From: an uncultured Alphaproteobacteria bacterium
GTDB lineage: Bacteria > Pseudomonadota > Alphaproteobacteria > RF32 > CAG-239
Direction: 5' to 3'
Assembly (NCBI GenBank): GCA_934273635.1
Contig: CAKQSV010000003.1
Span: 44,975 to 108,974, forward strand
DNA length: 64,000 bases
Part shown: positions 1 through 64,000 of the stretch, piece after piece
Numbering within the stretch: the stretch's first letter is position 1
Layout of the letters: the number at the start of each line of letters is the position of its first letter
Position numbers and translations under genes: made by a program
The notes under the pieces: model-generated
Database searches by the model: none
Seen by the model: the letters and a program-made list of their open reading frames with translations, nothing else
Told to the model about the DNA's origin: nothing

Positions 1-609
1 CGAGGTAATATCACCATTGCCAATCACCGGAATTTTAACATTTTCCTTCACCTGACGGATAACATCCCAATCAGCAGAGCCGGAATAAAACTCACTGCGG
101 GTGCGACCATGCACCGTCAGATAAGCCGCGCCGCAATCCTCGCACATTTTAGCAAACTCAACCGCGTTAACATGGTTGCAGTCCCAACCTTTGCGGAATT
201 TTACACTCACTCTTAACTTGGTGTTTTTGATTGTAGTCTCAATTATTTGCGAGGCTAACTTAATGTCTTTCATTAAGTATGAACCGGAATTGTTGTTCAC
301 GATTTTTTTGACGGGGCAGCCCATATTGATGTCAACGGAACAAGCGCCAAGTTGCTCGATCATCTTGACCGCATCGGCAAACAACGCGGGGGCTCCGCCC
401 ACCAACTGCACCACCACCGGATAAGGCTCGTCCCGCACGTCCGCAATGCGGTAGGTCTTGGGGTTGCGCCACTGCAAAGCGTTGACTGCCACCATCTCAG
501 AGACAATCACGCCCTTGCCGAACGATGACACCAATCGGCGCAACGGGCGGTCGGTGATGCCGGCCATGGGGGCTAAAAAAACGCGACTGTCAAATCCTAA
601 ATTGTTCAT
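1..609 (-). CDS. dusB: tRNA-dihydrouridine synthase (Dus family), 3' end outside the window
   Basis: Reverse-strand translation starts MNNLGFDSRVFLAPMAGITDRPLRRL...VQLVGG...DINMGCP, the canonical Dus/NifR3 N-terminus. The ATG at 609-607 overlaps the stop of the upstream ORF (ATGA). It is absent from the ORF track because it runs off the window. Confidence 0.8.
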   Translation of the reverse strand, partial: MNNLGFDSRVFLAPMAGITDRPLRRLVSSFGKGVIVSEMVAVNALQWRNPKTYRIADVRDEPYPVVVQLVGGAPALFADAVKMIEQLGACSVDINMGCPVKKIVNNNSGSYLMKDIKLASQIIETTIKNTKLRVSVKFRKGWDCNHVNAVEFAKMCEDCGAAYLTVHGRTRSEFYSGSADWDVIRQVKENVKIPVIGNGDITS

Positions 610-941
610 GCTTTCACATCAAAGTTACGGTTGTTCTTATGCATAAAGTCAATCACAACCTTATGTTTTTGTTCTAATGTCGACAAGTGATTATACGCAT
701 CCGCCGCATATTCCGCCGGTGTTAGATTTTGCTCGGTAAGAGCGAATTGTTGAATATTAAACTTATTATCTCCGTTCAGTGTATTGATATTGCTGCGCAA
801 ATCGTTATTCAGCGATAATATGAAATCATCGTTTGCAACCGCCGATGAGGTGGTTGCATCGGTCTTTCGCTCTTTTAAGCGGCTGACGTATTGCCTGATT
901 TGCGCGGTGACGCTGTTATTTAAGTTTATATTCTCAGACAT
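606..941 (-). CDS. hypothetical 111-aa protein, translationally coupled between the giant coiled-coil gene and dusB
   Basis: ORF with no antisense competitor of similar quality. It lies 15 nt downstream of the 1334-aa gene and overlaps the dusB start by 4 nt. Confidence 0.5.
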   Translation of the reverse strand: MSENINLNNSVTAQIRQYVSRLKERKTDATTSSAVANDDFILSLNNDLRSNINTLNGDNKFNIQQFALTEQNLTPAEYAADAYNHLSTLEQKHKVVIDFMHKNNRNFDVKA

Positions 942-955
942 CTGCTACCTGTTTA

Positions 956-3900
956 TCAGTTGAGTTTGTCCAGTGCTTTGGCAATCACATAATAAACCTT
1001 GCCGACATCTGACCCCGAGATAACCGAGAGCAAAACCCCTGCCCGCTCATTGCCTTTGGCCTTGCTGATGAGCATTTCAAAATCAGCCACATAACGGTTG
1101 ACAAGACTGCGGAAGTCAGCGTTTTCCTCATATTCCTTGCGGATAGCGCCAATCTGGTTTTTGGTCATCACTTTGGCTAAATATCTGACAAATGCCGCCG
1201 TGTCGCCGCTGTAATACTTTTTCCAAATCTCTTCTTCTGTGGTTGGATTGAAAATGCGGTTAATATCAATCGCCACGGTTTCCATCCGTTCAAACAACGT
1301 CGCCGCGTCTTTCAAAAAGCTGTCAACCTGAACCTCTTGATATTTAGTCTCGAGTTTGCGCAGATTCTCTGCCGCTTTCAACGAGGTGGAGTCAATAATC
1401 TCGGACTGACGTTCAAAGACTTTGGTGAACTCATCAGATTGTTCCAACCACATTTTACCCTTAACGCTGAGGTCTTCCGAGCCGTTTTTGAGAGCGTCCA
1501 TAGCCGCGTTTACTTTAAGCAACGTGTCTTCCGTAATACCGCTCAGCACGCCGGACTGTTTCAAAAACACCTCGCCTGACGAGCGGATGTCGTTGGAAAT
1601 TCGCTCGGCATTGGCGGCGATTTCATTAATGCTGGCACGCATTTTATCGCCGGCGTTGCTCATGTGTTTGGCGGTCAGTTGAGTGGAATCCTCCAACTGC
1701 AGGCTCAATTCTTTGAGTTGCGCGCCAATACCATTGATTTGTTCAAAGGCTTTGCCGGCGCGTTTACTCAACTGATTTGACGCCTCGTTCAAAACCACGT
1801 TAAAGCTGTCAACCAAGTGTTTGGTGTCTTCAGAAATTTTTATCATCTTGTCGTTTTGTTGCGAAATCAGGTTATTAACCTCAACCACGCCACTGCTCGC
1901 CTCTGCCGTAACAGTGTTGAAACCGGCGACATAGTCTTGGTATTTGGTGATAACGCCGTCAACACGTTTGTTGGTGTTGTTGACGGTCTCGGTCAACGTG
2001 TCGCTCAGGTTGTTTAACGACATCCCCGCAGACTCAATACTGCTGACAGATTGTTTTGAAACCTTACTAACATCTTCACCCGCTTTGATAATTCTATCAC
2101 TCAACGCATTGATTTCAAAAGCTAATTTACTACTTGTATCAAACACGCTTGCGGTGTTGTTTTGGAACAGGGCTTCAATCTCTTTCATCTTGGTACTGAC
2201 ATCGTTTGCCGCATCGGACAAATATTTGTATTGCTGTGCCAAAGACGCCTCACCCAAACGGGTTTGGGTCGATACCAGATTCACAACATCGGCAATGCTG
2301 TCTTTTTGCTTGTTAAAACTACCGCTGATTTGCTCGGACTGGCTCTTGATTTTGGTCAGACTGCCATCCAAACTCTTGACCTGACTTTCTAAAATTTGTG
2401 CAATATTGCGGCTATCAGTCAATAGTGAGCGTCCGCTCTCTTTCAGGCGGTTGCAGCTGGTATTAATCTCAGATCCGGCGACGGAACTCTCCTCTTTAAT
2501 CGCCTGAAGATAGTTGTTAAAACCGCCCAAAGTTTTGTTCAAATCTTCGCTGACGGCCTTGATTTTGCCGCTGATAACGCTAATAGAATCTTCAACCTCT
2601 TGGTTTTGTTGGTTGAGAATATTATTAACATTGAGCAACTTATCAATCGTTTGGTTGGAGGTGTTGTTCAACAGCAAGGCTTTTTTAGAGAACTCTTCTT
2701 CAAAACCGGCCATACGATTAAAGACGCGGTCGCTGCTTTGCTCCAACATCATAATCTGATTTTTGAGAGTATCGTTAATGGAGACGGTATTCTCGGAAAG
2801 TTTGTCGCAAATATTGAAAAATTCGGACTGCTGATTTTTGAACAACAGATTGATAGTGGCGGCTTTTTCATCTAAGGCCTGAACCATATCTGCCACATAA
2901 TGCGCGGTGTTTTCCGCCGTGCTGTTCAAAATTGACGACTGCTGATTGAACAGTTCAAGCAGTTTGTTGTGCTTGTTGGTGGTGTTGTCGGTCGCGCCGT
3001 TGACAGCTTTGATTTGCGCCTCTAAAATTGAGGCCACGTTCTCGGCACGGGAGACAATATTTTGCACCAAATTTTCAAGGTTCGACTGGTTGTCACGCAG
3101 GTTTGATGAAAAATCGCCGACTTTTGCCAAAGCCTGATCCGACAACAAAGCAAACTGCTGCGTTTGGGTTTGCAACTCTTGAGTGGCGCCGTTGGCTCGA
3201 CCAATCACCTCTGACGACTGTTTCAAACTGTTTTCAAGTTCGTTGTTCATACGTTTAACGGCGTTGACGGTTTCGTCATCAATTGAGTTTGCCATACGCA
3301 ACAGGTCGTCCATTTGTTGTTTAAGGGTGTCTTTGCTGTTTTCAATTTTGACCAAAGCCGCAGACAACAGTTTGTTTTGCTGTTCCATAACCGAGCTGTT
3401 TAACTGCCCTTGGGTTGACAAGGTGTCGGAAATTTTCTGCAGGCTGTCAGACTGGCGGGTAATAAGGGTTTCGACCTCTTTCACACTGTCAATCAGCACA
3501 TTGGCCGAGGATTTGGCATTACCGACGTTGGTTTGCATTTTTTCGCACACGCGATCAATAACCCCCTCAACATTAAGCGCCGTTGCCGACATGGAGTTGC
3601 TTCTGTCCTCAAGCTCAAGGCACAAAGCCTTGGTGGTTTCAACCGAACTGAGCTGTTCCTGATGAAGCGACTTTATCTTATCATCAAAGGTTTCCGAAGC
3701 ACTCACAACATTGGTGACCGCGGCTTGAGAAATGTCTTGCAAACGTTGCAATTTATCGGCCATGTGCGCGTCAACATCGTTCATACTCTGGTTAATTGTG
3801 TCGGCCAAACCGGTTAAATCCTGCACTTTCATATCAATACAGTCCGAAATGGTTTTGGTACGCGAAATAATGGCGTCAACCTCTTTGTTCAGATTGCTGC

Positions 3901-4960
3901 GGAACTCTTCAAATTTACCGGACGCCAAAACCGAAGTTTTATCCAGATTTTTAAGATAATCTAAAATCTGCCCCGACTGATTGGCGAACGTTTTTTCAAC
4001 ATTAGCCGATTTTTCTTGCAGTTGCTTGTAAATATCCTGATAATTGGCAATAATTCCGGCCGAAAGTTTCTCCAGACGGGTGCTCTGAGCGTTGATAAAA
4101 CTGCTGATACTGTCAAAATCGTTATTGAGCTTGGATGAGCATTTGTTCAACAGCTCGCTGTTCATATTCACAATTTGGTTTTGTCCGCTATACATTTTGT
4201 TCAGTTCGCCCGAGGCCGACTGAATATTTTCCAACTGTTGCTTGATGGTGCCGGTCACCTGTTCCATTTCGGTTTTGACGGTGTTGGCCGTGGCGGAAAA
4301 ATCGGTAATGCGTTTTTCAATAACGTTGGCCGTGGTGTTGACTTTGTCATTGATATAATCCAAACCCTGCGACATCAGTTTCATACCGTCGTTCAACTCG
4401 TTCATGGTGGTGCCAGAATAGCCTTGCAACACCGAGACCAACTTTGAAAAGTCCGTCACATGCTGTCCTAACTCGGTTTTAATGCGGTCGGTTTCTTCAG
4501 TAGCCTGTTTGGTGGCCTGACGAAGTTCCAACACCTGCGCGCGGATGGCGTCCGTCATCGCCTTTGAGGTTTGCGCCGCGCCGTCTTCAGGATAAACCAA
4601 CTGATTCATATAAGCGTGCAATAATTTGGCCTCTTGCTTAAAACTGGCACCGCGGTCGATATAAGCAATCACCATCCAGATAATTGCCAATGGCAAAGTT
4701 ATGCCGGCCAGAAAACCGCCAAACTCATCGGGCATCATCAAAAACAGGTTAGACCAGCCGAAAAACTGGGTGATGTATATAATCACCACCAAAAACCAAA
4801 CCGAGCTGATACCGAGCATAAGTTTATAGAGCTTGCCGGCGTCCTTACGGATGCTGTCTTCGGCAGGCGTTTCAACTTGCGGTTCTTCGGTCATAAATTG
4901 CGGAATTTTAACGGCATTGACGTTCGGCTGATTTTGCTGTTCAGGCATAATATTCCCCAT
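956..4960 (-). CDS. giant (1334 aa) membrane-anchored coiled-coil protein; two N-terminal TM helices; conserved globular C-terminus
   Basis: Single 4-kb ORF. N-terminus has hydrophobic segments LMLGISSVWFLVVIIYITQFF and GGFLAGITLPLAIIWMVIAY. More than 1000 aa of low-complexity Q/N/S/L/E/K-rich heptad-like sequence follow. The C-terminal ~120 aa are non-repetitive. All overlapping plus-strand ORFs are short. Confidence 0.75.
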   Translation of the reverse strand: MGNIMPEQQNQPNVNAVKIPQFMTEEPQVETPAEDSIRKDAGKLYKLMLGISSVWFLVVIIYITQFFGWSNLFLMMPDEFGGFLAGITLPLAIIWMVIAYIDRGASFKQEAKLLHAYMNQLVYPEDGAAQTSKAMTDAIRAQVLELRQATKQATEETDRIKTELGQHVTDFSKLVSVLQGYSGTTMNELNDGMKLMSQGLDYINDKVNTTANVIEKRITDFSATANTVKTEMEQVTGTIKQQLENIQSASGELNKMYSGQNQIVNMNSELLNKCSSKLNNDFDSISSFINAQSTRLEKLSAGIIANYQDIYKQLQEKSANVEKTFANQSGQILDYLKNLDKTSVLASGKFEEFRSNLNKEVDAIISRTKTISDCIDMKVQDLTGLADTINQSMNDVDAHMADKLQRLQDISQAAVTNVVSASETFDDKIKSLHQEQLSSVETTKALCLELEDRSNSMSATALNVEGVIDRVCEKMQTNVGNAKSSANVLIDSVKEVETLITRQSDSLQKISDTLSTQGQLNSSVMEQQNKLLSAALVKIENSKDTLKQQMDDLLRMANSIDDETVNAVKRMNNELENSLKQSSEVIGRANGATQELQTQTQQFALLSDQALAKVGDFSSNLRDNQSNLENLVQNIVSRAENVASILEAQIKAVNGATDNTTNKHNKLLELFNQQSSILNSTAENTAHYVADMVQALDEKAATINLLFKNQQSEFFNICDKLSENTVSINDTLKNQIMMLEQSSDRVFNRMAGFEEEFSKKALLLNNTSNQTIDKLLNVNNILNQQNQEVEDSISVISGKIKAVSEDLNKTLGGFNNYLQAIKEESSVAGSEINTSCNRLKESGRSLLTDSRNIAQILESQVKSLDGSLTKIKSQSEQISGSFNKQKDSIADVVNLVSTQTRLGEASLAQQYKYLSDAANDVSTKMKEIEALFQNNTASVFDTSSKLAFEINALSDRIIKAGEDVSKVSKQSVSSIESAGMSLNNLSDTLTETVNNTNKRVDGVITKYQDYVAGFNTVTAEASSGVVEVNNLISQQNDKMIKISEDTKHLVDSFNVVLNEASNQLSKRAGKAFEQINGIGAQLKELSLQLEDSTQLTAKHMSNAGDKMRASINEIAANAERISNDIRSSGEVFLKQSGVLSGITEDTLLKVNAAMDALKNGSEDLSVKGKMWLEQSDEFTKVFERQSEIIDSTSLKAAENLRKLETKYQEVQVDSFLKDAATLFERMETVAIDINRIFNPTTEEEIWKKYYSGDTAAFVRYLAKVMTKNQIGAIRKEYEENADFRSLVNRYVADFEMLISKAKGNERAGVLLSVISGSDVGKVYYVIAKALDKLN

Positions 4961-5057
4961 AAAATAATTATTACACTATAAACGCCCTTACTCTACACTA
5001 ATTTTTTTTGATTTTAAAACATTAAAACACTTTGCGATTGACTTATCCACACCACCG

Positions 5058-5086
5058 ACAAAAAAGAGCCTTTTTCAAGGCTCTTT
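5058..5086 (-). terminator. rho-independent terminator downstream of rpoD
   Basis: AGAGCC/GGCTCT hairpin followed by a T-run on the minus strand. Confidence 0.5.
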
Positions 5087-5092
5087 GGATTT

Positions 5093-7156
5093 TTATTGAT
5101 CAAGGAACGAACGCAACTTGCGCGAACGGCTCGGATGTTTGAGCTTGCGCAAAGCCTTGGCCTCAATCTGACGAATACGCTCACGTGTTACGTTAAACTG
5201 CTGTCCGACTTCTTCCAACGTGTGGTCGGTGTTCATACCAATACCAAAACGCATTCTCAGCACACGCTCTTCCCTCGGCGTGAGTGAAGACAAAATGCGG
5301 GTGCAGGTTTCTTTGAGGTTGGAGTGAATTGCGGAATCCAAAGGCTGCAAAGCATTGTCATCGGCAATAAAATCGCCCAAAGAAGAATCTTCTTCATCAC
5401 CCACCGGCGCCTCTAATGAAACCGGCTCTTTGGCTATCTTCATAACCTTGCGGACTTTCTCAAGCGGCATAGACAAACGTTTTGCCAACTCCTCGGGCAC
5501 CGGCTCACGCCCCATTTCAGCCAACATCTGACGAGAGGTTCTCACCAGTTTATTGATAGTCTCAATCATGTGTACCGGAATACGGATAGTGCGCGCCTGA
5601 TCGGCAATGGAACGGGTAATTGCCTGACGTATCCACCATGTGGCATAGGTTGAAAACTTGTAGCCGCGGCGATATTCAAACTTGTCTACCGCTTTCATTA
5701 AGCCGATATTGCCTTCCTGAATCAAATCAAGAAACTGCAAGCCGCGGTTGGTGTATTTTTTGGCGATAGAGATAACCAAGCGCAAGTTGGCTTCAATCAT
5801 CTCTTTTTTAGCTCTATCGGCCTCGCGTTCACCTTTCTTAATGGTATCAACCATACGGCGATATTCATTAATCGGCAGACCGCACTCCTGCGCCATTTGC
5901 GCAATGGCGTCACGCAGTTCAACAACCTCGGCGCCATATTTTTCAACAAAGGCTTTCCAGTGTTTGTCGTTTTTGGACGCAACTTTTTTGAGCCAATCAG
6001 GGTCTAATTCGGCTTTTTGATAAGCCTCAAGAAAATCTTCACGTTTTACTTTGCAAGACAAGGCATAACGCAATAATTTTCCTTCCAACCCCATCAGGCG
6101 TTTATTAAGGTCGTTCAGCTGTTCGACCAGTTGTTCGATACGAACGGCATTGAGGTGAATTGAGCTCATCAACTCAACCAACTCTTTTTTAACCTGAAGA
6201 TATTTCTTTTCAGTCGCGGCAGGAATATTTTTGCCGGAGATAACAGCGTCAACACGCTGTTTTTGAACCTTGCTCAAGTCATCATAGTAACTTGAAATTT
6301 TGGTCAAAATCTCGAGTACCGGCTCGCGCAAAGCCTCTTCCATTGACGAAACCGAGGCTGAAGAGTGACCGCTTCCGCTTTCATCATCATCGTCATCATC
6401 AGAGCCGTCCTCGCCTTCTTCGGAGACATCGTCATCATCTTCGTCTTCTTCATCATCGACGGTATCTTCAAGTTCGATATCGTCTTCTAAATCGTCATCA
6501 ATATCATCTAAATTGTCTTTTTTGGCGATTTCATCAGCGACGTGATCCAAATCTTCTACGGTTTCTTCTTCATAAACCATGGCCTCGGCGTCATCACCGT
6601 ACATCATTTCCAAATCAATAATGTCACGCAGCTGCATTTTGCCTTCAAGCAAATCATCACGCCAACCGGCAATAGCTTTAATGGTCATCGGGCTGGCACA
6701 CAAGCCGTCAATCATAACGGTTTTACCTGCCTCAATACGTTTGGCAATGGCAATTTCACCCTCGCGGGACAACAGCTCAACCGTGCCCATTTCTTTCAGA
6801 TACATACGGACAGGGTCATCGGAGCGACCGAGCTCTTTTTCATCAAAATTGCCGGAGGCATCGTCATCGTCATCATCGTCTTCTTCAATATCGTTGTCCA
6901 AATCACGATCGGGCGCGTCGGCATCGGTCTCGGATGTAATGCTGATACCCAAATCCGAAATCTCGGCCATAATATCTTCAATCTGCTCGGAAGTCTCACG
7001 CTCGGACGGAAGAGCCTTGTTGAGTTCTTCAACAGTGATAAAGCCCCTAACCTTGCCTTTTTCTATGAGTTTTTTAACGGCATTACCCAATGAGTCTATC
7101 AGTGGCGCATCCACACTGCCGCCTTCATAAAAGTCCTGATTATCCATATCTGACAT
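5093..7156 (-). CDS. rpoD: RNA polymerase sigma-70 factor RpoD with long acidic insert
   Basis: 687 aa. Conserved regions 2-4 are present ([24 protein letters not shown], ...[14 protein letters not shown]...). Poly-D/E non-conserved region near the N-terminus. Confidence 0.95.
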
Positions 7157-7327
7157 AGAATTTTCCTAAAAATCGATTTTTATACGAATGTTCCGTGGTG
7201 GAACCTAATAATTGCTAGCGACTTAGCTTTTAATATTTTACGGCGAATTTGTCAACCGTTGTGTCACTCATAACTAATATCCTTAATTTGTAAAATCAAC
7301 GTTAACGGCGGAAAATAAGGCGTTTTA

Positions 7328-9160
7328 TCAGATTTCGCTGTGCGTATTCAGCAAAGAATTTTTTTCTTTTTTAAGGGTTTCGTAGCGATTGTACACATCT
7401 TCGGGAAACGACTCGGAGGTTTGCATTATGCGCAGGCACTCTTTTATCTCGTTTTCAAGCTGATTAAGTTGAACCTCGGCGATTTTGGTATTGATTTCTA
7501 TCTTGAGTTTGCCGACAAACGGTTTTTGTTGGCGCAACATCTCAAGCTCCCACAAATTGGCAAGCTCTTTTTCAAAACCCGCCTCAGACAGCTCTTTTCC
7601 CAGTTGTTCAGGGGTGAGCTCTTCCTGCTCGTGCGAAAGATCAAAGATAAAATCAAGCATATTGCGCAGGCGCGGGTTGCTGATGTCAAACATTGAAATT
7701 TGCTCCTCGTATTCCGCAATCAGCTCCGGCATATAAAGCATCGCCGCCAAAATGAACTTGAGCACCAATTCATCGAGCGTGATTTTTGCCGCCACAGAAC
7801 TTGCAACCGGTTTGGATTTTGCCGTGACGGAACGCGCGCCGCCATAAAACTGCTGTTGGCGTTCCTGACGCTTTTTCAGTCGCGCGCCCTGCCCCAACTC
7901 ATTATATATATAATCGCGCATTTCCTGTTGATAATAACCACGGACGGTTTCATCGGTAATTTTGGCGACTTCTTCGCGGATGTTTTTTTCTATCAAAGCC
8001 TTTTGCTCGGGGGTAGCGGTGTTTTGTCCCTCAATATTCTTCTTCCACAACAAGCTGACTAACGGCGTAGTGTTGCTTAAATATTCCAGAAAAGCGTCGT
8101 GCCCGTGCGCCTGCAAAAATTCGTCAGGGTCTTGTTTGTCAGGCAAAAAAACATATTTGAGCGAATAACCAGCTTTGAGTATCGGCAAGGCTCGGTCAAC
8201 CGAACGGATTGCCGCCTTAATGCCGGCGCCGTCGCCGTCAAAACACAAGGTCGGCTCGGGACAAACGCGCCACGCCTCTTGGATTTGTTCTTCGGTCAAA
8301 GCTGTTCCCAACGGCGCTACGGCATAGCCAAAACCGTAACGGTCAAGCGCGATAACATCCATATACCCCTCGCACACAATAATATTGCGCGCGGCAAAAC
8401 CTTTGTCTCGGGCATTATTCAGATTATAAAGCACGCGGCGTTTATTAAACACCGGTGTTTCGGGCGAGTTGAGGTATTTGGGCTGTCCGTCGCCCATAAT
8501 GCGACCGCCGAAGGCAATTACTCTTCCCTGCTTGTCCATAATCGGGATCATCACCCTGTCGCGGAAAAAATCGTGCGGACGGCGGCTTTTGTCCTCAGGA
8601 ATAGTAAGCAGGCCAAGCTCGTTCATATCTTTTTCGCTGACGTTTTGCGCCGCCAAATGCGCCTTCAACCCATTGTTGTTCGGCGCATAACCCAGTCGAA
8701 ACTTGCGGATGGTATCATCATCAAGCCCGCGATGTCTAAAATATTCAAGTCCGCGCGCGCCGTCCGGCAATCGTAACTGTTTTTCAAAAAAGCGGCAGGC
8801 GACCTCCATAATATCATAAAGGCTTTTCTTTTTTTCGTGCTCTTCGTGCTGTTCGTGATTGAGCACCGGCATCGGCACGCCGGCTTTATCGGCCAGTTTT
8901 TTAACAGCGTCGATAAATGGCAGGTTGTTGGCCTCCATCTCAAACTTAATGATGTCACCGTGCGCGCCGCAACCAAAGCAATGGTAAAAGCCTTTGGCCT
9001 CGTTGACGGTAAACGACGGGGTTTTCTCGTTATGAAACGGGCAACAAGCCTGATACTCTCTTCCTTTACGGATAAGTTTGACCTTGCTGCCGACAACATC
9101 TACGATTGAGACCTTGGCGCGCAACTCATCACAAAATTTTTGCAAATCGACGTTGGACAA
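7328..9160 (-). CDS. dnaG: DNA primase DnaG
   Basis: Zinc-ribbon CPFHNEKTPSF...CFGCGAHGD and TOPRIM motifs (EGYMDVIAL, FDGDGAG). Classic dnaG-rpoD arrangement. Confidence 0.93.
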   Translation of the reverse strand: MSNVDLQKFCDELRAKVSIVDVVGSKVKLIRKGREYQACCPFHNEKTPSFTVNEAKGFYHCFGCGAHGDIIKFEMEANNLPFIDAVKKLADKAGVPMPVLNHEQHEEHEKKKSLYDIMEVACRFFEKQLRLPDGARGLEYFRHRGLDDDTIRKFRLGYAPNNNGLKAHLAAQNVSEKDMNELGLLTIPEDKSRRPHDFFRDRVMIPIMDKQGRVIAFGGRIMGDGQPKYLNSPETPVFNKRRVLYNLNNARDKGFAARNIIVCEGYMDVIALDRYGFGYAVAPLGTALTEEQIQEAWRVCPEPTLCFDGDGAGIKAAIRSVDRALPILKAGYSLKYVFLPDKQDPDEFLQAHGHDAFLEYLSNTTPLVSLLWKKNIEGQNTATPEQKALIEKNIREEVAKITDETVRGYYQQEMRDYIYNELGQGARLKKRQERQQQFYGGARSVTAKSKPVASSVAAKITLDELVLKFILAAMLYMPELIAEYEEQISMFDISNPRLRNMLDFIFDLSHEQEELTPEQLGKELSEAGFEKELANLWELEMLRQQKPFVGKLKIEINTKIAEVQLNQLENEIKECLRIMQTSESFPEDVYNRYETLKKEKNSLLNTHSEI

Positions 9161-9178
9161 ATCAGCCTGCCCGCAAAA

Positions 9179-9643
9179 CTATGACAACAAGCTTTTGATT
9201 TGTGCCGAGGCTTTACCAAAGTCAAGCTGACCGGCGTACTGCGTTTTGAGCGCCCCCATAACTTTGCCCATATCTTTCATAGAGGCAGCTCCGGTCGCCG
9301 CAATCACCGCCTTAATAGCCTCCAAGCTCTCAGCCTCGGACATCTGTTTGGGCAAAAACTTTTCAATCACTTTAATTTCAGACATTTCTTTGTCGGCCAA
9401 ATCCTGACGTTTGCCGTCCAGATACATCTTAATTGACTCATTGCGTTGCTTAATCATACCCTGCATCATTGAGAGCAAATCGGCGTCACTGGCGCGCTCT
9501 TGACCTTTGCCACGAGCGTCAACGTCTTTCTCTTTCATACCGGCAATAATCAGGCGAACCGCGCCGGTGGTGGCGGTATCGTGACTTAACATTGATTCTT
9601 TAAGCGCTTTTTGCAATTCATCTCTCAGCATATTATCCTCCAA
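9179..9643 (-). CDS. GatB/YqeY domain protein
   Basis: 154 aa. YqeY-like sequence immediately upstream of dnaG, as in many alphaproteobacteria. Confidence 0.8.
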   Translation of the reverse strand: MEDNMLRDELQKALKESMLSHDTATTGAVRLIIAGMKEKDVDARGKGQERASDADLLSMMQGMIKQRNESIKMYLDGKRQDLADKEMSEIKVIEKFLPKQMSEAESLEAIKAVIAATGAASMKDMGKVMGALKTQYAGQLDFGKASAQIKSLLS

Positions 9644-9765
9644 TTATTGTTTTGTGGCATAAGCATAATCACATCTCCGGCAAATTGCAAGAATTTCTAT
9701 TTTACTTTTTAGCAAATTTGCCTATATAATCAACCGCAGTTTGAAACCTTACGGAGTGAAAAAAA

Positions 9766-10305
9766 ATGAGAACAGGCGCCTTTTTGATTTTGAGTTTGGC
9801 GGCAACATCGGCTATGGCCGGCGAGCCGGAAGTGAAAAATCAGGAATATTACGACCGTCAGGTTGCCGAGGGTATGCAGGCGATGACCAATGAGCTGCAG
9901 AATATGACCGGCGAAATGGTGAAATATATGAACGCGTTTAACAAAGCCGTGGGCGAATCGATGCCGCAACTGTCACAAAATATGAGCGAGGCGCTTAAGA
10001 GTATGCGTCCGGTGGCGGAAAATATGCAAAAAACTGCTGAAGATTTTGCCAAAAATATTAACGCACAGCTGCAAACCGCCGCCCCCGCCACACCCAAAAG
10101 TGAAAATACTTATAAGCCGGCGGCCATCAAACCGGTTTTGGCGATTGATGACGATAATCATATCCGAAGCGATAATAATGCAGTGCAAAACAATCACAGT
10201 GAGCTGAACGCCGCTATTGACGAAGAACTGCAAATTTTGCAACAAAACCACATAGCTCAAACGCCGCAAGCCAAAATCAAACTTTTCCCCTCCAGCATTG
10301 AGTAA
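9766..10305 (+). CDS. secreted Met-rich hypothetical protein
   Basis: Signal peptide MRTGAFLILSLAATSAMA. RBS GGAGTG upstream. Methionine-rich amphipathic repeats (MQAMTNELQNMTGEMVKYMNAF...). Confidence 0.6.
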   Translation: MRTGAFLILSLAATSAMAGEPEVKNQEYYDRQVAEGMQAMTNELQNMTGEMVKYMNAFNKAVGESMPQLSQNMSEALKSMRPVAENMQKTAEDFAKNINAQLQTAAPATPKSENTYKPAAIKPVLAIDDDNHIRSDNNAVQNNHSELNAAIDEELQILQQNHIAQTPQAKIKLFPSSIE

Positions 10306-12111
10306 TTAAAAGAACAGGCTGCCTCTCAGCAAGGTTTCTTCTTCATCATGTCCGTGGTTGTCGTTATAACGGTATTGCAGGCTGACAGCCGTGTTTTTGC
10401 TCGGGCTGACGCTCAGTGCCGCTTTATATTTGATTTTATCGGCGTATTTCTGAGTGGCAAAAATTTTCTCAGCGCCAAGGTGGGCGCGCCAAGCCCCAAA
10501 ATCAGCATAGACACCGGTTTCTCCCCCTATTCCTGCCCAAGAGTTATGCGGCAGAAAACCGCCGTAGCCAAGATGATTGTTAATCATAACATAAGCCGTT
10601 ATGTTTTCCAACGGTTGGTACGCCGCGCCGCCGCCCGCCTGCAGGTTGAAAGCATAGCCCTCGTCCTCGTTTTCGGGGTTAAACTCACGGTCGATTGAGG
10701 CTTTGATATTGTATGATATGGGCTTAAACATAAAATCACGCGGTGACAGCGAGCTGATTCCGATAATATCAAGATTTTGCAACACTACACTGTGACGGGT
10801 ATCATAGCGGCGCGCCGTCAGGTTTAAGAAATTGATTTCCGCGCCTGACAACAATCCGTAACTATTGTCCAACAAGGAGGTATAAGCCGGACGAACGCTG
10901 ATTTGGGTAAAACCCGCGCCGTTGCGCCGCCCTACTCCCAAGCCGACAGCCGCGGAATCGTGCGACATCAGCGGATTTTTGCCGTGTTGCAACTCGGTCA
11001 GATTATCTTTGGTTTGCAGGCGATTGCGTTGGCGCAAAACCGCAAAACTTTGGCGGCGATAATCCGCAAGCTCTAATTTTTCGGCAATGTATTGGTATTG
11101 AACATACTGATACGCCGTTTCCAAGACACCGGCTTGCTGCTCCGGCGTAAGCTCGTCAAGTTGAAGTTCGCCACGGTCTACAAACCTGCGATAAGCCTGT
11201 TTTTGCGCTTTGGTCATCTGAGAATAGCGGTGTTTGATTTTGTTTTGGCGCGACGGGCGGTAGTTGATGTTTTTGACCAAATTCGGACGGCTGTTGACGG
11301 CTTTGAGCGTGTCTAAAGGAATCACATAAGACGGAAACTGCGCCGCCAATTTAAGTTCCGGTCGGACGGCATCAAAGGTCTCGAGCAACATATAAGAGCA
11401 GTTTTCGCTGAAAAAATAATAACGGGTTTTAGTGTGTCCAAGCTCCCATAAATGCGCCATAAGCATATCTAATTCTTCAGGTGAAAAATTAAGATTAAGC
11501 TCCCAAATGTCGCGGTTTTCAATGTTATTGTATTGGTTGATGATGTCATAATAAGGTTTGACGGTAAAACCGCCGTAATACCCGCCGGTCAAGCCGTAAA
11601 GCGCAAACAAAACGCCGTTTTGCTCGCCGGTAAACGCGCCATAATTCGCCCCGTGAGCCAAAAGTTGCGTTCCCTTGCGGGCGGTGTCTATGCGTAGCAA
11701 AGTGTGTCCGAACAATGACGCCGGATTATTCATATAAGCGTTGGTAAACAGTAGTGTCACGCCGGCGGGGCGGATATCGTGATAAAAACTTTCATATTCC
11801 GGACATTGCGGAAAAGCGCTACGCACCAATCCTTGCTTTTTGAGCCATTTGTATCGTGCCGGAAACAGGCATTTGCGCTGATTGTCTGTGCCGTTATCAA
11901 ATAAATCTATGGTTGCTCGCAGTTCGGCGGCGGCATCGGTTTTGCCTTGAGGACTAATAAAAAATTCGGGCGAATCAATCGAGCTTTCGGAATAGCCGAA
12001 CATTTGCGGCTGAAAATGGAGCAAAGCCAACCACTGCGGATTTTGCGACGTCTCTTGCGCCGAGGCGGCAAAACTGCATAAAAAACAGATTATAAAAATA
12101 ACAACAGGCAT
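10306..12111 (-). CDS. DUF4105-family (Lnb-like N-terminal domain) periplasmic/outer-membrane protein
   Basis: 601 aa with signal peptide. FGHTLLRI motif recalled as typical of DUF4105. Large C-terminal region. Confidence 0.5.
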   Translation of the reverse strand: MPVVIFIICFLCSFAASAQETSQNPQWLALLHFQPQMFGYSESSIDSPEFFISPQGKTDAAAELRATIDLFDNGTDNQRKCLFPARYKWLKKQGLVRSAFPQCPEYESFYHDIRPAGVTLLFTNAYMNNPASLFGHTLLRIDTARKGTQLLAHGANYGAFTGEQNGVLFALYGLTGGYYGGFTVKPYYDIINQYNNIENRDIWELNLNFSPEELDMLMAHLWELGHTKTRYYFFSENCSYMLLETFDAVRPELKLAAQFPSYVIPLDTLKAVNSRPNLVKNINYRPSRQNKIKHRYSQMTKAQKQAYRRFVDRGELQLDELTPEQQAGVLETAYQYVQYQYIAEKLELADYRRQSFAVLRQRNRLQTKDNLTELQHGKNPLMSHDSAAVGLGVGRRNGAGFTQISVRPAYTSLLDNSYGLLSGAEINFLNLTARRYDTRHSVVLQNLDIIGISSLSPRDFMFKPISYNIKASIDREFNPENEDEGYAFNLQAGGGAAYQPLENITAYVMINNHLGYGGFLPHNSWAGIGGETGVYADFGAWRAHLGAEKIFATQKYADKIKYKAALSVSPSKNTAVSLQYRYNDNHGHDEEETLLRGSLFF

Positions 12112-12118
12112 ATCTATA

Positions 12119-12158
12119 ATAAAAAAATATCCCCCTCCGCCTCAGCAGAGAGGGATAT
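12119..12158 (-). terminator. rho-independent terminator between the DUF3015-like gene and the DUF4105 gene
   Basis: ATATCCCCCTC...GAGAGGGATAT hairpin followed on the minus strand by T8. Confidence 0.55.
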
Positions 12159-12169
12159 TGCACAACTTT

Positions 12170-12619
12170 TTAGATTAAGGCCAAAAGGTTGGCGGTTACG
12201 TCAACGGCGTCAACATTTTCTGAGGGAAACAAAGAAGCAAAGTTGTTCTTTGAAATCTCACCCAACTTCTCGCTGTCAACATTTAAGATTCCGGCAAGAG
12301 TATCAATGGTTTCACCTTGTCCGGCAGAAGCGTCAAGCGCGAACTGCTCCATGTTGTTCTCCAGAAAAGCCAAAGCCATACGACCAGTACCGCCGCTGAT
12401 ACGTCCCTGAGGGTCGCAACCTGAAGTGCCAGAAGAAATACCAAATGTTTGGTTGAAAGAAATTCCGTTGGTGGTGACGGCCAAAATCTGCGGAATCGGG
12501 CCTTTTTGTCCGCGCCATGCCATAGAACCCAAGCCGCAACCTGTGCTGTCAACGGCGTGCGCGTCAGCAGAAAACAGCGCAACAGCCAATGCAAACATTG
12601 CTAAATACAGTTTTTTCAA
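12170..12619 (-). CDS. small secreted protein, DUF3015-like (TTG start)
   Basis: AAGGAG RBS 8 nt before TTG. The product starts MKKLYLAMFALAVALFSADAHA (signal peptide), then GCGLGS...GTSGCDP motifs recalled from DUF3015. Confidence 0.5.
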   Translation of the reverse strand: MKKLYLAMFALAVALFSADAHAVDSTGCGLGSMAWRGQKGPIPQILAVTTNGISFNQTFGISSGTSGCDPQGRISGGTGRMALAFLENNMEQFALDASAGQGETIDTLAGILNVDSEKLGEISKNNFASLFPSENVDAVDVTANLLALI

Positions 12620-12729
12620 ATTTTTTCTCCTTATAAAAAAATTTATCATTAGAAGATTAACATTGCGAAAATGTTTGTAAAGCAATTTGCTGATTTTGTG
12701 CAGTGATATTTAATTTTGTGCAAAAAGGC

Positions 12730-12757
12730 TTGCAGTATCGTTTTTTTGTGCTATATT
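12730..12757 (+). promoter_or_regulatory. candidate sigma-70 promoter for greA (TTGCAG-16-TATATT)
   Basis: Good -35/-10 match about 90 nt upstream of the greA start. Confidence 0.35.
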
Positions 12758-12849
12758 AGTTCTATTGTCATTAATATTAGCAGGCTGTGAGTAGATTGTG
12801 TGTCTTTCGCAGTCTAATTTTTTCTAACTTTTTTATTGGAGTTGTTAAG

Positions 12850-13323
12850 ATGGATAAGTTCCCTGTCACTAAAACCGGTTTTGCAGAATTGGAAGCCGAG
12901 CTGAAAAGACTCAAAGGCGTTGACAGACCTAATATTATCGCGGCTATCGCCGAGGCTCGTTCTCATGGCGACCTTTCGGAAAATGCTGAATATTCCGCCG
13001 CTAAAGAAAAACAAAGCTTTATTGAAGGTCGTATTCAGGAGTTGGAAGTTGTGGTTAGTCGCGCGCAGGTGATTGATCCGTCGCAAATCAAAGGCAACAT
13101 CGTGCGCTTTGGCGCAACTGTGGTTGTGACCGATGAGGATAATGACGAAGAACAAACATATCAGATTGTGGGCGATTATGAAGCCGACATCAAACGCAAC
13201 AAAATTTCTTTGTCTTCGCCTTTGGCTAAAGCGCTTATCGGCAAGGAACTCGGCGACGAGGTTGAATACACCGCTCCGGGTGGCAAAAAGACCTTTGATA
13301 TCGTTGATGTTATTTATAAATAA
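12850..13323 (+). CDS. greA: transcription elongation factor GreA
   Basis: MDKFPVTKTGFAELEAELKRLK...SENAEYSAAKE... is canonical GreA. GGAG RBS. Confidence 0.9.
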   Translation: MDKFPVTKTGFAELEAELKRLKGVDRPNIIAAIAEARSHGDLSENAEYSAAKEKQSFIEGRIQELEVVVSRAQVIDPSQIKGNIVRFGATVVVTDEDNDEEQTYQIVGDYEADIKRNKISLSSPLAKALIGKELGDEVEYTAPGGKKTFDIVDVIYK

Positions 13324-13330
13324 TTTTTTA

Positions 13331-13364
13331 ACCCTCGCCTCTGCCGCGGGGGTTATTTTTTTTG
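13331..13364 (+). terminator. rho-independent terminator after greA
   Basis: CCCTCGC/GCGGGGG hairpin plus T9. Confidence 0.55.
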
Positions 13365-13385
13365 TATCAATAATTTTTCCTTAAC

Positions 13386-13621
13386 CTTGCCTCTTTGAAT
13401 TTTTAGAGAGGCAAGATTGCTCTGTAAATGCGATAGCATTTGCGCTTAGCAATCTGGTGAGTTTAAAGTTATGTTCGTATTTTTAATTGACCGCACTCAA
13501 CTTGAAGTCCTTCCTTTATTTTAAACTCACCCTTGCTCGCAAGCTCGCTTTCCCTCTCTAATAATTTAGAGAGGGAATAAGCGGCTACTTTACACTTGGA
13601 TCGCCACAGCCGCAAGCGGCT
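13386..13621. repeat. cluster of nested inverted repeats and hairpins in a 300-bp intergenic region
   Basis: Hairpin A 13386-13415 (CTTGCCTCT/AGAGGCAAG). Hairpin B 13416-13454 (GATTGCT/AGCAATC, with inner AAATGC-GATA-GCATTT). 12-bp perfect IR GGTGAGTTTAAA/TTTAAACTCACC at 13456-13467 and 13520-13531. Hairpin D 13550-13577 (TTCCCTCTCT/AGAGAGGGAA). Palindrome AGCCGCAAGCGGCT at 13608-13621. Confidence 0.5.
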
Positions 13622-13659
13622 TCGCAATGACGTCTCTGGGGGAACGTGCCCTTGCCGCT

Positions 13660-15168
13660 CTAAAAATCCAGTGGGGATCCGTATAACCTGAAAGACAACA
13701 TGGGGTGGTAGCGTAAATCGCCAGTACCACTGGCATATATTGAACCTGTCCCATCTCCTGCAAACGCAAGAACTGTAAAGCCTTGAGAATAATACTCTGT
13801 TGAAGTACGAAAATATCCGCTTTTAAACCTGTCTCCTTGTGTACTACGGGTTAGGTTGTATAATACTTGCCGATAATCATAAATTTGTTTAATCTCGCCG
13901 CCAGCATAAATATACCACTCACCTTTTTTGCACACTTCCGAACAACCGGAAACCTCAAAATCAAGCATGCTCTTAAACACCGGATATTGATAGTAATAGC
14001 TTGGCTCTAATGTTTTGTTTTTTTCGCGGGCATACGCCACCAAAAAATTGGTATTATATTTGCCATCTATATCTTGAATCATTGCACTACCCGGAAGATC
14101 AGGCAAAGGTGAGCTTTCCGAGCTATGAGTGCCGGCTTTTTCTTCTCCTGACACACTAGATAAATTAATAATTCGCACTTTATCGGAAGACGATGTCGGC
14201 AGGTGTGTGATAATTCCCACCTTAACGCCACCAATAACTGCATCGTCCCCTACTTGGCACTTGGCTGTTGTCTGTTTGCAACTCCACTCATTAAAGCTAA
14301 ACGTTCCCAAACTCTCCGGCAAGTTCTCGGTTCTGACCGTTTTTTTACAACTGCTAAAGTGACATTTCTTGGTGCAGGCTGAATTTATCAGTTGATAATC
14401 ATTGGTTTTGCCACAAACCTCATCCCCGACCGGCGTGCCATCCGCCTTGTTTTCCGCATAGCGATAATAGGTGTTGCCGCCAACCAAACATTGCAAAGTG
14501 CCGCCGCGGTTTTCATATATGTTGGGATTGCTGAGATAAGGATAATCCCATGGGTCACAGGCGCTAAGCTCACAAGCGCCATTATGCCAATTCCACCCAT
14601 CATGACACTCTTTATAACCAAATACCTCGCCTTGGCTGTCTATACAATTTAGAACCGTTCCGGCAAAGTTTCCGGGGTGTTTGGTATATGGATACTTGTT
14701 GGCACGATCACACCCTTTGTCGCAAATGTCATTTTGATAGGTACTGGTGTTTTTGCACTGCTTAATCTTATAATACCAAACCGGTTTTAACGTATCTCCC
14801 TCTTGAGTATACCCCGCCAAGCAACCAAGCACACCGCCGGAATCTTTTTGTTGGGGCGTGAAACCGCCACCGAGGTGATCTATAACCGTTTTGCCGTCTG
14901 ATGTGGTTTGAGATAAATCACTTTCACTTAAGGGATAACCGCGGCAACTCTCGACCATACACAGCACTTTTTTGGAGCCGCTGTTCGCAAACGGACACAC
15001 AACTGGCACCACGCCTTTGGCAATACATTTGTCATAATCAACCGTATAACCCAAACTCTCGCAACTGGTGTTGCTCGGGGTCGAGGATGGCGTCAGCGCA
15101 TGAGAGAGCGACGAACTCAACAGCAACATTGCACTACCGGATGCTATAATCTTATTTGCTTTTGTCAT
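13660..15168 (-). CDS. secreted Cys-rich protein B (502 aa), paralog of the upstream 904-aa protein
   Basis: AGGAGG RBS. Signal peptide. 22 Cys. Shares the C-x-SLGY N-terminal motif and the CD(R/K)xx(F/Y)PY...PG..AGT(L/V)..C...GYK module with the 904-aa protein. Confidence 0.7.
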   Translation of the reverse strand: MTKANKIIASGSAMLLLSSSLSHALTPSSTPSNTSCESLGYTVDYDKCIAKGVVPVVCPFANSGSKKVLCMVESCRGYPLSESDLSQTTSDGKTVIDHLGGGFTPQQKDSGGVLGCLAGYTQEGDTLKPVWYYKIKQCKNTSTYQNDICDKGCDRANKYPYTKHPGNFAGTVLNCIDSQGEVFGYKECHDGWNWHNGACELSACDPWDYPYLSNPNIYENRGGTLQCLVGGNTYYRYAENKADGTPVGDEVCGKTNDYQLINSACTKKCHFSSCKKTVRTENLPESLGTFSFNEWSCKQTTAKCQVGDDAVIGGVKVGIITHLPTSSSDKVRIINLSSVSGEEKAGTHSSESSPLPDLPGSAMIQDIDGKYNTNFLVAYAREKNKTLEPSYYYQYPVFKSMLDFEVSGCSEVCKKGEWYIYAGGEIKQIYDYRQVLYNLTRSTQGDRFKSGYFRTSTEYYSQGFTVLAFAGDGTGSIYASGTGDLRYHPMLSFRLYGSPLDF

Positions 15169-15181
15169 TATTCCGCCTCCT

Positions 15182-17896
15182 CTAATATGTAATATTCAAA
15201 ACAGGTATAACACTTACTTTAGCTGTACGGAGTAATAATCGATCAGAATCGCCAAATCTCCTTTGATACGCTCTGTTGCCATCTTCTGACAGGTCATCAA
15301 TCCAAGTCGTTGATGCGCCGGATATAGATTCAGCACAAATTACACCCAGATACTGGTATTCTCTACTTTTATCTCCTGGGGTCATTTCTCTTGGTGGCAT
15401 AAACCATTTACCTTTACCAACTTTAGAATTACTTTCCAAACCCTCAGGCGCATAGTTTGCGGCATAGGTTTTGGCCTCATCCCATGTAAGTGAGCCTTTG
15501 GCAGCACCAGCAATTAGAAGCTCTTTACCAGATTTTCCGAATACCACACCGACTTGCGTCGAACCGGAATAGAGCACATCAGTCGGCGCACATTTGCTCA
15601 AATCTGACATATAGCAATATTTGTAGCAGATACCATAACCACAACCACCATGTTTGAAACCTGTCGGACAGGTTGATATTCCGGGGAAAATATACCCATT
15701 TCTACAAGTGTTAATTTCAATAATCATTTTATCTGTCCTGATGTGATAGAGCCCATCCGAGCCCTTGACCACACTTGCCACATGACGACATTTGTTGCAC
15801 GCGGCTTCTATGCCCTCATTGCAACCCTCGGGCACCAATGCGCAAACTGCGTCATCCCCAAGTTTTTTGCCATCCTGCGACAAACAATGCGTATATTTAT
15901 GCACACAATAACTATCCGCCGAAGTGCGCGGTTCTGATTTTGCCGAAACCGTTGCAAAACCATTATCACTTAAAAAATAATTGAGCATATAAATCCCTGG
16001 ATAATATCCATAATAAGTTGTATACCCCGTCGGTCCCTCGATCAAGCACATACCTTTGGTCACACCATAGGTTCCCAGATAGCGCCCCATGTAGCACATG
16101 GTGTAGCCATAATATGAACCGTCGGCGTCGGTGCAAGATGTTGACTTGCCATAATATCCGGCGTTAAAACCCGTATTGGCGTAATTATTTGAAATGTCAC
16201 CATTGGTGTTATAAAACGTCGCGGTGGTAAACGGCAGATAATAATCTCGACCGCCCTCGCCATTGCGCGCACAAACACAACGCCGATTGTTGTTCGGATC
16301 GACAATCCACAACTCGCCTTTACTAACATCATCGTTGCATTTGCTATAACCAAAATACGCTTTATACCCTAAAGACTCACTACTGTCCGCCTCATAACAG
16401 GTCTCTAAAGTGCCGGCATCTTCTCCCGGGTTTTGCGCATAAGGAAAACGGGTTTTATCGCAAACGTTCTCAACACACTTATGAGTTGTGTTATCCATAC
16501 GATAACCGCGATTACAACATTTTTCGGTGTCGCCTTTGTTTTGGTTGTCGTCCAAATTAACCCAACCACTACCGGTAAATTTGCCCTCGCTCCAGCCTTT
16601 GTTACAATCATCATGTTGATATTTACAACGCACACCTTGCGACAAATCGGCGCAAAACTCAACCTTGGCGCCCTTGTTTTTGAGTGTGTTAATATCCGTC
16701 GAGCCTGAGGCTAAAGCGCTCTGTTCCACGCACGCAGACGTGCCGACATCGTAACCGGTGCAATATTTGCTATCATTGCACCAGACCTTACTGCTGTCGG
16801 TCGGACAACGCACGATAATATTATTGTTGTAGCAATCGGCATCGCTCTTGGTATAGCCCTGCGCGTCACACTCGTTTAAGGCCGTATCTGAGATGCTGCC
16901 GCTGTTGGCGCCCGACAACGCATAGCCGCGACACAGGTAGCCGTTGAGCTCTTCGCTTGTGGGTTTTAAGGTTGCACCCTCCGGCTCATACAAACAATGC
17001 CAGGTCGCGCCGTATAAATATTCATCTAAGTTGGTCTCGGAGGTTTTGGTACAGCCGCTTTCACAGTTGGAATCCGTGGTGAGAATACTGCCGTTCAGTT
17101 CGCAATAATATGACGAATTTATCAGCATGGATTTACTGCAGACCGTGTCAAAGTGCGAGGCGCAGGTGCATGAGGCATATTTGGGAACACTCTTGCCACC
17201 CTCCCACACGTTGCACGCCGTGCCCATGCCGATAGTATGGGTGTTGCCGGTGCCGCACTCGACATAACTGTTGGGACAGCAACCACTATAATAAGTTTCT
17301 ATTTTTTTGGTTTTCGGCTCATAGGCGCGGCAGGTGTTGGAGACATTAAAAGAACCCTTGTTGCCGCAACTTTCCTGATAATCGCCGTTTTGATTTTGGA
17401 TGGTGCTGTACGGATAGCGGCTACGGTCGCAGGAACAGCGATATTTCAATCCGCCCTCGGCAAAATAGCAACTGTCGGATACTTGCGCCGTGGAATTGTT
17501 GTCACAGGCATCAGTACTGGTTGCCGTGTAGACTTTAGCGTTGCAGCAACCGGAGGTATAGGCACTCGCCCCTTCGCGATTGACATCCTTGGAGCAAAGA
17601 TAAGACGGTTTAAGGTCGCCGGTGCACGCCGAGACCGGAATTGCATACCCAAGCGAGGCGCATTGCGTCCGAACGTCTATCTCCCCCTTGCCAAAGTCAA
17701 GTTTGGTATCATCCGTCAAAAAACTCACACTTGCATATTTAGGATAAGGAGAAGTTGTAGGTTTTGACCTAGTTGTAAGGTTGGGTTTGATTTGATCTAC
17801 GAGGTTGGCGCCTGATGATGATATAAGCCCCGCACTGACATTAAGCGTTGTTGCACACAACAAAATAAGTATGCCAAAACAAAAGCGCATATTCAT
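15182..17896 (-). CDS. secreted Cys/Tyr/Gly-rich protein A (904 aa)
   Basis: Signal peptide MNMRFCFGILILLCATTLNVSA. About 58 Cys. Repeated CDxxR(Y/F)PY modules. The stop lies 13 nt before the start of protein B, consistent with an operon. Confidence 0.7.
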   Translation of the reverse strand: MNMRFCFGILILLCATTLNVSAGLISSSGANLVDQIKPNLTTRSKPTTSPYPKYASVSFLTDDTKLDFGKGEIDVRTQCASLGYAIPVSACTGDLKPSYLCSKDVNREGASAYTSGCCNAKVYTATSTDACDNNSTAQVSDSCYFAEGGLKYRCSCDRSRYPYSTIQNQNGDYQESCGNKGSFNVSNTCRAYEPKTKKIETYYSGCCPNSYVECGTGNTHTIGMGTACNVWEGGKSVPKYASCTCASHFDTVCSKSMLINSSYYCELNGSILTTDSNCESGCTKTSETNLDEYLYGATWHCLYEPEGATLKPTSEELNGYLCRGYALSGANSGSISDTALNECDAQGYTKSDADCYNNNIIVRCPTDSSKVWCNDSKYCTGYDVGTSACVEQSALASGSTDINTLKNKGAKVEFCADLSQGVRCKYQHDDCNKGWSEGKFTGSGWVNLDDNQNKGDTEKCCNRGYRMDNTTHKCVENVCDKTRFPYAQNPGEDAGTLETCYEADSSESLGYKAYFGYSKCNDDVSKGELWIVDPNNNRRCVCARNGEGGRDYYLPFTTATFYNTNGDISNNYANTGFNAGYYGKSTSCTDADGSYYGYTMCYMGRYLGTYGVTKGMCLIEGPTGYTTYYGYYPGIYMLNYFLSDNGFATVSAKSEPRTSADSYCVHKYTHCLSQDGKKLGDDAVCALVPEGCNEGIEAACNKCRHVASVVKGSDGLYHIRTDKMIIEINTCRNGYIFPGISTCPTGFKHGGCGYGICYKYCYMSDLSKCAPTDVLYSGSTQVGVVFGKSGKELLIAGAAKGSLTWDEAKTYAANYAPEGLESNSKVGKGKWFMPPREMTPGDKSREYQYLGVICAESISGASTTWIDDLSEDGNRAYQRRFGDSDRLLLRTAKVSVIPVLNITY

Positions 17897-18070
17897 AAGA
17901 CACCTCTTGTATAAAACTAAATCAAAACCTACGATTCTAACTTATCACAAAAAATCAAATTGCACAACAACTTTTTAACCTCATACTTTTTTCTGTCTAT
18001 TACTCTCACTCTTGGAAGTCGGCTTTTTATTCTTATATTCTTGGTGACAAATAATATTATGGAGGATAAA

Positions 18071-18313
18071 ATGTCTGAAAACAAAAGTAGAGTTTGCTGT
18101 TTTTATGATTATGCCGACAAATGTGACTGCGCCGAAGATGATCGTTGCGGTTGCAATTATCCCAACAACACAGACTGTTCATATAAATGTGTGAAGTCTG
18201 ACAAAACGCTAAAATCACCCGAACAGCCTCTTGAGATTAAACCAAACACTGTCTGCTTTTGCAGTCCGAAAGATTGTGATTGTAGCGGCAATCAGAAAAT
18301 TGCGGAAAAATAA
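18071..18313 (+). CDS. small (80 aa) cytoplasmic Cys-rich protein, CxC-repeat, metallothionein-like
   Basis: GGAGG RBS 5 nt before ATG. MSENKSRVCCFYDYADKCDCAEDDRCGCN...CFCSPKDCDCSGN. 12 Cys. The stop lies 2 nt before the trxB ATG. Confidence 0.6.
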   Translation: MSENKSRVCCFYDYADKCDCAEDDRCGCNYPNNTDCSYKCVKSDKTLKSPEQPLEIKPNTVCFCSPKDCDCSGNQKIAEK

Positions 18314-18315
18314 AT

Positions 18316-19257
18316 ATGGCTGAATATAAAACTAAAATCTTGATTATCGGCTCGGGACCGGCCGGATACTGTGCGGGAATTTATGCCGCGCGCGCCGGAC
18401 TTGAGCCGATTATTGTGACCGGACAACAAACCGGCGGGCAACTCACCATGACTTCTGAAATTGAGAATTACCCTGGGTTCGCTCAGCCGATTAGCGGCGC
18501 CGAACTGGTGGAAAATATGCGCAAACAATGCCTGGCTACCGGTTGTCTGATTGTTGACGACACGGTGACTGAAGTTGACTTCGCGCACCGACCGTTTGTT
18601 TTGAGCTCTGAGAAACACAATCAATTTTGCGGCGACAGCGTGATTATTGCTACCGGCGCGTCAGCGCGTTGGCTAAATGTTAAAGGTGAAGAAAAGTTTC
18701 GCGGTTGGGGTGTTTCGGCATGTGCCACATGTGACGGTTTTTTCTATCGCGGCAAACGGGTGGCTGTGGTCGGTGGCGGCAACACCGCGGCGGAAGAGGC
18801 TTTATATTTGGCGGGGTTGGCATCGCAGGTTTTGTTAATTCACCGTCGAGACGCTTTGCGCGCCGATAAGATTTTACAAGAACGTTTGATGAAAAATCCT
18901 CGGATTAATCTGATTTGGGACAGCGTGGTGGAAGAGGTTTCGGGCTCGGAGAATCCGCTCAGCCTTAATACCGTACGCGTGAAAAACGTAAAAGACGACT
19001 CTGAGGCGATTTTGAACGTAGACGGCTTGTTCGTGGCTATCGGACACACGCCGAACACCGCTATTTTTAAGGGGCAGTTAAAGTTGGATGAGCAAGGTTA
19101 CATCATCACCGCCGCAGGCTCTTGCAAAACCAGTGTGAGCGGGGTGTTTGCCGCCGGAGACGTGGTGGCGGGCAACCACAAACAAGCCATTATTGCCGCC
19201 GGAAACGGTTGTCAAGCGATGTTGGAAGCTGAAAAATATCTTGCAGAAATGCAATAA
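18316..19257 (+). CDS. trxB: thioredoxin reductase
   Basis: GSGPAGY FAD motif and CATC redox-active disulfide. Confidence 0.93.
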   Translation: MAEYKTKILIIGSGPAGYCAGIYAARAGLEPIIVTGQQTGGQLTMTSEIENYPGFAQPISGAELVENMRKQCLATGCLIVDDTVTEVDFAHRPFVLSSEKHNQFCGDSVIIATGASARWLNVKGEEKFRGWGVSACATCDGFFYRGKRVAVVGGGNTAAEEALYLAGLASQVLLIHRRDALRADKILQERLMKNPRINLIWDSVVEEVSGSENPLSLNTVRVKNVKDDSEAILNVDGLFVAIGHTPNTAIFKGQLKLDEQGYIITAAGSCKTSVSGVFAAGDVVAGNHKQAIIAAGNGCQAMLEAEKYLAEMQ

Positions 19258-19303
19258 TCAGGCTATACCACACCAGTAATAATTTGTTTTAAGGAGAATA
19301 CTT

Positions 19304-19501
19304 ATGGTGGAAGAAAAATGTTCTTGTGGCTGCGATTGTGATTGCGGTTGTGACTGCGAATGCTGCTGCAATACCGACAAAGAAATCGCGTTTGAATTGT
19401 GCCGCACTTTGATTGAGGGTCGCACCTATACCGCCGATGCGGTTGCCGAAGCCTACAAAAAGATTTTTGAGGCTGTTAAAAGCTGCAAGTCTGAGGACTA
19501 A
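19304..19501 (+). CDS. small (65 aa) Cys-rich protein, metallothionein-like N-terminus plus helical tail
   Basis: AAGGAG RBS. MVEEKCSCGCDCDCGCDCECCC... 12 Cys. A strong terminator follows. Confidence 0.6.
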   Translation: MVEEKCSCGCDCDCGCDCECCCNTDKEIAFELCRTLIEGRTYTADAVAEAYKKIFEAVKSCKSED

Positions 19502-19515
19502 TTTGTTATTTTCAG

Positions 19516-19548
19516 GAGACTTCCAATCAGGAAGTCTCTCTTTTTTTG
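19516..19548 (+). terminator. rho-independent terminator closing the cys-trxB-cys operon
   Basis: Perfect 9-bp stem GAGACTTCC/GGAAGTCTC, loop AATCA, then T7. Confidence 0.65.
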
Positions 19549-19576
19549 ATTTTTATTTTAACAATCGGATAAAATT

Positions 19577-20410
19577 ATGCTACATATCGGATGTCATCTT
19601 TCAGCCGCAAAGGGCTTTTTACATATGGGAAAAGAGGCGTTATCTATCGGCGCCGACACTTTTCAGTTTTTTACACGCAATCCGCGCGGCGGCAATGCCA
19701 AAGAGATTTCTCATCAAGATGTGCAAAGTTTTCTGAAACTCAGTCATGAACATAATTTTGCCCCGATTTTGGCGCACGCCCCCTACACTATCAACCCTTG
19801 TTCCGACAATCCGCAAACGCGTGAATTTGCTGAAATGGCCATGACTGACGATATGAAACGGATGGCGTTTGTGGATGGCAATCTGTATAATTTTCACCCC
19901 GGAAGTCATGTCGGGCAAGGCGTCGAGACAGCCATAACTCTGATTGCGGATCTGCTTAACCGCGTGTTGCAACCAGACCTGAACACCACAGTTTTATTAG
20001 AGACGATGTCAGGTAAAGGCAGCGAGGTCGGCTCGCGTTTTGAGGAGCTGCAAGACATTATCAGCCGCGTGGAATTGTCCGACAAGCTAGGCGTGTGTTT
20101 GGATACGTGTCATATTTATTCCGCAGGTTATGATATTGTAAACAATCTGGACGGGGTGTTGGAAGAGTTTGATAAAATTATCGGGCTGAAACGCTTGCGC
20201 GCGATTCATCTTAACGATTCAATGACGCCGTTTGCCTCCCACAAAGACCGACACGAAAAAATCGGACAAGGGACTATCGGCGCCGAAGCACTCATCCGTT
20301 TGGTCAATCACCCCAAACTCAAGCACCTGCCATTTTTGCTGGAGACGCCGAACGAACTGTCGGGTTATGCGCAAGAAATTTTGCTGTTTCGGAATAACTT
20401 TAACGGCTAA
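19577..20410 (+). CDS. nfo: endonuclease IV (AP endonuclease, Nfo family)
   Basis: 277-aa TIM-barrel AP endonuclease-like sequence (HAPY..., ...[11 protein letters not shown]..., CLDTCH). Confidence 0.8.
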
Positions 20411-20863
20411 AGCGTTGACATTGTTTCTAAATCAAGAAGTTTTTGTTTTATCTCGGTGCCGCCGCCATAGCCGCCAAGCGCGCCGCTATTGAGCACAACA
20501 CGGTGGCAGGGGATGATAATCGGTAACGGATTTTTGTGGGCGGCGCTGCCTATCGCCCTGCTGCATTGGGGATTGCCAAACATCTCCGCCACTTGTTTAT
20601 AGCTCCAGACCTTGCCGTAGGGAATCTGCCGCAGGATATTCCACACTTTTATTTGAAACTCAGTTCCGACAAGTTTGGTCGGCACCGTAAAGTTTTGACG
20701 GGTGCCGTTCATATATTCCGCAATCTCGGCTTTGGCTTGTTTGAGAACCGCTGTTTCTTTGTGTTTGCCCTCCAACGGCGTAAAGCTCACCCGCAATAAT
20801 GCCTTGTCATCGGCGCCAAGCCACAAACGACCGATACCGGTTGTCATTGTCGATATGTACATG
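20407..20863 (-). CDS. ogt: methylated-DNA-protein-cysteine methyltransferase
   Basis: PCHRVV active-site motif. N-terminus resembles Ogt. Start chosen at the ATG preceded by AGGAAG; the ORF-track TTG lies 17 nt further upstream. Confidence 0.8.
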
Positions 20864-20886
20864 AAACTCTTCCTCATCAAAAAAAA

Positions 20887-20915
20887 GCTATCCGACTTAT
20901 GACAAGCAGGATAGC
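20887..20915 (-). terminator. hairpin terminator between the small membrane-protein gene and ogt
   Basis: GCTATCC...GGATAGC stem with a minus-strand T-run. Confidence 0.4.
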
Positions 20916-20939
20916 CTCGAAAAACAATTTTGACAATTA

Positions 20940-21284
20940 TTATTTATCTAAAATAACTTTTATCAGATTAAGCAGGAACACAACCACCAAAAAGGCAAAC
21001 GCTCTGACCAAAATGATATATAAGCTGCCGCTGGTGCCAATGACAATATATTGAATTATTAACGAAGTTGCGGCGGCAACACCGGTGTTTATCATCCAAT
21101 ATTTACTGTTGTTCATAAAAATAAAGGCACAAACGGCGGCGGGACCGAAAATCAGCGGATTTTCAAGCCAAACCAACGTGTTTGAAACCAACATATTAAT
21201 GTAGCTGATACGCATAAATTTGCCGATTAAAATCAACAGAAGACCCATTGCAAATAAAAACAAGTAGGTTTGTCTTTTACTCAT
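20940..21284 (-). CDS. small polytopic membrane protein (114 aa, about 4 TM)
   Basis: Hydrophobic ORF at the edge of the glycosyltransferase cluster. Confidence 0.4.
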   Translation of the reverse strand: MSKRQTYLFLFAMGLLLILIGKFMRISYINMLVSNTLVWLENPLIFGPAAVCAFIFMNNSKYWMINTGVAAATSLIIQYIVIGTSGSLYIILVRAFAFLVVVFLLNLIKVILDK

Positions 21285-21395
21285 ATTGCATACTCCAAAT
21301 ATTTTTGTTCTCGGACTAATGTAGCCAATTTATATAAAAAGAAAATCCATTTTAGCGGGATTTGCACAACTTTCACCCCTATCCTTGCGCTGCGT

Positions 21396-22232
21396 TTATT
21401 TGCCACGCCAAAGAGCCAACCGGCGACGCAAGCGATTGTACACACTACAAGTGTTTTTGTGGCGGCGGATGCACTCCGGATTACCTTTGGTACGGTGATA
21501 AAAGGCAACGGCGTCATCCTCGTTTTGCAAGGGGAAGAGTTGCGCGTTTTCAGGCGCGTCCGACACCGCCCAAACCACGTTTTCTTTAACCACGCGCGCG
21601 GGTTGTCCGGCAACAATGCAATGCGGCGGCACGCTCTTGCTGACAATACAGCCAAAGCCCAAAATACAGCCGTTGCCCAGTGTGACGCCCTTCAAAACCG
21701 TGGTTTTGCGCCCTACCCAGACGTTATCTTCAATCACAACGTCTTTATTGGGGTTGAGCCGTTTGCCCGAAAAGTCATAAATCGGGTGATAGTCGGTGTT
21801 ATAAATGACAGTATCGGCCAAGCCACAGTCGCCCAAGGTGATTTTTCCGCCTTTGGCGGCAACCAACGGCGGCCAGGTGCACCACAAGCGTTTGGCGGTG
21901 ATTTCCGCCCCGTCTTTAAGGTCAAACTCGCCGGTCAGCGTGGAGTTGGCGCCAATATCCAAATGCGACTTGTCGTAGGCGTAAACCCCAACTTTCATCA
22001 TCTCGGTATTGCGCCCGATGTGCACATGGGAATCTTTAATCATAAAAATAGTGCCTTCCATATACACGCCGTCGTCAATCTCGAGCGATGAGTTGCCGAA
22101 CAGTTTGATTTTGGTGTTGCGCATAAATACGTTTTTGCCAAAGGTCACCTGATTGTTGCCGCCTTTCAAATAAACATCGGAACACTTCCAATATGACGGC
22201 ACGCCGTTGATGTGATTGTTATGTCTGCTCAT
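21396..22232 (-). CDS. left-handed beta-helix (hexapeptide-repeat) acyl/acetyltransferase
   Basis: Repeated [LIV]G-x-x-x-x hexapeptides (IGRNTEM, IGANSTL, ITLGDCGL, VTLGNGCILG). Confidence 0.7.
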   Translation of the reverse strand: MSRHNNHINGVPSYWKCSDVYLKGGNNQVTFGKNVFMRNTKIKLFGNSSLEIDDGVYMEGTIFMIKDSHVHIGRNTEMMKVGVYAYDKSHLDIGANSTLTGEFDLKDGAEITAKRLWCTWPPLVAAKGGKITLGDCGLADTVIYNTDYHPIYDFSGKRLNPNKDVVIEDNVWVGRKTTVLKGVTLGNGCILGFGCIVSKSVPPHCIVAGQPARVVKENVVWAVSDAPENAQLFPLQNEDDAVAFYHRTKGNPECIRRHKNTCSVYNRLRRRLALWRGK

Positions 22233-22235
22233 TTG

Positions 22236-23192
22236 TTATCCTTGTTTTTCAGGAAGTTTGAAACCGAACTCCGAGGCTATCAGGTCAATAATCTCTTGCC
22301 TGCGGTAGACGGCTTTGCCCTGCCCTTGATCGACCCAAACCGAGTGACCGCTGTGACCTTGCCATTGGTGTTGGTAGTATTGCGCGCGTTTTTGCGCGTC
22401 AAGCAGCGGATCGCAAATTTTATAGCCTTTCTCTATGCCTTTGCAGAAGATATACGCGCCAATGTCGGCGTCTCGGTAATAATTGCCAAAATAGCCCTGA
22501 GACCAAGCGCTCACCTCGCGCAATTTGGCAACATCAGCCAGACAGCTCCACTCATTGACGCGGCAATCCATTTTGTAGCCGTCTTTACGGGTGAAGTTTT
22601 TAATATCTTGAGCAGGTGATTTCGGCGTTAGAGGCCACGTCGGCGACGGACGCTCACCGTTCATAATTTTGGTCGGGGAGCAAATCTCCTTAAACCCGCA
22701 ACGCCAACACTGCCCTAAATCGCCCACCAAAAACAATTTATCGTCTTGGGCGAAGCTTTGCAAATACAAATCTATCACATTGTCGACAAAACGCACATCA
22801 TCATGGATGATATAAAGATATTTTTTGTCGGTGTGGTCGATGGCGTATTGATAGCGAATATTGTCAACATTGTGCTCATAAGACGGACTGACAAAGCGCA
22901 CCCAATGTTGCAACATATATTTCCAATCCATATAGTCGGCGCGTTTCCAACGCGGATAAACCTCTCTGACCCAAACATTGCGCGGATTTTCTCGTACATT
23001 TAACTTCCACGGGCGGAAATATTCCTGCACCTCAGGCGCAAGATAAACGCCGCAGGTGCCGTCGCCGGAGCGGTCATCGTTGATATAGACCGTGTCAACC
23101 ATATCTTCAGCCACGCGTTTGAGGGTCATCAAGGTATAAATCAGAGATTCCGGTTTTTTGAAAGAATTTACGGCAACGTCAACTTTTGTCAT
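22236..23192 (-). CDS. putative nucleotide-sugar transferase (GT-A-like), unknown family
   Basis: N-terminal beta-strand plus DDRSGDG and IIHDD acidic motifs. Trp/Cys-rich C-terminal half. The start overlaps the upstream GT2 stop by 4 nt. Confidence 0.4.
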   Translation of the reverse strand: MTKVDVAVNSFKKPESLIYTLMTLKRVAEDMVDTVYINDDRSGDGTCGVYLAPEVQEYFRPWKLNVRENPRNVWVREVYPRWKRADYMDWKYMLQHWVRFVSPSYEHNVDNIRYQYAIDHTDKKYLYIIHDDVRFVDNVIDLYLQSFAQDDKLFLVGDLGQCWRCGFKEICSPTKIMNGERPSPTWPLTPKSPAQDIKNFTRKDGYKMDCRVNEWSCLADVAKLREVSAWSQGYFGNYYRDADIGAYIFCKGIEKGYKICDPLLDAQKRAQYYQHQWQGHSGHSVWVDQGQGKAVYRRQEIIDLIASEFGFKLPEKQG

Positions 23193-24178
23193 ACAAACAA
23201 CCTCGCTAACTTATAGTTTCCACGGAAAAACAATTGGCACGCCAACCATTTTCTGACACCAAGCAGTTGCGGACGCAACGCGCCCTCGCCAGCCAAAGAG
23301 ACGGCATATTCCCGCGCTTTTTTCAAAGACGCCAAACGGGTTTTCTCATCTTTCAGGCGGCGCAGAGGTTGCGAAACCACCGACTTGAAGATAAAACGAG
23401 TGATGTATTTTTGCAAAATTTTGCGCTCGTTAGCGGCTTTGACGCGGGATGATTTGAGAAAATAATCCGACATAATTTTACCGGCCTCGGCATGCGACTT
23501 GATGTATTTGTCGTTAATGCCACGGTTCATAACCGAGGTTGAACTGTCCCGATAATAAAGAAGTTGCGTGTCGGTGTGAATAAGGCTCATGGTGTGAAAC
23601 ATAACCTTAAGGCTGAAGACCGTATCTTCGGCAGGTTGCACATTGACCGGAAACTCAATGCCGGCAATCGCGTCTTTTTTATACAAACGATTCCAAACCA
23701 ACACCGAACCGCCGCGTTTGTTCTTAAAATAAAAATTAAACGGATTTTGATAAACTTCAAACTTGATGTCGTCCAATTTATACGACGGTGGATTTTGCAA
23801 CACAAAATCATCGGGCACGGTTTTGTTGACAAACTCGGCAACGTCATAATTGCCTTTTTGTATCAGATAATACAAAACTTCCATAGCCTGCGGGTGGAGC
23901 ATATCGTCCTGATCAAGCAGTGCTACATAAGGCGCGGTTGCTTCTTTAAGCCCGTGATTGCGCGCCGCCGAACACCCCGCGTTGGGCTGGTTTATCAAGC
24001 GAAAGCGAGCGTCTTTCTCGGCAAAGGACTTAACAATATCTTCGGTGCGGTCGGTTGAGCCGTCATTAACGCACAAGACCTCAAAATCCTTAAAGGTTTG
24101 CGCGGCAACGGAATTCAGACACGGCCATAAATATTTTTCGGCATTATAAAGGGGAATAATTAAAGAAATTAAAGGCAT
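23189..24178 (-). CDS. family-2 glycosyltransferase
   Basis: ISLIIPLYNAEKYL...CVNDGSTD...LDQDD are canonical GT2 motifs. Confidence 0.85.
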   Translation of the reverse strand: MPLISLIIPLYNAEKYLWPCLNSVAAQTFKDFEVLCVNDGSTDRTEDIVKSFAEKDARFRLINQPNAGCSAARNHGLKEATAPYVALLDQDDMLHPQAMEVLYYLIQKGNYDVAEFVNKTVPDDFVLQNPPSYKLDDIKFEVYQNPFNFYFKNKRGGSVLVWNRLYKKDAIAGIEFPVNVQPAEDTVFSLKVMFHTMSLIHTDTQLLYYRDSSTSVMNRGINDKYIKSHAEAGKIMSDYFLKSSRVKAANERKILQKYITRFIFKSVVSQPLRRLKDEKTRLASLKKAREYAVSLAGEGALRPQLLGVRKWLACQLFFRGNYKLARLFV

Positions 24179-24297
24179 TTGCTATCCTTCAAGAGTTGTA
24201 AACAATACCCAATCTTATAACGGTAATCCGCCGTTTTTGCAACTATTTTAAACTGTTTGTTAAGTGTAATCATTTATGCTCTTAAATAAGGAGAATT

Positions 24298-25347
24298 TTG
24301 ATGAAACAGATTAAAGCCGCGATTATTTCTATTGCCGCAACCTCTCTCTCTGACGAAGAAAAGAGGTTGCTCGCCGCGCATCGACCGTTGGGCGTTTCGT
24401 TATTCGCACGCAATATTGAAAATCCCGAACAGCTCAAAACCTTAACTCAAAGTATTAGAGACGCGGTTGAAACCGATGATATACTGATTGCTATTGATCA
24501 GGAAGGCGGACGGGTTTGTCGACTTAAACACCCCTTATGGCGAAAATATATGTCACAGGCGGCTATCGGCGCACTGCCACTCGTACAAGCGCGACAAGCC
24601 GCTGAATTACACGCGCGTTTGATTGCCGACGATTTGCACCACGCAGGTATAAACTGCAACTTTGCGCCAACGTTGGATGTTTGCACGCCTGATATTACCG
24701 CCGCGCTCAAAAGCCGTTGTTTCAGCTATGATGAAAAATTAACCGCCAGACTCGGGCAAGTGATGTTTGACGCTTATAATCAAGCGGGAATCGTGCCTTG
24801 CATCAAGCATTTTGCCGGTCACAGCGGCGCGCGTAACGACCCGCACTTGCAATTATCAATCATCAGCAAAACGAATCGCCGCTATTTTTATCCGTTTGCA
24901 CAAATCGCCCCGCAAGCGCTGATGGGTATGACCGCGCATATTGTGTTGCAAGAATTTGACTCTCTGCCGATTACGATGTCCGCCAGGGTTATACGCTCGC
25001 TTATCCGCGAAGAATTCGGTTTCAAGGGGTTGTTGGTCTCTGACGCCTTGGAAATGCGGGCTTTATCCGGCTCGTTGGCTGAAAAAACACAGGCGGCAAT
25101 TATGGCCGGTTGCAATGCCGCGCTCTATTGCAAGGGGGATATTGACGGGTTGCGCACGGTTTTGGACAACTGCGGATACATTTCCGATGAGAATCGCGAG
25201 ACATTACAACGTATTTTTGCCCTCACCCATCGGCCTTATGCCTCCGAAAACATTGAAAGTATGGACGCTGAATATGCCAATTATGTGGCGCAAGCTCCTG
25301 AAATTGTTGATGATTATGACGCGGTTGAGGTTTTGAATAAGCTTTAA
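24298..25347 (+). CDS. nagZ: beta-N-acetylhexosaminidase (GH3, NagZ-like)
   Basis: IAIDQEGGRV and KHF(P/A)GHG motifs. Confidence 0.85.
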   Translation: MMKQIKAAIISIAATSLSDEEKRLLAAHRPLGVSLFARNIENPEQLKTLTQSIRDAVETDDILIAIDQEGGRVCRLKHPLWRKYMSQAAIGALPLVQARQAAELHARLIADDLHHAGINCNFAPTLDVCTPDITAALKSRCFSYDEKLTARLGQVMFDAYNQAGIVPCIKHFAGHSGARNDPHLQLSIISKTNRRYFYPFAQIAPQALMGMTAHIVLQEFDSLPITMSARVIRSLIREEFGFKGLLVSDALEMRALSGSLAEKTQAAIMAGCNAALYCKGDIDGLRTVLDNCGYISDENRETLQRIFALTHRPYASENIESMDAEYANYVAQAPEIVDDYDAVEVLNKL

Positions 25348-25603
25348 AACAAAAAAGTCACCTTAAGAGGTGACTGGAAGTTGAGGACTATATAGAGAAT
25401 AGTGCGACATATTAACCGGATAGTCTTTCGGTTTATTTTGCCACCTTCCAGCCATATAACCAAAAGGCATGCAATTTATCGTCTTTACACTGACGCTCTA
25501 TTGGATTCTCACAACCAAGGCAGCGCTAACTGCTCCACTTCTAAGAATACATAAAATATTGCATAAGTCAAAGCCTAAAATTGATTATTTCATAACTAAA
25601 TGC

Positions 25604-25640
25604 AAAAAAAGCGCAATAATTATATAATTACTGCGCTTTA
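25604..25640 (-). terminator. rho-independent terminator after malQ (bidirectional-looking)
   Basis: AGCGCAATAATT/AATTACTGCGCT hairpin with a minus-strand T7. Confidence 0.55.
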
Positions 25641-25657
25641 GCCTTTCAATATCCTGT

Positions 25658-27805
25658 TTATCTTTCGGCTTTTATAGATGCTATATTTCTGATATAAGCC
25701 CTATCGCCCTCAAGTTTTTCTAACGATACGGGCAATTTGCGCCGCCAATTGGGATGTTTGTCAATATCCGTCCCCGGGAGATTCTGCAATTTTTCAACGT
25801 GCAAAATATCTTCCAACTGCGCCAAAAAGACTTTGGACGCCGATTTTGCCACATAGCGGTTGACAGCTTCTTCAATGCCCTCAGGGTAAGCCTCGCCATA
25901 GAGATAATCACCCTTGCGGCGGTTATCCTCCGGCCACACACCACTACCATCAAGCGCTTTCAGCAACAGACGGCGGTCGGTTTCGCGTTTGTGATAAGCG
26001 GCGGTCGTGTCTTCGGCACTGACGAGTTTGAGGTCTTTCATTAACGCCAAATCGTAGCCAAACCACCACATACGCAACGGGCTCATATCGTGCGTGCCTA
26101 CCGAGGTAAACGCCTTTTCAGGGTATTCACTCGGCGCGCAGAAATCGCCCCACCCCGAATCCTTGCGCTCTGCCCACAAAACGCTCAGCGAATAAATGCG
26201 TTTGTCTTGTAAAGCCTCTAAGAATCCTTCAGGCACGTTGCCAATGCTCTCGCCCACGATATGACACTGATTGAGGCAGCTCTCAATCGCCAAAATGTTC
26301 ATCATATCCTTGAAGTTGTAGTAGATATAAGTACCAAAATCCTCACTGTCTGGAATAACATATAATCTCATCAATCCCATAACGTGGTCAATGCGCAAGG
26401 CGCCGGCATTGTGCATATTGGCTCTTAAAATTTTGATAAACGGCTCATACGCGGCATCTTTCAAAACATAGGGATTAAACGCGCCAAGGCACCATCTTTG
26501 ACCGGTGGTAAAAAAGGCATCAGGCGGAGCGCCGGCGCCGCTTTCTTTGATGAACAAATCGTTTTCAGCCCAAAGTTCGGCGCTGTCTTTGCCGACACCG
26601 ACCGCCAAATCGCGATACAATCCGACTTTTAGCCCGCACTTGTCAATCAAAGCGCAAGCCTGATTGAACTGTCTGTCAGCTTCAAACTGCATAAATTTAA
26701 AAAATTCAAAACGCTCGGCATTGGCCGCGCAATAGTCTTTGACCGCCTTGGATGACGGGTTGCGGAACTCGGGTTCCCAAGAGTTCCAACCGCCCCATGA
26801 CTGTTGATGTTTGTCGGTATAAAGCAGTTGAAACGCCGCCAGTTTATCCAAATCTTCGCCGTATTGCGCACAAAAAGCTTTATAATCCTGCTGGCGGTCA
26901 TAGTTTTTCTCGGCACGGAAGCGCGCGTAGGCTTTCTCAAGCATTTTGACTTTCAGCGGATAGACCTCTTCATACTTAATCAACTCGCTGCCGCGCAACT
27001 CCTGCAATTTGCCTTCAAGCCCTTGCATATCCTCAGCCCTAAACTCCGGCACGCGCTCAACGTCAATATAAATCGGGTTGAGAAACAAACGGCTGATAGA
27101 ACAATACGGGCTCGCGTTTTCAGGAAAATCGTGCATTAGCACGTTCAGCGGATTAAGCCCGATAACATCGGCGCCGCAACGACCGCAGATTTTGATAAAC
27201 TCCGCCAAATCGGTAAAGTCGCCAACACCCCAGTTGCGCTCGCTGCGAACCGAATAAAGCTGCAAAGCATAACCCCAAACTTTAGAGTTGCGAATCACCG
27301 GATTTTCATAACAGCTATCGGGAGCGACCGCCAACACCATTTTATATTTGTTGCCGCTAATTTCTAAATTTACATCATAGTAACCAACCGCCAACTGATT
27401 GTAGATTTTGAAACTCCATTTGATATATTCCGTTTTGCCAATCATCCGGCGTTCTTTGGTGTCAAAAATCTGAAAATTAACATCTTCAACCTGACCGGTT
27501 TGACGATTGCTCAGGCTGAACTTGAACTCAGACGGAGCGACATCGGAGGCGACAACAGCGTCAAACCAAATGTCGGCGCAGCTCACAACGTTAATGCTCT
27601 CAAGCGTTTTTTGCCAACGACGTTTATCAAAGTCAGCCAACGACTTGGTTATCTCTTCATCGGTACCGGCTTTATAACCCAACTTTTCAGCAAAAAAGCG
27701 CACAACTTTGTCTTCAACCTTATATTCCTTAGGAACAAGACCGCCGTCTCTGAACGAGGTGGCTATACCTAACTTATCAGCAAGCTGCTGCAACAATCCG
27801 TTCAT
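25658..27805 (-). CDS. malQ: 4-alpha-glucanotransferase (amylomaltase)
   Basis: 715-aa GH77-like protein with an N-terminal extension. Conserved GH77 blocks (LRIDHVMGL..., VGESIG...). Confidence 0.85.
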   Translation of the reverse strand: MNGLLQQLADKLGIATSFRDGGLVPKEYKVEDKVVRFFAEKLGYKAGTDEEITKSLADFDKRRWQKTLESINVVSCADIWFDAVVASDVAPSEFKFSLSNRQTGQVEDVNFQIFDTKERRMIGKTEYIKWSFKIYNQLAVGYYDVNLEISGNKYKMVLAVAPDSCYENPVIRNSKVWGYALQLYSVRSERNWGVGDFTDLAEFIKICGRCGADVIGLNPLNVLMHDFPENASPYCSISRLFLNPIYIDVERVPEFRAEDMQGLEGKLQELRGSELIKYEEVYPLKVKMLEKAYARFRAEKNYDRQQDYKAFCAQYGEDLDKLAAFQLLYTDKHQQSWGGWNSWEPEFRNPSSKAVKDYCAANAERFEFFKFMQFEADRQFNQACALIDKCGLKVGLYRDLAVGVGKDSAELWAENDLFIKESGAGAPPDAFFTTGQRWCLGAFNPYVLKDAAYEPFIKILRANMHNAGALRIDHVMGLMRLYVIPDSEDFGTYIYYNFKDMMNILAIESCLNQCHIVGESIGNVPEGFLEALQDKRIYSLSVLWAERKDSGWGDFCAPSEYPEKAFTSVGTHDMSPLRMWWFGYDLALMKDLKLVSAEDTTAAYHKRETDRRLLLKALDGSGVWPEDNRRKGDYLYGEAYPEGIEEAVNRYVAKSASKVFLAQLEDILHVEKLQNLPGTDIDKHPNWRRKLPVSLEKLEGDRAYIRNIASIKAER

Positions 27806-27814
27806 AAAAATCTC

Positions 27815-29893
27815 CTAATTTTTAATTTCAAATAATAAAACACTCCACGCCGGAACTTGGATAACGCTTCCGGAGCTGATTTTCTTTTCGTTCTCGAATT
27901 TGGCGGAGCTGTCAACTAACAGGTTCCAACCGCCGCGACCACCGATACTGGGCAGTTGCCAATCCAAACTATAAAAGTTGGCATTAAAAATACACATATA
28001 AAACTTGTTGTCGGCATAAACGCAATATGCCAGTGCCCGACGATTGCCGTCATGCCAATCGTCACCGCTCATCTCTGCTCCGCGCTCGTTATACCAACTG
28101 ATGTCTTTGACGCCCTCGCTCACCTCTTTACCGCTGAAAAAATGACGGCGGTTGAAAATCGGATTAGAGCGACGAATCCGAATCAATTTCGCCACAAAAT
28201 CCGCCAACTCCAGATTGCGTTCCGACAGTGCCTCCCACGCAATCCACGTCAGCACATTATCCTGACAATAGGGATTATTATTGCCATACTGAGGCTGTGC
28301 AAACTCGTCTCCGGCAACCAACATCGGCGTGCCGAACGACAGCAACAAGGTTGCTAACATGGCGCGCATACGGCAATAGCGATTATCAATAATCTGGCGG
28401 TTGTCGGTCTCGCCCTCGGCGCCCGAGTTCCAACTCCAGTTACTGTCGGTGCCGTCGCAGTTATTTTCGCCATTGCTTTGGTTGTGCTTGCAGTTATAGC
28501 TAACCAAATCGTGCAGGTTGAAACCATCGTGCGCCGTGATGAAATTAACACTACTCCAAATATCGCGATTGTGATAATTAAACACATCGCTTGAACCGGC
28601 CAAGCGGCTTGCCAATTCTGCCGTTTGATACTGGTCGCCTTTCCAAAAACGGCGGACGACATCGCGGTATTTATCGTTCCACTCTGCCCAACCTGACGGA
28701 AAAGCCCCCACTTGATAACCGGCATAGCCGATATCCCACGGCTCGGCAATCAGCTTAACCTGTTTGAGCACCCTATCTTGCGCTACGGCATATAAAAAAC
28801 CGCTTTGTTGCGTGAAGCCCCTATCAATACGGCTCAGGGTTGGCGCTAGGTCAAAACGGAATCCGTCAACGTGCATTTGCTCCACCCAATAGCGCAACGA
28901 ATCCATTACCAACTCCAACACATAGCGGTTTTGCAGGTTGAAACTGGCGCCGCAGCCGGTGCTGTCGTAATAATAACGGCGGTTGTCGGGGTTGAGCACA
29001 TAATACGAGCTGTTGTCTATGCCGCGATAACAAAGCGTCGGGCCAAGTTGGTTGCCCTCGCCGGTGTGGTTATACACCACATCCAACAGCACCTCGATGT
29101 TTTGCGCGTGCAGTTTTTTGACCAACTGTTTGAACTCGTCAATATTGTCCTGATAAAGATAATGCTGTTCGGGCGCAAAAAAGCTAAAGCTCTCGTAGCC
29201 CCAATAATTATCCTTAATGTAGCCTTTTTTATGACGGTTGCCCATAAACGCGTGAATTGGTAAAAACTCAACCGCGGTTATGCCTAAGTTGTGCAAATGC
29301 TTGATAACGGCGTCGCGTCCAAAACCCGCAAAGCGTCCTCGTTCGGCATCGGGAATCTGAGGATGAAGTTTGGTGTAGCCGCGCAAGTGTGTCTCATAAA
29401 TCACCGAATTTTCCATCGGGTGCGCGGGGTGTTTATCCTCGCCCCAATCAAAGGCGTTGTCATCCACCACCACCGACTTAGGCACATAGGGCGCGCTGTC
29501 TAGCGGTGAAAACGACAAGTCTTTATCCGGACTATCCCAATCGTAACCAAAAATTGCCTTATGCCAAATCAGTTTGCCGACCAGTTTTTTGCCGTACGGG
29601 TCATACAACAATTTGTTAGGATTAAAGCGCAAGCCTTCTTCGGGTTTATACTGTCCATAGACGCGGTAGCCATACACCTGCCCCACGCTCGCGCCCTCAA
29701 GGTATATATGCCAAATGTTATTGTCATTTTCGGCAATCTCGTAGCGCTCCAGTTCGGTTGAGCCGGACTCGTCAAACAGGCATAATTCTACCTTTTCGGC
29801 ATGAGCCGAAAACAATGCAAAGTTCACGCCCTTTGCATCGGGCGTTGACCCCAACGGATAAGTTTTTCCGCTTAATGTTTTGAACTTTGACAT
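27815..29893 (-). CDS. glgX: glycogen debranching enzyme (GlgX/TreX family)
   Basis: GH13 motifs (DVVYNHT, GFRFDLA, EPWD) plus an N-terminal CBM48-like region. Confidence 0.85.
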   Translation of the reverse strand: MSKFKTLSGKTYPLGSTPDAKGVNFALFSAHAEKVELCLFDESGSTELERYEIAENDNNIWHIYLEGASVGQVYGYRVYGQYKPEEGLRFNPNKLLYDPYGKKLVGKLIWHKAIFGYDWDSPDKDLSFSPLDSAPYVPKSVVVDDNAFDWGEDKHPAHPMENSVIYETHLRGYTKLHPQIPDAERGRFAGFGRDAVIKHLHNLGITAVEFLPIHAFMGNRHKKGYIKDNYWGYESFSFFAPEQHYLYQDNIDEFKQLVKKLHAQNIEVLLDVVYNHTGEGNQLGPTLCYRGIDNSSYYVLNPDNRRYYYDSTGCGASFNLQNRYVLELVMDSLRYWVEQMHVDGFRFDLAPTLSRIDRGFTQQSGFLYAVAQDRVLKQVKLIAEPWDIGYAGYQVGAFPSGWAEWNDKYRDVVRRFWKGDQYQTAELASRLAGSSDVFNYHNRDIWSSVNFITAHDGFNLHDLVSYNCKHNQSNGENNCDGTDSNWSWNSGAEGETDNRQIIDNRYCRMRAMLATLLLSFGTPMLVAGDEFAQPQYGNNNPYCQDNVLTWIAWEALSERNLELADFVAKLIRIRRSNPIFNRRHFFSGKEVSEGVKDISWYNERGAEMSGDDWHDGNRRALAYCVYADNKFYMCIFNANFYSLDWQLPSIGGRGGWNLLVDSSAKFENEKKISSGSVIQVPAWSVLLFEIKN

Positions 29894-29908
29894 TGTTTTC
29901 TCTCCTGA

Positions 29909-32107
29909 TTATCTGATCGGTTTGAGAACAATAGTCGCCAACGGCGGCACGGTGACTTCAAGCGTATATGGTTTGCAATTCCACTCACCGTCATGCGCCT
30001 CAAGCACGCCTTCGTTTTTAACGCCGCTACCCCAGTAATTTTTATCATCACTGTTGAAAATTTCCTGATAGCCGCATTTTTCGTTCACACCGATTTTATG
30101 CGCCGTACGCACAACCGGTGTAAAGTTACAAATCACAATCATATAATCCGCCGGATTATGCCCCTTACGGATATAAGAAATGATGCTGTCGTCAGCGTTG
30201 GAGTGCTCAATCCACTCAAAACCGCGGTAGTCAAAATCAACCTCGTAAAACGCCGGATTGCCCTTATACATCAGGTTCAAATCACGCACGCAATTTTGCA
30301 TACCCTTATACATCGGATAATCCAACAAATGCCAACGCAGGCTGTCTTCAGAGTTCCACTCCCAATCTTGTCCGAACTCACAGCCCATAAACAGCAACTT
30401 CTTCCCAGGGTGGGTATACATAAAGCCGTAATAAGCGCGCAGGTTGGCAAACTTTTGCCACTCGTCCCCAGGCATTTTGCCAAGCATTGAACCTTTGCCA
30501 TGCACGACCTCATCGTGAGAAATCGGCAAGATAAAGTTTTCATTAAAGGCATAAAGCAGACCAAACGTCAGCATACCGTGATGATATTTGCGGTGGATTG
30601 GCTCGTGAGAAATGTATTTGAGCGTGTCGTTCATCCAACCCATATTCCATTTATAACCGAATCCAAGTCCGCCCATTGATGTCGGACGAGAGACCATCGG
30701 CCACGCGGTCGACTCTTCGGCGCAGGTGCAAGCGCCCTTGCACTGACCATAAACCAGCTCGTTCATTTTGCGCAAAAACGAGATAGCCTCGATATTTTCA
30801 TTACCACCGTAGATATTGGGAATCCACTCGCCGTTTTTGCGGGAGTAATCCAAATAAAGCATTGAGGCAACCGCGTCGACACGTAAGCCGTCAATATGAT
30901 ATTCCTTCAGCCAATACAAGGCGCTGGCGCACAAAAAGTTGCAAACTTCGGTGCGACCGTAGTTATAAATTTTTGTTCCCCAATCCAAGTGCTCGCCCTT
31001 GCGCGGGTCGGCGTGCTCGTATAAGTGCGTGCCGTCAAACTCAATCAGTCCGTGAGCGTCTTTCGGGAAGTGTGCCGGAACCCAGTCCATAATCACCGAG
31101 ATACCGGCCTGATGAAACTTGTCTATCATATAACGCAAATCGTCCGGCGTGCCAAAACGACTGGTGGGTGCGAACATACCAATCACCTGATAGCCCCAAG
31201 AACAATCTAACGGGTGTTCGGCAAGCGGTAAAAACTCAACATGGGTAAAGCCCATATTGCAGACATAAGGCACCAGATAGTCAGCCATTTCGCGATAAGT
31301 CAAAAACTCTTTGCCATCTTTGCCTTTGCGACGCCATGAACCGAGGTGGACCTCATAAATCGACATCGGCTTATCAAAAGTGCTGTTTTCCTCGCGGTTA
31401 TCCATCCATGATTTATCGTGCCAATCATAGTGGTTGAGGTCATAGACGACCGACGCGGTTTTCGGGCGAACTTCGCTCCAGAATCCGACAGGATCAGACT
31501 TGGTTAAAATGTAATCTTCTTGGGTTTTGATTTCATATTTATAAATCTCACCCTCGCCAATGTTGGGGATAAAAACATCCCACACGCCGCAGTTGTGGTG
31601 TTTGCGCATGGCGTTAATACGTCCGTCCCAGTTGTTGAAATTACCGATGACAGACACACGTTTGGCATTGGGCGCCCACACGGCAAACGCCACACCCTTA
31701 ACGCCGTTGATTTCCATAACATGCGCGCCGAGTTTTTTATACATTTCAAGGTGATTGCCTTCCGCCAACAAATAAACATCAATATCCCCAAGGGTGGAAG
31801 GAAAAGCATACACATCAGCGTGCTCAAACTTTTCGCCTTTATCATTTTCGGTACGGAAGCGATAGTCAAAACTCTCCACCGCGCCGAAGTTTATTTGAAA
31901 GAATCCTCTGTCATCAAGTTTGGTCATATAGCCCAGAGACGAACCGTCGGTTTTGATAACTTCTATTGACGCGGCGTGCGGGTCATAGGCGCGGATAAAA
32001 ATCTCTTTACTGCCCTTATCCTTATGGATACCCAACACTGAAAACACGTTGCCGTGATCGCCGTTGATAACGGCTTCCATCTCTGCTTTTGATAATAAAT
32101 TTTCCAT
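29909..32107 (-). CDS. glgB: 1,4-alpha-glucan branching enzyme
   Basis: 732-aa GH13 branching enzyme (DWVPAHF, GLRVDAV, ...). 15 nt upstream of glgX. Confidence 0.9.
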
Positions 32108-32356
32108 ATACTAGCCCCCTAATAGACTATTAAAAACATAATTAGACTTGATGATAATAATCATGCGCATATTTTATATATACCCACTTTAAAAACAATC
32201 TATAAATTCTTATCATTTTAAATGCAAGCAAATATCTGCGTTCTCCAACTTTATTTTATTTTAAGGATAAAAAACAACGATTTGTAGTTGACGTATTTAT
32301 TTTTGATTGTATAGTTATCTTGTTATCTAACAATTTTTTATTATTTGGAGTTAGTT

Positions 32357-32563
32357 ATGGCAAATAAACTTAATGAAAATTCTATCAGAGAAGCCGCTTA
32401 TTATCTGTGGCAGAATGCCGGTTGCCCGCAAGGTAATGACGAATATTTCTGGTCTCAGGCTGTTGAACAGTTGAGCCCGAAATCTTCTACAAAAAAATCT
32501 TCGAGCAAGGTTTCTGCAAGCAGCACTTCTTCTGCTAAAAAGTCTTCTAAAAAATCTAAGTAA
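32357..32563 (+). CDS. DUF2934-family small protein with Lys/Ser-rich tail
   Basis: GGAG RBS. IREAAYYLWQNAGCPQGNDEYFWSQAVEQL matches the DUF2934 signature IRERAYxLWxxxGxPxGxDxxxWxxAE. Confidence 0.65.
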   Translation: MANKLNENSIREAAYYLWQNAGCPQGNDEYFWSQAVEQLSPKSSTKKSSSKVSASSTSSAKKSSKKSK

Positions 32564-32592
32564 TTTTTTAAGAAGATTTGGATTTATCACAC

Positions 32593-32625
32593 AAAAAACT
32601 CTGCTTTATCAGCAGAGTTTTTTTG
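32593..32625. terminator. bidirectional rho-independent terminator
   Basis: ACTCTGCT/AGCAGAGT stem flanked by an A-run and a T-run. Sits between the convergent DUF2934 and MTase genes. Confidence 0.55.
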
Positions 32626-32715
32626 TTGTTGCGGAGGGGTGGAAAAGGCATAATTTACACATTTTGGCAATGTGTTAGCGTTAAGCATATACCTAGACGC
32701 TCCTTCGTGCCACGT

Positions 32716-33753
32716 TCAATTTTTGCATTTTACAACATAAAGATGTTCATTAACTGTATTATTACTGTTTTTATAATGTCTGTGTTCATTGTCTAATTCT
32801 GTTCTAAAACGCCTGTATTCTTTTATGTATTCTTCAACATCGCCTTTAGCTTCTAAAATTTTCAATATTCTGTCCCTAGAAATTATGCCTTCATCATTAT
32901 AACTTAGTACTATGTATTTTACTTTCGCATGCTCAATAAGATCCTCTAGTGTTTCAGCTGCTTTTGCTTTTTTACAGTACAAAGACTTTTTATCACTATA
33001 ATCTCTTTGTCCTGTTTTTCCCCTTAGATCTTGCTTATCCCAAACGGCAAGTGTTTCTAGAACATGAAAATTAGAAGCATATTGTCTTTCGTTATAGGGC
33101 GGATCCAAATATAGTATATCACCTTTGATTTCCCGTATAAGCTTGTTTGCATCTTCTTGTCTCACTAAATTTTCCTTATTATTTGAACTTATTTTAGGCA
33201 ACTCCACATGAATAGGTTTTAGAGCCATTGACCTCCATATTTTTAAATATGCCCCATATGTGCCCGATATATTTGCAACAAAATCGACCGCATCAATCAG
33301 AGATGAAAGCAAAATATAATATTCTGACTCAGATATTTTTTGTGTGATATACCATTCCTCAATTTGTTCTCTCATTGCATCAATTCGTAATGCATTACTG
33401 TCAGAAAAATATTGCCGATTATATTTTCCAGATGGAGCAAAATTTTCAAAAAAATATCCTTTTTTTATCAATCGAGGATTGTTTAATATATCCAATACAC
33501 CTTCTATTCCTGAAGAAGATATCTTATGATATTTGGGCATATGGTTTGCCTCTATCAAAGCATATTGAACTATATATGAATATGTCATAATATCATTGGC
33601 TATCACCCTCAATCCTTTCTGTTTGAAATATGTTCCAACAGCTCCTGTTCCCCCAAAGATATCAATAAGCGTTCCTGAACAACATATTCCGCTGTGCTGG
33701 ATTGAACTTTGAATAAATTCAAGCAATCGTGTTTTATTACCTATATATTTCAC
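32716..33753 (-). CDS. D12-class (Dam/DpnM-like, alpha-type) N6-adenine DNA methyltransferase
   Basis: N-terminal KYIGNKTRLL and FGGTGAVG (motif I). Later LYLDPPYNERQY (motif IV). Confidence 0.8.
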   Translation of the reverse strand: MKYIGNKTRLLEFIQSSIQHSGICCSGTLIDIFGGTGAVGTYFKQKGLRVIANDIMTYSYIVQYALIEANHMPKYHKISSSGIEGVLDILNNPRLIKKGYFFENFAPSGKYNRQYFSDSNALRIDAMREQIEEWYITQKISESEYYILLSSLIDAVDFVANISGTYGAYLKIWRSMALKPIHVELPKISSNNKENLVRQEDANKLIREIKGDILYLDPPYNERQYASNFHVLETLAVWDKQDLRGKTGQRDYSDKKSLYCKKAKAAETLEDLIEHAKVKYIVLSYNDEGIISRDRILKILEAKGDVEEYIKEYRRFRTELDNEHRHYKNSNNTVNEHLYVVKCKN

Positions 33754-35813
33754 TGGTTAAATTCCAAATCTAATTTGTTTTTCAGTTGTTCATCAAAGTA
33801 AGGAGAATATACTAACTTAAACTTTGTTTTATTATGTATATCTGTATATACAATTATTACTATAAAATTCTGTTCTGAGGTCACATCGGAAAAATGTCCC
33901 AACTTTATTGCTCCTTCAACTTTGACATACTCAATCTTAACATAATACTCTGGATCTTTATTAGGTTGAGTTGGCAAATTGTAAATAAAAGCATCAAATT
34001 TTATATGATTATTTAAACATAAACTATCAATTATCTTTCCTGCATTTTTCATTGCTGTTTGTATTTTTGTATCAGAAAGTAGTGAAAAATAATCATTTTT
34101 TCCTTCTGCCACCATGAAAATATTTGCGGCATCCTGCATTATTAAATCAACTTTCGTTGAGACTCTTTCTATTCTTTTGTAGGTATCTAAGTCTCTTTGG
34201 TGAATAATCAATTGTTGCCATGATGAGTGGTGTGTATGAATAAAACACAGTAGCCAACCTGCCCGAATAGTAGACATGTTTAAATATGTGGAAACTACGG
34301 CCGTTTCTTCTGTTTGCATGAGAGGAATTGTATTAATTAAAGAAGACGGACTATATTCATCAGTACTATCAATTTCATTTTCTAGTTGTGTAATTAGAAC
34401 AGAATTATTCAACACCAAAATATCAATATAATTTGCAATAGCTTTATATAATTTCGTTCCTTTTTTAGATTTAATATCAAAGTATTCCGGCGTTTCTACT
34501 ATACCATATCCAATAACAGGTCTATTTTTATTTCCTCTATAGTCATACCCAAACAATTCACAAAAAGCTACAATCTCACCACTCTCTGGATCTGGAGAAA
34601 AAGTTAGAATTCCATTTGATTTTTTACAAATTCTAAGAGGAATGATTATCACTTCCTTATATTGCTCTGATAAGAGTGTATGAATTATCGTTTGCATATG
34701 AGGAAATTTATTAATGAGATAATTTTTACAACTACTTAAATCAGCTATTCCTATTTTTACATTTCCTGTGATATAACTAAGTGCTGGTTTATTTTGCTTT
34801 TTCAGAAAACTCAACATCTCTGAAATCCACGTTTTCTTTTCATAGGCCTTCCATATTGTTAACAAACTGTAATTTATTTCATCAATGGGATATTGAGTAA
34901 TAAATGTTCCATCATCCTCATTATACAAATATTTATCCAAATCACTCGCGAATTTTTCCGGATATTCAAGTAAAGCTTCTTCAATTTTTGAATTAATTAC
35001 AGGAAAATCTAACTTTAATCTAGCTTCTGTTCCTATTCCATTTCGTCCATACTTTCCTTCTTTCAGATAGGACAACATATGTATAATAAAATCTTTTTCA
35101 TACCTTCTTTGTTTTGAAATGTAAAGTTTATCAACATCTGAAACCAACACTGATTTTATATATTGTTCAAACAATTCTTTAGCATCTTTAGGTGTACGAA
35201 CCCGTGTTGAGGAATCATTAAAATTATTCTCTAAATATGCAACAAATGAAGGTGTTTTATAGCGTATAGAATACAGCAAATGGTTATATACCTGTAACGA
35301 GGTTGGCTCTCTCACTGTATTTTGAGAAATATCTTTTCCTGAATAAAATGTTTGATAAATAAATGGAACTCCATTTTTTGCAGCTCCAAGTTTACGCCCT
35401 TCTCTTTGCCATTGTGAATTTCCAACAGATGCTGTTTCTGTATTTTCACCTGCTAAAATAGGTTTATTTGATGTTAATGAATAGAATATATAATCAGGAA
35501 GATCTATGAATTTTCTAATATTGTCTACACTTCTAGGTAAATTCCATTTATTATACGTTCCGCAAATTTTTATTGCATATAGCCTACCTTTTTCGTCTCT
35601 GAAAATGTATATGGGTTGATCAATGGGCTCATAAACCACACCATAAAAGGCAAGTATATAATCAGAATTAGTAAGCATATTTAACAGTGCAATACCCTCT
35701 AAAATATTATCGCTATACAGTAAAAATTCATACACAGATGATAGTGACCTAAATTCATCCAGAGAGATAATTTTAGATGCTGTAATTTTAGGATTTACTA
35801 AATTTGATTGCAT
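33750..35813 (-). CDS. orphan 687-aa protein, candidate restriction endonuclease or effector of the cassette
   Basis: Long AT-rich ORF. Translationally coupled at both ends (2-nt gap to the upstream MTase; 4-nt overlap with the downstream MTase). No motif I recognise. Confidence 0.55.
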   Translation of the reverse strand: MQSNLVNPKITASKIISLDEFRSLSSVYEFLLYSDNILEGIALLNMLTNSDYILAFYGVVYEPIDQPIYIFRDEKGRLYAIKICGTYNKWNLPRSVDNIRKFIDLPDYIFYSLTSNKPILAGENTETASVGNSQWQREGRKLGAAKNGVPFIYQTFYSGKDISQNTVREPTSLQVYNHLLYSIRYKTPSFVAYLENNFNDSSTRVRTPKDAKELFEQYIKSVLVSDVDKLYISKQRRYEKDFIIHMLSYLKEGKYGRNGIGTEARLKLDFPVINSKIEEALLEYPEKFASDLDKYLYNEDDGTFITQYPIDEINYSLLTIWKAYEKKTWISEMLSFLKKQNKPALSYITGNVKIGIADLSSCKNYLINKFPHMQTIIHTLLSEQYKEVIIIPLRICKKSNGILTFSPDPESGEIVAFCELFGYDYRGNKNRPVIGYGIVETPEYFDIKSKKGTKLYKAIANYIDILVLNNSVLITQLENEIDSTDEYSPSSLINTIPLMQTEETAVVSTYLNMSTIRAGWLLCFIHTHHSSWQQLIIHQRDLDTYKRIERVSTKVDLIMQDAANIFMVAEGKNDYFSLLSDTKIQTAMKNAGKIIDSLCLNNHIKFDAFIYNLPTQPNKDPEYYVKIEYVKVEGAIKLGHFSDVTSEQNFIVIIVYTDIHNKTKFKLVYSPYFDEQLKNKLDLEFNQ

Positions 35814-35814
35814 A

Positions 35815-36672
35815 TTATACCTCTTTACGAAAAATCAGAATATGCTGGTGAATTAAAGATGGAATATATGCAAAAGGATACCCATATATATGTAGCATTT
35901 TTGAATCATCATGCCAAATAATATCTGATTTTAATACAAAGCCAGGAATTGAAGAAATTGTCCGAGCCAACTCACCTGACAATAAATGAAACTCTTTTCC
36001 CCTGTACATATCTCCTATAAAAACTGCCATGTAACTATTTTTTTTCAGTGCAGGCAGTGTGCTTTCAAAAATAGATTTCATTTCCTCAAGCCATTCTTCC
36101 TTTGTTTGCAACGACTTGTTATTAAACTTTGAAAGATTAGATTTTCGTTCTGCCGCAGATGATCGCGTTTTGGTTAACCGATCCATAATCCAATAAGGAA
36201 CATCCGTTATCACAAAATCGACACTATCACTTTGTATTTTTTTTAATTTCTCTTTCGCATCTCCAATCAGAACAGGAAATTGTTTTAATTTTTCCAATTT
36301 GCACACTTCATTGTAAATACTTACCCATTTTTCATTAAGTTCTATACCTATTGCTTCTCTGCCGCAAAGTGCCGCACCTAGTAAAGACCCTCCAACGCCA
36401 GCCAAAGGGTCAAGTATTAATTGTCCTTTTTTAGAAAAAACTTTTATTAAATCAGCACATAATTGTGGTGGTTTCTGCCCTCCATGCTGAGCTCTTAGCT
36501 TATGTTGCAGATTTGACGGATACACCTTAGATATGACGCTTTTTGTCCAAAATTGCCACTCTGCTCCAGTTAGATCATTCAATTTATTTCTTGGATCATA
36601 CACTGGTTTTCTATTGTAACCTTGGTTACTTTCATTATTTTTTGGCACTACCTTTCCAAACAAATCTTTCAT
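35815..36672 (-). CDS. N4/N6 DNA methyltransferase (PF01555-like) with circularly permuted motif order
   Basis: HGGQKPPQL...ILDPLAGVGGS...IGIE (motifs X-I) precede DSVDFVITDVPYW (motif IV). Confidence 0.75.
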   Translation of the reverse strand: MKDLFGKVVPKNNESNQGYNRKPVYDPRNKLNDLTGAEWQFWTKSVISKVYPSNLQHKLRAQHGGQKPPQLCADLIKVFSKKGQLILDPLAGVGGSLLGAALCGREAIGIELNEKWVSIYNEVCKLEKLKQFPVLIGDAKEKLKKIQSDSVDFVITDVPYWIMDRLTKTRSSAAERKSNLSKFNNKSLQTKEEWLEEMKSIFESTLPALKKNSYMAVFIGDMYRGKEFHLLSGELARTISSIPGFVLKSDIIWHDDSKMLHIYGYPFAYIPSLIHQHILIFRKEV

Positions 36673-36805
36673 TAATTACCTCTTCCTTTCAAAAGTAATT
36701 ATAGATAAAGTTTATTCCAAAAGTCCAGTCTTTATTTATGTTTTACATTTTAGGTGAATAAACTTTTAAGTTACTTTGTTTTTTTATTTGTACTTTATCA
36801 TCTGT

Positions 36806-38845
36806 TTACGGCAATGTCCAAAAGCGGTTGCCTATCCATGAACTGACGGTTTTAACAACCGGTTGATTATCTTCAAAATACACCTCAAATGCCGCGTGGT
36901 CGGTGTAATCTTGATTATCTATTTTAACGCCGCCGCGCTTATGCAAGACAATGCGTTTTTTATAGGTGCACTGTTTTTCATCACAAAGCAAATCGACAAA
37001 TTGCGGGTTTGTCTTCTGCCCTTTATAAATTTGGCGCAGGGTTTGCTTGTCATCCTCGGTCAACGGGCGTTGCGCCAGACGTTCTTGCCACATCTGTTTG
37101 GTAAAATAGTTGCCACGGTTAGGGAGAATCAGCATTTTGCCATCGGTTGCCTTCACCGCAAAAGTTTTGGCTTTAGCATCGACCAACACATCCGGTTCTC
37201 GCACGCAACATATTGATAAAAATCCGAGTATTATTCCCAACCAACCAAAATAACGCCACCTGCTTTGCCACAGCGCCAACCACAATCCACCGATGACAAT
37301 TAAGCCCAGACCCCACGCCGGCATTGCCACCACCTGATATGACGCGTTGTCAAGCCCCGACACCCAATGGGTGATGTTATTGACCTTGTCTATCCCCTCG
37401 CCCGTCAGCAACAGCGGATATTTATCCAGACCGAACGGCATTAGCAACAGAGAAATCAGCACCGAAGGCATAATCCACAGACCAATAATCGGTCCTGCCG
37501 CCAGATTGGCGATACTGGTATAGACCGAAACCCGATTGAAATGATAAATCGCAAACGGGAGCGTTGCCATACTGGCAATAAAGTCCGCCACCACAATACC
37601 CGTCAGGTAAACTATCGTTATTTTGACCGCGCGGATAAGCCAAACGTCTGCTTTGTTGACGTGCCAAAAATTTTGAACTTTTGCGGCGTGTTTTTCATAA
37701 AAAGCCACCAACATAATCACCGCGGCAAAAGACATTTGGAATCCGGCGCTAATCAGCACCTGCGGTTCAAAAATCAAAATTATCAGCGCCGCAAAGGCTA
37801 TCATACGCATGGAAATGGCTTTGCGTCCGACCAACACGCCCAACAGCACCAGCGCCGTCATAATAAACGCCCGTTGCGCCGAAATTTGTCCGCCCGAGAT
37901 AATCAGATAAACAAAACTTATCACAATCGCCACCGCCGCCGCAATCTTTTTGGTATCGTGCTTGAGCGCTAACGACGGAATATAAGACAATCCGCGACGG
38001 ATGAGCAAAAACATCAGTCCGGCAATCATACCCATGTGCAGGCCGGAAATCGACAAGAAATGCGCCAGACCTGAATCGCGGTAATCTTTGGTTTGAGGTT
38101 GAGAAATTTTACCCCGTTCTCCGGCAACAATCGCCGCGGTAATACCCGCCGTTTCGGGCGGCAGGGTTTGATAAATGCGAGCGACCACTTTCTCGCGGAG
38201 TTTGGCAACCAAAGGACTGAAAATATCTCGGCTTATGCCTATGTCGCGGCAATCAATCGGATTAACCGAAACATCGGTATAAGCAGTGGCTTTCAGCCCC
38301 TCAAAATATTGACGGCGGTTAAACTGGTAGCTATGGCGCATATTGGGCATCATCAGCGGACGAATCACCGCCACGGTCTCCACACAATCGCCGGTATTAA
38401 TATTCTCTCTGAGGTTAAGCGGCGTGAGGCGGATTTTGCCTTCAAGCGGCGCACCATCAAAGTTTTGCATATCAGACAAAATCAAATATTTTTTACCGCG
38501 ATAATTATAGCCGCTACTTTCAACATAACCACGCAGGTAAGTCGTTTGCTCTTCGGTTGACAAAGGAACTCTGTTGAGATAATGCGCGCGGATTTGAATA
38601 TTGGTAAAGCCCAGAACAAAAACCGCCAACCAACCCAAAATTTGCAATTTTTCAGGTTGGTGACGGCACATATAAGCGGCAATAATCAGTAGTTCAATCG
38701 TCACGGCGGGCAGCCACAGCGACGGCTCAAACGGCAGGCAGAAATAACAGGCTATACCTGCGCCAAACACCACCGGCAGCCACAAGAATATTCGCTCTTG
38801 CTCCTGCTCCAAAATTTTTTCAAGCCGATATGTAAATATGTTCAT
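36806..38845 (-). CDS. comEC: ComEC/Rec2-family DNA internalisation channel (no metallo-beta-lactamase domain seen)
   Basis: Polytopic membrane protein. GAGG RBS before MNIFTYRLE. Competence-domain-like core. The ORF-track start at 38947 is probably an upstream in-frame extension. Confidence 0.7.
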   Translation of the reverse strand: MNIFTYRLEKILEQEQERIFLWLPVVFGAGIACYFCLPFEPSLWLPAVTIELLIIAAYMCRHQPEKLQILGWLAVFVLGFTNIQIRAHYLNRVPLSTEEQTTYLRGYVESSGYNYRGKKYLILSDMQNFDGAPLEGKIRLTPLNLRENINTGDCVETVAVIRPLMMPNMRHSYQFNRRQYFEGLKATAYTDVSVNPIDCRDIGISRDIFSPLVAKLREKVVARIYQTLPPETAGITAAIVAGERGKISQPQTKDYRDSGLAHFLSISGLHMGMIAGLMFLLIRRGLSYIPSLALKHDTKKIAAAVAIVISFVYLIISGGQISAQRAFIMTALVLLGVLVGRKAISMRMIAFAALIILIFEPQVLISAGFQMSFAAVIMLVAFYEKHAAKVQNFWHVNKADVWLIRAVKITIVYLTGIVVADFIASMATLPFAIYHFNRVSVYTSIANLAAGPIIGLWIMPSVLISLLLMPFGLDKYPLLLTGEGIDKVNNITHWVSGLDNASYQVVAMPAWGLGLIVIGGLWLALWQSRWRYFGWLGIILGFLSICCVREPDVLVDAKAKTFAVKATDGKMLILPNRGNYFTKQMWQERLAQRPLTEDDKQTLRQIYKGQKTNPQFVDLLCDEKQCTYKKRIVLHKRGGVKIDNQDYTDHAAFEVYFEDNQPVVKTVSSWIGNRFWTLP

Positions 38846-38980
38846 AGCCTTACCTCTTTTGCGCCCAGCATAGCCGACAGTCCGCCAAATTGCAAATTTT
38901 TCGCGGGTTCTACGCACAAAAAAACAGCTCTGTACCGATTGGGGCACAAAGCTGTTTGAATAATGTTTGAGAAATCAGAA

Positions 38981-39457
38981 CTACTTGAGCGGAATGCGCT
39001 TGATGATACGAACCTTGGCTTTAGGTATCAGCAGATTGCCTCGCGTATCTTTGCTTTGATGAGGCCAACCTGTCGCACCGTTGCAAAGATTGACGGCCTC
39101 GGTTGGCTTGCCATCGGCTGAAGACGCTCCGTAAAGTGCATCGCCCCAGTACCAGTTGTCCCACGTCGGCCAGTTCAGAAAATGGCAACGATCGTTGATA
39201 ACGTGCGCATAGCGGCTGATGGTCTTGAGCTGTGCGGTATCGGGGATTTCTCCGCCATGAACGTGCTTGAGGCACTCATCCGTATCTCCGCAGAACTCTT
39301 TGCCGGTGTCGACATAAACAAACTTATCATCCACAAACAGAACAATACCTGTCAAGTTGTGAGACACTGTCAATTCGTTGGTGGCAAGACCCGCTCTGTT
39401 GATAAACATACCCTGAACAATGTTTGTTGCATTGCTTTTTGTTATTGCTAATTTCAT
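38981..39457 (-). CDS. hypothetical 158-aa protein (Trp-rich NWPTWDNWYWGD segment)
   Basis: ORF with no recognisable family. Confidence 0.4.
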   Translation of the reverse strand: MKLAITKSNATNIVQGMFINRAGLATNELTVSHNLTGIVLFVDDKFVYVDTGKEFCGDTDECLKHVHGGEIPDTAQLKTISRYAHVINDRCHFLNWPTWDNWYWGDALYGASSADGKPTEAVNLCNGATGWPHQSKDTRGNLLIPKAKVRIIKRIPLK

Positions 39458-39538
39458 ATGAAAAATAATTTAGTGAATAAATAATATTTGATTGACTCGC
39501 AATATAGACGATTATTAGACAAAAGTCAACAACAATTT

Positions 39539-40516
39539 TTATATCAACTGTTTGGCGATTGCAATATAGGCCTTGGCGTATTCGCTTTCAGGATGTGCAT
39601 AGACAATCGGCGTGCCCTCATCGGCGTTTTGTCGAATTGCTATATGCAACGGCACTTCACCCAAAAACTTTTCGCCCAATTTTTGAGCGGTCAGGCGCGC
39701 GCCCTCGTGTCCGAAAATGTCTGCGCGGGTGCCGCATTTCTCACAAATATAATAACTCATATTTTCTACAATACCGGCAATGGGCACACCGGTTTTTTTG
39801 AACATATTCACGCCTTTGACCGCGTCGATCAGGGCAATATCCTGCGGGGTGGAGACGATTACCGCGGCGTCAATCTTCATTTTTTGCGACAGGGTGATTT
39901 GAATATCACCGGTTCCGGGAGGCATATCAATCACCATAACGTCAATCTCGCCCCAGTTGGTGTCATTAAACAGTTGTTGGATTGCACCGCAGGCTTTTGC
40001 TCCGCGCCAAATCAACGGCGTATCCTTGTCTATCATACTACCGATAGACATAGACTTGACGCCGCAACTTTCAAACGGTTCAAGGGTTTTGCCGTCATAA
40101 GAGACAACCGGCTGATTTTCATATCCGAGCATAGTGGGAATCGAAGGTCCGTAAATATCGGCGTCAAAAATCGCGGTTTTTTGCCCCAGTTTAGCCAGTG
40201 CCAACGCAATATTGACAGCGGTGGTCGACTTGCCGACACCGCCCTTGCCCGAAGCCACGGCAATAATTTTTTTGACCGACGGCAAATTCCATTTATCATC
40301 CTCCGGTTGCAAAGAGGGCGCGGCTTTCTCCGAGGTTAAAATCACCGATACTTTACGCTCAGGCGCCAATGCCTCAATCTTTTGCCGCAAAGCCTCAACC
40401 TTGTCATTGTCTGATGACTTTAAGGTCACAATCACTCGTTTGGGCAAAACGCTGACACTTTCAACTTCGGATGCCGTAAAGTCGCCATAAACCAATTGTT
40501 TGATTTTATCTTCCAT
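39539..40516 (-). CDS. apbC: Mrp/NBP35-family Fe-S cluster carrier ATPase (ApbC)
   Basis: AVASGKGGVGKST Walker A. ParA/Mrp fold. CxxC near the C-terminal part. Confidence 0.9.
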   Translation of the reverse strand: MEDKIKQLVYGDFTASEVESVSVLPKRVIVTLKSSDNDKVEALRQKIEALAPERKVSVILTSEKAAPSLQPEDDKWNLPSVKKIIAVASGKGGVGKSTTAVNIALALAKLGQKTAIFDADIYGPSIPTMLGYENQPVVSYDGKTLEPFESCGVKSMSIGSMIDKDTPLIWRGAKACGAIQQLFNDTNWGEIDVMVIDMPPGTGDIQITLSQKMKIDAAVIVSTPQDIALIDAVKGVNMFKKTGVPIAGIVENMSYYICEKCGTRADIFGHEGARLTAQKLGEKFLGEVPLHIAIRQNADEGTPIVYAHPESEYAKAYIAIAKQLI

Positions 40517-40615
40517 ATTTGTTTTCCTGTTAATAACCGCTCACAAAAATTGTTTTATGCATATATTTATATTATATATATCTGCAACGCAACATAAATA
40601 TAATGAGGTGCATAA

Positions 40616-41659
40616 ATGGCAAAAAATGACGGACCTTGGGGCAAAAACGAAAATATCAGCCCTTGGGGCGAAAGCAGCGAACAGCTCAGCAAACCTAAAG
40701 TTGTTGACTTTTCAACTATCGAACACCTGAAGAATAATGATGGTTTTGACTTTAATATCGGCATAATCGCCCTGATTGTGATTGCTTTGTGGCTGTTGTC
40801 GGGTTTTTATCAAATTCAACCCAGCGAGCAAGGCGTTGTCACCCGTTTCGGCGCCTATGTTTACACAACCGACGCCGGTTTGCACTATCATCTGCCGTTT
40901 CCGATTGAAAGCGTGGAAAAAGTCAACACCACTCGCGAGCGCAGTATCAACCTCGGTGTGATTGAAAACAACTACCGCAATCCCGCAAAGTCGTTTACCG
41001 AAAGCCATATGCTGACCGGTGACGAAAATATTGTCGATATTAACCTGACGGTGGTTTGGCGTATTAAAGACGCTAAGGACTACTTGTTCAGTATGCGTAG
41101 TCCCGACACCACCGTGCAAGTTGCGGCGCAGTCGGTTTTGCGTGAGATTGTCGGACAATCGCAAATGCAACCGATTATTACCGGAGACCGCGGTAAGGTT
41201 GAAGACGACACCAAAGACGAGTTGCAAAAAGTGTTAAACGAGTTTGGCTCGGGTATTGAGATTGTGCGTGTTAAACTGCAAAAAGCCGATCCGCCCAAGC
41301 AGGTTGTAGACGCGTTTAACGAGGTTCAGCGCGCCAAGGCTGATATGGAACGATTCAAAAACGAGGCAGAGGCTTATCGTAACGAGATTATTCCGAAGGC
41401 TCGCGGTGAAGCGGCGCAAAAATTGCAAGACGCCGAAGCCTATAAAGCCGCCGTTGTCAACAAAGCCAAAGGTGAAGCCGACCGTTTTAACTCGGTGTAT
41501 AAGGCCTACACCCAAGGGCGCAACGTGACCGCCAAGAGGATGTATCTGGAAACTATGGAAAATATCGTAAAGCAGTCGGACAAAGTGATTATTGACCCAT
41601 CGGCCAAAGGGGGCAATGTGTTGCCGCTGTTGCCGCTTGATCAGCTGAAAAAACAATAG
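40616..41659 (+). CDS. hflK: HflK (SPFH-domain modulator of FtsH)
   Basis: 347 aa. TM helix then band-7 domain. Followed by hflC. Confidence 0.88.
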   Translation: MAKNDGPWGKNENISPWGESSEQLSKPKVVDFSTIEHLKNNDGFDFNIGIIALIVIALWLLSGFYQIQPSEQGVVTRFGAYVYTTDAGLHYHLPFPIESVEKVNTTRERSINLGVIENNYRNPAKSFTESHMLTGDENIVDINLTVVWRIKDAKDYLFSMRSPDTTVQVAAQSVLREIVGQSQMQPIITGDRGKVEDDTKDELQKVLNEFGSGIEIVRVKLQKADPPKQVVDAFNEVQRAKADMERFKNEAEAYRNEIIPKARGEAAQKLQDAEAYKAAVVNKAKGEADRFNSVYKAYTQGRNVTAKRMYLETMENIVKQSDKVIIDPSAKGGNVLPLLPLDQLKKQ

Positions 41660-41669
41660 GAGAAACCGC

Positions 41670-42545
41670 ATGTTTAATAACATTAAATATTATCTTGTCG
41701 CCTTCGGGCTAGTGGTGTTGTTTGCCGCGGCAAACTCCGTGTATGTGGTTAATCAGGCAGAGCAAGCCATTGTATTGCAATTTGGCGAACCCATCCGCGT
41801 GGTAAAAGATGCCGGTCTTAAATTTAAGGTGCCGTTTATTCAAAACGTGGTGTTTTATGATATGCGGTTGCTCAACCTTGATCCACCGGCGCAAGAAATT
41901 GTGCTCAATGACAAAAAGCGTCTTGATGTTGACAGTTTCACCCGCTACCGCATTATCAATCCGCTGCGTTTTTACCAGACCGTACGCACCGAGGAGCAGG
42001 CGCAGAGCAAACTCGCCGAGATTGTCAACTCTTCGGTTCGCAAAATTTTGGGTCGTATCACATTGCAAGAGTTGTTGTCGCAAAAGCGCACCAAAATCAT
42101 GCACGACATTAGTCAAGCGGTTAAAGTCGACGCCGAGCAAATCGGCGTGAGTGTCGCTGACGTGAGAATCCGTCGAGCCGACTTGCCGTTAGAGGTTTTG
42201 CAAGCGATTAACGCGCGGATGAAGACCGAACGCGAACGTGACGCCAAAGAGTTTCGGGCTCAAGGTCAGCAACAGGCGCAACAAATTCGCGCGCAGGCCG
42301 AAAAAGAAAGAACCATTATTATCGCCGAGGCTGAAAAGCAAGCGCAAATCACTCGCGGTAACGGCGATGAGCTGGCAATTAAAATTTGGAACGACGCCGC
42401 CAATCAAGACGCCGAGTTTTTTGAATTTTACCGCTCATTGGAGGCTTATAACAACTCTTTAGGCAACGGCGAGGCTTCTTTGGTACTCTCTCCGGACTCT
42501 GAGTTTTTCAAATATTTCCGTAAATCTCTTAACGCAGGAAAATAA
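41670..42545 (+). CDS. hflC: HflC
   Basis: 291-aa band-7 protein immediately downstream of hflK. Confidence 0.88.
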   Translation: MFNNIKYYLVAFGLVVLFAAANSVYVVNQAEQAIVLQFGEPIRVVKDAGLKFKVPFIQNVVFYDMRLLNLDPPAQEIVLNDKKRLDVDSFTRYRIINPLRFYQTVRTEEQAQSKLAEIVNSSVRKILGRITLQELLSQKRTKIMHDISQAVKVDAEQIGVSVADVRIRRADLPLEVLQAINARMKTERERDAKEFRAQGQQQAQQIRAQAEKERTIIIAEAEKQAQITRGNGDELAIKIWNDAANQDAEFFEFYRSLEAYNNSLGNGEASLVLSPDSEFFKYFRKSLNAGK

Positions 42546-42548
42546 CCG

Positions 42549-43889
42549 TTGATGACCCGCAAGTTTCGTTTTTTGTTTGTGTTGGGCGCCGTTATGCTGG
42601 CGGCTCGCGCCGCGTGGGCGCAGTTGCCGTCATTTGCCGATTTGGCGGAGAAATTGTTGCCGTCGGTGGTGAATATTTCAACCACCACCCTGCCCGAAGA
42701 TGACGCCGCTTTCACGCCCGAGACCGAAACGCTCGGCTCCGGCTTCATCATCAGCAAAGACGGATATATTGTGACAAATCAACACGTTATTGATAAAGCG
42801 AAAAGTATTAACATTACTTTATCGGACAATCGCAAGTTTGAGGCGGAGGTTATCGGCGAGGACAAGCAAACCGATTTAGCCTTACTCAAAATCAGCAGTG
42901 ACAAGCCGCTTGCTGAAGTAGTGTTCGGGGATTCCGATGCTTTGCGCATTGGCGACTGGGTGTTGGCTATCGGCAATCCGTTCGGCTTGGGTGGAAGCGT
43001 GACCGCGGGCATTGTCTCGGCCAAGTCGCGCGACATCGAATCCGGCTCTTATGACAACTTTATTCAGACCGACGCGGCCATTAATCAGGGGAATTCCGGC
43101 GGACCGATGTTTAACCTTAAGGGTGAAGTTATTGGTGTAAACAGCGCTATTTTCTCATCAACCGGCGAGTCAATGGGTATCGGGTTTGCCACGCCGGCAA
43201 AAATGGCGCAATGGGTTATCAGTCAATTACGACGTGACGGTAAAGTCACTCGCGGGTGGATCGGGGTTTCGATTCAGCCTAATCCGTTGCAAGAGGACGG
43301 TATTTTGGTCAGCCGTATTACCGAAGGTTCTCCGGCGCAGAAAGCCGGAATTTTGGCCGGTGATATTATCAGCAAATTTAACAAGATGCCGGTTACGGGC
43401 GTGACTAACCTATCACGGATTATTGCAGAAAGCGCGGTTGGTGAAACCCTAAATTTTGAAATTCTCCGCAACGGTGAGGTCTTAAATATTAAAGTTAAGG
43501 CGCAGAAAATGCCTGATAACACTTTGCAAAAGGAAGAGAAAACGTCAACGGAAAATACAGAAAAGAAAACCGACAAATCGGCGTTTTGGGCTGGCGTAAA
43601 GATTGAAAACATATCAGATGAATTACAGCAGCGTTATCACCTGCCCGACGGCGCGCATGGCGTGGTTGTGACTGACGTTGAGCCGCAGTCTGATGCCGCA
43701 AACAAAGGATTGCAAACCGGAAATCTTATCACCAAAGTTGATAAAAAAGAAGTCTTTGACCTTAGTAGTTTTAACGATTATGTCAAGCAAGCGCAAGATG
43801 AGCACAATCGCCCTGTTCTGCTGACTGTGCAAGACACCGAGGCGGAACACTTTGTTGCCATAAAGCAGGATAGTCATGAGCCGTATTGA
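42549..43889 (+). CDS. degP: periplasmic serine endoprotease DegP/HtrA (two PDZ domains)
   Basis: Signal peptide. Catalytic triad context (TNQHVI, D..LLK, GNSGGP). hflKC-htrA synteny. Confidence 0.9.
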   Translation: MMTRKFRFLFVLGAVMLAARAAWAQLPSFADLAEKLLPSVVNISTTTLPEDDAAFTPETETLGSGFIISKDGYIVTNQHVIDKAKSINITLSDNRKFEAEVIGEDKQTDLALLKISSDKPLAEVVFGDSDALRIGDWVLAIGNPFGLGGSVTAGIVSAKSRDIESGSYDNFIQTDAAINQGNSGGPMFNLKGEVIGVNSAIFSSTGESMGIGFATPAKMAQWVISQLRRDGKVTRGWIGVSIQPNPLQEDGILVSRITEGSPAQKAGILAGDIISKFNKMPVTGVTNLSRIIAESAVGETLNFEILRNGEVLNIKVKAQKMPDNTLQKEEKTSTENTEKKTDKSAFWAGVKIENISDELQQRYHLPDGAHGVVVTDVEPQSDAANKGLQTGNLITKVDKKEVFDLSSFNDYVKQAQDEHNRPVLLTVQDTEAEHFVAIKQDSHEPY

Positions 43890-44331
43890 TTTTTATCATT
43901 TGCAAAAACAAACATTGGAAGACGTGTTGCCTAAGCTGTTGGAAAAGGCTTATGCCACCGGCAGTCGTATTAAAATAAAAATCGGCAACGAGGCGCGCGT
44001 GGAATTTATCAACTCGCTGTTGTGGACATATAACGACGAATCTTTTATTCCGCACGGTTCCAAAAAAGACGGCTTTGCCAAAGAGCAACCGATTTGGCTG
44101 AGCAGCGATGATGACAATCCCAATAACGCCGAAATGATGTTTTTGGTTGACGGCGCGCATTTAGATATTGAAAATCAAACAAATTTCACCCGCATATTTA
44201 ATATTTTTGACGGGAACGACGAGCAGTCTTTGCAACAAGCGCGGCAACTGTGGAAAGATGTTTCCGCGGCGGGGTGGGAACGCAACTATTTTCAGCAGGA
44301 CGACAGCGGTCGTTGGAACAAAAAGGCCTAA
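43876..44331 (+). CDS. holC: DNA polymerase III chi subunit
   Basis: 151 aa. MSRIDFYHL... N-terminus typical of alphaproteobacterial HolC. Overlaps the degP stop by 14 nt. Confidence 0.65.
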   Translation: MSRIDFYHLQKQTLEDVLPKLLEKAYATGSRIKIKIGNEARVEFINSLLWTYNDESFIPHGSKKDGFAKEQPIWLSSDDDNPNNAEMMFLVDGAHLDIENQTNFTRIFNIFDGNDEQSLQQARQLWKDVSAAGWERNYFQQDDSGRWNKKA

Positions 44332-44345
44332 CCCCTCCCCCATGC

Positions 44346-46082
44346 TTATTGCAGTGTCGGCCACCGATTATCAGACAGAGCCTCCATTGACGGATGTGGC
44401 AATCCGAATCTGGCCTCATACATCCAATAATTAGCCATCACACGTTCGATATAAATACGGGTCTCTCGCGAAGGGATTACCTCAATAAACAACAAAGGAT
44501 CGTTATCGTACTTAACTTTTTTCTGCCACTTGAACAGGTTTCCGGGGCCGGCGTTGTAGGCGGCAATCAGATAAAACATATTGCCGTTAATAAATGATTT
44601 TTCAGCCAGATAGTTGACATATCTTTGCCCCAAAGACAGGTTGTAGTCTTTTTGGTAGAGCACATCGTTATTTTTTTTGAGCTGCGGATTTTTGGTGATG
44701 TGCACCGCTGTCGCCGGCATTAACTGCATTAAACCCTTGGCGCCGGCACCGCTTTGTGCCTGCGGTCTGAACGCAGACTCTTGACGAACCAAAGCCCACA
44801 CCAAAGCCTGACTGATTTTCCATCCGCCGCGCGGTTTCCACTGCGGCACAGGATAAGCCGCCTCATCATAAAACAGGCCGTTCTCATTGTCTTTAATATC
44901 ATTTGCCAACAAAATTGCCAACGCGTGCATTTGGTAGTTTTGGGCAATAAACAACAGCGCCTCTTTTTGTTGTTTGTTCATATTTTGATAAGCGGCGCGG
45001 ATTTCTTTTTCCGCCAACTCCGGATTTTTGGCTTTCAAAAGCACCAACGCGCGTCTGATTGCCGGCGAATCCAACATTTGGCGCACATACTCATCTGACG
45101 AGTAGTCGTTAAAAAAGGCGGAGCCTTCCCAGTTGTAACGCCATGACAGCCCCAGTTTGTAGGTGGCAAGCATACCGTAAAAAGTACGTTTATAAATTGC
45201 AGCGGTGTTGAGCCACTTTTCAGCCTCAGACTTTTTGCCCATGCGACTGTATGAGCGATAAGCCCAATAAGCGCCGGCAGCCACCAACCACTCGTTTTCT
45301 TGATATTTGGCGCCGAGTTGCGCAAAAAAGGACGCCGCATTTTTATATTGTTTCATTTTCCACGCGGCAAGTCCGCCAATCCAATAGCCCATAGCATTGT
45401 GACTGCGACGCACCGCTTTTTGCACCCTGTTCCACGCCAAATTATTTTGATTATCAAGCAAATAAACCGTTGCCAATGTCACAGACATGGCGTCATACTC
45501 TCTGTCGGGAATCGTTTGGCGAAATTTTTTGTCGTCCAACATGGTTTTGGCGGCTTTGGTCTGACCTTTATTGATAAGTTTTCTAAACTTGCCGACCTGC
45601 GCGCGCAAATAAGCTCGTTCTTTGTCGGAATAGTCCTCGTATTGATTGCTGAACCACGAGTACGGCGAATAAATTTTGGGATATTTTTCACCCCAAGGAT
45701 TATCGACATTGTTCTTACCGGCTTTATTGACCGCTAGGTTATAAATCGACCGAGCCTGCGGTAAGTCGCTATATTTTTTGAGCCAGTTTTTAAGCTCTTC
45801 GGGCGATGATTTGTAGGATTTGGAAAGATAAATCTGGGCTTTGACGTGACCGAGCAAAATGTCGTTCTCAACACTTTTAAGGCGTTGTTGCGCCGATTTA
45901 ATATCTTCTTTTTTAATATCGCGGAAAATATTTTTATACAGCCGCACATCACGGTCGGAAACATAAAGTGTGTCTAAAATTTTGGAGCCGGTATCGTCAT
46001 CCAAAACATTTTGCGCACCCCACGCGGCTATCGGACAAACCAGACCGATAAATAATATGCTGACAAATTTTCTTAAAAGCAA
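44346..46082 (-). CDS. slt: soluble lytic murein transglycosylase (Slt family)
   Basis: Signal peptide. Superhelical repeats. C-terminal lysozyme-like motifs (ES..R...S.AGA.GLMQ, AYNAGPGN). Confidence 0.8.
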   Translation of the reverse strand: MLLRKFVSILFIGLVCPIAAWGAQNVLDDDTGSKILDTLYVSDRDVRLYKNIFRDIKKEDIKSAQQRLKSVENDILLGHVKAQIYLSKSYKSSPEELKNWLKKYSDLPQARSIYNLAVNKAGKNNVDNPWGEKYPKIYSPYSWFSNQYEDYSDKERAYLRAQVGKFRKLINKGQTKAAKTMLDDKKFRQTIPDREYDAMSVTLATVYLLDNQNNLAWNRVQKAVRRSHNAMGYWIGGLAAWKMKQYKNAASFFAQLGAKYQENEWLVAAGAYWAYRSYSRMGKKSEAEKWLNTAAIYKRTFYGMLATYKLGLSWRYNWEGSAFFNDYSSDEYVRQMLDSPAIRRALVLLKAKNPELAEKEIRAAYQNMNKQQKEALLFIAQNYQMHALAILLANDIKDNENGLFYDEAAYPVPQWKPRGGWKISQALVWALVRQESAFRPQAQSGAGAKGLMQLMPATAVHITKNPQLKKNNDVLYQKDYNLSLGQRYVNYLAEKSFINGNMFYLIAAYNAGPGNLFKWQKKVKYDNDPLLFIEVIPSRETRIYIERVMANYWMYEARFGLPHPSMEALSDNRWPTLQ

Positions 46083-46100
46083 TCTCTATCACCTTACGGC

Positions 46101-46820
46101 TTACATTTTCCGTATCCAACGCACACGCTGAGCGCAATCTTCCTGCGTCATCCCTTTCACACGGCAACGATTGACGATGATATTCGGAATTTTATCCATT
46201 GAATAACAACCGTCACCCAACAAAGTATACATAAAATGGTATTTCTGGTTGGGGTTGACGTCAATAAAGTTGAGCGGCGTCTCCATCTTTGGCCATTTCA
46301 GGCGGATAGCCAAAGAATTAAGTTTGCGGTCAAGCGTCGTGACAATCTGAAATTTAACATCACAAGTGGTGGAACCGCTCATCATACTGCCGACCGTAAA
46401 GTCGGAATAAAAAATATAAATATAGCCCTCGGATTTGACAGATCCGTCCTGAACAACCGGCACAACCGAGGTTCTGCCCCGCTCCACGCCGTCTAAGGTC
46501 GGACGGTCGATTTGCGGCACGTTTTTATAAATGTAGTCTTCCGGATTGTAAACATCTTGCTTTTTAGGTGTGAAGAAATCTGATTTTTCGCCTTTAGTCT
46601 GTTGTTCTGTCGTTGCCTCTGATTTTTCAGCATCGGTCGGGGTCGGTTCGTCTTTTGATTTGTTGTAAAAGCGTCCCCAATCCGCCGTATTATCAGACTT
46701 AGAGGTCTCGGTCGCAGCAACGTTTTCATCGGCAAAAACCTGCGCCGAGGCGGGCACGGCGGCGGTCATCAGCAAAGCCGCCAACAAACCGGAAACAATT
46801 TTATCTTTCAGCAAAGGCAT
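46101..46820 (-). CDS. secreted hypothetical protein (239 aa)
   Basis: Signal peptide. Shares a T-x-CD/E...TL...L-W block with the next gene. Confidence 0.5.
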   Translation of the reverse strand: MPLLKDKIVSGLLAALLMTAAVPASAQVFADENVAATETSKSDNTADWGRFYNKSKDEPTPTDAEKSEATTEQQTKGEKSDFFTPKKQDVYNPEDYIYKNVPQIDRPTLDGVERGRTSVVPVVQDGSVKSEGYIYIFYSDFTVGSMMSGSTTCDVKFQIVTTLDRKLNSLAIRLKWPKMETPLNFIDVNPNQKYHFMYTLLGDGCYSMDKIPNIIVNRCRVKGMTQEDCAQRVRWIRKM

Positions 46821-46840
46821 TTTCGGGTCTCCGGATAAAA

Positions 46841-47668
46841 TTACTTGATACTTTCCAAAGTTTCGGTCATAGCGTTCAGACTTTCAATCATCTTTTTATA
46901 AGAGGCGTCTAACTCGTCCACGTCTTTTTTGCGTTTTTCGGCACGCTGTTTAGCCTCTTCATTAAACGAAACCTTTTGAAACTCGCGGTAATATTCAGGG
47001 TCACGAGGAGAAACAAAACGGAACAAAGACTTGCAGTCTCCGCCACTGGTATCTCCGGTGCGCGCCATAGGCAAACGACGGTTGCCGGTGGCATTGCTTT
47101 GCTCGGTCACTTTACAGTTGGTAAAACTAAAGTCGGCGTCTTCAATCATCAGAAAACATCTGTCAGACTTGATTTTTGACTTTAAGGAAACCTGACGGAA
47201 AGGTTTAATCTGCGGCAAGATAACAGCGGCGGTCAGATTTTCGGAAACAAGGTCGGCAGTTTTTGGCTGTTGCGCCTGTGTCAGGCTCTTAATCTGTCCT
47301 TTGTCGGTTGATGACAAATCTTCTTTTTCTTCGGTTTTGATAACTTCGGAAATCCCGTCATCTTTCCACGAAAGATTGATGGTGGCCGCGTCAACGCTCT
47401 TGGGCGAGCGGTTATACAACGTCAGTCCGAACTCACAGTCGGTGACAATACCGTCTTCGTCCTTAATCGGATTAACATCATGAATCTTAAAAAGCACCAC
47501 ATTTTCGCCGCTGGCAATTTTGCTGGCGAACTCGTCATCGCTCGCGTTATCGGCATTCTGAGCCACAGCCGCGCCGCTCAGCAACACGCCGCAAGCCACA
47601 CTCATTAATAATTGTTTACAGCTTTTCATCATCAAATCCTTACAATTAAATTTAATTATAGGTATCAT
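46841..47668 (-). CDS. secreted hypothetical protein (275 aa), distant paralog of the previous
   Basis: Internal signal-peptide-like MMKSCKQLLMSVACGVLLSGAAVA. Similar Cys-containing block. C-terminal coiled coil. Confidence 0.5.
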   Translation of the reverse strand: MIPIIKFNCKDLMMKSCKQLLMSVACGVLLSGAAVAQNADNASDDEFASKIASGENVVLFKIHDVNPIKDEDGIVTDCEFGLTLYNRSPKSVDAATINLSWKDDGISEVIKTEEKEDLSSTDKGQIKSLTQAQQPKTADLVSENLTAAVILPQIKPFRQVSLKSKIKSDRCFLMIEDADFSFTNCKVTEQSNATGNRRLPMARTGDTSGGDCKSLFRFVSPRDPEYYREFQKVSFNEEAKQRAEKRKKDVDELDASYKKMIESLNAMTETLESIK

Positions 47669-47701
47669 AACAAAAAAATAGTGAATAAAAAGATAATTTT
47701 C

Positions 47702-48544
47702 TTAATTTTCACACAATTTTTGCTTAGTGCGCAACAAATCGCTCCACGCCTTGGCTTTTTGTCCGCTGTTGCGCAGCAGGTAGGCAGGGTGGAAACTGGC
47801 CAGAACCGGAATTTTGGCACCGTCGGAGGTTTTGAACTCCAACCACTTGCCGCGCAGTTTGGATATTGGCTCGCCGTTGTCTAACAACGCGTTGGCAGCG
47901 CTGCCGCCCAAAATCAAAATCACATCGGGCTTAACCAGTTCAATTTGTCGTTTCAAAAACGGCAGGCAGACGGCAATTTCACCCTCGGTGGGCGTTCTGT
48001 TTCCGGGGGGACGCCATGGCAAAACATTGGTTACAAAACACTCATCCCTCGGCACGCCAATGGTTGCCAACATTTTATCAAGCAAATGTCCGCTTCTGCC
48101 CACAAAGGGAATACCGCTTCTGTCCTCATCCGCCCCCGGCGCCTCGCCCACCAACAATAGTTTGGCCTGAGGATTGCCATAGCCGAACACGGTTTTGTTG
48201 GCAGTCAACTTGAGGGCGCAACCGTCAAAATTTTCCACCAGTTTTTTAAGTTCTTCCAGAGTCTCGACCTTAGCGCAAATCTGGCGCGCGTTTTGACAAG
48301 CGGCGACCGTGGCCTGCGCCAGTTCGGTGGTGGCCGGACGGGCATCTTCAACCTTTTGAGCGACGTTAACGGTTTGCGGTTGCGGCGCGGGCGGCGTCAG
48401 GTGTGTTTTTTCGCACTTTTGCCACGGCTCATCACCGCACACGGCGTCTACTCCCGCGGCGATATACCACTCCAAAATCTGTCTGATGTCTAAGTCTTCA
48501 TTAATCATGTTTTCTTTTGTAGCGCATTTCTTTCTTTTTGTCAT
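47702..48544 (-). CDS. family-4 uracil-DNA glycosylase with N-terminal extension
   Basis: GEAPGADEDRSGIPFVGRSG and HPAYLLR motifs. Confidence 0.8.
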   Translation of the reverse strand: MTKRKKCATKENMINEDLDIRQILEWYIAAGVDAVCGDEPWQKCEKTHLTPPAPQPQTVNVAQKVEDARPATTELAQATVAACQNARQICAKVETLEELKKLVENFDGCALKLTANKTVFGYGNPQAKLLLVGEAPGADEDRSGIPFVGRSGHLLDKMLATIGVPRDECFVTNVLPWRPPGNRTPTEGEIAVCLPFLKRQIELVKPDVILILGGSAANALLDNGEPISKLRGKWLEFKTSDGAKIPVLASFHPAYLLRNSGQKAKAWSDLLRTKQKLCEN

Positions 48545-48660
48545 TTAATAATTAAATATTTACACATAATGTATATTATTTGCAAAATAATGTTGTATGA
48601 TACGCGCTGCGGGCATATACTGCCTGACGGTTAAAACTAAAGTTTGGGATAAATAAAACC

Positions 48661-50472
48661 ATGACCGGATTTCGATATACTTTGTTGGCTGCCATCAGTT
48701 TTTTGGCGTTTGGTTCTTGCTCGAATCGCCCGTTTCAGGATTCAGCGGAACAGCAAAACACGCCGAAAGAAGTGTCGACTTCGGTTCCGGCGAGCAGTTA
48801 CGGCTCTTATTTGGCGGGTCGTATTGCCCATTATCGGCAAGACTTTGACTCCGCCGCCGAATATTATATGAAAACCGCGCAGAAAGACCCCAACAACGCC
48901 GCTCTGCTCAACCGCACTTTTTTAATGTTGGCCTCGCAAGGACGTATCGCTGAGGCGGCACAATACGCTGAAACAGCAAAAGCCAAAGGCGACACCAATG
49001 ATTTTATTGCCGTGATTATCGCCGCCGATAAGGTTAAACAGCAGAATTATGACGAGGCGATTAAGATTATTAAAACCAACACCTCGCCGCTTTACAGCCG
49101 GTTGATTACGCCGTTTGTCAAGGCTTGGGCATATACCGGACAAAATCAATATTCCAAAGCTATTGCCTCGCTCGATGTCATTAAGGGCGAAAAGGGATTG
49201 GAGGCCATGTATCATTTTCATGCAGGTATGATACACGACTATTTTGACAAGCCCGATTTGGCACGCAAACATTTTGACGCCATTGTGAACGACACCAAAA
49301 TGGATATGTCGGTGCGCACGTTGGAGGTTGTTTGTAACTTTTATCTGCGCAACGGCGAAAAAGACAAGGCTGTGGCTCTGTCGGCAAAATACGCAAACAC
49401 AACCCCTCCGGTTGAAATTTTGCAACGTATAAACAAAAATGTTATCAACACGCCGGTTGAGACCGCCTCGCCGCTGATTACATCCCCTCAGGCCGGACTG
49501 AGCGAGGCGTTGTTCAATATTGCCGCGATAATCAAAAACAATTCCGAGATTTTGGACTTTTCACACATTTTTATCAGACTCGCAATTTATGAAAACCCGC
49601 ATAACGATTTGGCGCGGATTTTGTTGGGCAATATTTTGGAAATAAGAGAAATGTACGCGGATGCGATTGCCGTTTATGATGAAATTCCGGAAACATCAAA
49701 CGCCTATTACATCGCGCAATATAAAAAAGCCTCTGACCTGCGCAGCCTGAACGACTATAAGGCCTCGGAGCTACTTTTAAAAGGTTTGGCGATTGACTAT
49801 CCGAACGACTATCAGCTGTTGCTCGATTTGGGCGACACACTCCGTCTGCAAGATAAATATCAGGAGGCTCTGAAGTATTATAATAAAGTGTTGAAGCAAA
49901 ATCCCCGCCTTGCCGGTAGTATGTGGCAGATTTATTATGCTCTGGGCATTACATACGAACGGATGGGCGACTGGAACAAAGCCGAGCAAAACTTGCAAAA
50001 AGCTTTGCAGATTAATCCCGACAACCTGTTGGTGCAAAATTACCTCGGGTACAGTTGGCTCAAGCAAGGCAGAAACACCGAACAGGCTTTTTCTTATATT
50101 GTCAGCGCCTATAATCAAGCCTCTTTCAACAGCAGTATTATTGACAGTTTGGGCTGGGCTTTTTATCGTCTGGGGATGTATAATCAGGCTATATCTTATT
50201 TGGAAAAGGCGGTCGACAACGATCCTTCAAACGCCCTTATCAACGAGCATCTCGGCGACGCTTATTGGATGGGCGGACGCAAAAATGAAGCGCGTTTTCA
50301 GTGGAATCACGCCTTAACGCTCAAAGACGACAGTGGAGAGGTCAAACCCGAGGAGATTAAGCAAAAACTGGCCAACGGCATTGACACTTATGCGCCCCTT
50401 GCTTTTGACCAAGCCCAAATTGAGCAAAGCATTGCCGAGATTAATAATGAAGGGGCTACTTCTGAGAAGTAA
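48661..50472 (+). CDS. TPR-repeat lipoprotein/periplasmic protein
   Basis: Signal peptide with lipobox-like FGSC. Multiple TPR-like repeats (W..A..YY..G...Y..A...). Confidence 0.7.
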   Translation: MTGFRYTLLAAISFLAFGSCSNRPFQDSAEQQNTPKEVSTSVPASSYGSYLAGRIAHYRQDFDSAAEYYMKTAQKDPNNAALLNRTFLMLASQGRIAEAAQYAETAKAKGDTNDFIAVIIAADKVKQQNYDEAIKIIKTNTSPLYSRLITPFVKAWAYTGQNQYSKAIASLDVIKGEKGLEAMYHFHAGMIHDYFDKPDLARKHFDAIVNDTKMDMSVRTLEVVCNFYLRNGEKDKAVALSAKYANTTPPVEILQRINKNVINTPVETASPLITSPQAGLSEALFNIAAIIKNNSEILDFSHIFIRLAIYENPHNDLARILLGNILEIREMYADAIAVYDEIPETSNAYYIAQYKKASDLRSLNDYKASELLLKGLAIDYPNDYQLLLDLGDTLRLQDKYQEALKYYNKVLKQNPRLAGSMWQIYYALGITYERMGDWNKAEQNLQKALQINPDNLLVQNYLGYSWLKQGRNTEQAFSYIVSAYNQASFNSSIIDSLGWAFYRLGMYNQAISYLEKAVDNDPSNALINEHLGDAYWMGGRKNEARFQWNHALTLKDDSGEVKPEEIKQKLANGIDTYAPLAFDQAQIEQSIAEINNEGATSEK

Positions 50473-50497
50473 CCCCTCGCCTGCTGTTTTTTATCAC

Positions 50498-51883
50498 TCA
50501 GCAACTTAAAGCGTTTTTGGCAATACCCGCCAAAGACGTTTCTTTGTATTCGCTCTTTAGGCTGAGTCCGGTTTCGTACATGGTTTTGATAATACTGTCA
50601 AGGCTGACAATATGGTCGCCGGTGCCCTGCAAAGCTAAGCGCGCGGCATTAACCGCCTTAATCGCGCCCATGGCATTGCGTTCAATACACGGAACTTGCA
50701 CCAAGCCGCAAATTGGGTCGCAGGTTAGTCCCAAGTTGTGTTCCATGGCGATTTCCGCCGCGTTTTCAATTTGTTTGTTATTGCCGCCCAGAGCCGCAAC
50801 CAAACCGCCGGCGGCCATAGAACAAGCCACGCCGACCTCACCCTGACAACCGACTTCGGCACCGGAAATCGAGGCATTGGAACGATAAAGACTGCAAATG
50901 GCCGAGGCGGTCGCCATAAAGATGATGGAGGCGTTCTCCTCTTCTTTGGCGGAGTTAAACTTGCCGTAGCGTTTCATATAGCGCATAACCGCGGGGATGA
51001 TACCGGCAGAACCCATGGTCGGCGCCGTGACCATTTTGCCGCCGGAAGCGTTTTCTTCCGCCACTGCAAAAGCCCAAATATTAATCCAATCAATCGCCGT
51101 GAGCGAATCGGTGCAATTCTGTTCAAAATTAGCCTTTAAGCGTTCGTACATCTCTTTGGCGTGGCGTTTGACTTTCAGCCCGCCGCGCAGATAACCGTCT
51201 TTTTGCAAACCGGCATCAATATTGTCTTGCATAATTTTATCGAGTTTGAGAATATTTTTAACCGGTGAGCAATGATAAATCGCCCGCTCGTTTTGCAAAA
51301 CCAATTCGGCAATCGTCAGTTTGTTGTTGTCACACAGTTTCATCAGCTCTTTGCATGAGTTGAACAAATAAGGCACTTTATATTCCTCACGGTCGACACG
51401 GCGTTCAATCTCGTCTTGGCGGGCAATCGTACCGCCGCCGACTGAAAAATAAGTTTCTTCAAGCACGGTGTTGCCATTGCCGTCTTGCGCCACAAACTTC
51501 ATACCGTTGGAGTGCTCGGGTAAAAAGATTTTCTTTTCAAGCGTGAAGTTTTTATCCATAACAAAAGCAATGTTATGCTCGCCACCCAAGGCCAACTGTC
51601 CGCTCTGTTGCAAATTTTCAATGTAAGGGGTTTGCGGGTCAAACGCCTCGGCCGTCAAGCCCATCAAGCCATACACAATCGCGTCTAAAGTACCGTGTCC
51701 GACACCGGTCAACGCCAATGAGCCGTACAGATAAACTTGTAACGACTGCACGCTTTGCAACTTGTCTTGCGCCCGCAGGTTGTCAACAAAGCGTTTGGCG
51801 GCTTTCATCGGACCAACGGTATGAGAGCTCGAGGGACCGATGCCAATGGCGAAAATCTCAAAAAGGCTGTAATACATAAACAA
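50498..51883 (-). CDS. sdaA: L-serine dehydratase (single-chain, Fe-S)
   Basis: MFMYYSLFEIFAIGIGPSSSHTVGPM N-terminus and conserved Cys-containing blocks. Confidence 0.88.
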   Translation of the reverse strand: MFMYYSLFEIFAIGIGPSSSHTVGPMKAAKRFVDNLRAQDKLQSVQSLQVYLYGSLALTGVGHGTLDAIVYGLMGLTAEAFDPQTPYIENLQQSGQLALGGEHNIAFVMDKNFTLEKKIFLPEHSNGMKFVAQDGNGNTVLEETYFSVGGGTIARQDEIERRVDREEYKVPYLFNSCKELMKLCDNNKLTIAELVLQNERAIYHCSPVKNILKLDKIMQDNIDAGLQKDGYLRGGLKVKRHAKEMYERLKANFEQNCTDSLTAIDWINIWAFAVAEENASGGKMVTAPTMGSAGIIPAVMRYMKRYGKFNSAKEEENASIIFMATASAICSLYRSNASISGAEVGCQGEVGVACSMAAGGLVAALGGNNKQIENAAEIAMEHNLGLTCDPICGLVQVPCIERNAMGAIKAVNAARLALQGTGDHIVSLDSIIKTMYETGLSLKSEYKETSLAGIAKNALSC

Positions 51884-51916
51884 ACTCCTTGTTAAGTGAA
51901 AAAATGCAACCGACGG

Positions 51917-52606
51917 TCAGATAATACCGTGGTCTTTGAAGCTGTAAACGGTGTTTTTGCTGATAATCAGGTGATCGAGCACTTTGATATTAACCAACTT
52001 TGCCGCCTCTGCGACTTGGCGTGTTATGTCAATATCGGCCTTGGAGGGCGTAGTGTCTCCCGACGGGTGATTGTGCGCTAAAATAATGGCGGTTGCGCCG
52101 CTGTTGATTGCCGCTTTGATAACCTCGCGCGGGTGCACCGAAACCTGATTGACCGTGCCGCGTTGCTGCGTCTCCTCGCCAATCAATTTGAGCTTGGCGT
52201 TCAAAAACATAATTCTAAACTCTTCAACCTCGAGCCACCCCATCGCCGCGCGGCAATAATCAACCATAACATCCCAATTAGCAATTACGGGAGCGTCATC
52301 GTTTTGCAGATTTTGCCAACTCATACGCAAAGCGCATTCCTTAACGATTTTAAGCATAGTCGCCGAGTTTTCCTTAATGCCGTCAACTGATTGTAACTCA
52401 TCTACCGAGGCATTGAGCACGCCCGCCAAGCATCCGAACTTTTTGAGCAGGCTTTTCGCCAAAGGTTTAACATCTCGCCTTGGAATCGCAATCATCAACA
52501 ACAGTTCTAAGAACTCGTAGTCAGGCATATCTTTACCGCCACCGGATAAAAATCTGGCGCGCAAGCGTTGGCGATGGCCTATGTAGTCGGGCTCAATCTC
52601 GGTCAT
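51917..52606 (-). CDS. radC: RadC-family JAB/MPN domain protein
   Basis: HNHPSGDTTPS motif and HhH N-terminal region. Confidence 0.85.
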   Translation of the reverse strand: MTEIEPDYIGHRQRLRARFLSGGGKDMPDYEFLELLLMIAIPRRDVKPLAKSLLKKFGCLAGVLNASVDELQSVDGIKENSATMLKIVKECALRMSWQNLQNDDAPVIANWDVMVDYCRAAMGWLEVEEFRIMFLNAKLKLIGEETQQRGTVNQVSVHPREVIKAAINSGATAIILAHNHPSGDTTPSKADIDITRQVAEAAKLVNIKVLDHLIISKNTVYSFKDHGII

Positions 52607-52609
52607 GGC

Positions 52610-53416
52610 TTAGTCTATTTGATACGGATATTTATCCAATCCTTTAGGTGATAAGGTGAAAATCTCATAGCCGTCTTTGGTCACACCCAAAGAGTGCTCG
52701 TATTGAGCCGACAGCGACTTGTCGCGCGTGACGGATGTCCAACCGTCTTGCAAAATCAGCGCGTCGGGCGTGCCGATATTAATCATTGGCTCAATGGTGA
52801 AAAACATCCCCTCTTCCATAATCGGACCGGTGCCTTTTTTGGCAATATGCATCACGTTCGGTTCATCGTGGAACACTTTGCCCACGCCGTGCCCGCAAAA
52901 CATATCAACCACCGAATAGCCGTAGTGGTGAGCGTATTCGGCAATAACGGCGCCGATGTCGCCAAAATGCGCGCCGGGTTTAACAACATCTATACCGCGC
53001 ATCATACACTCATAGGTCACATCGCACAAACGTTTAGCCTTAATTTTCGGCTTGCCGGCGATATACATACGACTGGTGTCGCCGAACCAACCATCCAAAA
53101 TGACGGTCACATCAATATTAAGCATATCGCCATCAACCAATTTGCGTTCATAAGAAGGAATACCGTGGCAAATAACGTGATTGATAGAAATACACACGGT
53201 TTTCGGATAGCCGTGATAGCCGAGGCACGCCGGAATCGCATTGTGCGACAAGATAAACTCGCGACACAAATCGTCTAACTCTCCGGTAGAAACGCCGACT
53301 TTTACATAAGGGGTTATATAATCCAGACACTCAGCCGCCAACTTTCCGGCCTTACGCATACCCTCAAAATCTTCGGCGGCATAAATTTTGATGCCGTCAC
53401 GTCTTTTTAATACCAT
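52610..53416 (-). CDS. map: methionine aminopeptidase type I
   Basis: Pita-bread fold metal ligands (D..D, H, E, E context: CHGIP, GHGVGK, EPM). Confidence 0.9.
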   Translation of the reverse strand: MVLKRRDGIKIYAAEDFEGMRKAGKLAAECLDYITPYVKVGVSTGELDDLCREFILSHNAIPACLGYHGYPKTVCISINHVICHGIPSYERKLVDGDMLNIDVTVILDGWFGDTSRMYIAGKPKIKAKRLCDVTYECMMRGIDVVKPGAHFGDIGAVIAEYAHHYGYSVVDMFCGHGVGKVFHDEPNVMHIAKKGTGPIMEEGMFFTIEPMINIGTPDALILQDGWTSVTRDKSLSAQYEHSLGVTKDGYEIFTLSPKGLDKYPYQID

Positions 53417-53532
53417 TTTTATTGTCCTTCATAATTTCGACTATTGATATGGTTATACTCTAAAATAGATGTAATGCAACAAAAAACTCTCCACACACGG
53501 GAGAGTTTTTCATCAAGGAGAAATTTGTCGGT

Positions 53533-55491
53533 TTACATATCGCGGGACTTGTCCGGAACGATGATGTTTTTGGTCTTTTGAGCCATACGACGCTCGGCTT
53601 TTTGCTGTCTGAGCTTGAGCGCTTTTTCTTTGCGGGCGGCAATTTTCTGCGCCTTGGCTTCGGCATCACCTTTTTCTTTTTTACTAAAGGTTTTGTGCTT
53701 GCGGCGATTGTTCATAGGCTCATGCAAAACGGCATCTTCGTATTTGTCATCAAACATCTGACCGTCAGAAACGCGATAATCTTTATCCCCCGGACGATGA
53801 ATAATAACGTTGTTTTTCTCGCCAATTTTGCGGAGCGGCGTGTAATATTCGTCAATGTACCAATATTCGGTTTTGCCCTCATAAGGCACATCCTCGCTCG
53901 GTTGCAACGGGTTGTAATAAACCTTTTTAACCCCAACCCAAACCGTTGGCTCGGCAACTTTAAGCTCTTCGGTTTTACCTTTGGACAAGCCCAGTTCCTC
54001 GGTGTTGGAGGCCAAATGCGTTGCCAGATGATGTTGCGAGGCAATATCGGCCGTATCCTGACATTGTTGCGGGTTGCCGTGAATCGGAATAATGACGGCT
54101 TTGGGCGCTTGTTTGTGGATGCACTCCATCAGCTCGCCCATAGCCTGCGCGTTGACATGGCCGGAATCCTGCATTTGAACTTCAGCAAAGTTGCCGATTT
54201 TTCTGCCGCTCGGAGTCATCACCACTTTGGCGCCCTTAGAGGCCAACAGTTGCAACATTTTCGGACCGGTTTTGCCGTTAATCTCGTCAATAATGCGTTG
54301 GCGGGCAATGACCAAAACATTGCTGTTAATACGCAAGTCTTTGTGTAAATCAAGCGCCATTTTGGTCGCCGAAGCCATGGGGATGTTGCTGGTGTCAGAG
54401 CGGTTTTGTTCATATTCTTCCAAACCTTGGGCAAAAGCTCCGGTGCAGACAATATATTTGCGACTGATACTCTTATCTGTCAAATATTTATCCAACTTAC
54501 CCTTATAAATAACATCGTCAAAGTCATCATTGCCACTCAGGGTCATGGCCTGATGAACCAAACTCAGCCATTTGCCGTCAAGACAGATTTTGGTGTGCAG
54601 TCGGCGGGCGGTCTCAACATCAATGGCAATGTTTTGCACACTGCGGGAGATGACCGGAGAAATGATAATGTGACGGTCGGCGTTGTCCATAATCGCGCCA
54701 TAAGTGTTGACCACGGCTTGTTCAAAGCCAATACGCTCTTTGCCATGCGGACGGGTTGAGGTGGAATCGAGCTCAATGTGGGTGGTTGGTTTGCGTTTGA
54801 GCAAATCCTGATATTTTTCGGTGGAAAAGCTCTCGCCCACGGGCATATTCTCTTCAGTCAGAAAGTCGCCGTTATTGATGATGCCGGCGCAGGGTTTGTC
54901 TTTGAGAAAAGTCAGGGTATGATAGCCCATGGCGCCAATCACGCTATGGCTGACGGTGAACGGCTCAACAACCATATTGTCACCGATTTTAATGTTATCT
55001 TCGGGCTTGACGGTATCAATGGCAGGCGGCTCTAGCCCCTCTTGCTTGAAAGCCAGACGAACCAACGCGCGGGTAAAACGGCTCGCCTTTATCGGCGGCA
55101 GACGGTAGCCCATTTTGGTATAGTCAATCATGGCGCCGATATGGTCTTCATGCGCGTGGGTCAAAAACAATGCCGAAACAGGTTTGGCTGCCGGAATAAG
55201 CGTGTCGGTTTCATCATCAAATCGCGAAAAATATTCGGTCACATCAGGCAACGCCGAGTTAAAACCACTTTCATAGGGCGTAAACATAGTGCCCAAATCA
55301 AACATCACGCGAGTGGTCTCGCCTTTTTCGTCAGTATGTTCAATAATCGAGCAGTTGCCGCCAATTCGGTCACGGTTGACACCGCCGATAAATTTTAACT
55401 TTGTGCCTGATTTTACAGATTTTTTTGCCATCGCCTCAGCCTCCAAATTTTTATGATGTTCTTTCATAGCACATTTTTTGTCGAAATTCAA
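53533..55491 (-). CDS. rnj: ribonuclease J-like metallo-beta-lactamase/beta-CASP RNase with Lys/Arg-rich C-terminal tail
   Basis: THAHEDHIGA (HxHxDH) motif and N-terminal GG..EIG-like segment. 652 aa including a basic tail of about 60 aa. Confidence 0.6.
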   Translation of the reverse strand: MNFDKKCAMKEHHKNLEAEAMAKKSVKSGTKLKFIGGVNRDRIGGNCSIIEHTDEKGETTRVMFDLGTMFTPYESGFNSALPDVTEYFSRFDDETDTLIPAAKPVSALFLTHAHEDHIGAMIDYTKMGYRLPPIKASRFTRALVRLAFKQEGLEPPAIDTVKPEDNIKIGDNMVVEPFTVSHSVIGAMGYHTLTFLKDKPCAGIINNGDFLTEENMPVGESFSTEKYQDLLKRKPTTHIELDSTSTRPHGKERIGFEQAVVNTYGAIMDNADRHIIISPVISRSVQNIAIDVETARRLHTKICLDGKWLSLVHQAMTLSGNDDFDDVIYKGKLDKYLTDKSISRKYIVCTGAFAQGLEEYEQNRSDTSNIPMASATKMALDLHKDLRINSNVLVIARQRIIDEINGKTGPKMLQLLASKGAKVVMTPSGRKIGNFAEVQMQDSGHVNAQAMGELMECIHKQAPKAVIIPIHGNPQQCQDTADIASQHHLATHLASNTEELGLSKGKTEELKVAEPTVWVGVKKVYYNPLQPSEDVPYEGKTEYWYIDEYYTPLRKIGEKNNVIIHRPGDKDYRVSDGQMFDDKYEDAVLHEPMNNRRKHKTFSKKEKGDAEAKAQKIAARKEKALKLRQQKAERRMAQKTKNIIVPDKSRDM

Positions 55492-55582
55492 GACAAAATA
55501 TAAATATTTTTGTCATTTTATAGCTATTGAAAAAGCCAATTCCGTGATTATTAGAAATATATCAACAAGAAGAGGTAAAAAA

Positions 55583-56068
55583 ATGACCGCTAAACTGAAA
55601 AATTTTTGTTTTTCTTTCTTTATGGTTGCCGTGACCGGCGCGCTGTGCAGTTATTTCACTCGGTGGGGTGTGCGCCACTGGTACAATGATTTTATCAAAC
55701 CCGTATATGTGCCGCCGGCGTGGTTCTTTTCTGTCGCTTGGGGGCTCATCTATGCGCAGATGATTGCTTCATATTATCGAATTTTGAACAGTGGCACGCT
55801 GTTTTTGCACGAGGCCGGACGATTGTTTTTGCTGCAACTTATGTTACAGGTGTTGTGGTGCATTTTGTTTTTCTATAAAGGATTGTTTTTAGCCGCGTTT
55901 CTGGTTATTTTATGGCTTATATTTACGCTCGGGCGCATGATAAGTCTGTTTTTGAAAATTGATGTCGCCGCAGGCGCGCTAAACTTCTTTGGTTTTTTGT
56001 ATGTTTGCTATGCGGCGTTTTTGAGTTTTGCTTTTTTATACGCCAACGGTTATGTGATTAATTTTTAG
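55583..56068 (+). CDS. tspO: TspO/MBR tryptophan-rich sensory protein
   Basis: GAGG RBS. PxWxF...W..LY motif. 5 TM. Confidence 0.8.
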   Translation: MTAKLKNFCFSFFMVAVTGALCSYFTRWGVRHWYNDFIKPVYVPPAWFFSVAWGLIYAQMIASYYRILNSGTLFLHEAGRLFLLQLMLQVLWCILFFYKGLFLAAFLVILWLIFTLGRMISLFLKIDVAAGALNFFGFLYVCYAAFLSFAFLYANGYVINF

Positions 56069-56164
56069 ACTAAAACGTTATCTTTTAACTAGACATCACC
56101 AAAAAAATGGGCTAAAAGTGTGAGGTTTACAAATGTTTACATTTTTTTGGGAAGATTTATAAAA

Positions 56165-58804
56165 ATGACAACGACATTAAAAGATATACGAAACACTTAT
56201 TTGAACTATTTTGCCAGAAACGGGCACAAAATTGTGCCTTCGTCATCTCTGGTTCCCGACAACGACCCTACCCTTATGTTCACCAACTCGGGCATGGTGC
56301 AGTTTAAGAACATTTTTACCGGCAACGAAACCCGCGACTACAAACGAGCGACAACTTCCCAAAAATCTGTTCGAGCCGGCGGAAAACACAACGACCTTGA
56401 CAGCGTTGGTTATGATGTTCGTCACCACACTTTTTTTGAAATGCTCGGCAACTTCTCTTTCGGCGACTATTTTAAGGAAGAGGCGATTAACTACGCTTGG
56501 GAGCTGGTTACTAAAGAATTTTGTATTCCGAAAGAAAAGTTGGCGGTGACGGTTTATCACACCGACGAGGTGGCTCGCAATATCTGGAAAAAAGTTTCGG
56601 GCTTGCCGGAAGACCGCATTATTAACATCGCCACCAAAGACAACTTTTGGCAGATGGGCGACACTGGTCCTTGCGGCTACTGCTCCGAGATTTTTTATGA
56701 CCACGGCGAGCAGGTTTGGGGCGGTCTCCCCGGAACACCTGAGGAAGACGGCGATCGTTGGATTGAAATTTGGAATCTGGTGTTTGATGAGTTTGAAGAC
56801 TTGCCCGACGGCTCTCGCATTGAATTAAAACAAAAGTGCATTGATACCGGCATGGGATTGGAGAGAATGTCCGCCATTTTGCAAGGCGTACACTCCAACT
56901 ACGATATTGACCTGTTCCGCAACCTGATTAAAGACATTGCCGATTTGGCGAACTCTGACCCGTATGGTGCTTTGCAATCTTCTCACAACGTGATTGCCGA
57001 CCACCTGCGCTCCACCTGCTTTTTGATTGCCGACGGCGTATTGCCTTCCAATGAAGGACGCGGCTATGTTTTGCGTCGTATTATGCGCCGCGCTATGCGT
57101 CATATTCAGCTCTTGGGTGTTAAAGAGCCGATGCTCTACAAATTGGTACCGTCTTTGCAGCGTGAGATGGGCGAGGCTTATCCCGAACTTTATCGCGCTC
57201 AGGCATTGATTACCGAAACTATTAAAACCGAAGAAACCCGTTTCATCAAAACCTTAGACAAAGGTCTTAAGATTTTGGATGAAGAAGTAGCCAATTTACA
57301 CGGTAAAAAGATTTTGTCCGGCGACACGGCGTTTAAACTTTATGACACCTATGGTTTTCCGCTTGATTTGACGCAAGACGCCTTGAAAACCCGCAATATT
57401 GAAGTTGATACCAAGGGGTTTGACGCCGCTATGGAAAAACAAAAGGCTGAGGCTCGCAAAAACTGGGCCGGCAGCGGCGATGCCGGTACCGAGAAGGTTT
57501 GGTTCGAGGTACAGGAAAAAGTCGGACACAGCGAATTTTTGGGTTATAACACCCTGCGCGCTGACGCTCAGATAACCGCTTTGGTGGTCAACGGGCAGAT
57601 GATTAACGCCGTTTCAAATGTCGGCGGCGAGTTCTGTCTGATGTCTAACCAAACGCCGTTTTATGCCGAAATGGGCGGTCAATGCGGTGATATTGGTCTG
57701 ATTAGCAACGAAAACACGACTATTCAGGTTTTGGATACTAAGAAAAAGCTAGACGGTGTCGCGGTTCATTACTGCAAGCTGCTTAAGGGCAGCGTTAAGG
57801 TTGGCGACACCCTCACCTTTCAGGTTATGGCTGAAAACCACAAAGCCATTTGCGCCAATCACTCGGTCACCCACCTCGCCCATCGCGCGTTGCGAGATGT
57901 TTTAGGCGACCATGTGGCTCAAAAAGGCTCTTATGTATCCGCTGACAGGATGCGTTTTGATATTTCTCACCCCAAGCAGATTACCGCTGAGGAATTGCGT
58001 CAGGTTGAAAATATTGTCAATCAGGCTATTCGCAAAGATTATGCCGTTACTACGGTATTGATGACGCCTGACGAGGCCATCAAAGAAGGTGCGACCGCTC
58101 TGTTTGGTGAAAAATACGGCGATGTTGTTCGTGTGGTCAGTATGGGCGATGACAAAGAGCTATTCTCTCGTGAGTTGTGCGGCGGTACGCATGTTAAGTC
58201 TACCGGAGAAATCGGCTACTTTAATATTGTGTCAGAATCGGCTGTTGCCGCAGGTATCAGACGTATTGAGTGCGTAACCGGTTGCGGCGCCGAAAAGTTT
58301 GTTCAGGATATTGAAGACAAACTCCACAAAGCCAGCTCCTTGCTCAAGACCAATCCCAATGACTTGGAAAACCGCATTAAGCAGTTGTTGGAAGAAAAGA
58401 AAAAGCTCGAAAATCAGATTTTGGAAATTAAGAAGAGCTTTGTTGCCAACAAAGCTGCTGACAATCAGGACAAGATTGACACAGTCAACGGGGTTAAGTT
58501 TGTGGGTCGCGCTATTCCTAATGTTCACCCCAAAGAGCTGAAGTCGTTTATTGATGAAATCAACGCCTCTATCGGCTCGGGCATTGTGGTTTTGGCGACC
58601 GCTAATGAAGACAACAAAGCCTCGGTGGTAGTGGGCGTTACCAAAGATTTGACAGCCAAATATTCAGCCATTGATTTGGTTAAAATCGCATCCGGCGTTT
58701 TGGGCGGTCAAGGCGGCGGCGGTCGTCCGGATATGGCTCAGGCCGGCGGTCCGAACGGTGAAAAAATCGCCGAAGCCATTGACGCCGTCAAACAGGCTAT
58801 CTAA
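56165..58804 (+). CDS. alaS: alanine--tRNA ligase
   Basis: Class II motifs. WxCxxxHxxxxHxxH-type editing/zinc motifs (HSVTHLAH). C-terminal DHHA1 GGGGRPDMAQ. Confidence 0.93.
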   Translation: MTTTLKDIRNTYLNYFARNGHKIVPSSSLVPDNDPTLMFTNSGMVQFKNIFTGNETRDYKRATTSQKSVRAGGKHNDLDSVGYDVRHHTFFEMLGNFSFGDYFKEEAINYAWELVTKEFCIPKEKLAVTVYHTDEVARNIWKKVSGLPEDRIINIATKDNFWQMGDTGPCGYCSEIFYDHGEQVWGGLPGTPEEDGDRWIEIWNLVFDEFEDLPDGSRIELKQKCIDTGMGLERMSAILQGVHSNYDIDLFRNLIKDIADLANSDPYGALQSSHNVIADHLRSTCFLIADGVLPSNEGRGYVLRRIMRRAMRHIQLLGVKEPMLYKLVPSLQREMGEAYPELYRAQALITETIKTEETRFIKTLDKGLKILDEEVANLHGKKILSGDTAFKLYDTYGFPLDLTQDALKTRNIEVDTKGFDAAMEKQKAEARKNWAGSGDAGTEKVWFEVQEKVGHSEFLGYNTLRADAQITALVVNGQMINAVSNVGGEFCLMSNQTPFYAEMGGQCGDIGLISNENTTIQVLDTKKKLDGVAVHYCKLLKGSVKVGDTLTFQVMAENHKAICANHSVTHLAHRALRDVLGDHVAQKGSYVSADRMRFDISHPKQITAEELRQVENIVNQAIRKDYAVTTVLMTPDEAIKEGATALFGEKYGDVVRVVSMGDDKELFSRELCGGTHVKSTGEIGYFNIVSESAVAAGIRRIECVTGCGAEKFVQDIEDKLHKASSLLKTNPNDLENRIKQLLEEKKKLENQILEIKKSFVANKAADNQDKIDTVNGVKFVGRAIPNVHPKELKSFIDEINASIGSGIVVLATANEDNKASVVVGVTKDLTAKYSAIDLVKIASGVLGGQGGGGRPDMAQAGGPNGEKIAEAIDAVKQAI

Positions 58805-58834
58805 CAACCATAAGCCCAAAGGCTAATGACATAA

Positions 58835-58871
58835 AAAGAACCAATGCGAGAAACGTGTTGGTCTTTTTTTG
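58835..58871 (+). terminator. rho-independent terminator after alaS
   Basis: AAGAACCAA/TTGGTCTT stem plus T8. Confidence 0.5.
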
Positions 58872-59021
58872 TATAATACTTGACATTTCGTCATAAATAC
58901 GTCAAACTGTTGCCTGTAAAAAAATTATGATGAATATTATTAAAGCTTATATGTAAATTAGGTTACTGATAAGCTATTTTGAGTGTGAATTTTTATATGT
59001 CAAACTTAAATTTATAACATT

Positions 59022-59912
59022 ATGAGTAAAAAAATTGCGTGGCTGCTGATTGCTTTAATAGCAATTATTGCAGCGGGTACAAATGTTACTAAACATTCTT
59101 TTGTCAAGGTTGACCCTGGACAGAGAGGTATTAAAAAGCAATGGGGACAAGTTGTGGATTCGTCCTATGTTCCGGGGTTGGTGTGGTATATTCCATATAC
59201 TCAGGATATGGGAAACGAGGTCATAACTATGGATATCAAGCCTCATCGCTATGAATATACCTTTAAGGTTCGAACCAAAGGTTTGCAGCAGATATCCTTA
59301 AAATGCGCCGTATTATGCGAAATGAACGATTCTAAAGTTCATAAGCTGTACGACAAATATCAGGGGTATGACGCCTACGAGCAAAAGGTTATTAAAGATA
59401 TAGTTAACAGCACAATGCTGACCTTGTCTTCCTTAACCGATATTTGGTCTTTTGTGGGACGTGAAGAGTCTATGACTATGGATGCTGTACAATACATTGT
59501 CAACGATCAACTCCTAGTTGACAATTTGGTAAAGGTTAAAACTTTCAGACTTTTGAATTATCAGGCCTCTCCTGAATTTGAAAAGCTGATAGAACAAACC
59601 GCGCAGACTCAGCAAGGCATCAAACTTGAGGAGTATAAAACGAAAATGGCTCAGCAAGCGACAGAGCGCGTCAAGCAAGAAGCTATTCAGGCTTATGAGC
59701 GTTTGGCTGCCGAAGCAAAAGCTAAAGGTTTGGAAGTGCAGATTTTGGCTGAAGCTCTTAAAGGCAATCCGTTTGTGGCGCAGTATGAAATGGCAAAAGC
59801 TTTGCAAAAGTGGAACGGAAATGTTTCATTACCGCAGACTCTTACCATTATGAAAGGTGCTAATGACGGCAGCAATTTTCCGGTCTTTCCTTTTATGAAT
59901 GTCGGTAAGTAA
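59022..59912 (+). CDS. SPFH/band-7 (prohibitin-like) membrane protein
   Basis: N-terminal TM then prohibitin-like domain and C-terminal coiled coil. AT-rich. Confidence 0.7.
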   Translation: MSKKIAWLLIALIAIIAAGTNVTKHSFVKVDPGQRGIKKQWGQVVDSSYVPGLVWYIPYTQDMGNEVITMDIKPHRYEYTFKVRTKGLQQISLKCAVLCEMNDSKVHKLYDKYQGYDAYEQKVIKDIVNSTMLTLSSLTDIWSFVGREESMTMDAVQYIVNDQLLVDNLVKVKTFRLLNYQASPEFEKLIEQTAQTQQGIKLEEYKTKMAQQATERVKQEAIQAYERLAAEAKAKGLEVQILAEALKGNPFVAQYEMAKALQKWNGNVSLPQTLTIMKGANDGSNFPVFPFMNVGK

Positions 59913-59940
59913 TTTGTTTAACTCTTAAAATTGATTTAAT

Positions 59941-60429
59941 ATGTTGTATTTAAGCATTGTAGCAATCGTGATTATTTTAGCGATTGCTTATAAAAATGAG
60001 TTAAAGTCTTTTTTCGGAGAACTGAAGTCCCGAAAAAAAGAAGTTTCAACATCCCGTTCGGCGGTAAATGACAGTAAAAATAATAACAAAGGTATATCGT
60101 TTTGTTTTTGCGTTATAGCTTTTGTAATTAGTTTTATTTTGGGAACTCTGTTCGGAATTTTTGGGTTTGCGCCTAAACCAGATGATACGGAATTGCCGAT
60201 AAAAGAGCGTGTAGTGACTATCTTAGGTATTGGAGAGAATAGCAATAACGGCTGCGTATATGTAAAATTCTCTGATGGGCATGCCTTAAAAACAGGTGTG
60301 AATTTTAAAGATAATACTAAATGGGTGTTGGCAAGAGAAGGTGACAAGGTTCGTAAATTGATTTATGCCAACAAAGAGCCGGAGTATACGCCTGAATTTG
60401 ATGATAATAAAGACGAGGCTACAAAGTAA
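59941..60429 (+). CDS. small membrane protein, possibly a short NfeD-like partner of the SPFH protein
   Basis: Two TM helices plus C-terminal beta-rich segment (VVTILGIGE...VYVKFSDG...WVLAREGDKV). Confidence 0.4.
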   Translation: MLYLSIVAIVIILAIAYKNELKSFFGELKSRKKEVSTSRSAVNDSKNNNKGISFCFCVIAFVISFILGTLFGIFGFAPKPDDTELPIKERVVTILGIGENSNNGCVYVKFSDGHALKTGVNFKDNTKWVLAREGDKVRKLIYANKEPEYTPEFDDNKDEATK

Positions 60430-60435
60430 CTAAGC

Positions 60436-60474
60436 AAAAAAAACAGCTGATAAAAAATATCAGCTGTTTTTTTA
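60436..60474 (+). terminator. strong rho-independent terminator
   Basis: 11-bp stem AACAGCTGATA/TATCAGCTGTT plus T8. Confidence 0.65.
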
Positions 60475-60495
60475 TGCTGTGAGAGAGCGTGCCTT

Positions 60496-60795
60496 TTGCT
60501 AAATCAATTAATTCAGCCAAGACAACATCAGTATAATTACTTTTTGCAAAAACAGCATTATAGATTAGCCTTATGGAAAAAAGGCAAAACGATATCCGAT
60601 GAGCCGGATATCGTTATTGACCGAGGATATTTATGGCTTCCTGAAGAAAAAAATGCAGATTATATTTACGATTTTGCCAATGAAAATCATTTTTGTCGTT
60701 TTATTAGCCATACAATCGGTCCTATTGACCAACCACGATACGATATTACATTATATAAAATGCAATTTTCTGAGTATCCTAAAGTTTATGAATAA
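60496..60795 (+). CDS. hypothetical 99-aa protein
   Basis: ORF only. AT-rich. No family recognised. Confidence 0.3.
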   Translation: MLNQLIQPRQHQYNYFLQKQHYRLALWKKGKTISDEPDIVIDRGYLWLPEEKNADYIYDFANENHFCRFISHTIGPIDQPRYDITLYKMQFSEYPKVYE

Positions 60796-60889
60796 CAACT
60801 TGGTTATTCATAGAATTTACCTTGTAAAGTAAACATAATTTTTGCATCATTACGGAATTGATTGTTATCCCGAATAAGTACATTATTTG

Positions 60890-61351
60890 TTACATTTTCA
60901 AATACTCTAAAAACGCCTGACAGCCCTCGTAAATATCCCAGTAGCTCTCGTCAAAGTTACCGGTATACCAAGGGTCGCGAATATTGCGCGGGTGGTCAGT
61001 AAAATCTAATAAGCGATGGATTTTGTTTTCCGTATCCGGACCAACGAGTGATTGGATGTCCTCAATGTTGCTGTCGTCCATCACCAAAATATAGTCATAA
61101 TAAGCATAATCGCGCGGACGAATACGCCGAGAATAATGTTCCTCAAACGGTACATGCATAGATTTCAGCATCTCGCGCGTGCCATGATGAATGCCGGCGT
61201 GGCACATCTCGTTATAACTTTCAGTCGCCGCGGAATCAATTTCAAACTGATTGGACAAGCCACGTTCTTCAACCATTTGCTTAAACACAAACTGCGCCAT
61301 CGGCGATCGACAAATATTCCCTAAACATACAAACAAAACTTTAATCATCAT
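60890..61351 (-). CDS. low-molecular-weight protein-tyrosine phosphatase / ArsC-like (CX5R)
   Basis: VLFVCLGNICRSPMAQ P-loop. DP motif. Start ATG overlaps the hsdR stop (ATGA). Confidence 0.8.
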   Translation of the reverse strand: MMIKVLFVCLGNICRSPMAQFVFKQMVEERGLSNQFEIDSAATESYNEMCHAGIHHGTREMLKSMHVPFEEHYSRRIRPRDYAYYDYILVMDDSNIEDIQSLVGPDTENKIHRLLDFTDHPRNIRDPWYTGNFDESYWDIYEGCQAFLEYLKM

Positions 61352-64000
61352 ACTTCCATTACATTATCCGTCCAGAGTTCGCATTGCATTATAACAGTTT
61401 GGACGGCATCTTCAACGCCTTCCGGTGGATATTTGTATTTTTTGAGCAGACGTTTAATCATCATACGCATTTTGGCGCGCGCCGTTTCTTTTTTCTGCCA
61501 ATCTATCGTTTTATTTTTGCGCAAAGTTTCGACAAGCTCTTTGGTAATAGCAATCAATTCGTCATTTTCATAAAAATCTTTAACAACTTGAGGACGTGTC
61601 AAGGCATCATAAAATGCCGTTTCTTCGGTGTTAAGCCCCAAATCTTCGCCTTCTTTTTGTGCCGCGGTGATTTGTTTTGCCAGATTAAGCAGCTCCTCAA
61701 TAACTTGTTCATTAGTCAGCATACCGTTCAAATAGCGGTTCATAGACTCTTGTATCATTTCGCTAAACTTTTCCGAGCGCACAACATTGCTATGGCGATA
61801 AATAGAAATCTGCTCGGCTATCAGCTTTTTCAACAATTCCACCGCCAAATTTTTCTCTTTCATCTTGGATATTTCTTCCAAAAATTTCGGGTCAAACAGC
61901 GAAAATTCTTCTTTTATATCCGAAAACAGATTGATAACACCATCGCTTTTTATACTCTGTTCCAACAGTTCGTTAATGCGTTTATTCATTTCAGGCAATG
62001 ATATTTTTTTACCGCCTCCGCTTTCGGTTAAACGCAAAATCATAATTCTGACTGCCTCTAAAAATGCCGCCTCAATACGAAGTTCTTCTTCAACAATGGA
62101 CGCGCAAAGTGACAGAGCCTGATGTAACATAAGAGCTTGCTTAATAAAGGCGTCTTTTTCTTTGTTTTTCTCTCTAGCAATAATAAAGTTTGTGGCACCG
62201 CTTATCAATCTTGCTCGGACTAAATTTGAACCGGTAGCAAATTCGCCATAATCAAAACCACGCAATAAATCGCGGCAGACTTGCAATTTTTCTTTGAATT
62301 TATTATAAGCGGTGGTGGCAATGTCCATATTGCCATAGTTTTTTCTATCACGGATGGTATAATCATTCATTGCCTTTTTCAAAGCACTGGCGATACCGAT
62401 ATAATCAACCACCAAACCGCCTTCTTTATCTTCAAACACGCGATTAACCCGCGCAATCGCCTGCATCAGATTATGCCCTTCCATCGGCTTATAGACATAC
62501 ATTGTTGCAAGTGAGGGCACATCAAAACCGGTTAGCCACATGTCAACGACAATGGCAATTTTCAAAGGATCGTTATTATCTTTAAATTTGCGAGCTAAAT
62601 CTTCTTTATGTGATTTATTACCGATAATCGCACGCCAATCCTCCGGATCCTTGTTATCAGAGGTCATAACCACCGCAACTTTATCTTTCCATGCCGGACG
62701 CAATTCCAAAATTTTATGATAAATTTTCAGGGCAATCGGGCGGGAATAAGCTACAATCATAGCCTTACCTGTCAACAAATTCTCGCGATAGTTTTCGTAG
62801 TGATCCAAAATATCGCAGACAAGCGAATTGATGGTATCATCATCGCTCAAAATAGTTTCCATTTGCCCGAGTTGTTTTTTGCTCTTTGCAATAACTTCCG
62901 GATCGGCATTTTGCGCCATTAAATCATATTCAGCGTCTATAAGTTGCAAAATTTCCGGCTTTAGATGAAGTTTTATAACGCGGCTTTCATAATAAACCGG
63001 ACGCGTTGCGCCATCTTCCACCGCTTGTGTCATATCATAAACATCAATATAATCGCCAAATACCTCTCGCGTATTGCGGTCATCAAGAGAAAGCGGCGTA
63101 CCGGTAAAGCCAATATATGTCGCATTGGGTAGAGAGTTGCGAATAATTCGCGCCGTGCCGACTCTTATGTTTCCGTCTTTATCTATCTTTTCGCTTAAGC
63201 CATATTGACCACGGTGCGCCTCATCAGCCATCACGATAATATTCCGTCGTTCTGACAACGGCTCCGCTGATTCCTCAAACTTTTGCATTGTGGTAAAGAA
63301 AATACCGTTGGCTTTGATGCCGTCTAAAAGCTGTTTCAAATGAGCACGACTTATTGCCTGCACCGGTTCTTGGCGCAAAAAATCTTTGCATTTAGCAAAT
63401 TGCGTATAAAGTTGATCATCCAAATCGTTACGATCTGTAATAACAACTATTGTCGGGCTGTTTAAGGCACTTTGCAGCAAATGAGCATAAAACACCATGG
63501 AAAGTGATTTTCCGCTACCTTGCGTGTGCCAGAACACACCGCCTTTACCGTCTGTTTGCGTGGCATGTTTGGTAGATTCAATAGCTTTTTTAACCGCAAA
63601 ATATTGATGATAACCTGATAGAATTTTAACGGCACCTTTGTTTTCGTTAGAAAAGCAAATAAAGTTCTTCAAAATATCCAACAGGCGTGACTTTTCAAAA
63701 ATTCCATTAAAAAATGTGTCAAACTGCGCATATTTGGTATTTTCATAAGAACCGTCAACCGTTTTCCACTCCATAAAACGTGTTTCATCAGAAGTAATCG
63801 TTCCGGCTTTAGACACAGCCAAATCACTCATCACGCAAATTGCGTTATATATAAACATAGACGGAATTTCGTGTTTATAGTTTTGAATTTGCCGATACGC
63901 TTCCGAAGCATCCGTTTCTTCGCGGGACGGCGATTTAAGCTCCATCAGCACGAGCGGCAAACCATTGATAAACAGCAGAACATCCGGACGTTTCTCGCTG
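61348..64000 (-). CDS. hsdR: type I restriction enzyme R subunit (HsdR), 5' end outside the window
   Basis: LVLMELKSP nuclease motif. DEAD-box helicase motifs (VVITDRNDLD, MADEAHRGQYG, GFTGTP...). The real N-terminus lies beyond the window. Confidence 0.85.
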   Translation of the reverse strand, partial: SEKRPDVLLFINGLPLVLMELKSPSREETDASEAYRQIQNYKHEIPSMFIYNAICVMSDLAVSKAGTITSDETRFMEWKTVDGSYENTKYAQFDTFFNGIFEKSRLLDILKNFICFSNENKGAVKILSGYHQYFAVKKAIESTKHATQTDGKGGVFWHTQGSGKSLSMVFYAHLLQSALNSPTIVVITDRNDLDDQLYTQFAKCKDFLRQEPVQAISRAHLKQLLDGIKANGIFFTTMQKFEESAEPLSERRNIIVMADEAHRGQYGLSEKIDKDGNIRVGTARIIRNSLPNATYIGFTGTPLSLDDRNTREVFGDYIDVYDMTQAVEDGATRPVYYESRVIKLHLKPEILQLIDAEYDLMAQNADPEVIAKSKKQLGQMETILSDDDTINSLVCDILDHYENYRENLLTGKAMIVAYSRPIALKIYHKILELRPAWKDKVAVVMTSDNKDPEDWRAIIGNKSHKEDLARKFKDNNDPLKIAIVVDMWLTGFDVPSLATMYVYKPMEGHNLMQAIARVNRVFEDKEGGLVVDYIGIASALKKAMNDYTIRDRKNYGNMDIATTAYNKFKEKLQVCRDLLRGFDYGEFATGSNLVRARLISGATNFIIAREKNKEKDAFIKQALMLHQALSLCASIVEEELRIEAAFLEAVRIMILRLTESGGGKKISLPEMNKRINELLEQSIKSDGVINLFSDIKEEFSLFDPKFLEEISKMKEKNLAVELLKKLIAEQISIYRHSNVVRSEKFSEMIQESMNRYLNGMLTNEQVIEELLNLAKQITAAQKEGEDLGLNTEETAFYDALTRPQVVKDFYENDELIAITKELVETLRKNKTIDWQKKETARAKMRMMIKRLLKKYKYPPEGVEDAVQTVIMQCELWTDNVMEV

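Follow-up and report, generated by a model that had tools for sequence, protein, structure and literature searches.

Two adjacent genes lie on the minus strand of the window (the whole 64-kb stretch of DNA that was analysed). Gene A (15182..17896) is an ORF of 904 aa with 58 Cys (6.4%) and gene B (13660..15168) one of 502 aa with 22 Cys (4.4%), and Tyr makes up 7.5% of A and 6.8% of B, with Gly at about 10%. The positions and counts given in an earlier note on this DNA, which had described two Cys/Tyr/Gly-rich reading frames, were thus confirmed. A spacer of 13 nt (15169..15181, minus strand) separates the genes and carries an AGGAGG ribosome-binding site directly 3' of the A stop codon. The earlier note had assigned AGGAGG to both genes, which holds for B but not for A, whose upstream region carries AAGAGGTG, a good Shine-Dalgarno sequence of another form. 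The proposed two-gene operon is borne out by the short gap and by the A-then-B order, which recurs in 10 of 10 loci; B is always directly downstream of an A gene, at a spacing of 8-14 nt in seven of the nine other cassettes. Inspection of both N-termini also agrees with the claimed signal peptides, which have the n/h/c layout and were read from the sequence: aa 1-22 in A (17831..17896, minus strand; MNMRFCFGILILLCATTLNVSA followed by G, predicted cleavage between VSA and G) and aa 1-24 in B (15097..15168, minus strand; MTKANKIIASGSAMLLLSSSLSHA followed by L, predicted cleavage between SHA and L). A similar N-terminus is found in all A homologs, and this layout, together with the Cys content, fits the predicted exported, disulfide-rich nature of the products.

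Homologs of A fall into 30 full-length clusters, none of them named, with 44 Cys invariant across 30 homologs, and those of B into 15 clusters, with 20 Cys invariant across 16 homologs. Backbone dN/dS is 0.02-0.07 in A and 0.08-0.17 in B; backbone values of 0.02-0.15 indicate that both ORFs are real genes, with the stalk and backbone under purifying selection. The matches come from gut metagenomes only, and all genome matches are gut "Azospirillum/Azospirillaceae" MAGs, one of which holds at least four divergent cassettes, so every match found is consistent with the restriction to host-associated Alphaproteobacteria that had been raised earlier. Neighbours of the cassettes are housekeeping genes that are not conserved, and no linked secretion-system or anchoring genes were found among them. 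A and B form a conserved bicistronic cassette for two paralogous stalk-and-head proteins, most likely disulfide-stabilised and exported by the Sec route, as their predicted signal peptides imply.

The ORF and its homologs point to gene A as encoding a predicted exported, Cys-rich stalk-and-head protein, all parts of which are given here on the minus strand. Behind the signal peptide lies a conserved linear motif (aa 23-71; 17684..17830; LVxQIKPN..RSKPT..KYASVSFL) that is predicted to be disordered and has a column identity of 0.64 across the family despite a pLDDT below 45. P0104, a stand-alone tandem-repeat protein, has this motif too, and P0122 and P0134 carry degenerate versions of it; B lacks the motif, which is possibly an anchoring or sorting segment. 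The A-specific N-terminal Cys-rich region that follows (aa 72-336; 16889..17683) is rich in beta-hairpins at a pLDDT of about 80, includes the motifs CASLGY (aa 79) and CSCDRSRYPY (aa 154), has no fold match in PDB, and is weakly similar to the shared core (hhalign probability at most 19%). The shared Cys-rich core (aa 337-625; 16022..16888), homologous to B aa 30-305, comprises three units: one of type I at aa 343-382 (C-x3-GY-x6-C-x7-CP-x5-VWC-x5-C-x-GY), one of type II at aa 474-542 (C-x4-CD-x3-FPY-x3-PG-x2-AG-x4-C...FGY-x2-C) and, at aa 540-617, a second but degenerate type II copy with an LPF variant. A Tyr/Gly-rich linker (aa 600-650; 15947..16099) contains the stretch TGYTTYYGYYPGIY at aa 623-636, has low pLDDT at aa 624-630, and is strain-variable, with 69-75% DNA identity between strains whose backbones are 98-99% identical. 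The distal Cys-rich region (aa 626-772; 15581..16021; pLDDT about 90) connects stalk to head, has invariant Cys at C692, C700, C703, C743, C757, C761 and C769, and showed no counterpart in B in hhalign segment tests. The head occupies aa 773-904 (15185..15580).

Gene B encodes, by the same ORF and homolog evidence, a predicted exported paralog with a short stalk and a head, again on the minus strand throughout. Family and joint alignments resolve its Cys-rich stalk (aa 30-305; 14254..15081) into three units, the first of type I at aa 36-78 (CESLGYT..C..CP..KKVLC..C.GY) and the other two of type II, at aa 149-199 (CDKGCDRANKYPY...) and aa 199-252 (CELSACDPWDYPY...). This internal repeat is seen when the stalk is compared with itself (hhalign probability 51%, E 1.5e-4) and in off-register matches to A as well. 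The head (aa 306-502; 13663..14253; motifs DGKYNTN and C..GEWY..GE) contains two hypervariable patches defined by strain comparison, patch 1 at aa 341-362 (14083..14148) and patch 2 at aa 443-498 (13675..13842), the latter forming the C-terminal part (~55 aa) of the lectin-like fold.

Profile-profile comparison of the two families gave a probability of 98.9% (E 2.9e-17), with mature B aligned to A334-904, and confirms that A and B are paralogous, as had been proposed. A337-625 against B30-305 gave 97.3% (E 1.6e-11) in the hhalign segment test and a second, off-register match at 96.2%, from which we conclude that the module is tandem; the joint alignment of the A and B cores has 15 invariant Cys. 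The repeated CDx3(F/Y)PY module that the earlier note had seen in both proteins is present, with CDKTRFPY...LGYKAY at A479 and CDRANKYPY...FGYKEC at B153, and BLASTP across it gave E=9e-5. The claim of a common N-terminal C-x-SLGY motif stands in part: CASLGY (A79) and CESLGY (B36) both exist, but by profile alignment the counterpart of B36 in A is A343 (CDAQGY). A match at E 1.3e-3 weakly supports A79 as a further copy of the CESLGY-type unit.

The type I stalk unit is about 35 aa long (C-x2-LGY...C...CP...K-x2-C) and the type II unit about 50 aa (C-x4-C-x3-[FY]PY-x3-P-x3-AG-x4-C...[FY]GY-x2-C-x2-GW...C). Neither has a counterpart in Pfam, NCBIfam or PDB, and they are rare, with 89 cluster representatives among 1.84 billion. 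By these sequence comparisons the Cys-rich stalk appears as an undescribed family built of two previously unmodelled repeat types; A and B match neither an autotransporter passenger nor a Cys-rich OMP class. In other proteins the same repeat types stand in front of further binding heads: Lcl_C, scoring above the gathering threshold, in P0132, P0137 and P0142; Phage Tail Collar in P0154, P0156 and P0158; and BspA-LRR/DUF285 in P0135. The stalk is therefore probably a general-purpose spacer that carries different binding heads. The eukaryote-like extracellular-matrix flavour suggested earlier was not upheld, there being no Pfam match to EGF or other extracellular-matrix modules; the EGF arrays returned by Foldseek are noise (probability <0.1). 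Eukaryotic selectin/EGF-type mosaic receptors do share with A and B the plan of a lectin-fold head borne by a rod-like array of small beta-hairpin modules rich in Cys, but neither Pfam (E<=1) nor Foldseek (probability <0.1) relates the stalk units to EGF, CCP or other eukaryotic modules, and the resemblance is at most convergent.

Relatives, profile comparison and predicted structure together identify a divergent Lcl_C/DUF1566 C-type-lectin-like domain at the C-terminus of both proteins. In the AF2 model the A head (pLDDT about 90) has as its best Foldseek match in PDB 8q4e_A (probability 1.0, TM 0.60 on target), the C-terminal domain of Legionella Lcl, and the next matches are C-type lectin-like domains. 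PF07603 (Lcl_C) matches two of 30 A-family relatives and four of 16 B-family members (best E 1.1e-6), with a precomputed PF07603 annotation in the B-family member P0044; B and A heads match each other at 95.4% in hhalign, and A and B of the window themselves fall below every Pfam threshold. The earlier statement that no bacterial family could be recognised therefore does not hold for the C-terminal domains, which belong to a described Pfam family, as opposed to the stalk.

Lcl, the collagen-like adhesin of Legionella pneumophila, has been shown by experiment to be a surface adhesin, and its C-terminal domain, which contains DUF1566, binds host glycosaminoglycans (PMC11162425). Like A and B it carries a C-type-lectin-like domain at the end of a long stalk made of repeats, and it is exported by a signal peptide, as is predicted for A and B. 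Its stalk, however, is a collagen triple helix, whereas that of A and B consists of disulfide-rich beta-hairpin repeats, and its amphipathic N-terminal anchor helix is absent from A and B. The Lcl head is a demonstrated binding module for glycosaminoglycans; the heads of A and B are acidic to neutral (pI 4.9-6.5), lack its basic glycosaminoglycan-binding surface, and are without the canonical Ca2+/sugar motifs of C-type lectins. They also differ from Lcl and PF07603 in being encoded by a paralogous gene pair and in being hypervariable between strains.

The strain comparison covered about 6-18 variants. In syntenic gut strains, stalk and backbone DNA is 97-99% identical, against 45-65% for the heads. 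Where backbones are 98-99% identical, the A heads of different strains have 54-61% DNA identity; on essentially one backbone the A head occurs as six alleles among seven variants, with the scaffold residues TWDEAKxYAxNYAPEGLE, GKGKW.MP and PV..ITY kept and the rest hypervariable. Both B patches have 50-59% DNA identity against 97-99% for the backbone; among 18 variants there are six alleles of patch 1 and eight of patch 2, where indels are present and 17 of the 18 have one common backbone. In the heads generally, scaffold residues are retained while loops are replaced, with indels, and dS is saturated (1.2-2.7, against ~0.07 in the backbone). Head phylogeny disagrees with backbone phylogeny (L008/L010). 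The head variants are thus old alleles moved by recombination between otherwise near-identical strains, and such head swapping suggests strain-specific surface binding or recognition.

A C-type-lectin-like scaffold that tolerates massive C-terminal variation is also found in the variable proteins of diversity-generating retroelements (DGRs; Bordetella phage Mtd, Legionella LdtA and the DUF1566 class), which are surface-exposed binding proteins with variation in the solvent-exposed part. DUF1566-class DGR targets are common in the human gut, DUF1566/CLec2 accounts for about 14% of DGR targets, and their variable region is the C-terminal ~45-50 aa (PMC4159848, PMC5758913), which in CLec-fold targets sits where B patch 2 lies (PMC5758913). 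This typical position is shared by patch 2 and by a large part of the variation in the A head; nevertheless, that the lectin-fold residues are rewritten by adenine-specific mutagenic retrohoming is very improbable indeed. The 64-kb window holds no template-repeat-like copy of the A or B 3' end and no ORF with an RT YxDD motif, and no neighbour is conserved across nine other loci. Indels occur within the variable segments, substitutions are not specific to adenine, and variation covers the linker and about 120 aa in the A head rather than one ~45-aa variable region; with synonymous sites saturated and diversity made of recombined old alleles, a DGR origin is largely refuted. A strictly periplasmic or envelope-internal role, for example as sensors of cell-wall or periplasmic glycans, would agree with a Sec signal peptide as the only evident export signal: neither an outer-membrane anchor nor an autotransporter domain or a lipobox can be recognised, and no secretion genes are linked to the cassette. 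Yet it is hard to see why a protein without outside contact should be so extremely polymorphic in a single domain and keep old alleles. The stalk repeats of A and B are also found next to surface modules of the tail-collar and BspA types, and Lcl, as the closest characterised relative, leaves the cell by the type II system and is surface-displayed (PMC11162425). Together these points make an internal role improbable.

Strain (kin) recognition, in which bacteria with matching alleles would bind each other through their polymorphic heads, either homotypically or heterotypically from A to B, as in Dictyostelium tgrB1/tgrC1 allelic pairs, is a doubtful reading. Another analogue is Myxococcus xanthus TraA (with TraB), in which a signal peptide and conserved Cys-rich tandem repeats are combined with a lectin-like domain that is hypervariable and has indels (PMC3820747), in a two-gene operon with discrete allele classes within the species. 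The pairing of A and B is likewise invariant, and many discrete head alleles occur on one backbone. However, the variable domain is an N-terminal PA14 in TraA and a C-terminal Lcl_C in A and B, where no PA14 domain, MYXO-CTERM tag or TraB-like partner was found; TraA's partner is an OmpA-domain protein while A's is its paralog, and the Cys repeats are an unrelated sequence family with no TIGR/NCBIfam match. A-head and B-head alleles assort independently, which argues against a strict A-B lock-and-key: between the window and the strain of a 98,920-bp contig the A heads have 54% aa identity and the B patches 100% and 90%. Several divergent cassettes per genome would equally fit a repertoire of binding specificities, and we know of no social behaviour in these uncultured gut bacteria. 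Slightly less doubtful, though still unlikely, is that A and B are structural components exposed at the surface, and that head variation serves mainly to evade phages or secretory IgA, not to diversify binding. The gut is rich in both, variation is concentrated in the loops of the most distal domain on a conserved scaffold, and old alleles are maintained, as negative frequency-dependent selection predicts. Against this, the fold and the relatives (Lcl, DGR targets, the tail-collar and BspA stalk partners) are binding modules, and the search found neither phage relatives nor phage context; evasion and ligand-binding diversification are compatible and inseparable in silico.

We therefore favour, with fair though not strong confidence, the reading of A and B as surface or extracellular stalk-and-head binding proteins with heads under diversifying selection, in line with the earlier suggestion of adhesins or host-interaction proteins, which fits the lectin-like Lcl_C heads and their strain-level hypervariability. 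The two probably act together, because gene order and tight coupling are invariant. They would fold and form disulfides in the periplasm before they are either displayed on the cell or released from it, and the stalk, as a chain of small beta-hairpin Cys-rich units, would keep the head at a distance from the envelope. The ligand bound by the head would be either a glycan or a protein, carried by host mucus, by food or by other microbes, and selection on the exposed head loops would be diversifying or frequency-dependent. Between strains, homologous recombination would exchange entire head alleles, with the conserved stalk and flanks as anchors, and this exchange may give these gut bacteria strain-specific binding, antigenic types, or both.

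The two open reading frames described in the earlier note are adjacent minus-strand genes exactly where it placed them, gene A at 15182..17896 (904 aa) and gene B at 13660..15168 (502 aa), spaced by 13 nt. The product of A contains 58 Cys (6.4%), 68 Tyr and 91 Gly residues and that of B 22 Cys, 34 Tyr and 50 Gly, and by inspection both N-termini have the typical layout of the signal peptides claimed for them, with cleavage predicted between VSA and G in A and between SHA and L in B. The AGGAGG ribosome-binding site that had been ascribed to both genes is present for B, directly after the stop codon of A, but not for A, whose Shine-Dalgarno sequence is AAGAGGTG. All quoted motifs were found again (CASLGY/CESLGY, CDKTRFPY.../CDRANKYPY... 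and TGYTTYYGYYPGIY), and the repeat module said to be common to the two proteins is similar far above chance (BLASTP over the module, E=9e-5). Profile-profile comparison of the two homolog families places the entire mature B on A334-904 (probability 98.9%, E=2.9e-17), and a segment-wise comparison of the cores, A337-625 and B30-305, gives 97.3% (E 1.6e-11); a second, off-register match between these cores (96.2%) demonstrates that the module is tandem. The N-terminal third of A (aa 60-336) is at best weakly related to the rest (hhalign probability 19% or less), and we do not claim it as an internal duplication of the shared core. An Rfam search of the window gave no match, and promoter and terminator scans of the window did no better than on shuffled sequence.

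A and B are real genes in a small unannotated family. Among 5.8 billion proteins we found 30 clusters of full-length A homologs, at 30-90% identity, and 15 clusters of B homologs, none of them named and essentially none with a Pfam domain. The A family has 44 invariant Cys and the B family 20, and dN/dS of the backbone, strain against strain, is 0.02-0.17. A restriction to host-associated Alphaproteobacteria, which the earlier note had proposed to check, agrees with the matches, all genome and contig matches coming from gut MAGs or gut metagenomes: within the species-representative genome collection the matches lie solely in three gut MAGs labelled uncultured Azospirillum sp. or Azospirillaceae, and contigs with identical or near-identical proteins derive from gut metagenomes, Hadza samples included. 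At least four A-B cassettes, ~40-43% identical to that of the window, occur on different contigs of the MAG CAMHFM01 ('uncultured Azospirillum sp.'; loci L001-L004), which points to expansion of the cassette within a genome. Relatives are adjoined by GcrA or FlaF, which are alphaproteobacterial markers. A B-family gene directly follows A in all 10 loci that have sequence downstream of A, with a gap of mostly 8-14 nt (one overlap, one of 224 nt), and across 9 other loci no neighbour besides the A-B pair itself is conserved.

The syntenic housekeeping context of the cassette reads ogt-nfo-trxB, A-B, greA-DUF3015-Lnb_N...dnaG-rpoD. Downstream of greA, at 10306-12685 on the minus strand, lie the genes for a periplasmic DUF3015 protein and for a 601-aa protein with Lnb_N/DUF7840/DUF7843; synteny here extends to all close strains, and neither gene has an evident link to the cassette. 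On its other side, divergent from gene A, an 80-aa ORF with 12 Cys (CCFYDYADKCDCAEDDRCGCNYP...VCFCSPKDCDCSG; 18071-18313, plus strand) stops 3 nt short of trxB (18316-19257); it has no signal peptide and no Pfam match, and is called as a gene (80/84 aa) in two syntenic contigs, L007 and L011. Given how closely it is linked to thioredoxin reductase, the ORF could encode a Cys-rich peptide that is redox-active or resembles a metallothionein. Farther along, a minus-strand island at 32716-36672 has a GC content of 0.30-0.32, against about 0.46 elsewhere, and encodes a D12-class N6-adenine DNA methyltransferase, a 687-aa ORF with no Pfam match that is probably the cognate nuclease, and an N6_N4 methyltransferase; adjoined by ComEC (36806-38947), it is likely a horizontally acquired restriction-modification module. 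A second lower-GC stretch (about 0.38-0.41) at the window edge, 61348-63999 on the minus strand, encodes a type I restriction enzyme R subunit (HSDR_N, SWI2/SNF2, T1RH-like_C). The 1334-aa ORF at 956-4960 (minus strand) specifies a large uncharacterised protein with only sub-threshold matches to coiled-coil-type Pfam models (ATG17_like, DUF948).

The C-terminal heads of the two proteins are probably divergent representatives of Lcl_C/DUF1566, a domain family already described, and to this extent the statement that no bacterial family could be recognised needs correcting. PF07603 (Lcl_C, formerly DUF1566; gathering score 34.9 bits) matches in 4 of 16 B-family members (best E 1.1e-6) and 2 of 30 A-family members (best E 1e-3), and distant stalk-repeat proteins exceed the cut-off (P0132, 50.2 bits; P0142, 42.3; P0137, 36.4); the heads of the window's own A and B are putative members by homology (A against B C-terminal domains in hhalign, 95.4%) and not by a direct match. 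The B-family consensus, DGKYNTN...C..GEWYLP..GEL...P.LSF, is what we take to be the DUF1566 pattern. In an AlphaFold2 model of A, computed with an alignment of 30 sequences (pLDDT 74.7 on average and about 90 over aa 440-904), the top Foldseek match in the PDB is 8q4e_A, the C-terminal domain of Legionella Lcl (prob 1.00, E 3.4e-3, TM 0.60 on target, 132 columns), followed by snake-venom and NK-receptor C-type lectin-like domains. The predicted head would thus have a C-type-lectin-like fold resembling the solved Lcl domain, an assignment made from the model together with the profile matches in relatives. An autotransporter passenger or a known Cys-rich outer-membrane protein class, which the earlier note had set against its own reading, is not indicated: window A and B have no Pfam or NCBIfam match at E<=1, and the predicted C-terminus is a soluble lectin-like fold rather than a beta-barrel translocator.

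Lcl is a type II-secreted, surface-attached Legionella adhesin whose trimeric, DUF1566-containing C-terminal domain binds sulfated glycosaminoglycans through a basic surface (PMC11162425). The trimer and the basic surface are hallmarks of Lcl function and not of the Pfam domain as such. No conserved Lys/Arg excess was found in the heads across the families, where their pI spans 4.6-9.2; among the strain variants it lies at 4.9-6.5. The Ca2+/carbohydrate motifs EPN, QPD and WND are missing from every head allele, and neither A nor B matches the Lectin_C profile (PF00059) of canonical C-type lectins. With an acidic-to-neutral pI and none of these motifs, the ligand of Lcl is not transferable to the heads. 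The full-length Lcl family also differs in having a collagen-like GXY region between its N-terminal helix and the C-terminal domain, whereas the stalk of A and B is Cys-rich and shows neither a collagen Pfam match nor GXY periodicity. Searching the literature for Lcl_C/PF07603 brought up nothing but unrelated 'LCLC' papers.

From signal peptide to head, both proteins are predicted to form a Cys-rich succession of beta-hairpins, in which a joint alignment of A337-625 and B30-305 reveals 15 invariant Cys and two types of unit. Modelled by itself (pLDDT 79.6), the stalk lacks any neighbour in the PDB at a probability >0.1, PDB sequence searches with the A- and B-family profiles gave no match, and the units have no profile or fold match to EGF-like, furin-like, TNFR, Myxococcus or other repeats. 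Searched against 1.84 billion cluster representatives, a core-only profile retrieves just 89 proteins at E<=1e-3, comprising A-types, B-types and a third type with 3-5 clean tandem units of type II (~50 aa; P0104, P0112, P0118, P0122, P0126 and P0134 are examples). Lcl_C is again the terminal domain of many of these (P0132, P0137 and P0142 exceed the gathering score), and one of them ends in a BspA-type LRR/DUF285. The type I unit (~35 aa, C-x2-LGY-x6-C-x7-CP-x5-K-x2-C) occurs in 2-5 tandem copies preceding a Phage Tail Collar domain (PF07484, above gathering score) in P0154, P0156 and P0158, which makes it an independent mobile module carrying a different receptor-binding head. No Pfam or NCBIfam model was found for either repeat, and since the units precede differing binding heads we regard them as a generic, previously undescribed extracellular spacer. 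At another locus, L017, a 1209-aa Lcl_C-bearing relative (P0160) is preceded by two large genes of 592 and 616 aa with no Pfam match (L017 1-4492), which may be further family members in a larger cluster. In A, the signal peptide is followed by the linear motif LVxQIKPN..SKPT..K[FY]ASVxF[LV] (aa 23-71; 17684-17830, minus strand), a region predicted to be disordered and yet as conserved as the folded stalk. It is common to the stand-alone tandem-repeat relatives P0104, P0122 and P0134 and lacking in B, and may serve as an anchoring or sorting signal.

One striking feature of the cassette is the interchangeability of its heads between strains. When the cassette was aligned from five syntenic gut strains with the window as reference, DNA identity to the window was 97-100% in the stalk (A aa 60-590, B aa 23-340) but fell to 45-65% over aa 773-893 of the A head and over two B-head patches (patch 1, aa 341-362; patch 2, aa 443-498), with a further variable linker at A aa 600-650. 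The variable head segments have loops replaced with indels, scaffold residues being kept. Within these strain pairs the backbone has a synonymous divergence of ~0.07, whereas that of the heads is saturated at 1.2-2.7, meaning that the heads are old alleles imported by recombination and not the products of recent mutation. Head relationships also contradict backbone relationships: the syntenic locus L008, 98-99% identical to the window in its backbone, carries the same head types as L010, though the L008 and L010 backbones are only 77-86% identical. Among the strain variants compared, only 6-18 in number, 17 of 18 B variants share one backbone (>=90% aa identity) with 8 alleles of patch 2 and 6 of patch 1, and 7 A variants have 6 head alleles. 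The window's patch 1 allele (14083-14148, minus strand) has SGEEKAGTH in place of the usual SG.W..G.H, so that the Trp conserved in most alleles is replaced, as it is in the L011 allele. A and B heads assort independently; strict co-variation was not seen in the strain comparison, in which some same-contig A/B pairings are deduced from contigs being of equal length, and the strain represented by a 98,920-bp contig differs from the window in its A head (54% aa identity) while its B patches are 100% and 90% identical. Matches to silent head cassettes (pilS-like donors) were at chance level in the window and in large syntenic loci.

CLec domains of the DUF1566 type are classic targets of diversity-generating retroelements (DGRs), in which the last ~45-50 aa of the fold form the variable region (PMC5758913; PMC4159848), and patch 2 of B occupies this very position. 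The combination of DUF1566 with C-terminal hypervariability raised the hypothesis of DGR targeting. DGR target proteins, however, come with a VR/TR pair and an adjacent reverse transcriptase, whereas the 64-kb window contains no template-repeat copy or direct repeat of the 3' end of A or B and no ORF of at least 200 aa with the reverse transcriptase motif YxDD, and no conserved reverse transcriptase or other gene adjoins the pair in 9 other loci. In DGR targets variation falls at TR-adenine positions, with no indels and other synonymous sites unchanged; in the heads, by contrast, substitutions of all classes occur with no adenine specificity. Given the lack of TR and reverse transcriptase in these 64 kb, the indels, the substitution spectrum and the high dS of the heads, we reject this mechanism. 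A phage origin was likewise set aside, a scan of viral contigs with the B family having yielded no phage-encoded relative.

Architecture, fold assignment (predicted model and profile matches in relatives), selection regime and recombination are demonstrated and carry our best-supported reading, to which location, ligand and A-B interaction are added by inference. A and B would be exported by Sec and then oxidatively folded, each forming an elongated stalk whose head exposes a lectin-like domain for binding, either on the cell surface or in the medium. Diversifying or frequency-dependent selection would act on the loops of the head, and strains would swap heads via homologous recombination, for which the conserved stalk and flanks would provide the anchor. 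That A invariably precedes B and is tightly coupled to it suggests that the two proteins act together, possibly as a hetero-oligomer; the C-terminal domain of Lcl is a trimer. A periplasmic role is hard to reconcile with the polymorphism of the heads, while an exposed structural protein that varies purely to evade immunity or phage is inseparable in silico from the explanation we prefer.

Kin recognition via polymorphic heads is suggested by analogy with TraA, where a polymorphic lectin-like domain with indels likewise sits on a conserved Cys-rich repeat region (PMC3820747). Two things weaken this parallel, namely that A and B heads assort independently and that every TraA-defining domain is missing: TraA-type proteins have a PA14-like domain, the Myxococcus Cys-rich repeat, a MYXO-CTERM tag and a TraB partner with an OmpA domain, and PA14, TIGR Cys-repeat and OmpA profiles have no match in A or B, whose C-terminus is a lectin-like head and not a sorting tag, so that the likeness is one of analogy only. 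We consider it improbable that the cassette is a polymorphic strain-recognition ('greenbeard'-type) system by which cells of a gut commensal bind only matching partners or host/mucus niches. If it were, the multiple cassettes per genome would be a combinatorial identity code, and TraA-like self/non-self recognition would be known for the first time beyond the myxobacteria and from the human gut microbiota, in a system built on two extracellular repeat folds that are both entirely new.

Bacterial surface proteins that carry a binding head on a repetitive stalk are already known, and the concept of a polymorphic adhesin or receptor has precedent. What is new here are two families of Cys-rich repeats that lack any model or structure, an obligate paralogous gene pair multiplied within genomes, and recombination-driven hypervariability of the head in a DUF1566 domain with no DGR in the window, which indicates that the population diversity of this classic DGR substrate can be matched by recombining old alleles alone. 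Both repeat types, compact and disulfide-rich, have no counterpart in Pfam, NCBIfam or the PDB and are now defined; they appear to be an all-purpose stalk beneath binding heads of various kinds (Lcl_C, tail collar, BspA-LRR). To our knowledge, the gut-associated uncultured Alphaproteobacteria ("Azospirillum sp." MAG lineages) are almost unstudied, and we know of no attachment or recognition mechanism described for them. The locus supplies candidate surface binding proteins with a defined scaffold, their lectin-like head being related to a proven adhesin domain, together with a series of natural head alleles borne by one invariant stalk, which is ideal for swap experiments. If binding to the host or between cells is set strain by strain through the heads, these would make useful markers of strains and a handle on gut niche partitioning and on immune or phage selection. 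The locus, with its putative binding function, gives experiments a concrete and tractable entry to surface recognition in a gut lineage that is unstudied.

Follow-up and report, generated by a model that had tools for sequence, protein, structure and literature searches.

A thioredoxin reductase gene (trxB) of uncultured gut and rumen Alphaproteobacteria is flanked by two small genes, here termed A and B, whose cysteine-rich products are, by every profile search that we ran, two unannotated families lying outside every described family. Alignment and profile comparison establish protein A as the free-standing version of a ∼35-aa four-Cys module (CxC-x5-CxC), homologous to the N-terminal extension of a 2-Cys peroxiredoxin that relatives encode at the same position, between greA and trxB. 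The sequences of the trio suggest an accessory branch of thiol-based defence against oxidative stress that has not been described before. Two unannotated families travel with well-studied antioxidant enzymes across a whole clade, and the A-peroxiredoxin fusion supplies a concrete, testable hypothesis for small proteins that would otherwise be orphans.

Organization of the locus

The window, by which we mean the whole 64-kb stretch of DNA that was analysed, carries the unit in the order promoter-like site, A, trxB, B, terminator (Table 1). A first-pass annotation of the window had described the trio, and its features and coordinates are all present as described: A ends 2 nt before the trxB ATG, B begins 46 nt after the end of trxB behind its AAGGAG site, and a terminator follows B directly. 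Some gene callers choose another possible start for A, the ATG at 18059, which gives 84 aa. The TTGGAA-16-TATATT layout upstream of A is found unchanged ahead of the A-peroxiredoxin fusion gene of lineage L013 and ahead of A in L017 and L036. An Rfam scan of 17500–19800 returned sub-threshold noise only.

Table 1. Positions of the A-trxB-B unit and its signals within the window
Feature	Position	Strand	Basis or remark
Promoter-like site TTGGAA-16 nt-TATATT, 5′ of A	18012–18039	+	Consensus scan
Ribosome-binding site of A, GGAGGA	18061–18066	+	Sequence reading; 4 nt 5′ of ATG 18071
Gene A, 80 aa, 12 Cys	18071–18313	+	ORF list; stop codon 18311–18313
A core motif, residues 12–33, YDYADKCDCAEDDRCGCNYPNN	18104–18169	+	Alignments A4, A7
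Optional second A motif, residues 58–71, PNTVCFCSPKDCDC	18242–18283	+	Present in 36/83 family members
trxB, canonical low-molecular-weight NADPH thioredoxin-disulfide reductase	18316–19257	+	TIGR01292, Pyr_redox_2
Ribosome-binding site of B, AAGGAG	19291–19296	+	Sequence reading
Gene B, 65 aa, 12 Cys	19304–19501	+	ORF; family of 53 clusters
Imperfect 12-bp × 3 tandem repeat encoding the CxC run of B	19324–19359	+	Tandem Repeats Finder
Intrinsic terminator closing the unit	19515–19548	+	10-bp stem 19515–19539, 5-nt loop, T run

The middle gene is an ordinary NADPH thioredoxin reductase, and its earlier description as canonical is borne out. The product matches TIGR01292 at 398.1 bits (cut-off 343.45), with residues 7–309 covered, and Pyr_redox_2 at E 2.5e-53; its translation reads CATC (in SACATCDG) at the redox-active CxxC and IHRRDALRA at the NADPH-binding HRRxxxR motif.

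Cys makes up 15–18% of A and B, far above chance. Conservation of these small ORFs in relatives, on which the first-pass annotation had staked its reading, is found for both. Compared with the sister species L023, residues 1–33 of A differ by 11 synonymous and 3 non-synonymous changes and the second A motif is unchanged, while dN/dS is 0.04 for B and 0.08 for trxB. Since synonymous changes predominate and the ribosome-binding sites of both are strong, A and B are genuine genes under purifying selection.

The three genes had also been called a tight operon. The window accords with this: no terminator-like sites were seen between A, trxB and B, and the 2-nt spacing suggests translational coupling of A and trxB. 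The arrangement is not universal in the clade: in some lineages trxB is separated from A, or from the A-peroxiredoxin fusion, by a hairpin resembling a terminator and by an additional promoter-like site, and in several trxB has a promoter-like site of its own. Nearly all relatives have a terminator-like hairpin 3′ of B.

A gap of 174 bp (17897–18070) separates A from a divergent 904-aa gene, and had been taken for a control region shared with an operon of large secreted proteins. Comparison with relatives marks these secreted-protein genes as a lineage-specific insertion outside the A-trxB-B system. Other genera lack both large genes and have greA immediately upstream, and within the same species they are swapped for a 24–35%-identical allele; functional coupling to them was rejected on these grounds, and the shared region is an accident of this lineage. 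A role of A and B as RiPP precursors was likewise rejected: no maturation genes are adjacent; the window has greA, trxB, nfo and ogt as neighbours, and other lineages have housekeeping genes.

Conservation across lineages

Synteny was compared in 22 lineages with TrxB 60–91% identical to that of the window. The proposed co-occurrence with trxB is seen well beyond the window: A adjoins trxB in 16 of the 18 lineages that bear it (L041 and L045 being the exceptions), and B lies directly 3′ of trxB at 16 of 20 trxB loci. The linkage persists across genera whose TrxB is just 60–69% identical. B occurs in a single subclade, invariably behind trxB, and is absent altogether from six lineages found through A. 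Upstream, greA directly precedes A wherever no insertion intervenes, and the A-greA tie is at least as tight as the A-trxB tie. All lineages compared form one clade, and the gene order could partly reflect shared descent.

Protein A and its peroxiredoxin connection

Neither A nor B of the window has a Pfam or NCBIfam match, and scans of 77 A and 30 B homologues against these collections gave nothing usable. The A HMM matches no B protein, and the idea that the two form one family was dropped. A literature search for trxB-linked bacterial metallothioneins or Cys-rich proteins found no such system described, in agreement with the earlier statement that none was known.

The A family comprises about 94 protein clusters of 51–133 aa, with free-standing members in at least 16 lineages. 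Its core has the consensus YDYxxKCDCxEDDxCGCx[FY]PNN, in which the Cys spacing CxC-x5-CxC is invariant, as are C18, C20, D23, G27, C28, P31 and N33; a Tyr/Phe is conserved, and just four Cys are invariant. Structure prediction gives no fold for A (pLDDT 44), and a comparison with solved structures in the PDB matched nothing.

In L013 and L017, the gene between greA and trxB encodes the A module joined to a typical 2-Cys peroxiredoxin (FVCPSE and VCPANW motifs; PRK15000, 241 bits). A aligns with the peroxiredoxin N-terminus at 58% identity over 33 aa (tblastn, E 4.5e-8), and an HMM built from stand-alone A proteins only matches the N-termini of the L013 and L017 enzymes at E 1.3e-13 and 1.3e-10, respectively (Z = 1e6). 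By this similarity A belongs with the module that extends the clade's 2-Cys peroxiredoxin at its N-terminus. A itself ends after 80 aa and lacks the catalytic domain; tblastn found no peroxiredoxin domain in the 64-kb window, nor was a thioredoxin found there.

A decaying peroxiredoxin that has lost its catalytic domain and has no function might look much like this, with an alignment to nothing other than the extension of the relatives' same-locus enzyme. We regard such a remnant as highly improbable and rejected it on dN/dS and the breadth of the family: stand-alone A proteins with an invariant core fill many lineages and clusters, purifying selection on A is strong, its ribosome-binding site is intact and its spacing to trxB suggests coupled translation. 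That A acts on trxB as an attenuator or as a leader peptide sensing cysteine was also rejected, given the length range of A, its invariant non-Cys residues and its in-frame fusion to an enzyme in two lineages.

The first-pass annotation had described both small proteins as metallothionein-like. For A this needs correcting: the protein is unfolded in the model, but a single conserved 4-Cys motif, invariant non-Cys residues (D, G, P, N) and the homology to a peroxiredoxin module set it apart from a generic metallothionein. For B the description fits, on a variable CxC run, His and predicted disorder.

Protein B

The B family comprises about 53 clusters. Its members combine a CxC-repeat tail (residues 1–22) with a conserved helical hairpin (residues 23–61; alignment A1); AlphaFold2 models the latter as helices H23-39 and H44-60 and leaves residues 1–22 disordered (pLDDT 57 overall and below 50 in the tail). 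The Cys/His run is hypervariable, with 4–18 Cys (28 even against 22 odd counts) and 0–7 His, and between close relatives the length of B changes by CxC units. The hairpin of ∼40 aa is nearly invariant, and is more conserved than TrxB (98% against 68% in L026, 85% against 64% in L020), which suggests a constrained interaction surface. In both families the smallest members retain exactly four Cys, as CxC-x3/5-CxC.

The hairpin had one marginal match in the PDB, to dihydroneopterin aldolase (FolB; 5f3m/8su7, FELCRKVVEDRTYK..., E 9e-4). No FolB-like proteins appeared in the same B-profile search of 1.84 billion representatives, and the resemblance is probably due to chance.

Proposed function

Our leading reading, put forward tentatively, is that A and B are thiol-rich, probably metal-thiolate, modules of a peroxiredoxin/thioredoxin-reductase defence that are kept reduced by TrxB. 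Unfolded on their own, both would acquire a fold when their CxC thiolates bind soft metal ions, most probably Zn. These thiolates would be oxidised under stress from peroxide or hypochlorite, such that the oxidant is consumed, metal is released or both; in the fused form this would happen right beside the peroxidase. NADPH electrons would then return A and B to the thiol state through TrxB, acting directly or by way of thioredoxin, and the conserved hairpin of B would be the likely docking surface for a partner, TrxB being the obvious candidate. A metal-thiolate character for B is suggested by its 4–18 Cys without even-number preference, its His residues, tandem repeat and predicted disorder, and for both proteins by the AlphaFold2 models, which leave all of A and the tail of B unfolded.

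Several observations speak against this reading. The conserved non-Cys residues of the A core (DD, G, PNN, YDY) are unusual for metallothioneins, and would fit a docking or catalytic peptide equally well. Recycling by TrxB meets the difficulty that bacterial low-molecular-weight thioredoxin reductases normally have thioredoxin as their sole substrate, and the sampling is of a single clade. Finally, two lineages carry A with no trxB beside it, and six others found through A have no B.

The main rival is a CxC electron relay to the peroxiredoxin. Here A, B or both would be mini redox carriers without a thioredoxin fold, whose CxC (CGC) pairs switch between dithiol and disulfide to carry electrons from TrxB to a 2-Cys peroxiredoxin, a role otherwise filled by thioredoxin, the N-terminal domain of AhpF or Cp9 of Clostridium pasteurianum; the fused lineages would have this carrier tethered to the peroxidase. 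We consider this possible, if doubtful. In its favour, the A module is fused N-terminally to a 2-Cys peroxiredoxin whose gene adjoins trxB. The fixed geometry of the A core also suits it, with an invariant CGC (a motif known to mimic the active site of protein disulfide isomerase), as does the lack of a thioredoxin within the 64-kb window. The order peroxiredoxin, trxB, small ∼9-kDa protein in L013 moreover mirrors Cp20/Cp34/Cp9 as given in PMC3720550, which cites Reynolds et al. 2002. Weighing against a relay, neither A nor B has a thioredoxin fold or CxxC motif (no Pfam or NCBIfam match, no CxxC in the sequences, no such predicted fold), the highly variable and often odd Cys count of B is ill-suited to a defined relay, the window species retains A with no peroxiredoxin nearby, and we found no precedent for such a carrier. 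The bolder form of the idea makes A and B a new class of carrier, without a thioredoxin fold, whose short CxC-based modules would take electrons straight from TrxB to 2-Cys peroxiredoxin and would replace or bypass thioredoxin in these reduced gut Alphaproteobacteria; this we hold to be unlikely.

Simple storage or detoxification of metals, as by metallothioneins or Hpn, with the trxB adjacency an inherited order and no functional coupling, would account for the CxC repeats, the His-rich variants, the length variation driven by repeats and the predicted disorder of the two families. The narrowness of the clade, in which synteny may simply be inherited, and the separate promoter-like site of trxB in several lineages are in its favour. 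We nevertheless think it quite unlikely. The trxB-B pair is stable while all outer neighbours (nfo, DUF1796, radC, flagellin and an ABC transporter among the lineages) change, A remains beside trxB even in L048, where trxB is inverted, and the A-peroxiredoxin fusion links A to thiol-redox enzymology. The metallothionein profiles of Pfam (Metallothio_*) left A and B of the window unmatched at E ≤ 1; the one match was of Metallothio_Euk to 1 of 77 A members (E 0.035), with none among 30 B members.

Alternatively, A and B could be redox-sensing regulators, Zn-thiolate switches whose B hairpin or A core binds a regulatory partner, for instance GreA, RNA polymerase or a sigma factor; the partner would be freed on oxidation and TrxB would reset the switch, as in RsrA, Hsp33 and DksA. 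Conservation of the near-invariant B hairpin beyond that of TrxB and the position of A directly downstream of greA, absent an insertion, lend this some appeal. Encoding trxB alongside would give a feedback loop like that of sigR-rsrA/trxBA (PMC3961337), and Hsp33-type Zn(Cys)4 sites with CxC react very fast with HOCl (PMC6021785). Yet B has neither the HxxxCxxC anti-sigma motif nor an Hsp33 domain and matches no family; its gene neighbours in the window are trxB and nfo, with no sigma factor or DNA-binding gene adjacent. No homology to RsrA, Hsp33 or DksA was detected, and the A-peroxiredoxin fusion points to catalysis or protection, not to transcription control. A regulatory role strikes us as improbable.

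If A and B are TrxB-recycled metal-thiolate buffers or CxC carriers, they would be a new component of bacterial thiol-redox defence; if they are merely metallothionein-like with an inherited adjacency to trxB, the gain is a modest one in annotation.

Comparison with known systems

In Hsp33 (CxC...CxxC), RsrA and the DksA Zn finger, four-Cys sites give up their Zn when oxidised, and the thioredoxin system resets them. RsrA, an anti-sigma factor controlling trxBA, is moreover genetically tied to trxB expression (PMC3961337). Unlike these proteins, A and B show no sequence similarity to them and no HxxxCxxC, and no chaperone, sigma-factor or RNA-polymerase-binding domain was identified in either.

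The metallothioneins SmtA/BmtA and MymT and the Hpn protein of Helicobacter resemble A and B as small cytoplasmic proteins of 15–30% Cys, with CxC motifs, His-rich variants and, for A and the tail of B by prediction, an unfolded metal-free state, and mammalian metallothioneins begin with the same CxC-x5-CxC spacing as the A core. The differences are that the A core has only four conserved Cys together with invariant non-Cys residues and matches no profile, that B carries a conserved helical domain, and that A and B are consistently linked to trxB, a linkage for which our literature search found no counterpart among known metallothioneins.

The AhpF/AhpC and Cp34/Cp9/Cp20 systems share three features with the locus: a flavoprotein of the thioredoxin reductase family beside a typical 2-Cys peroxiredoxin (here in L013 and L017), a small Cys-containing protein of ∼7–10 kDa encoded alongside, and a Cys-containing module fused to one enzyme of the reductase/peroxidase pair. 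In the Clostridium pasteurianum operon, as summarized in PMC3720550, Cp34 is thioredoxin reductase-like, Cp9 a glutaredoxin-like protein of 9 kDa and Cp20 a peroxiredoxin. Unlike the small partners in those systems, A and B lack a thioredoxin/glutaredoxin fold and CxxC, the fused module sits on the peroxidase instead of the reductase, and no peroxiredoxin is encoded at the locus of the window species.

The A-peroxiredoxin fusion also resembles EhPrx of Entamoeba histolytica, both being typical 2-Cys peroxiredoxins with a Cys-rich N-terminal extension, where the two extensions are likened by description. That of EhPrx has KECC-type repeats, and we know of neither a free-standing version of it nor a trxB-linked operon. 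EhPrx is a 29-kDa ‘cysteine-rich’ protein of a gut anaerobe that depends on thioredoxin and thioredoxin reductase, and its extension is reported as an alpha-helix (PMC13532219). Should A and B prove to be buffers recycled by TrxB or CxC carriers, they might also help to account for the Cys-rich extension of EhPrx, which is as yet unexplained.

Layout of the locus

The trxB gene of the window is flanked by genes for two small Cys-rich proteins, A upstream and B downstream. The ORF positions given by the first-pass annotation proved exact when re-read from the sequence, and its canonical TrxB was borne out: the middle gene encodes a textbook low-molecular-weight thioredoxin reductase, with CATC and HRRDALRA motifs and 398 bits against TIGR01292 (cut-off 343). 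Neither A nor B matches any Pfam or NCBIfam model. A scan of the window locus found no terminator-like site between the three genes. Directly downstream of B (19577-20880) are endonuclease IV (nfo) and, on the opposite strand, ogt (methylated-DNA-protein-cysteine methyltransferase), DNA-damage repair genes adjoining the redox cassette; this placement is found in the window group only and is not kept in other genera.

Features of the A-trxB-B locus and its divergent neighbours, in window coordinates
Feature	Position	Strand	Remarks
Two large secreted Cys-rich proteins	13660-17896	-	904 aa, 58 Cys; 502 aa, 22 Cys
Promoter-like site TTGGAA-16-TATATT	18012-18039	+	upstream of A
A	18071 (ATG) to stop codon 18311-18313	+	80 aa, 12 Cys; GGAGGA precedes ATG
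trxB	18316-19257	+	begins 2 nt past A stop
B	from 19304	+	65 aa, 12 Cys; AAGGAG precedes; 46 nt beyond trxB
Terminator	19515-19539	+	10-bp stem, 3' of B

Distribution and constraint

Exact-sequence look-ups traced the A-trxB-B locus to contigs of human gut metagenomes, with Hadza among the cohorts. Every named homologue of A or B comes from an 'Alphaproteobacteria bacterium' MAG. GTDB species genomes scanned with an alignment of B gave 15 species, all gut or rumen Alphaproteobacteria MAGs (some labelled Rhodospirillales or 'Azospirillum sp.'); their hosts are human, mouse, chicken ('Candidatus Scatocola'), roe deer and water deer.

Selection was assessed between the window and its sister species L023 (TrxB identity 91%). 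Residues 1-33 of A show 3 non-synonymous versus 11 synonymous differences, and dN/dS is 0.04 for B, 0.05 for nfo and 0.08 for trxB. Given this synonymous excess in A and low ratio in B, both are translated genes under constraint. A lack of conservation in relatives, which the first-pass annotation named as a refuting result, is not what is seen: the small ORFs are genuine, having homologues and a purifying pattern against L023; that A is a pseudogene remnant is essentially refuted.

Conservation of gene order

Gene order was compared in 22 distinct lineages (window counted in), all from one clade, so that inherited synteny contributes to the counts. The core of A, a four-Cys CxC-x5-CxC module, is found in 18 lineages and adjoins trxB in 16 of these, two of them with A fused to a peroxiredoxin; in the exceptions, L041 and L045, the order is greA-A, then folate genes. 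B is directly 3' of trxB at 16 of 20 trxB loci, a count biased by loci fetched via B (all six lineages fetched via A homologues lack it); in L017 the two are separated by an outer-membrane-protein gene of opposite orientation. All three elements occur together in 12 lineages. Outer neighbours vary (nfo-ogt, DUF1796, radC, flagellin, ABC transporter); the A-trxB and trxB-B pairs persist. A remains the direct neighbour of trxB even where the latter is inverted, as in L048. In this one lineage (L048:4001-5106 and L049) the inverted trxB is convergent with A, with a 4-nt overlap, so that the two stay adjacent yet are not co-transcribed.

Transcription signals

The A-trxB gap is -1 to +5 nt in the window group. 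It is 115-130 nt in L038-40 and the peroxiredoxin-fusion lineages, and there includes a hairpin resembling a terminator, together with a separate promoter-like site (TTGCCA-17-TATTTT). The TTGGAA-16-TATATT site of the window is matched in other genera by one that precedes A or A-peroxiredoxin, conserved right after the greA stop codon (L013:2952-3030, L017, L036, L038:3647-3703). In these four loci a stem-loop with a T run comes next, ahead of the ribosome-binding site of A; window 18012-18070 keeps the promoter-like site and has mostly lost the hairpin. If TTGGAA-16-TATATT is the A promoter, the stem-loop lies in the A leader and could be an attenuator; if not, it is the terminator of greA.

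The divergent secreted-protein genes

The 174 bp between A and the divergent genes had been taken for a shared control region. Neither secreted protein has a Pfam match. Only the window species and its sister have their genes, placed between greA and A; in other genera greA is 75-85 nt upstream of A. At L006:773-4593, from the same species as the window, an allele pair 24-35% identical replaces them within flanks of 98% DNA identity. The L006 pair is 72-78% identical to that of the sister species (L023:4010-7829), and two deeply divergent allele types occur within the window's own species. The pair has the look of a surface or secreted cassette that varies between strains and is swapped by recombination. 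Because it is limited to these two species and replaced in L006, the 174-bp region is a by-product of insertion and no sign of co-regulation.

A and the peroxiredoxin extension

In two related genera (L013/L028 and L017/L030) a typical 2-Cys peroxiredoxin of 286-297 aa is encoded between greA and trxB, with FVCPSE and VCPANW motifs, AhpC-TSA and 1-cysPrx_C domains and 241 bits against PRK15000. N-terminal to its catalytic domain is an acidic, Cys-rich extension (95-106 aa), the first ~35 residues of which are homologous to A (MSDNKQNCTYGYDYENRCDCREDDNCGCSFPNN versus MSENKSRVCCFYDYADKCDCAEDDRCGCNYPNN; 19/33 identical, 15 of these non-Cys; tblastn E 4.5e-8). An HMM built from stand-alone A proteins alone matched the two peroxiredoxin N-termini (E 1.3e-13 and 1.3e-10, Z = 1e6) and no B protein.

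A profile search from 12 A-type modules gave 94 protein clusters (38-133 aa), all of which lack Pfam domains. Their signature is YDYxxKCDCxEDDxCGCx[FY]PNN, with C18, C20, D23, G27, C28, P31 and N33 invariant and C26 almost so; the smallest members have only the four core Cys. Of 83 members, 36, window A included, also carry a second, K[DE]S[VI]CxC[ST]PxxCxC-type motif. AlphaFold2 (77-sequence alignment) gave no fold for A (pLDDT 44). By homology, A is identified as a peroxiredoxin N-terminal module: not the generic metallothionein first proposed, rather a peroxiredoxin-derived or peroxiredoxin-associated four-Cys unit. The main rival to the metal-thiolate reading given below is that TrxB passes electrons to peroxiredoxin through a true CxC disulfide relay, by analogy with AhpF/AhpC or Cp34/Cp9/Cp20 (the latter as outlined in a paper citing that work, PMC3720550); this is rather unlikely.

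B: hairpin and tail

The C-terminal 40 residues of B are almost invariant across 53 homologous clusters (DKEIAFELCRTLIEGRTYTAEGVAEAFKKIFEAVKSCK) and are predicted by AlphaFold2, with modest confidence, to form a two-helix hairpin (H23-39 and H44-60). Hairpin conservation exceeds that of TrxB (L026, 98% versus 68%; L020, 85% versus 64%; L038-40, 68-74% versus 60%). Since a hairpin profile found only 4-5 true relatives among 1.84 billion representative proteins, B is a clade-restricted invention. Residues 30-61 (window 19391-19486) resemble an alpha-alpha segment of one solved dihydroneopterin aldolase (5f3m/8su7, FELCRKVVEDRTYK...AENIA...YESISRC; E 9e-4 versus PDB); the same search of 1.84 billion proteins returned no FolB-like protein, so this resemblance is probably chance.

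A further hairpin occurs in P0148 (130 aa, representative library), joined by an acidic DCDCGCC linker to a CD1247 N-terminal domain (NF045650, E 1.5e-23). This hairpin is almost identical to the Scatocola type; the CD1247 domain is typical of Clostridia. P0148 may be a genuine recombinant; the alternative is a misassembly across the (TGY-GAY)n repeat.

The N-terminal segment of B is hypervariable (22-55 residues, 4-18 Cys), with even and odd Cys counts about equal (28 versus 22). In the window, an imperfect tandem repeat of three 12-bp units (19324-19359) encodes its CxC run. Among close relatives B measures 63, 65, 69 or 72 aa; the differences are whole CxC units, suggesting that slippage alters the length. 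The longest tails (49-55 aa, 16-18 Cys, 6-7 His) belong to a subclade lacking A (L020, L032-L035, L037; B genes ~4815-5276), and the L037 protein (111 aa overall) has an internally duplicated tail; B expansion may compensate for A loss here. Tails hold 0-7 His, with an Hpn-like CCCHEEEHNHHCHC segment in one subclade. That A and B simply handle metal in the manner of metallothioneins or Hpn, with synteny merely inherited, is improbable.

Proposed function

A canonical TrxB is accompanied by two linked, constrained, thiol-rich proteins. Their minimal CxC-x3/5-CxC units, disorder without ligand and the His-rich, length-variable tail of B suggest, tentatively, that both are metal-thiolate modules, probably for Zn. 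We tentatively favour a role for them in peroxide or thiol-stress defence, in which TrxB would restore both to the thiol state and the B hairpin would offer a docking surface. The interpretation first proposed holds in part: a reductase-linked, thiol-rich system is plausible, with A recast as a four-Cys peroxiredoxin-type module and the divergent operon set aside as irrelevant.

Comparison with known systems

A-trxB-B is a real, conserved, hitherto unannotated feature, and searches of the literature gave no account of a pair of Cys-rich proteins linked to trxB. Nearest to it among known systems are TrxR-type operons for peroxiredoxin reduction, the 29-kDa peroxiredoxin of Entamoeba histolytica, which has a Cys-rich extension at its N-terminus (PMC13532219), bacterial metallothioneins and Hpn, and Zn-thiolate redox switches. 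Neither A nor B matched the profiles of any of these families, and a redox-switch regulator of the RsrA/Hsp33/DksA type seems quite improbable. A and B are alike in kind to these systems, yet not members of them.
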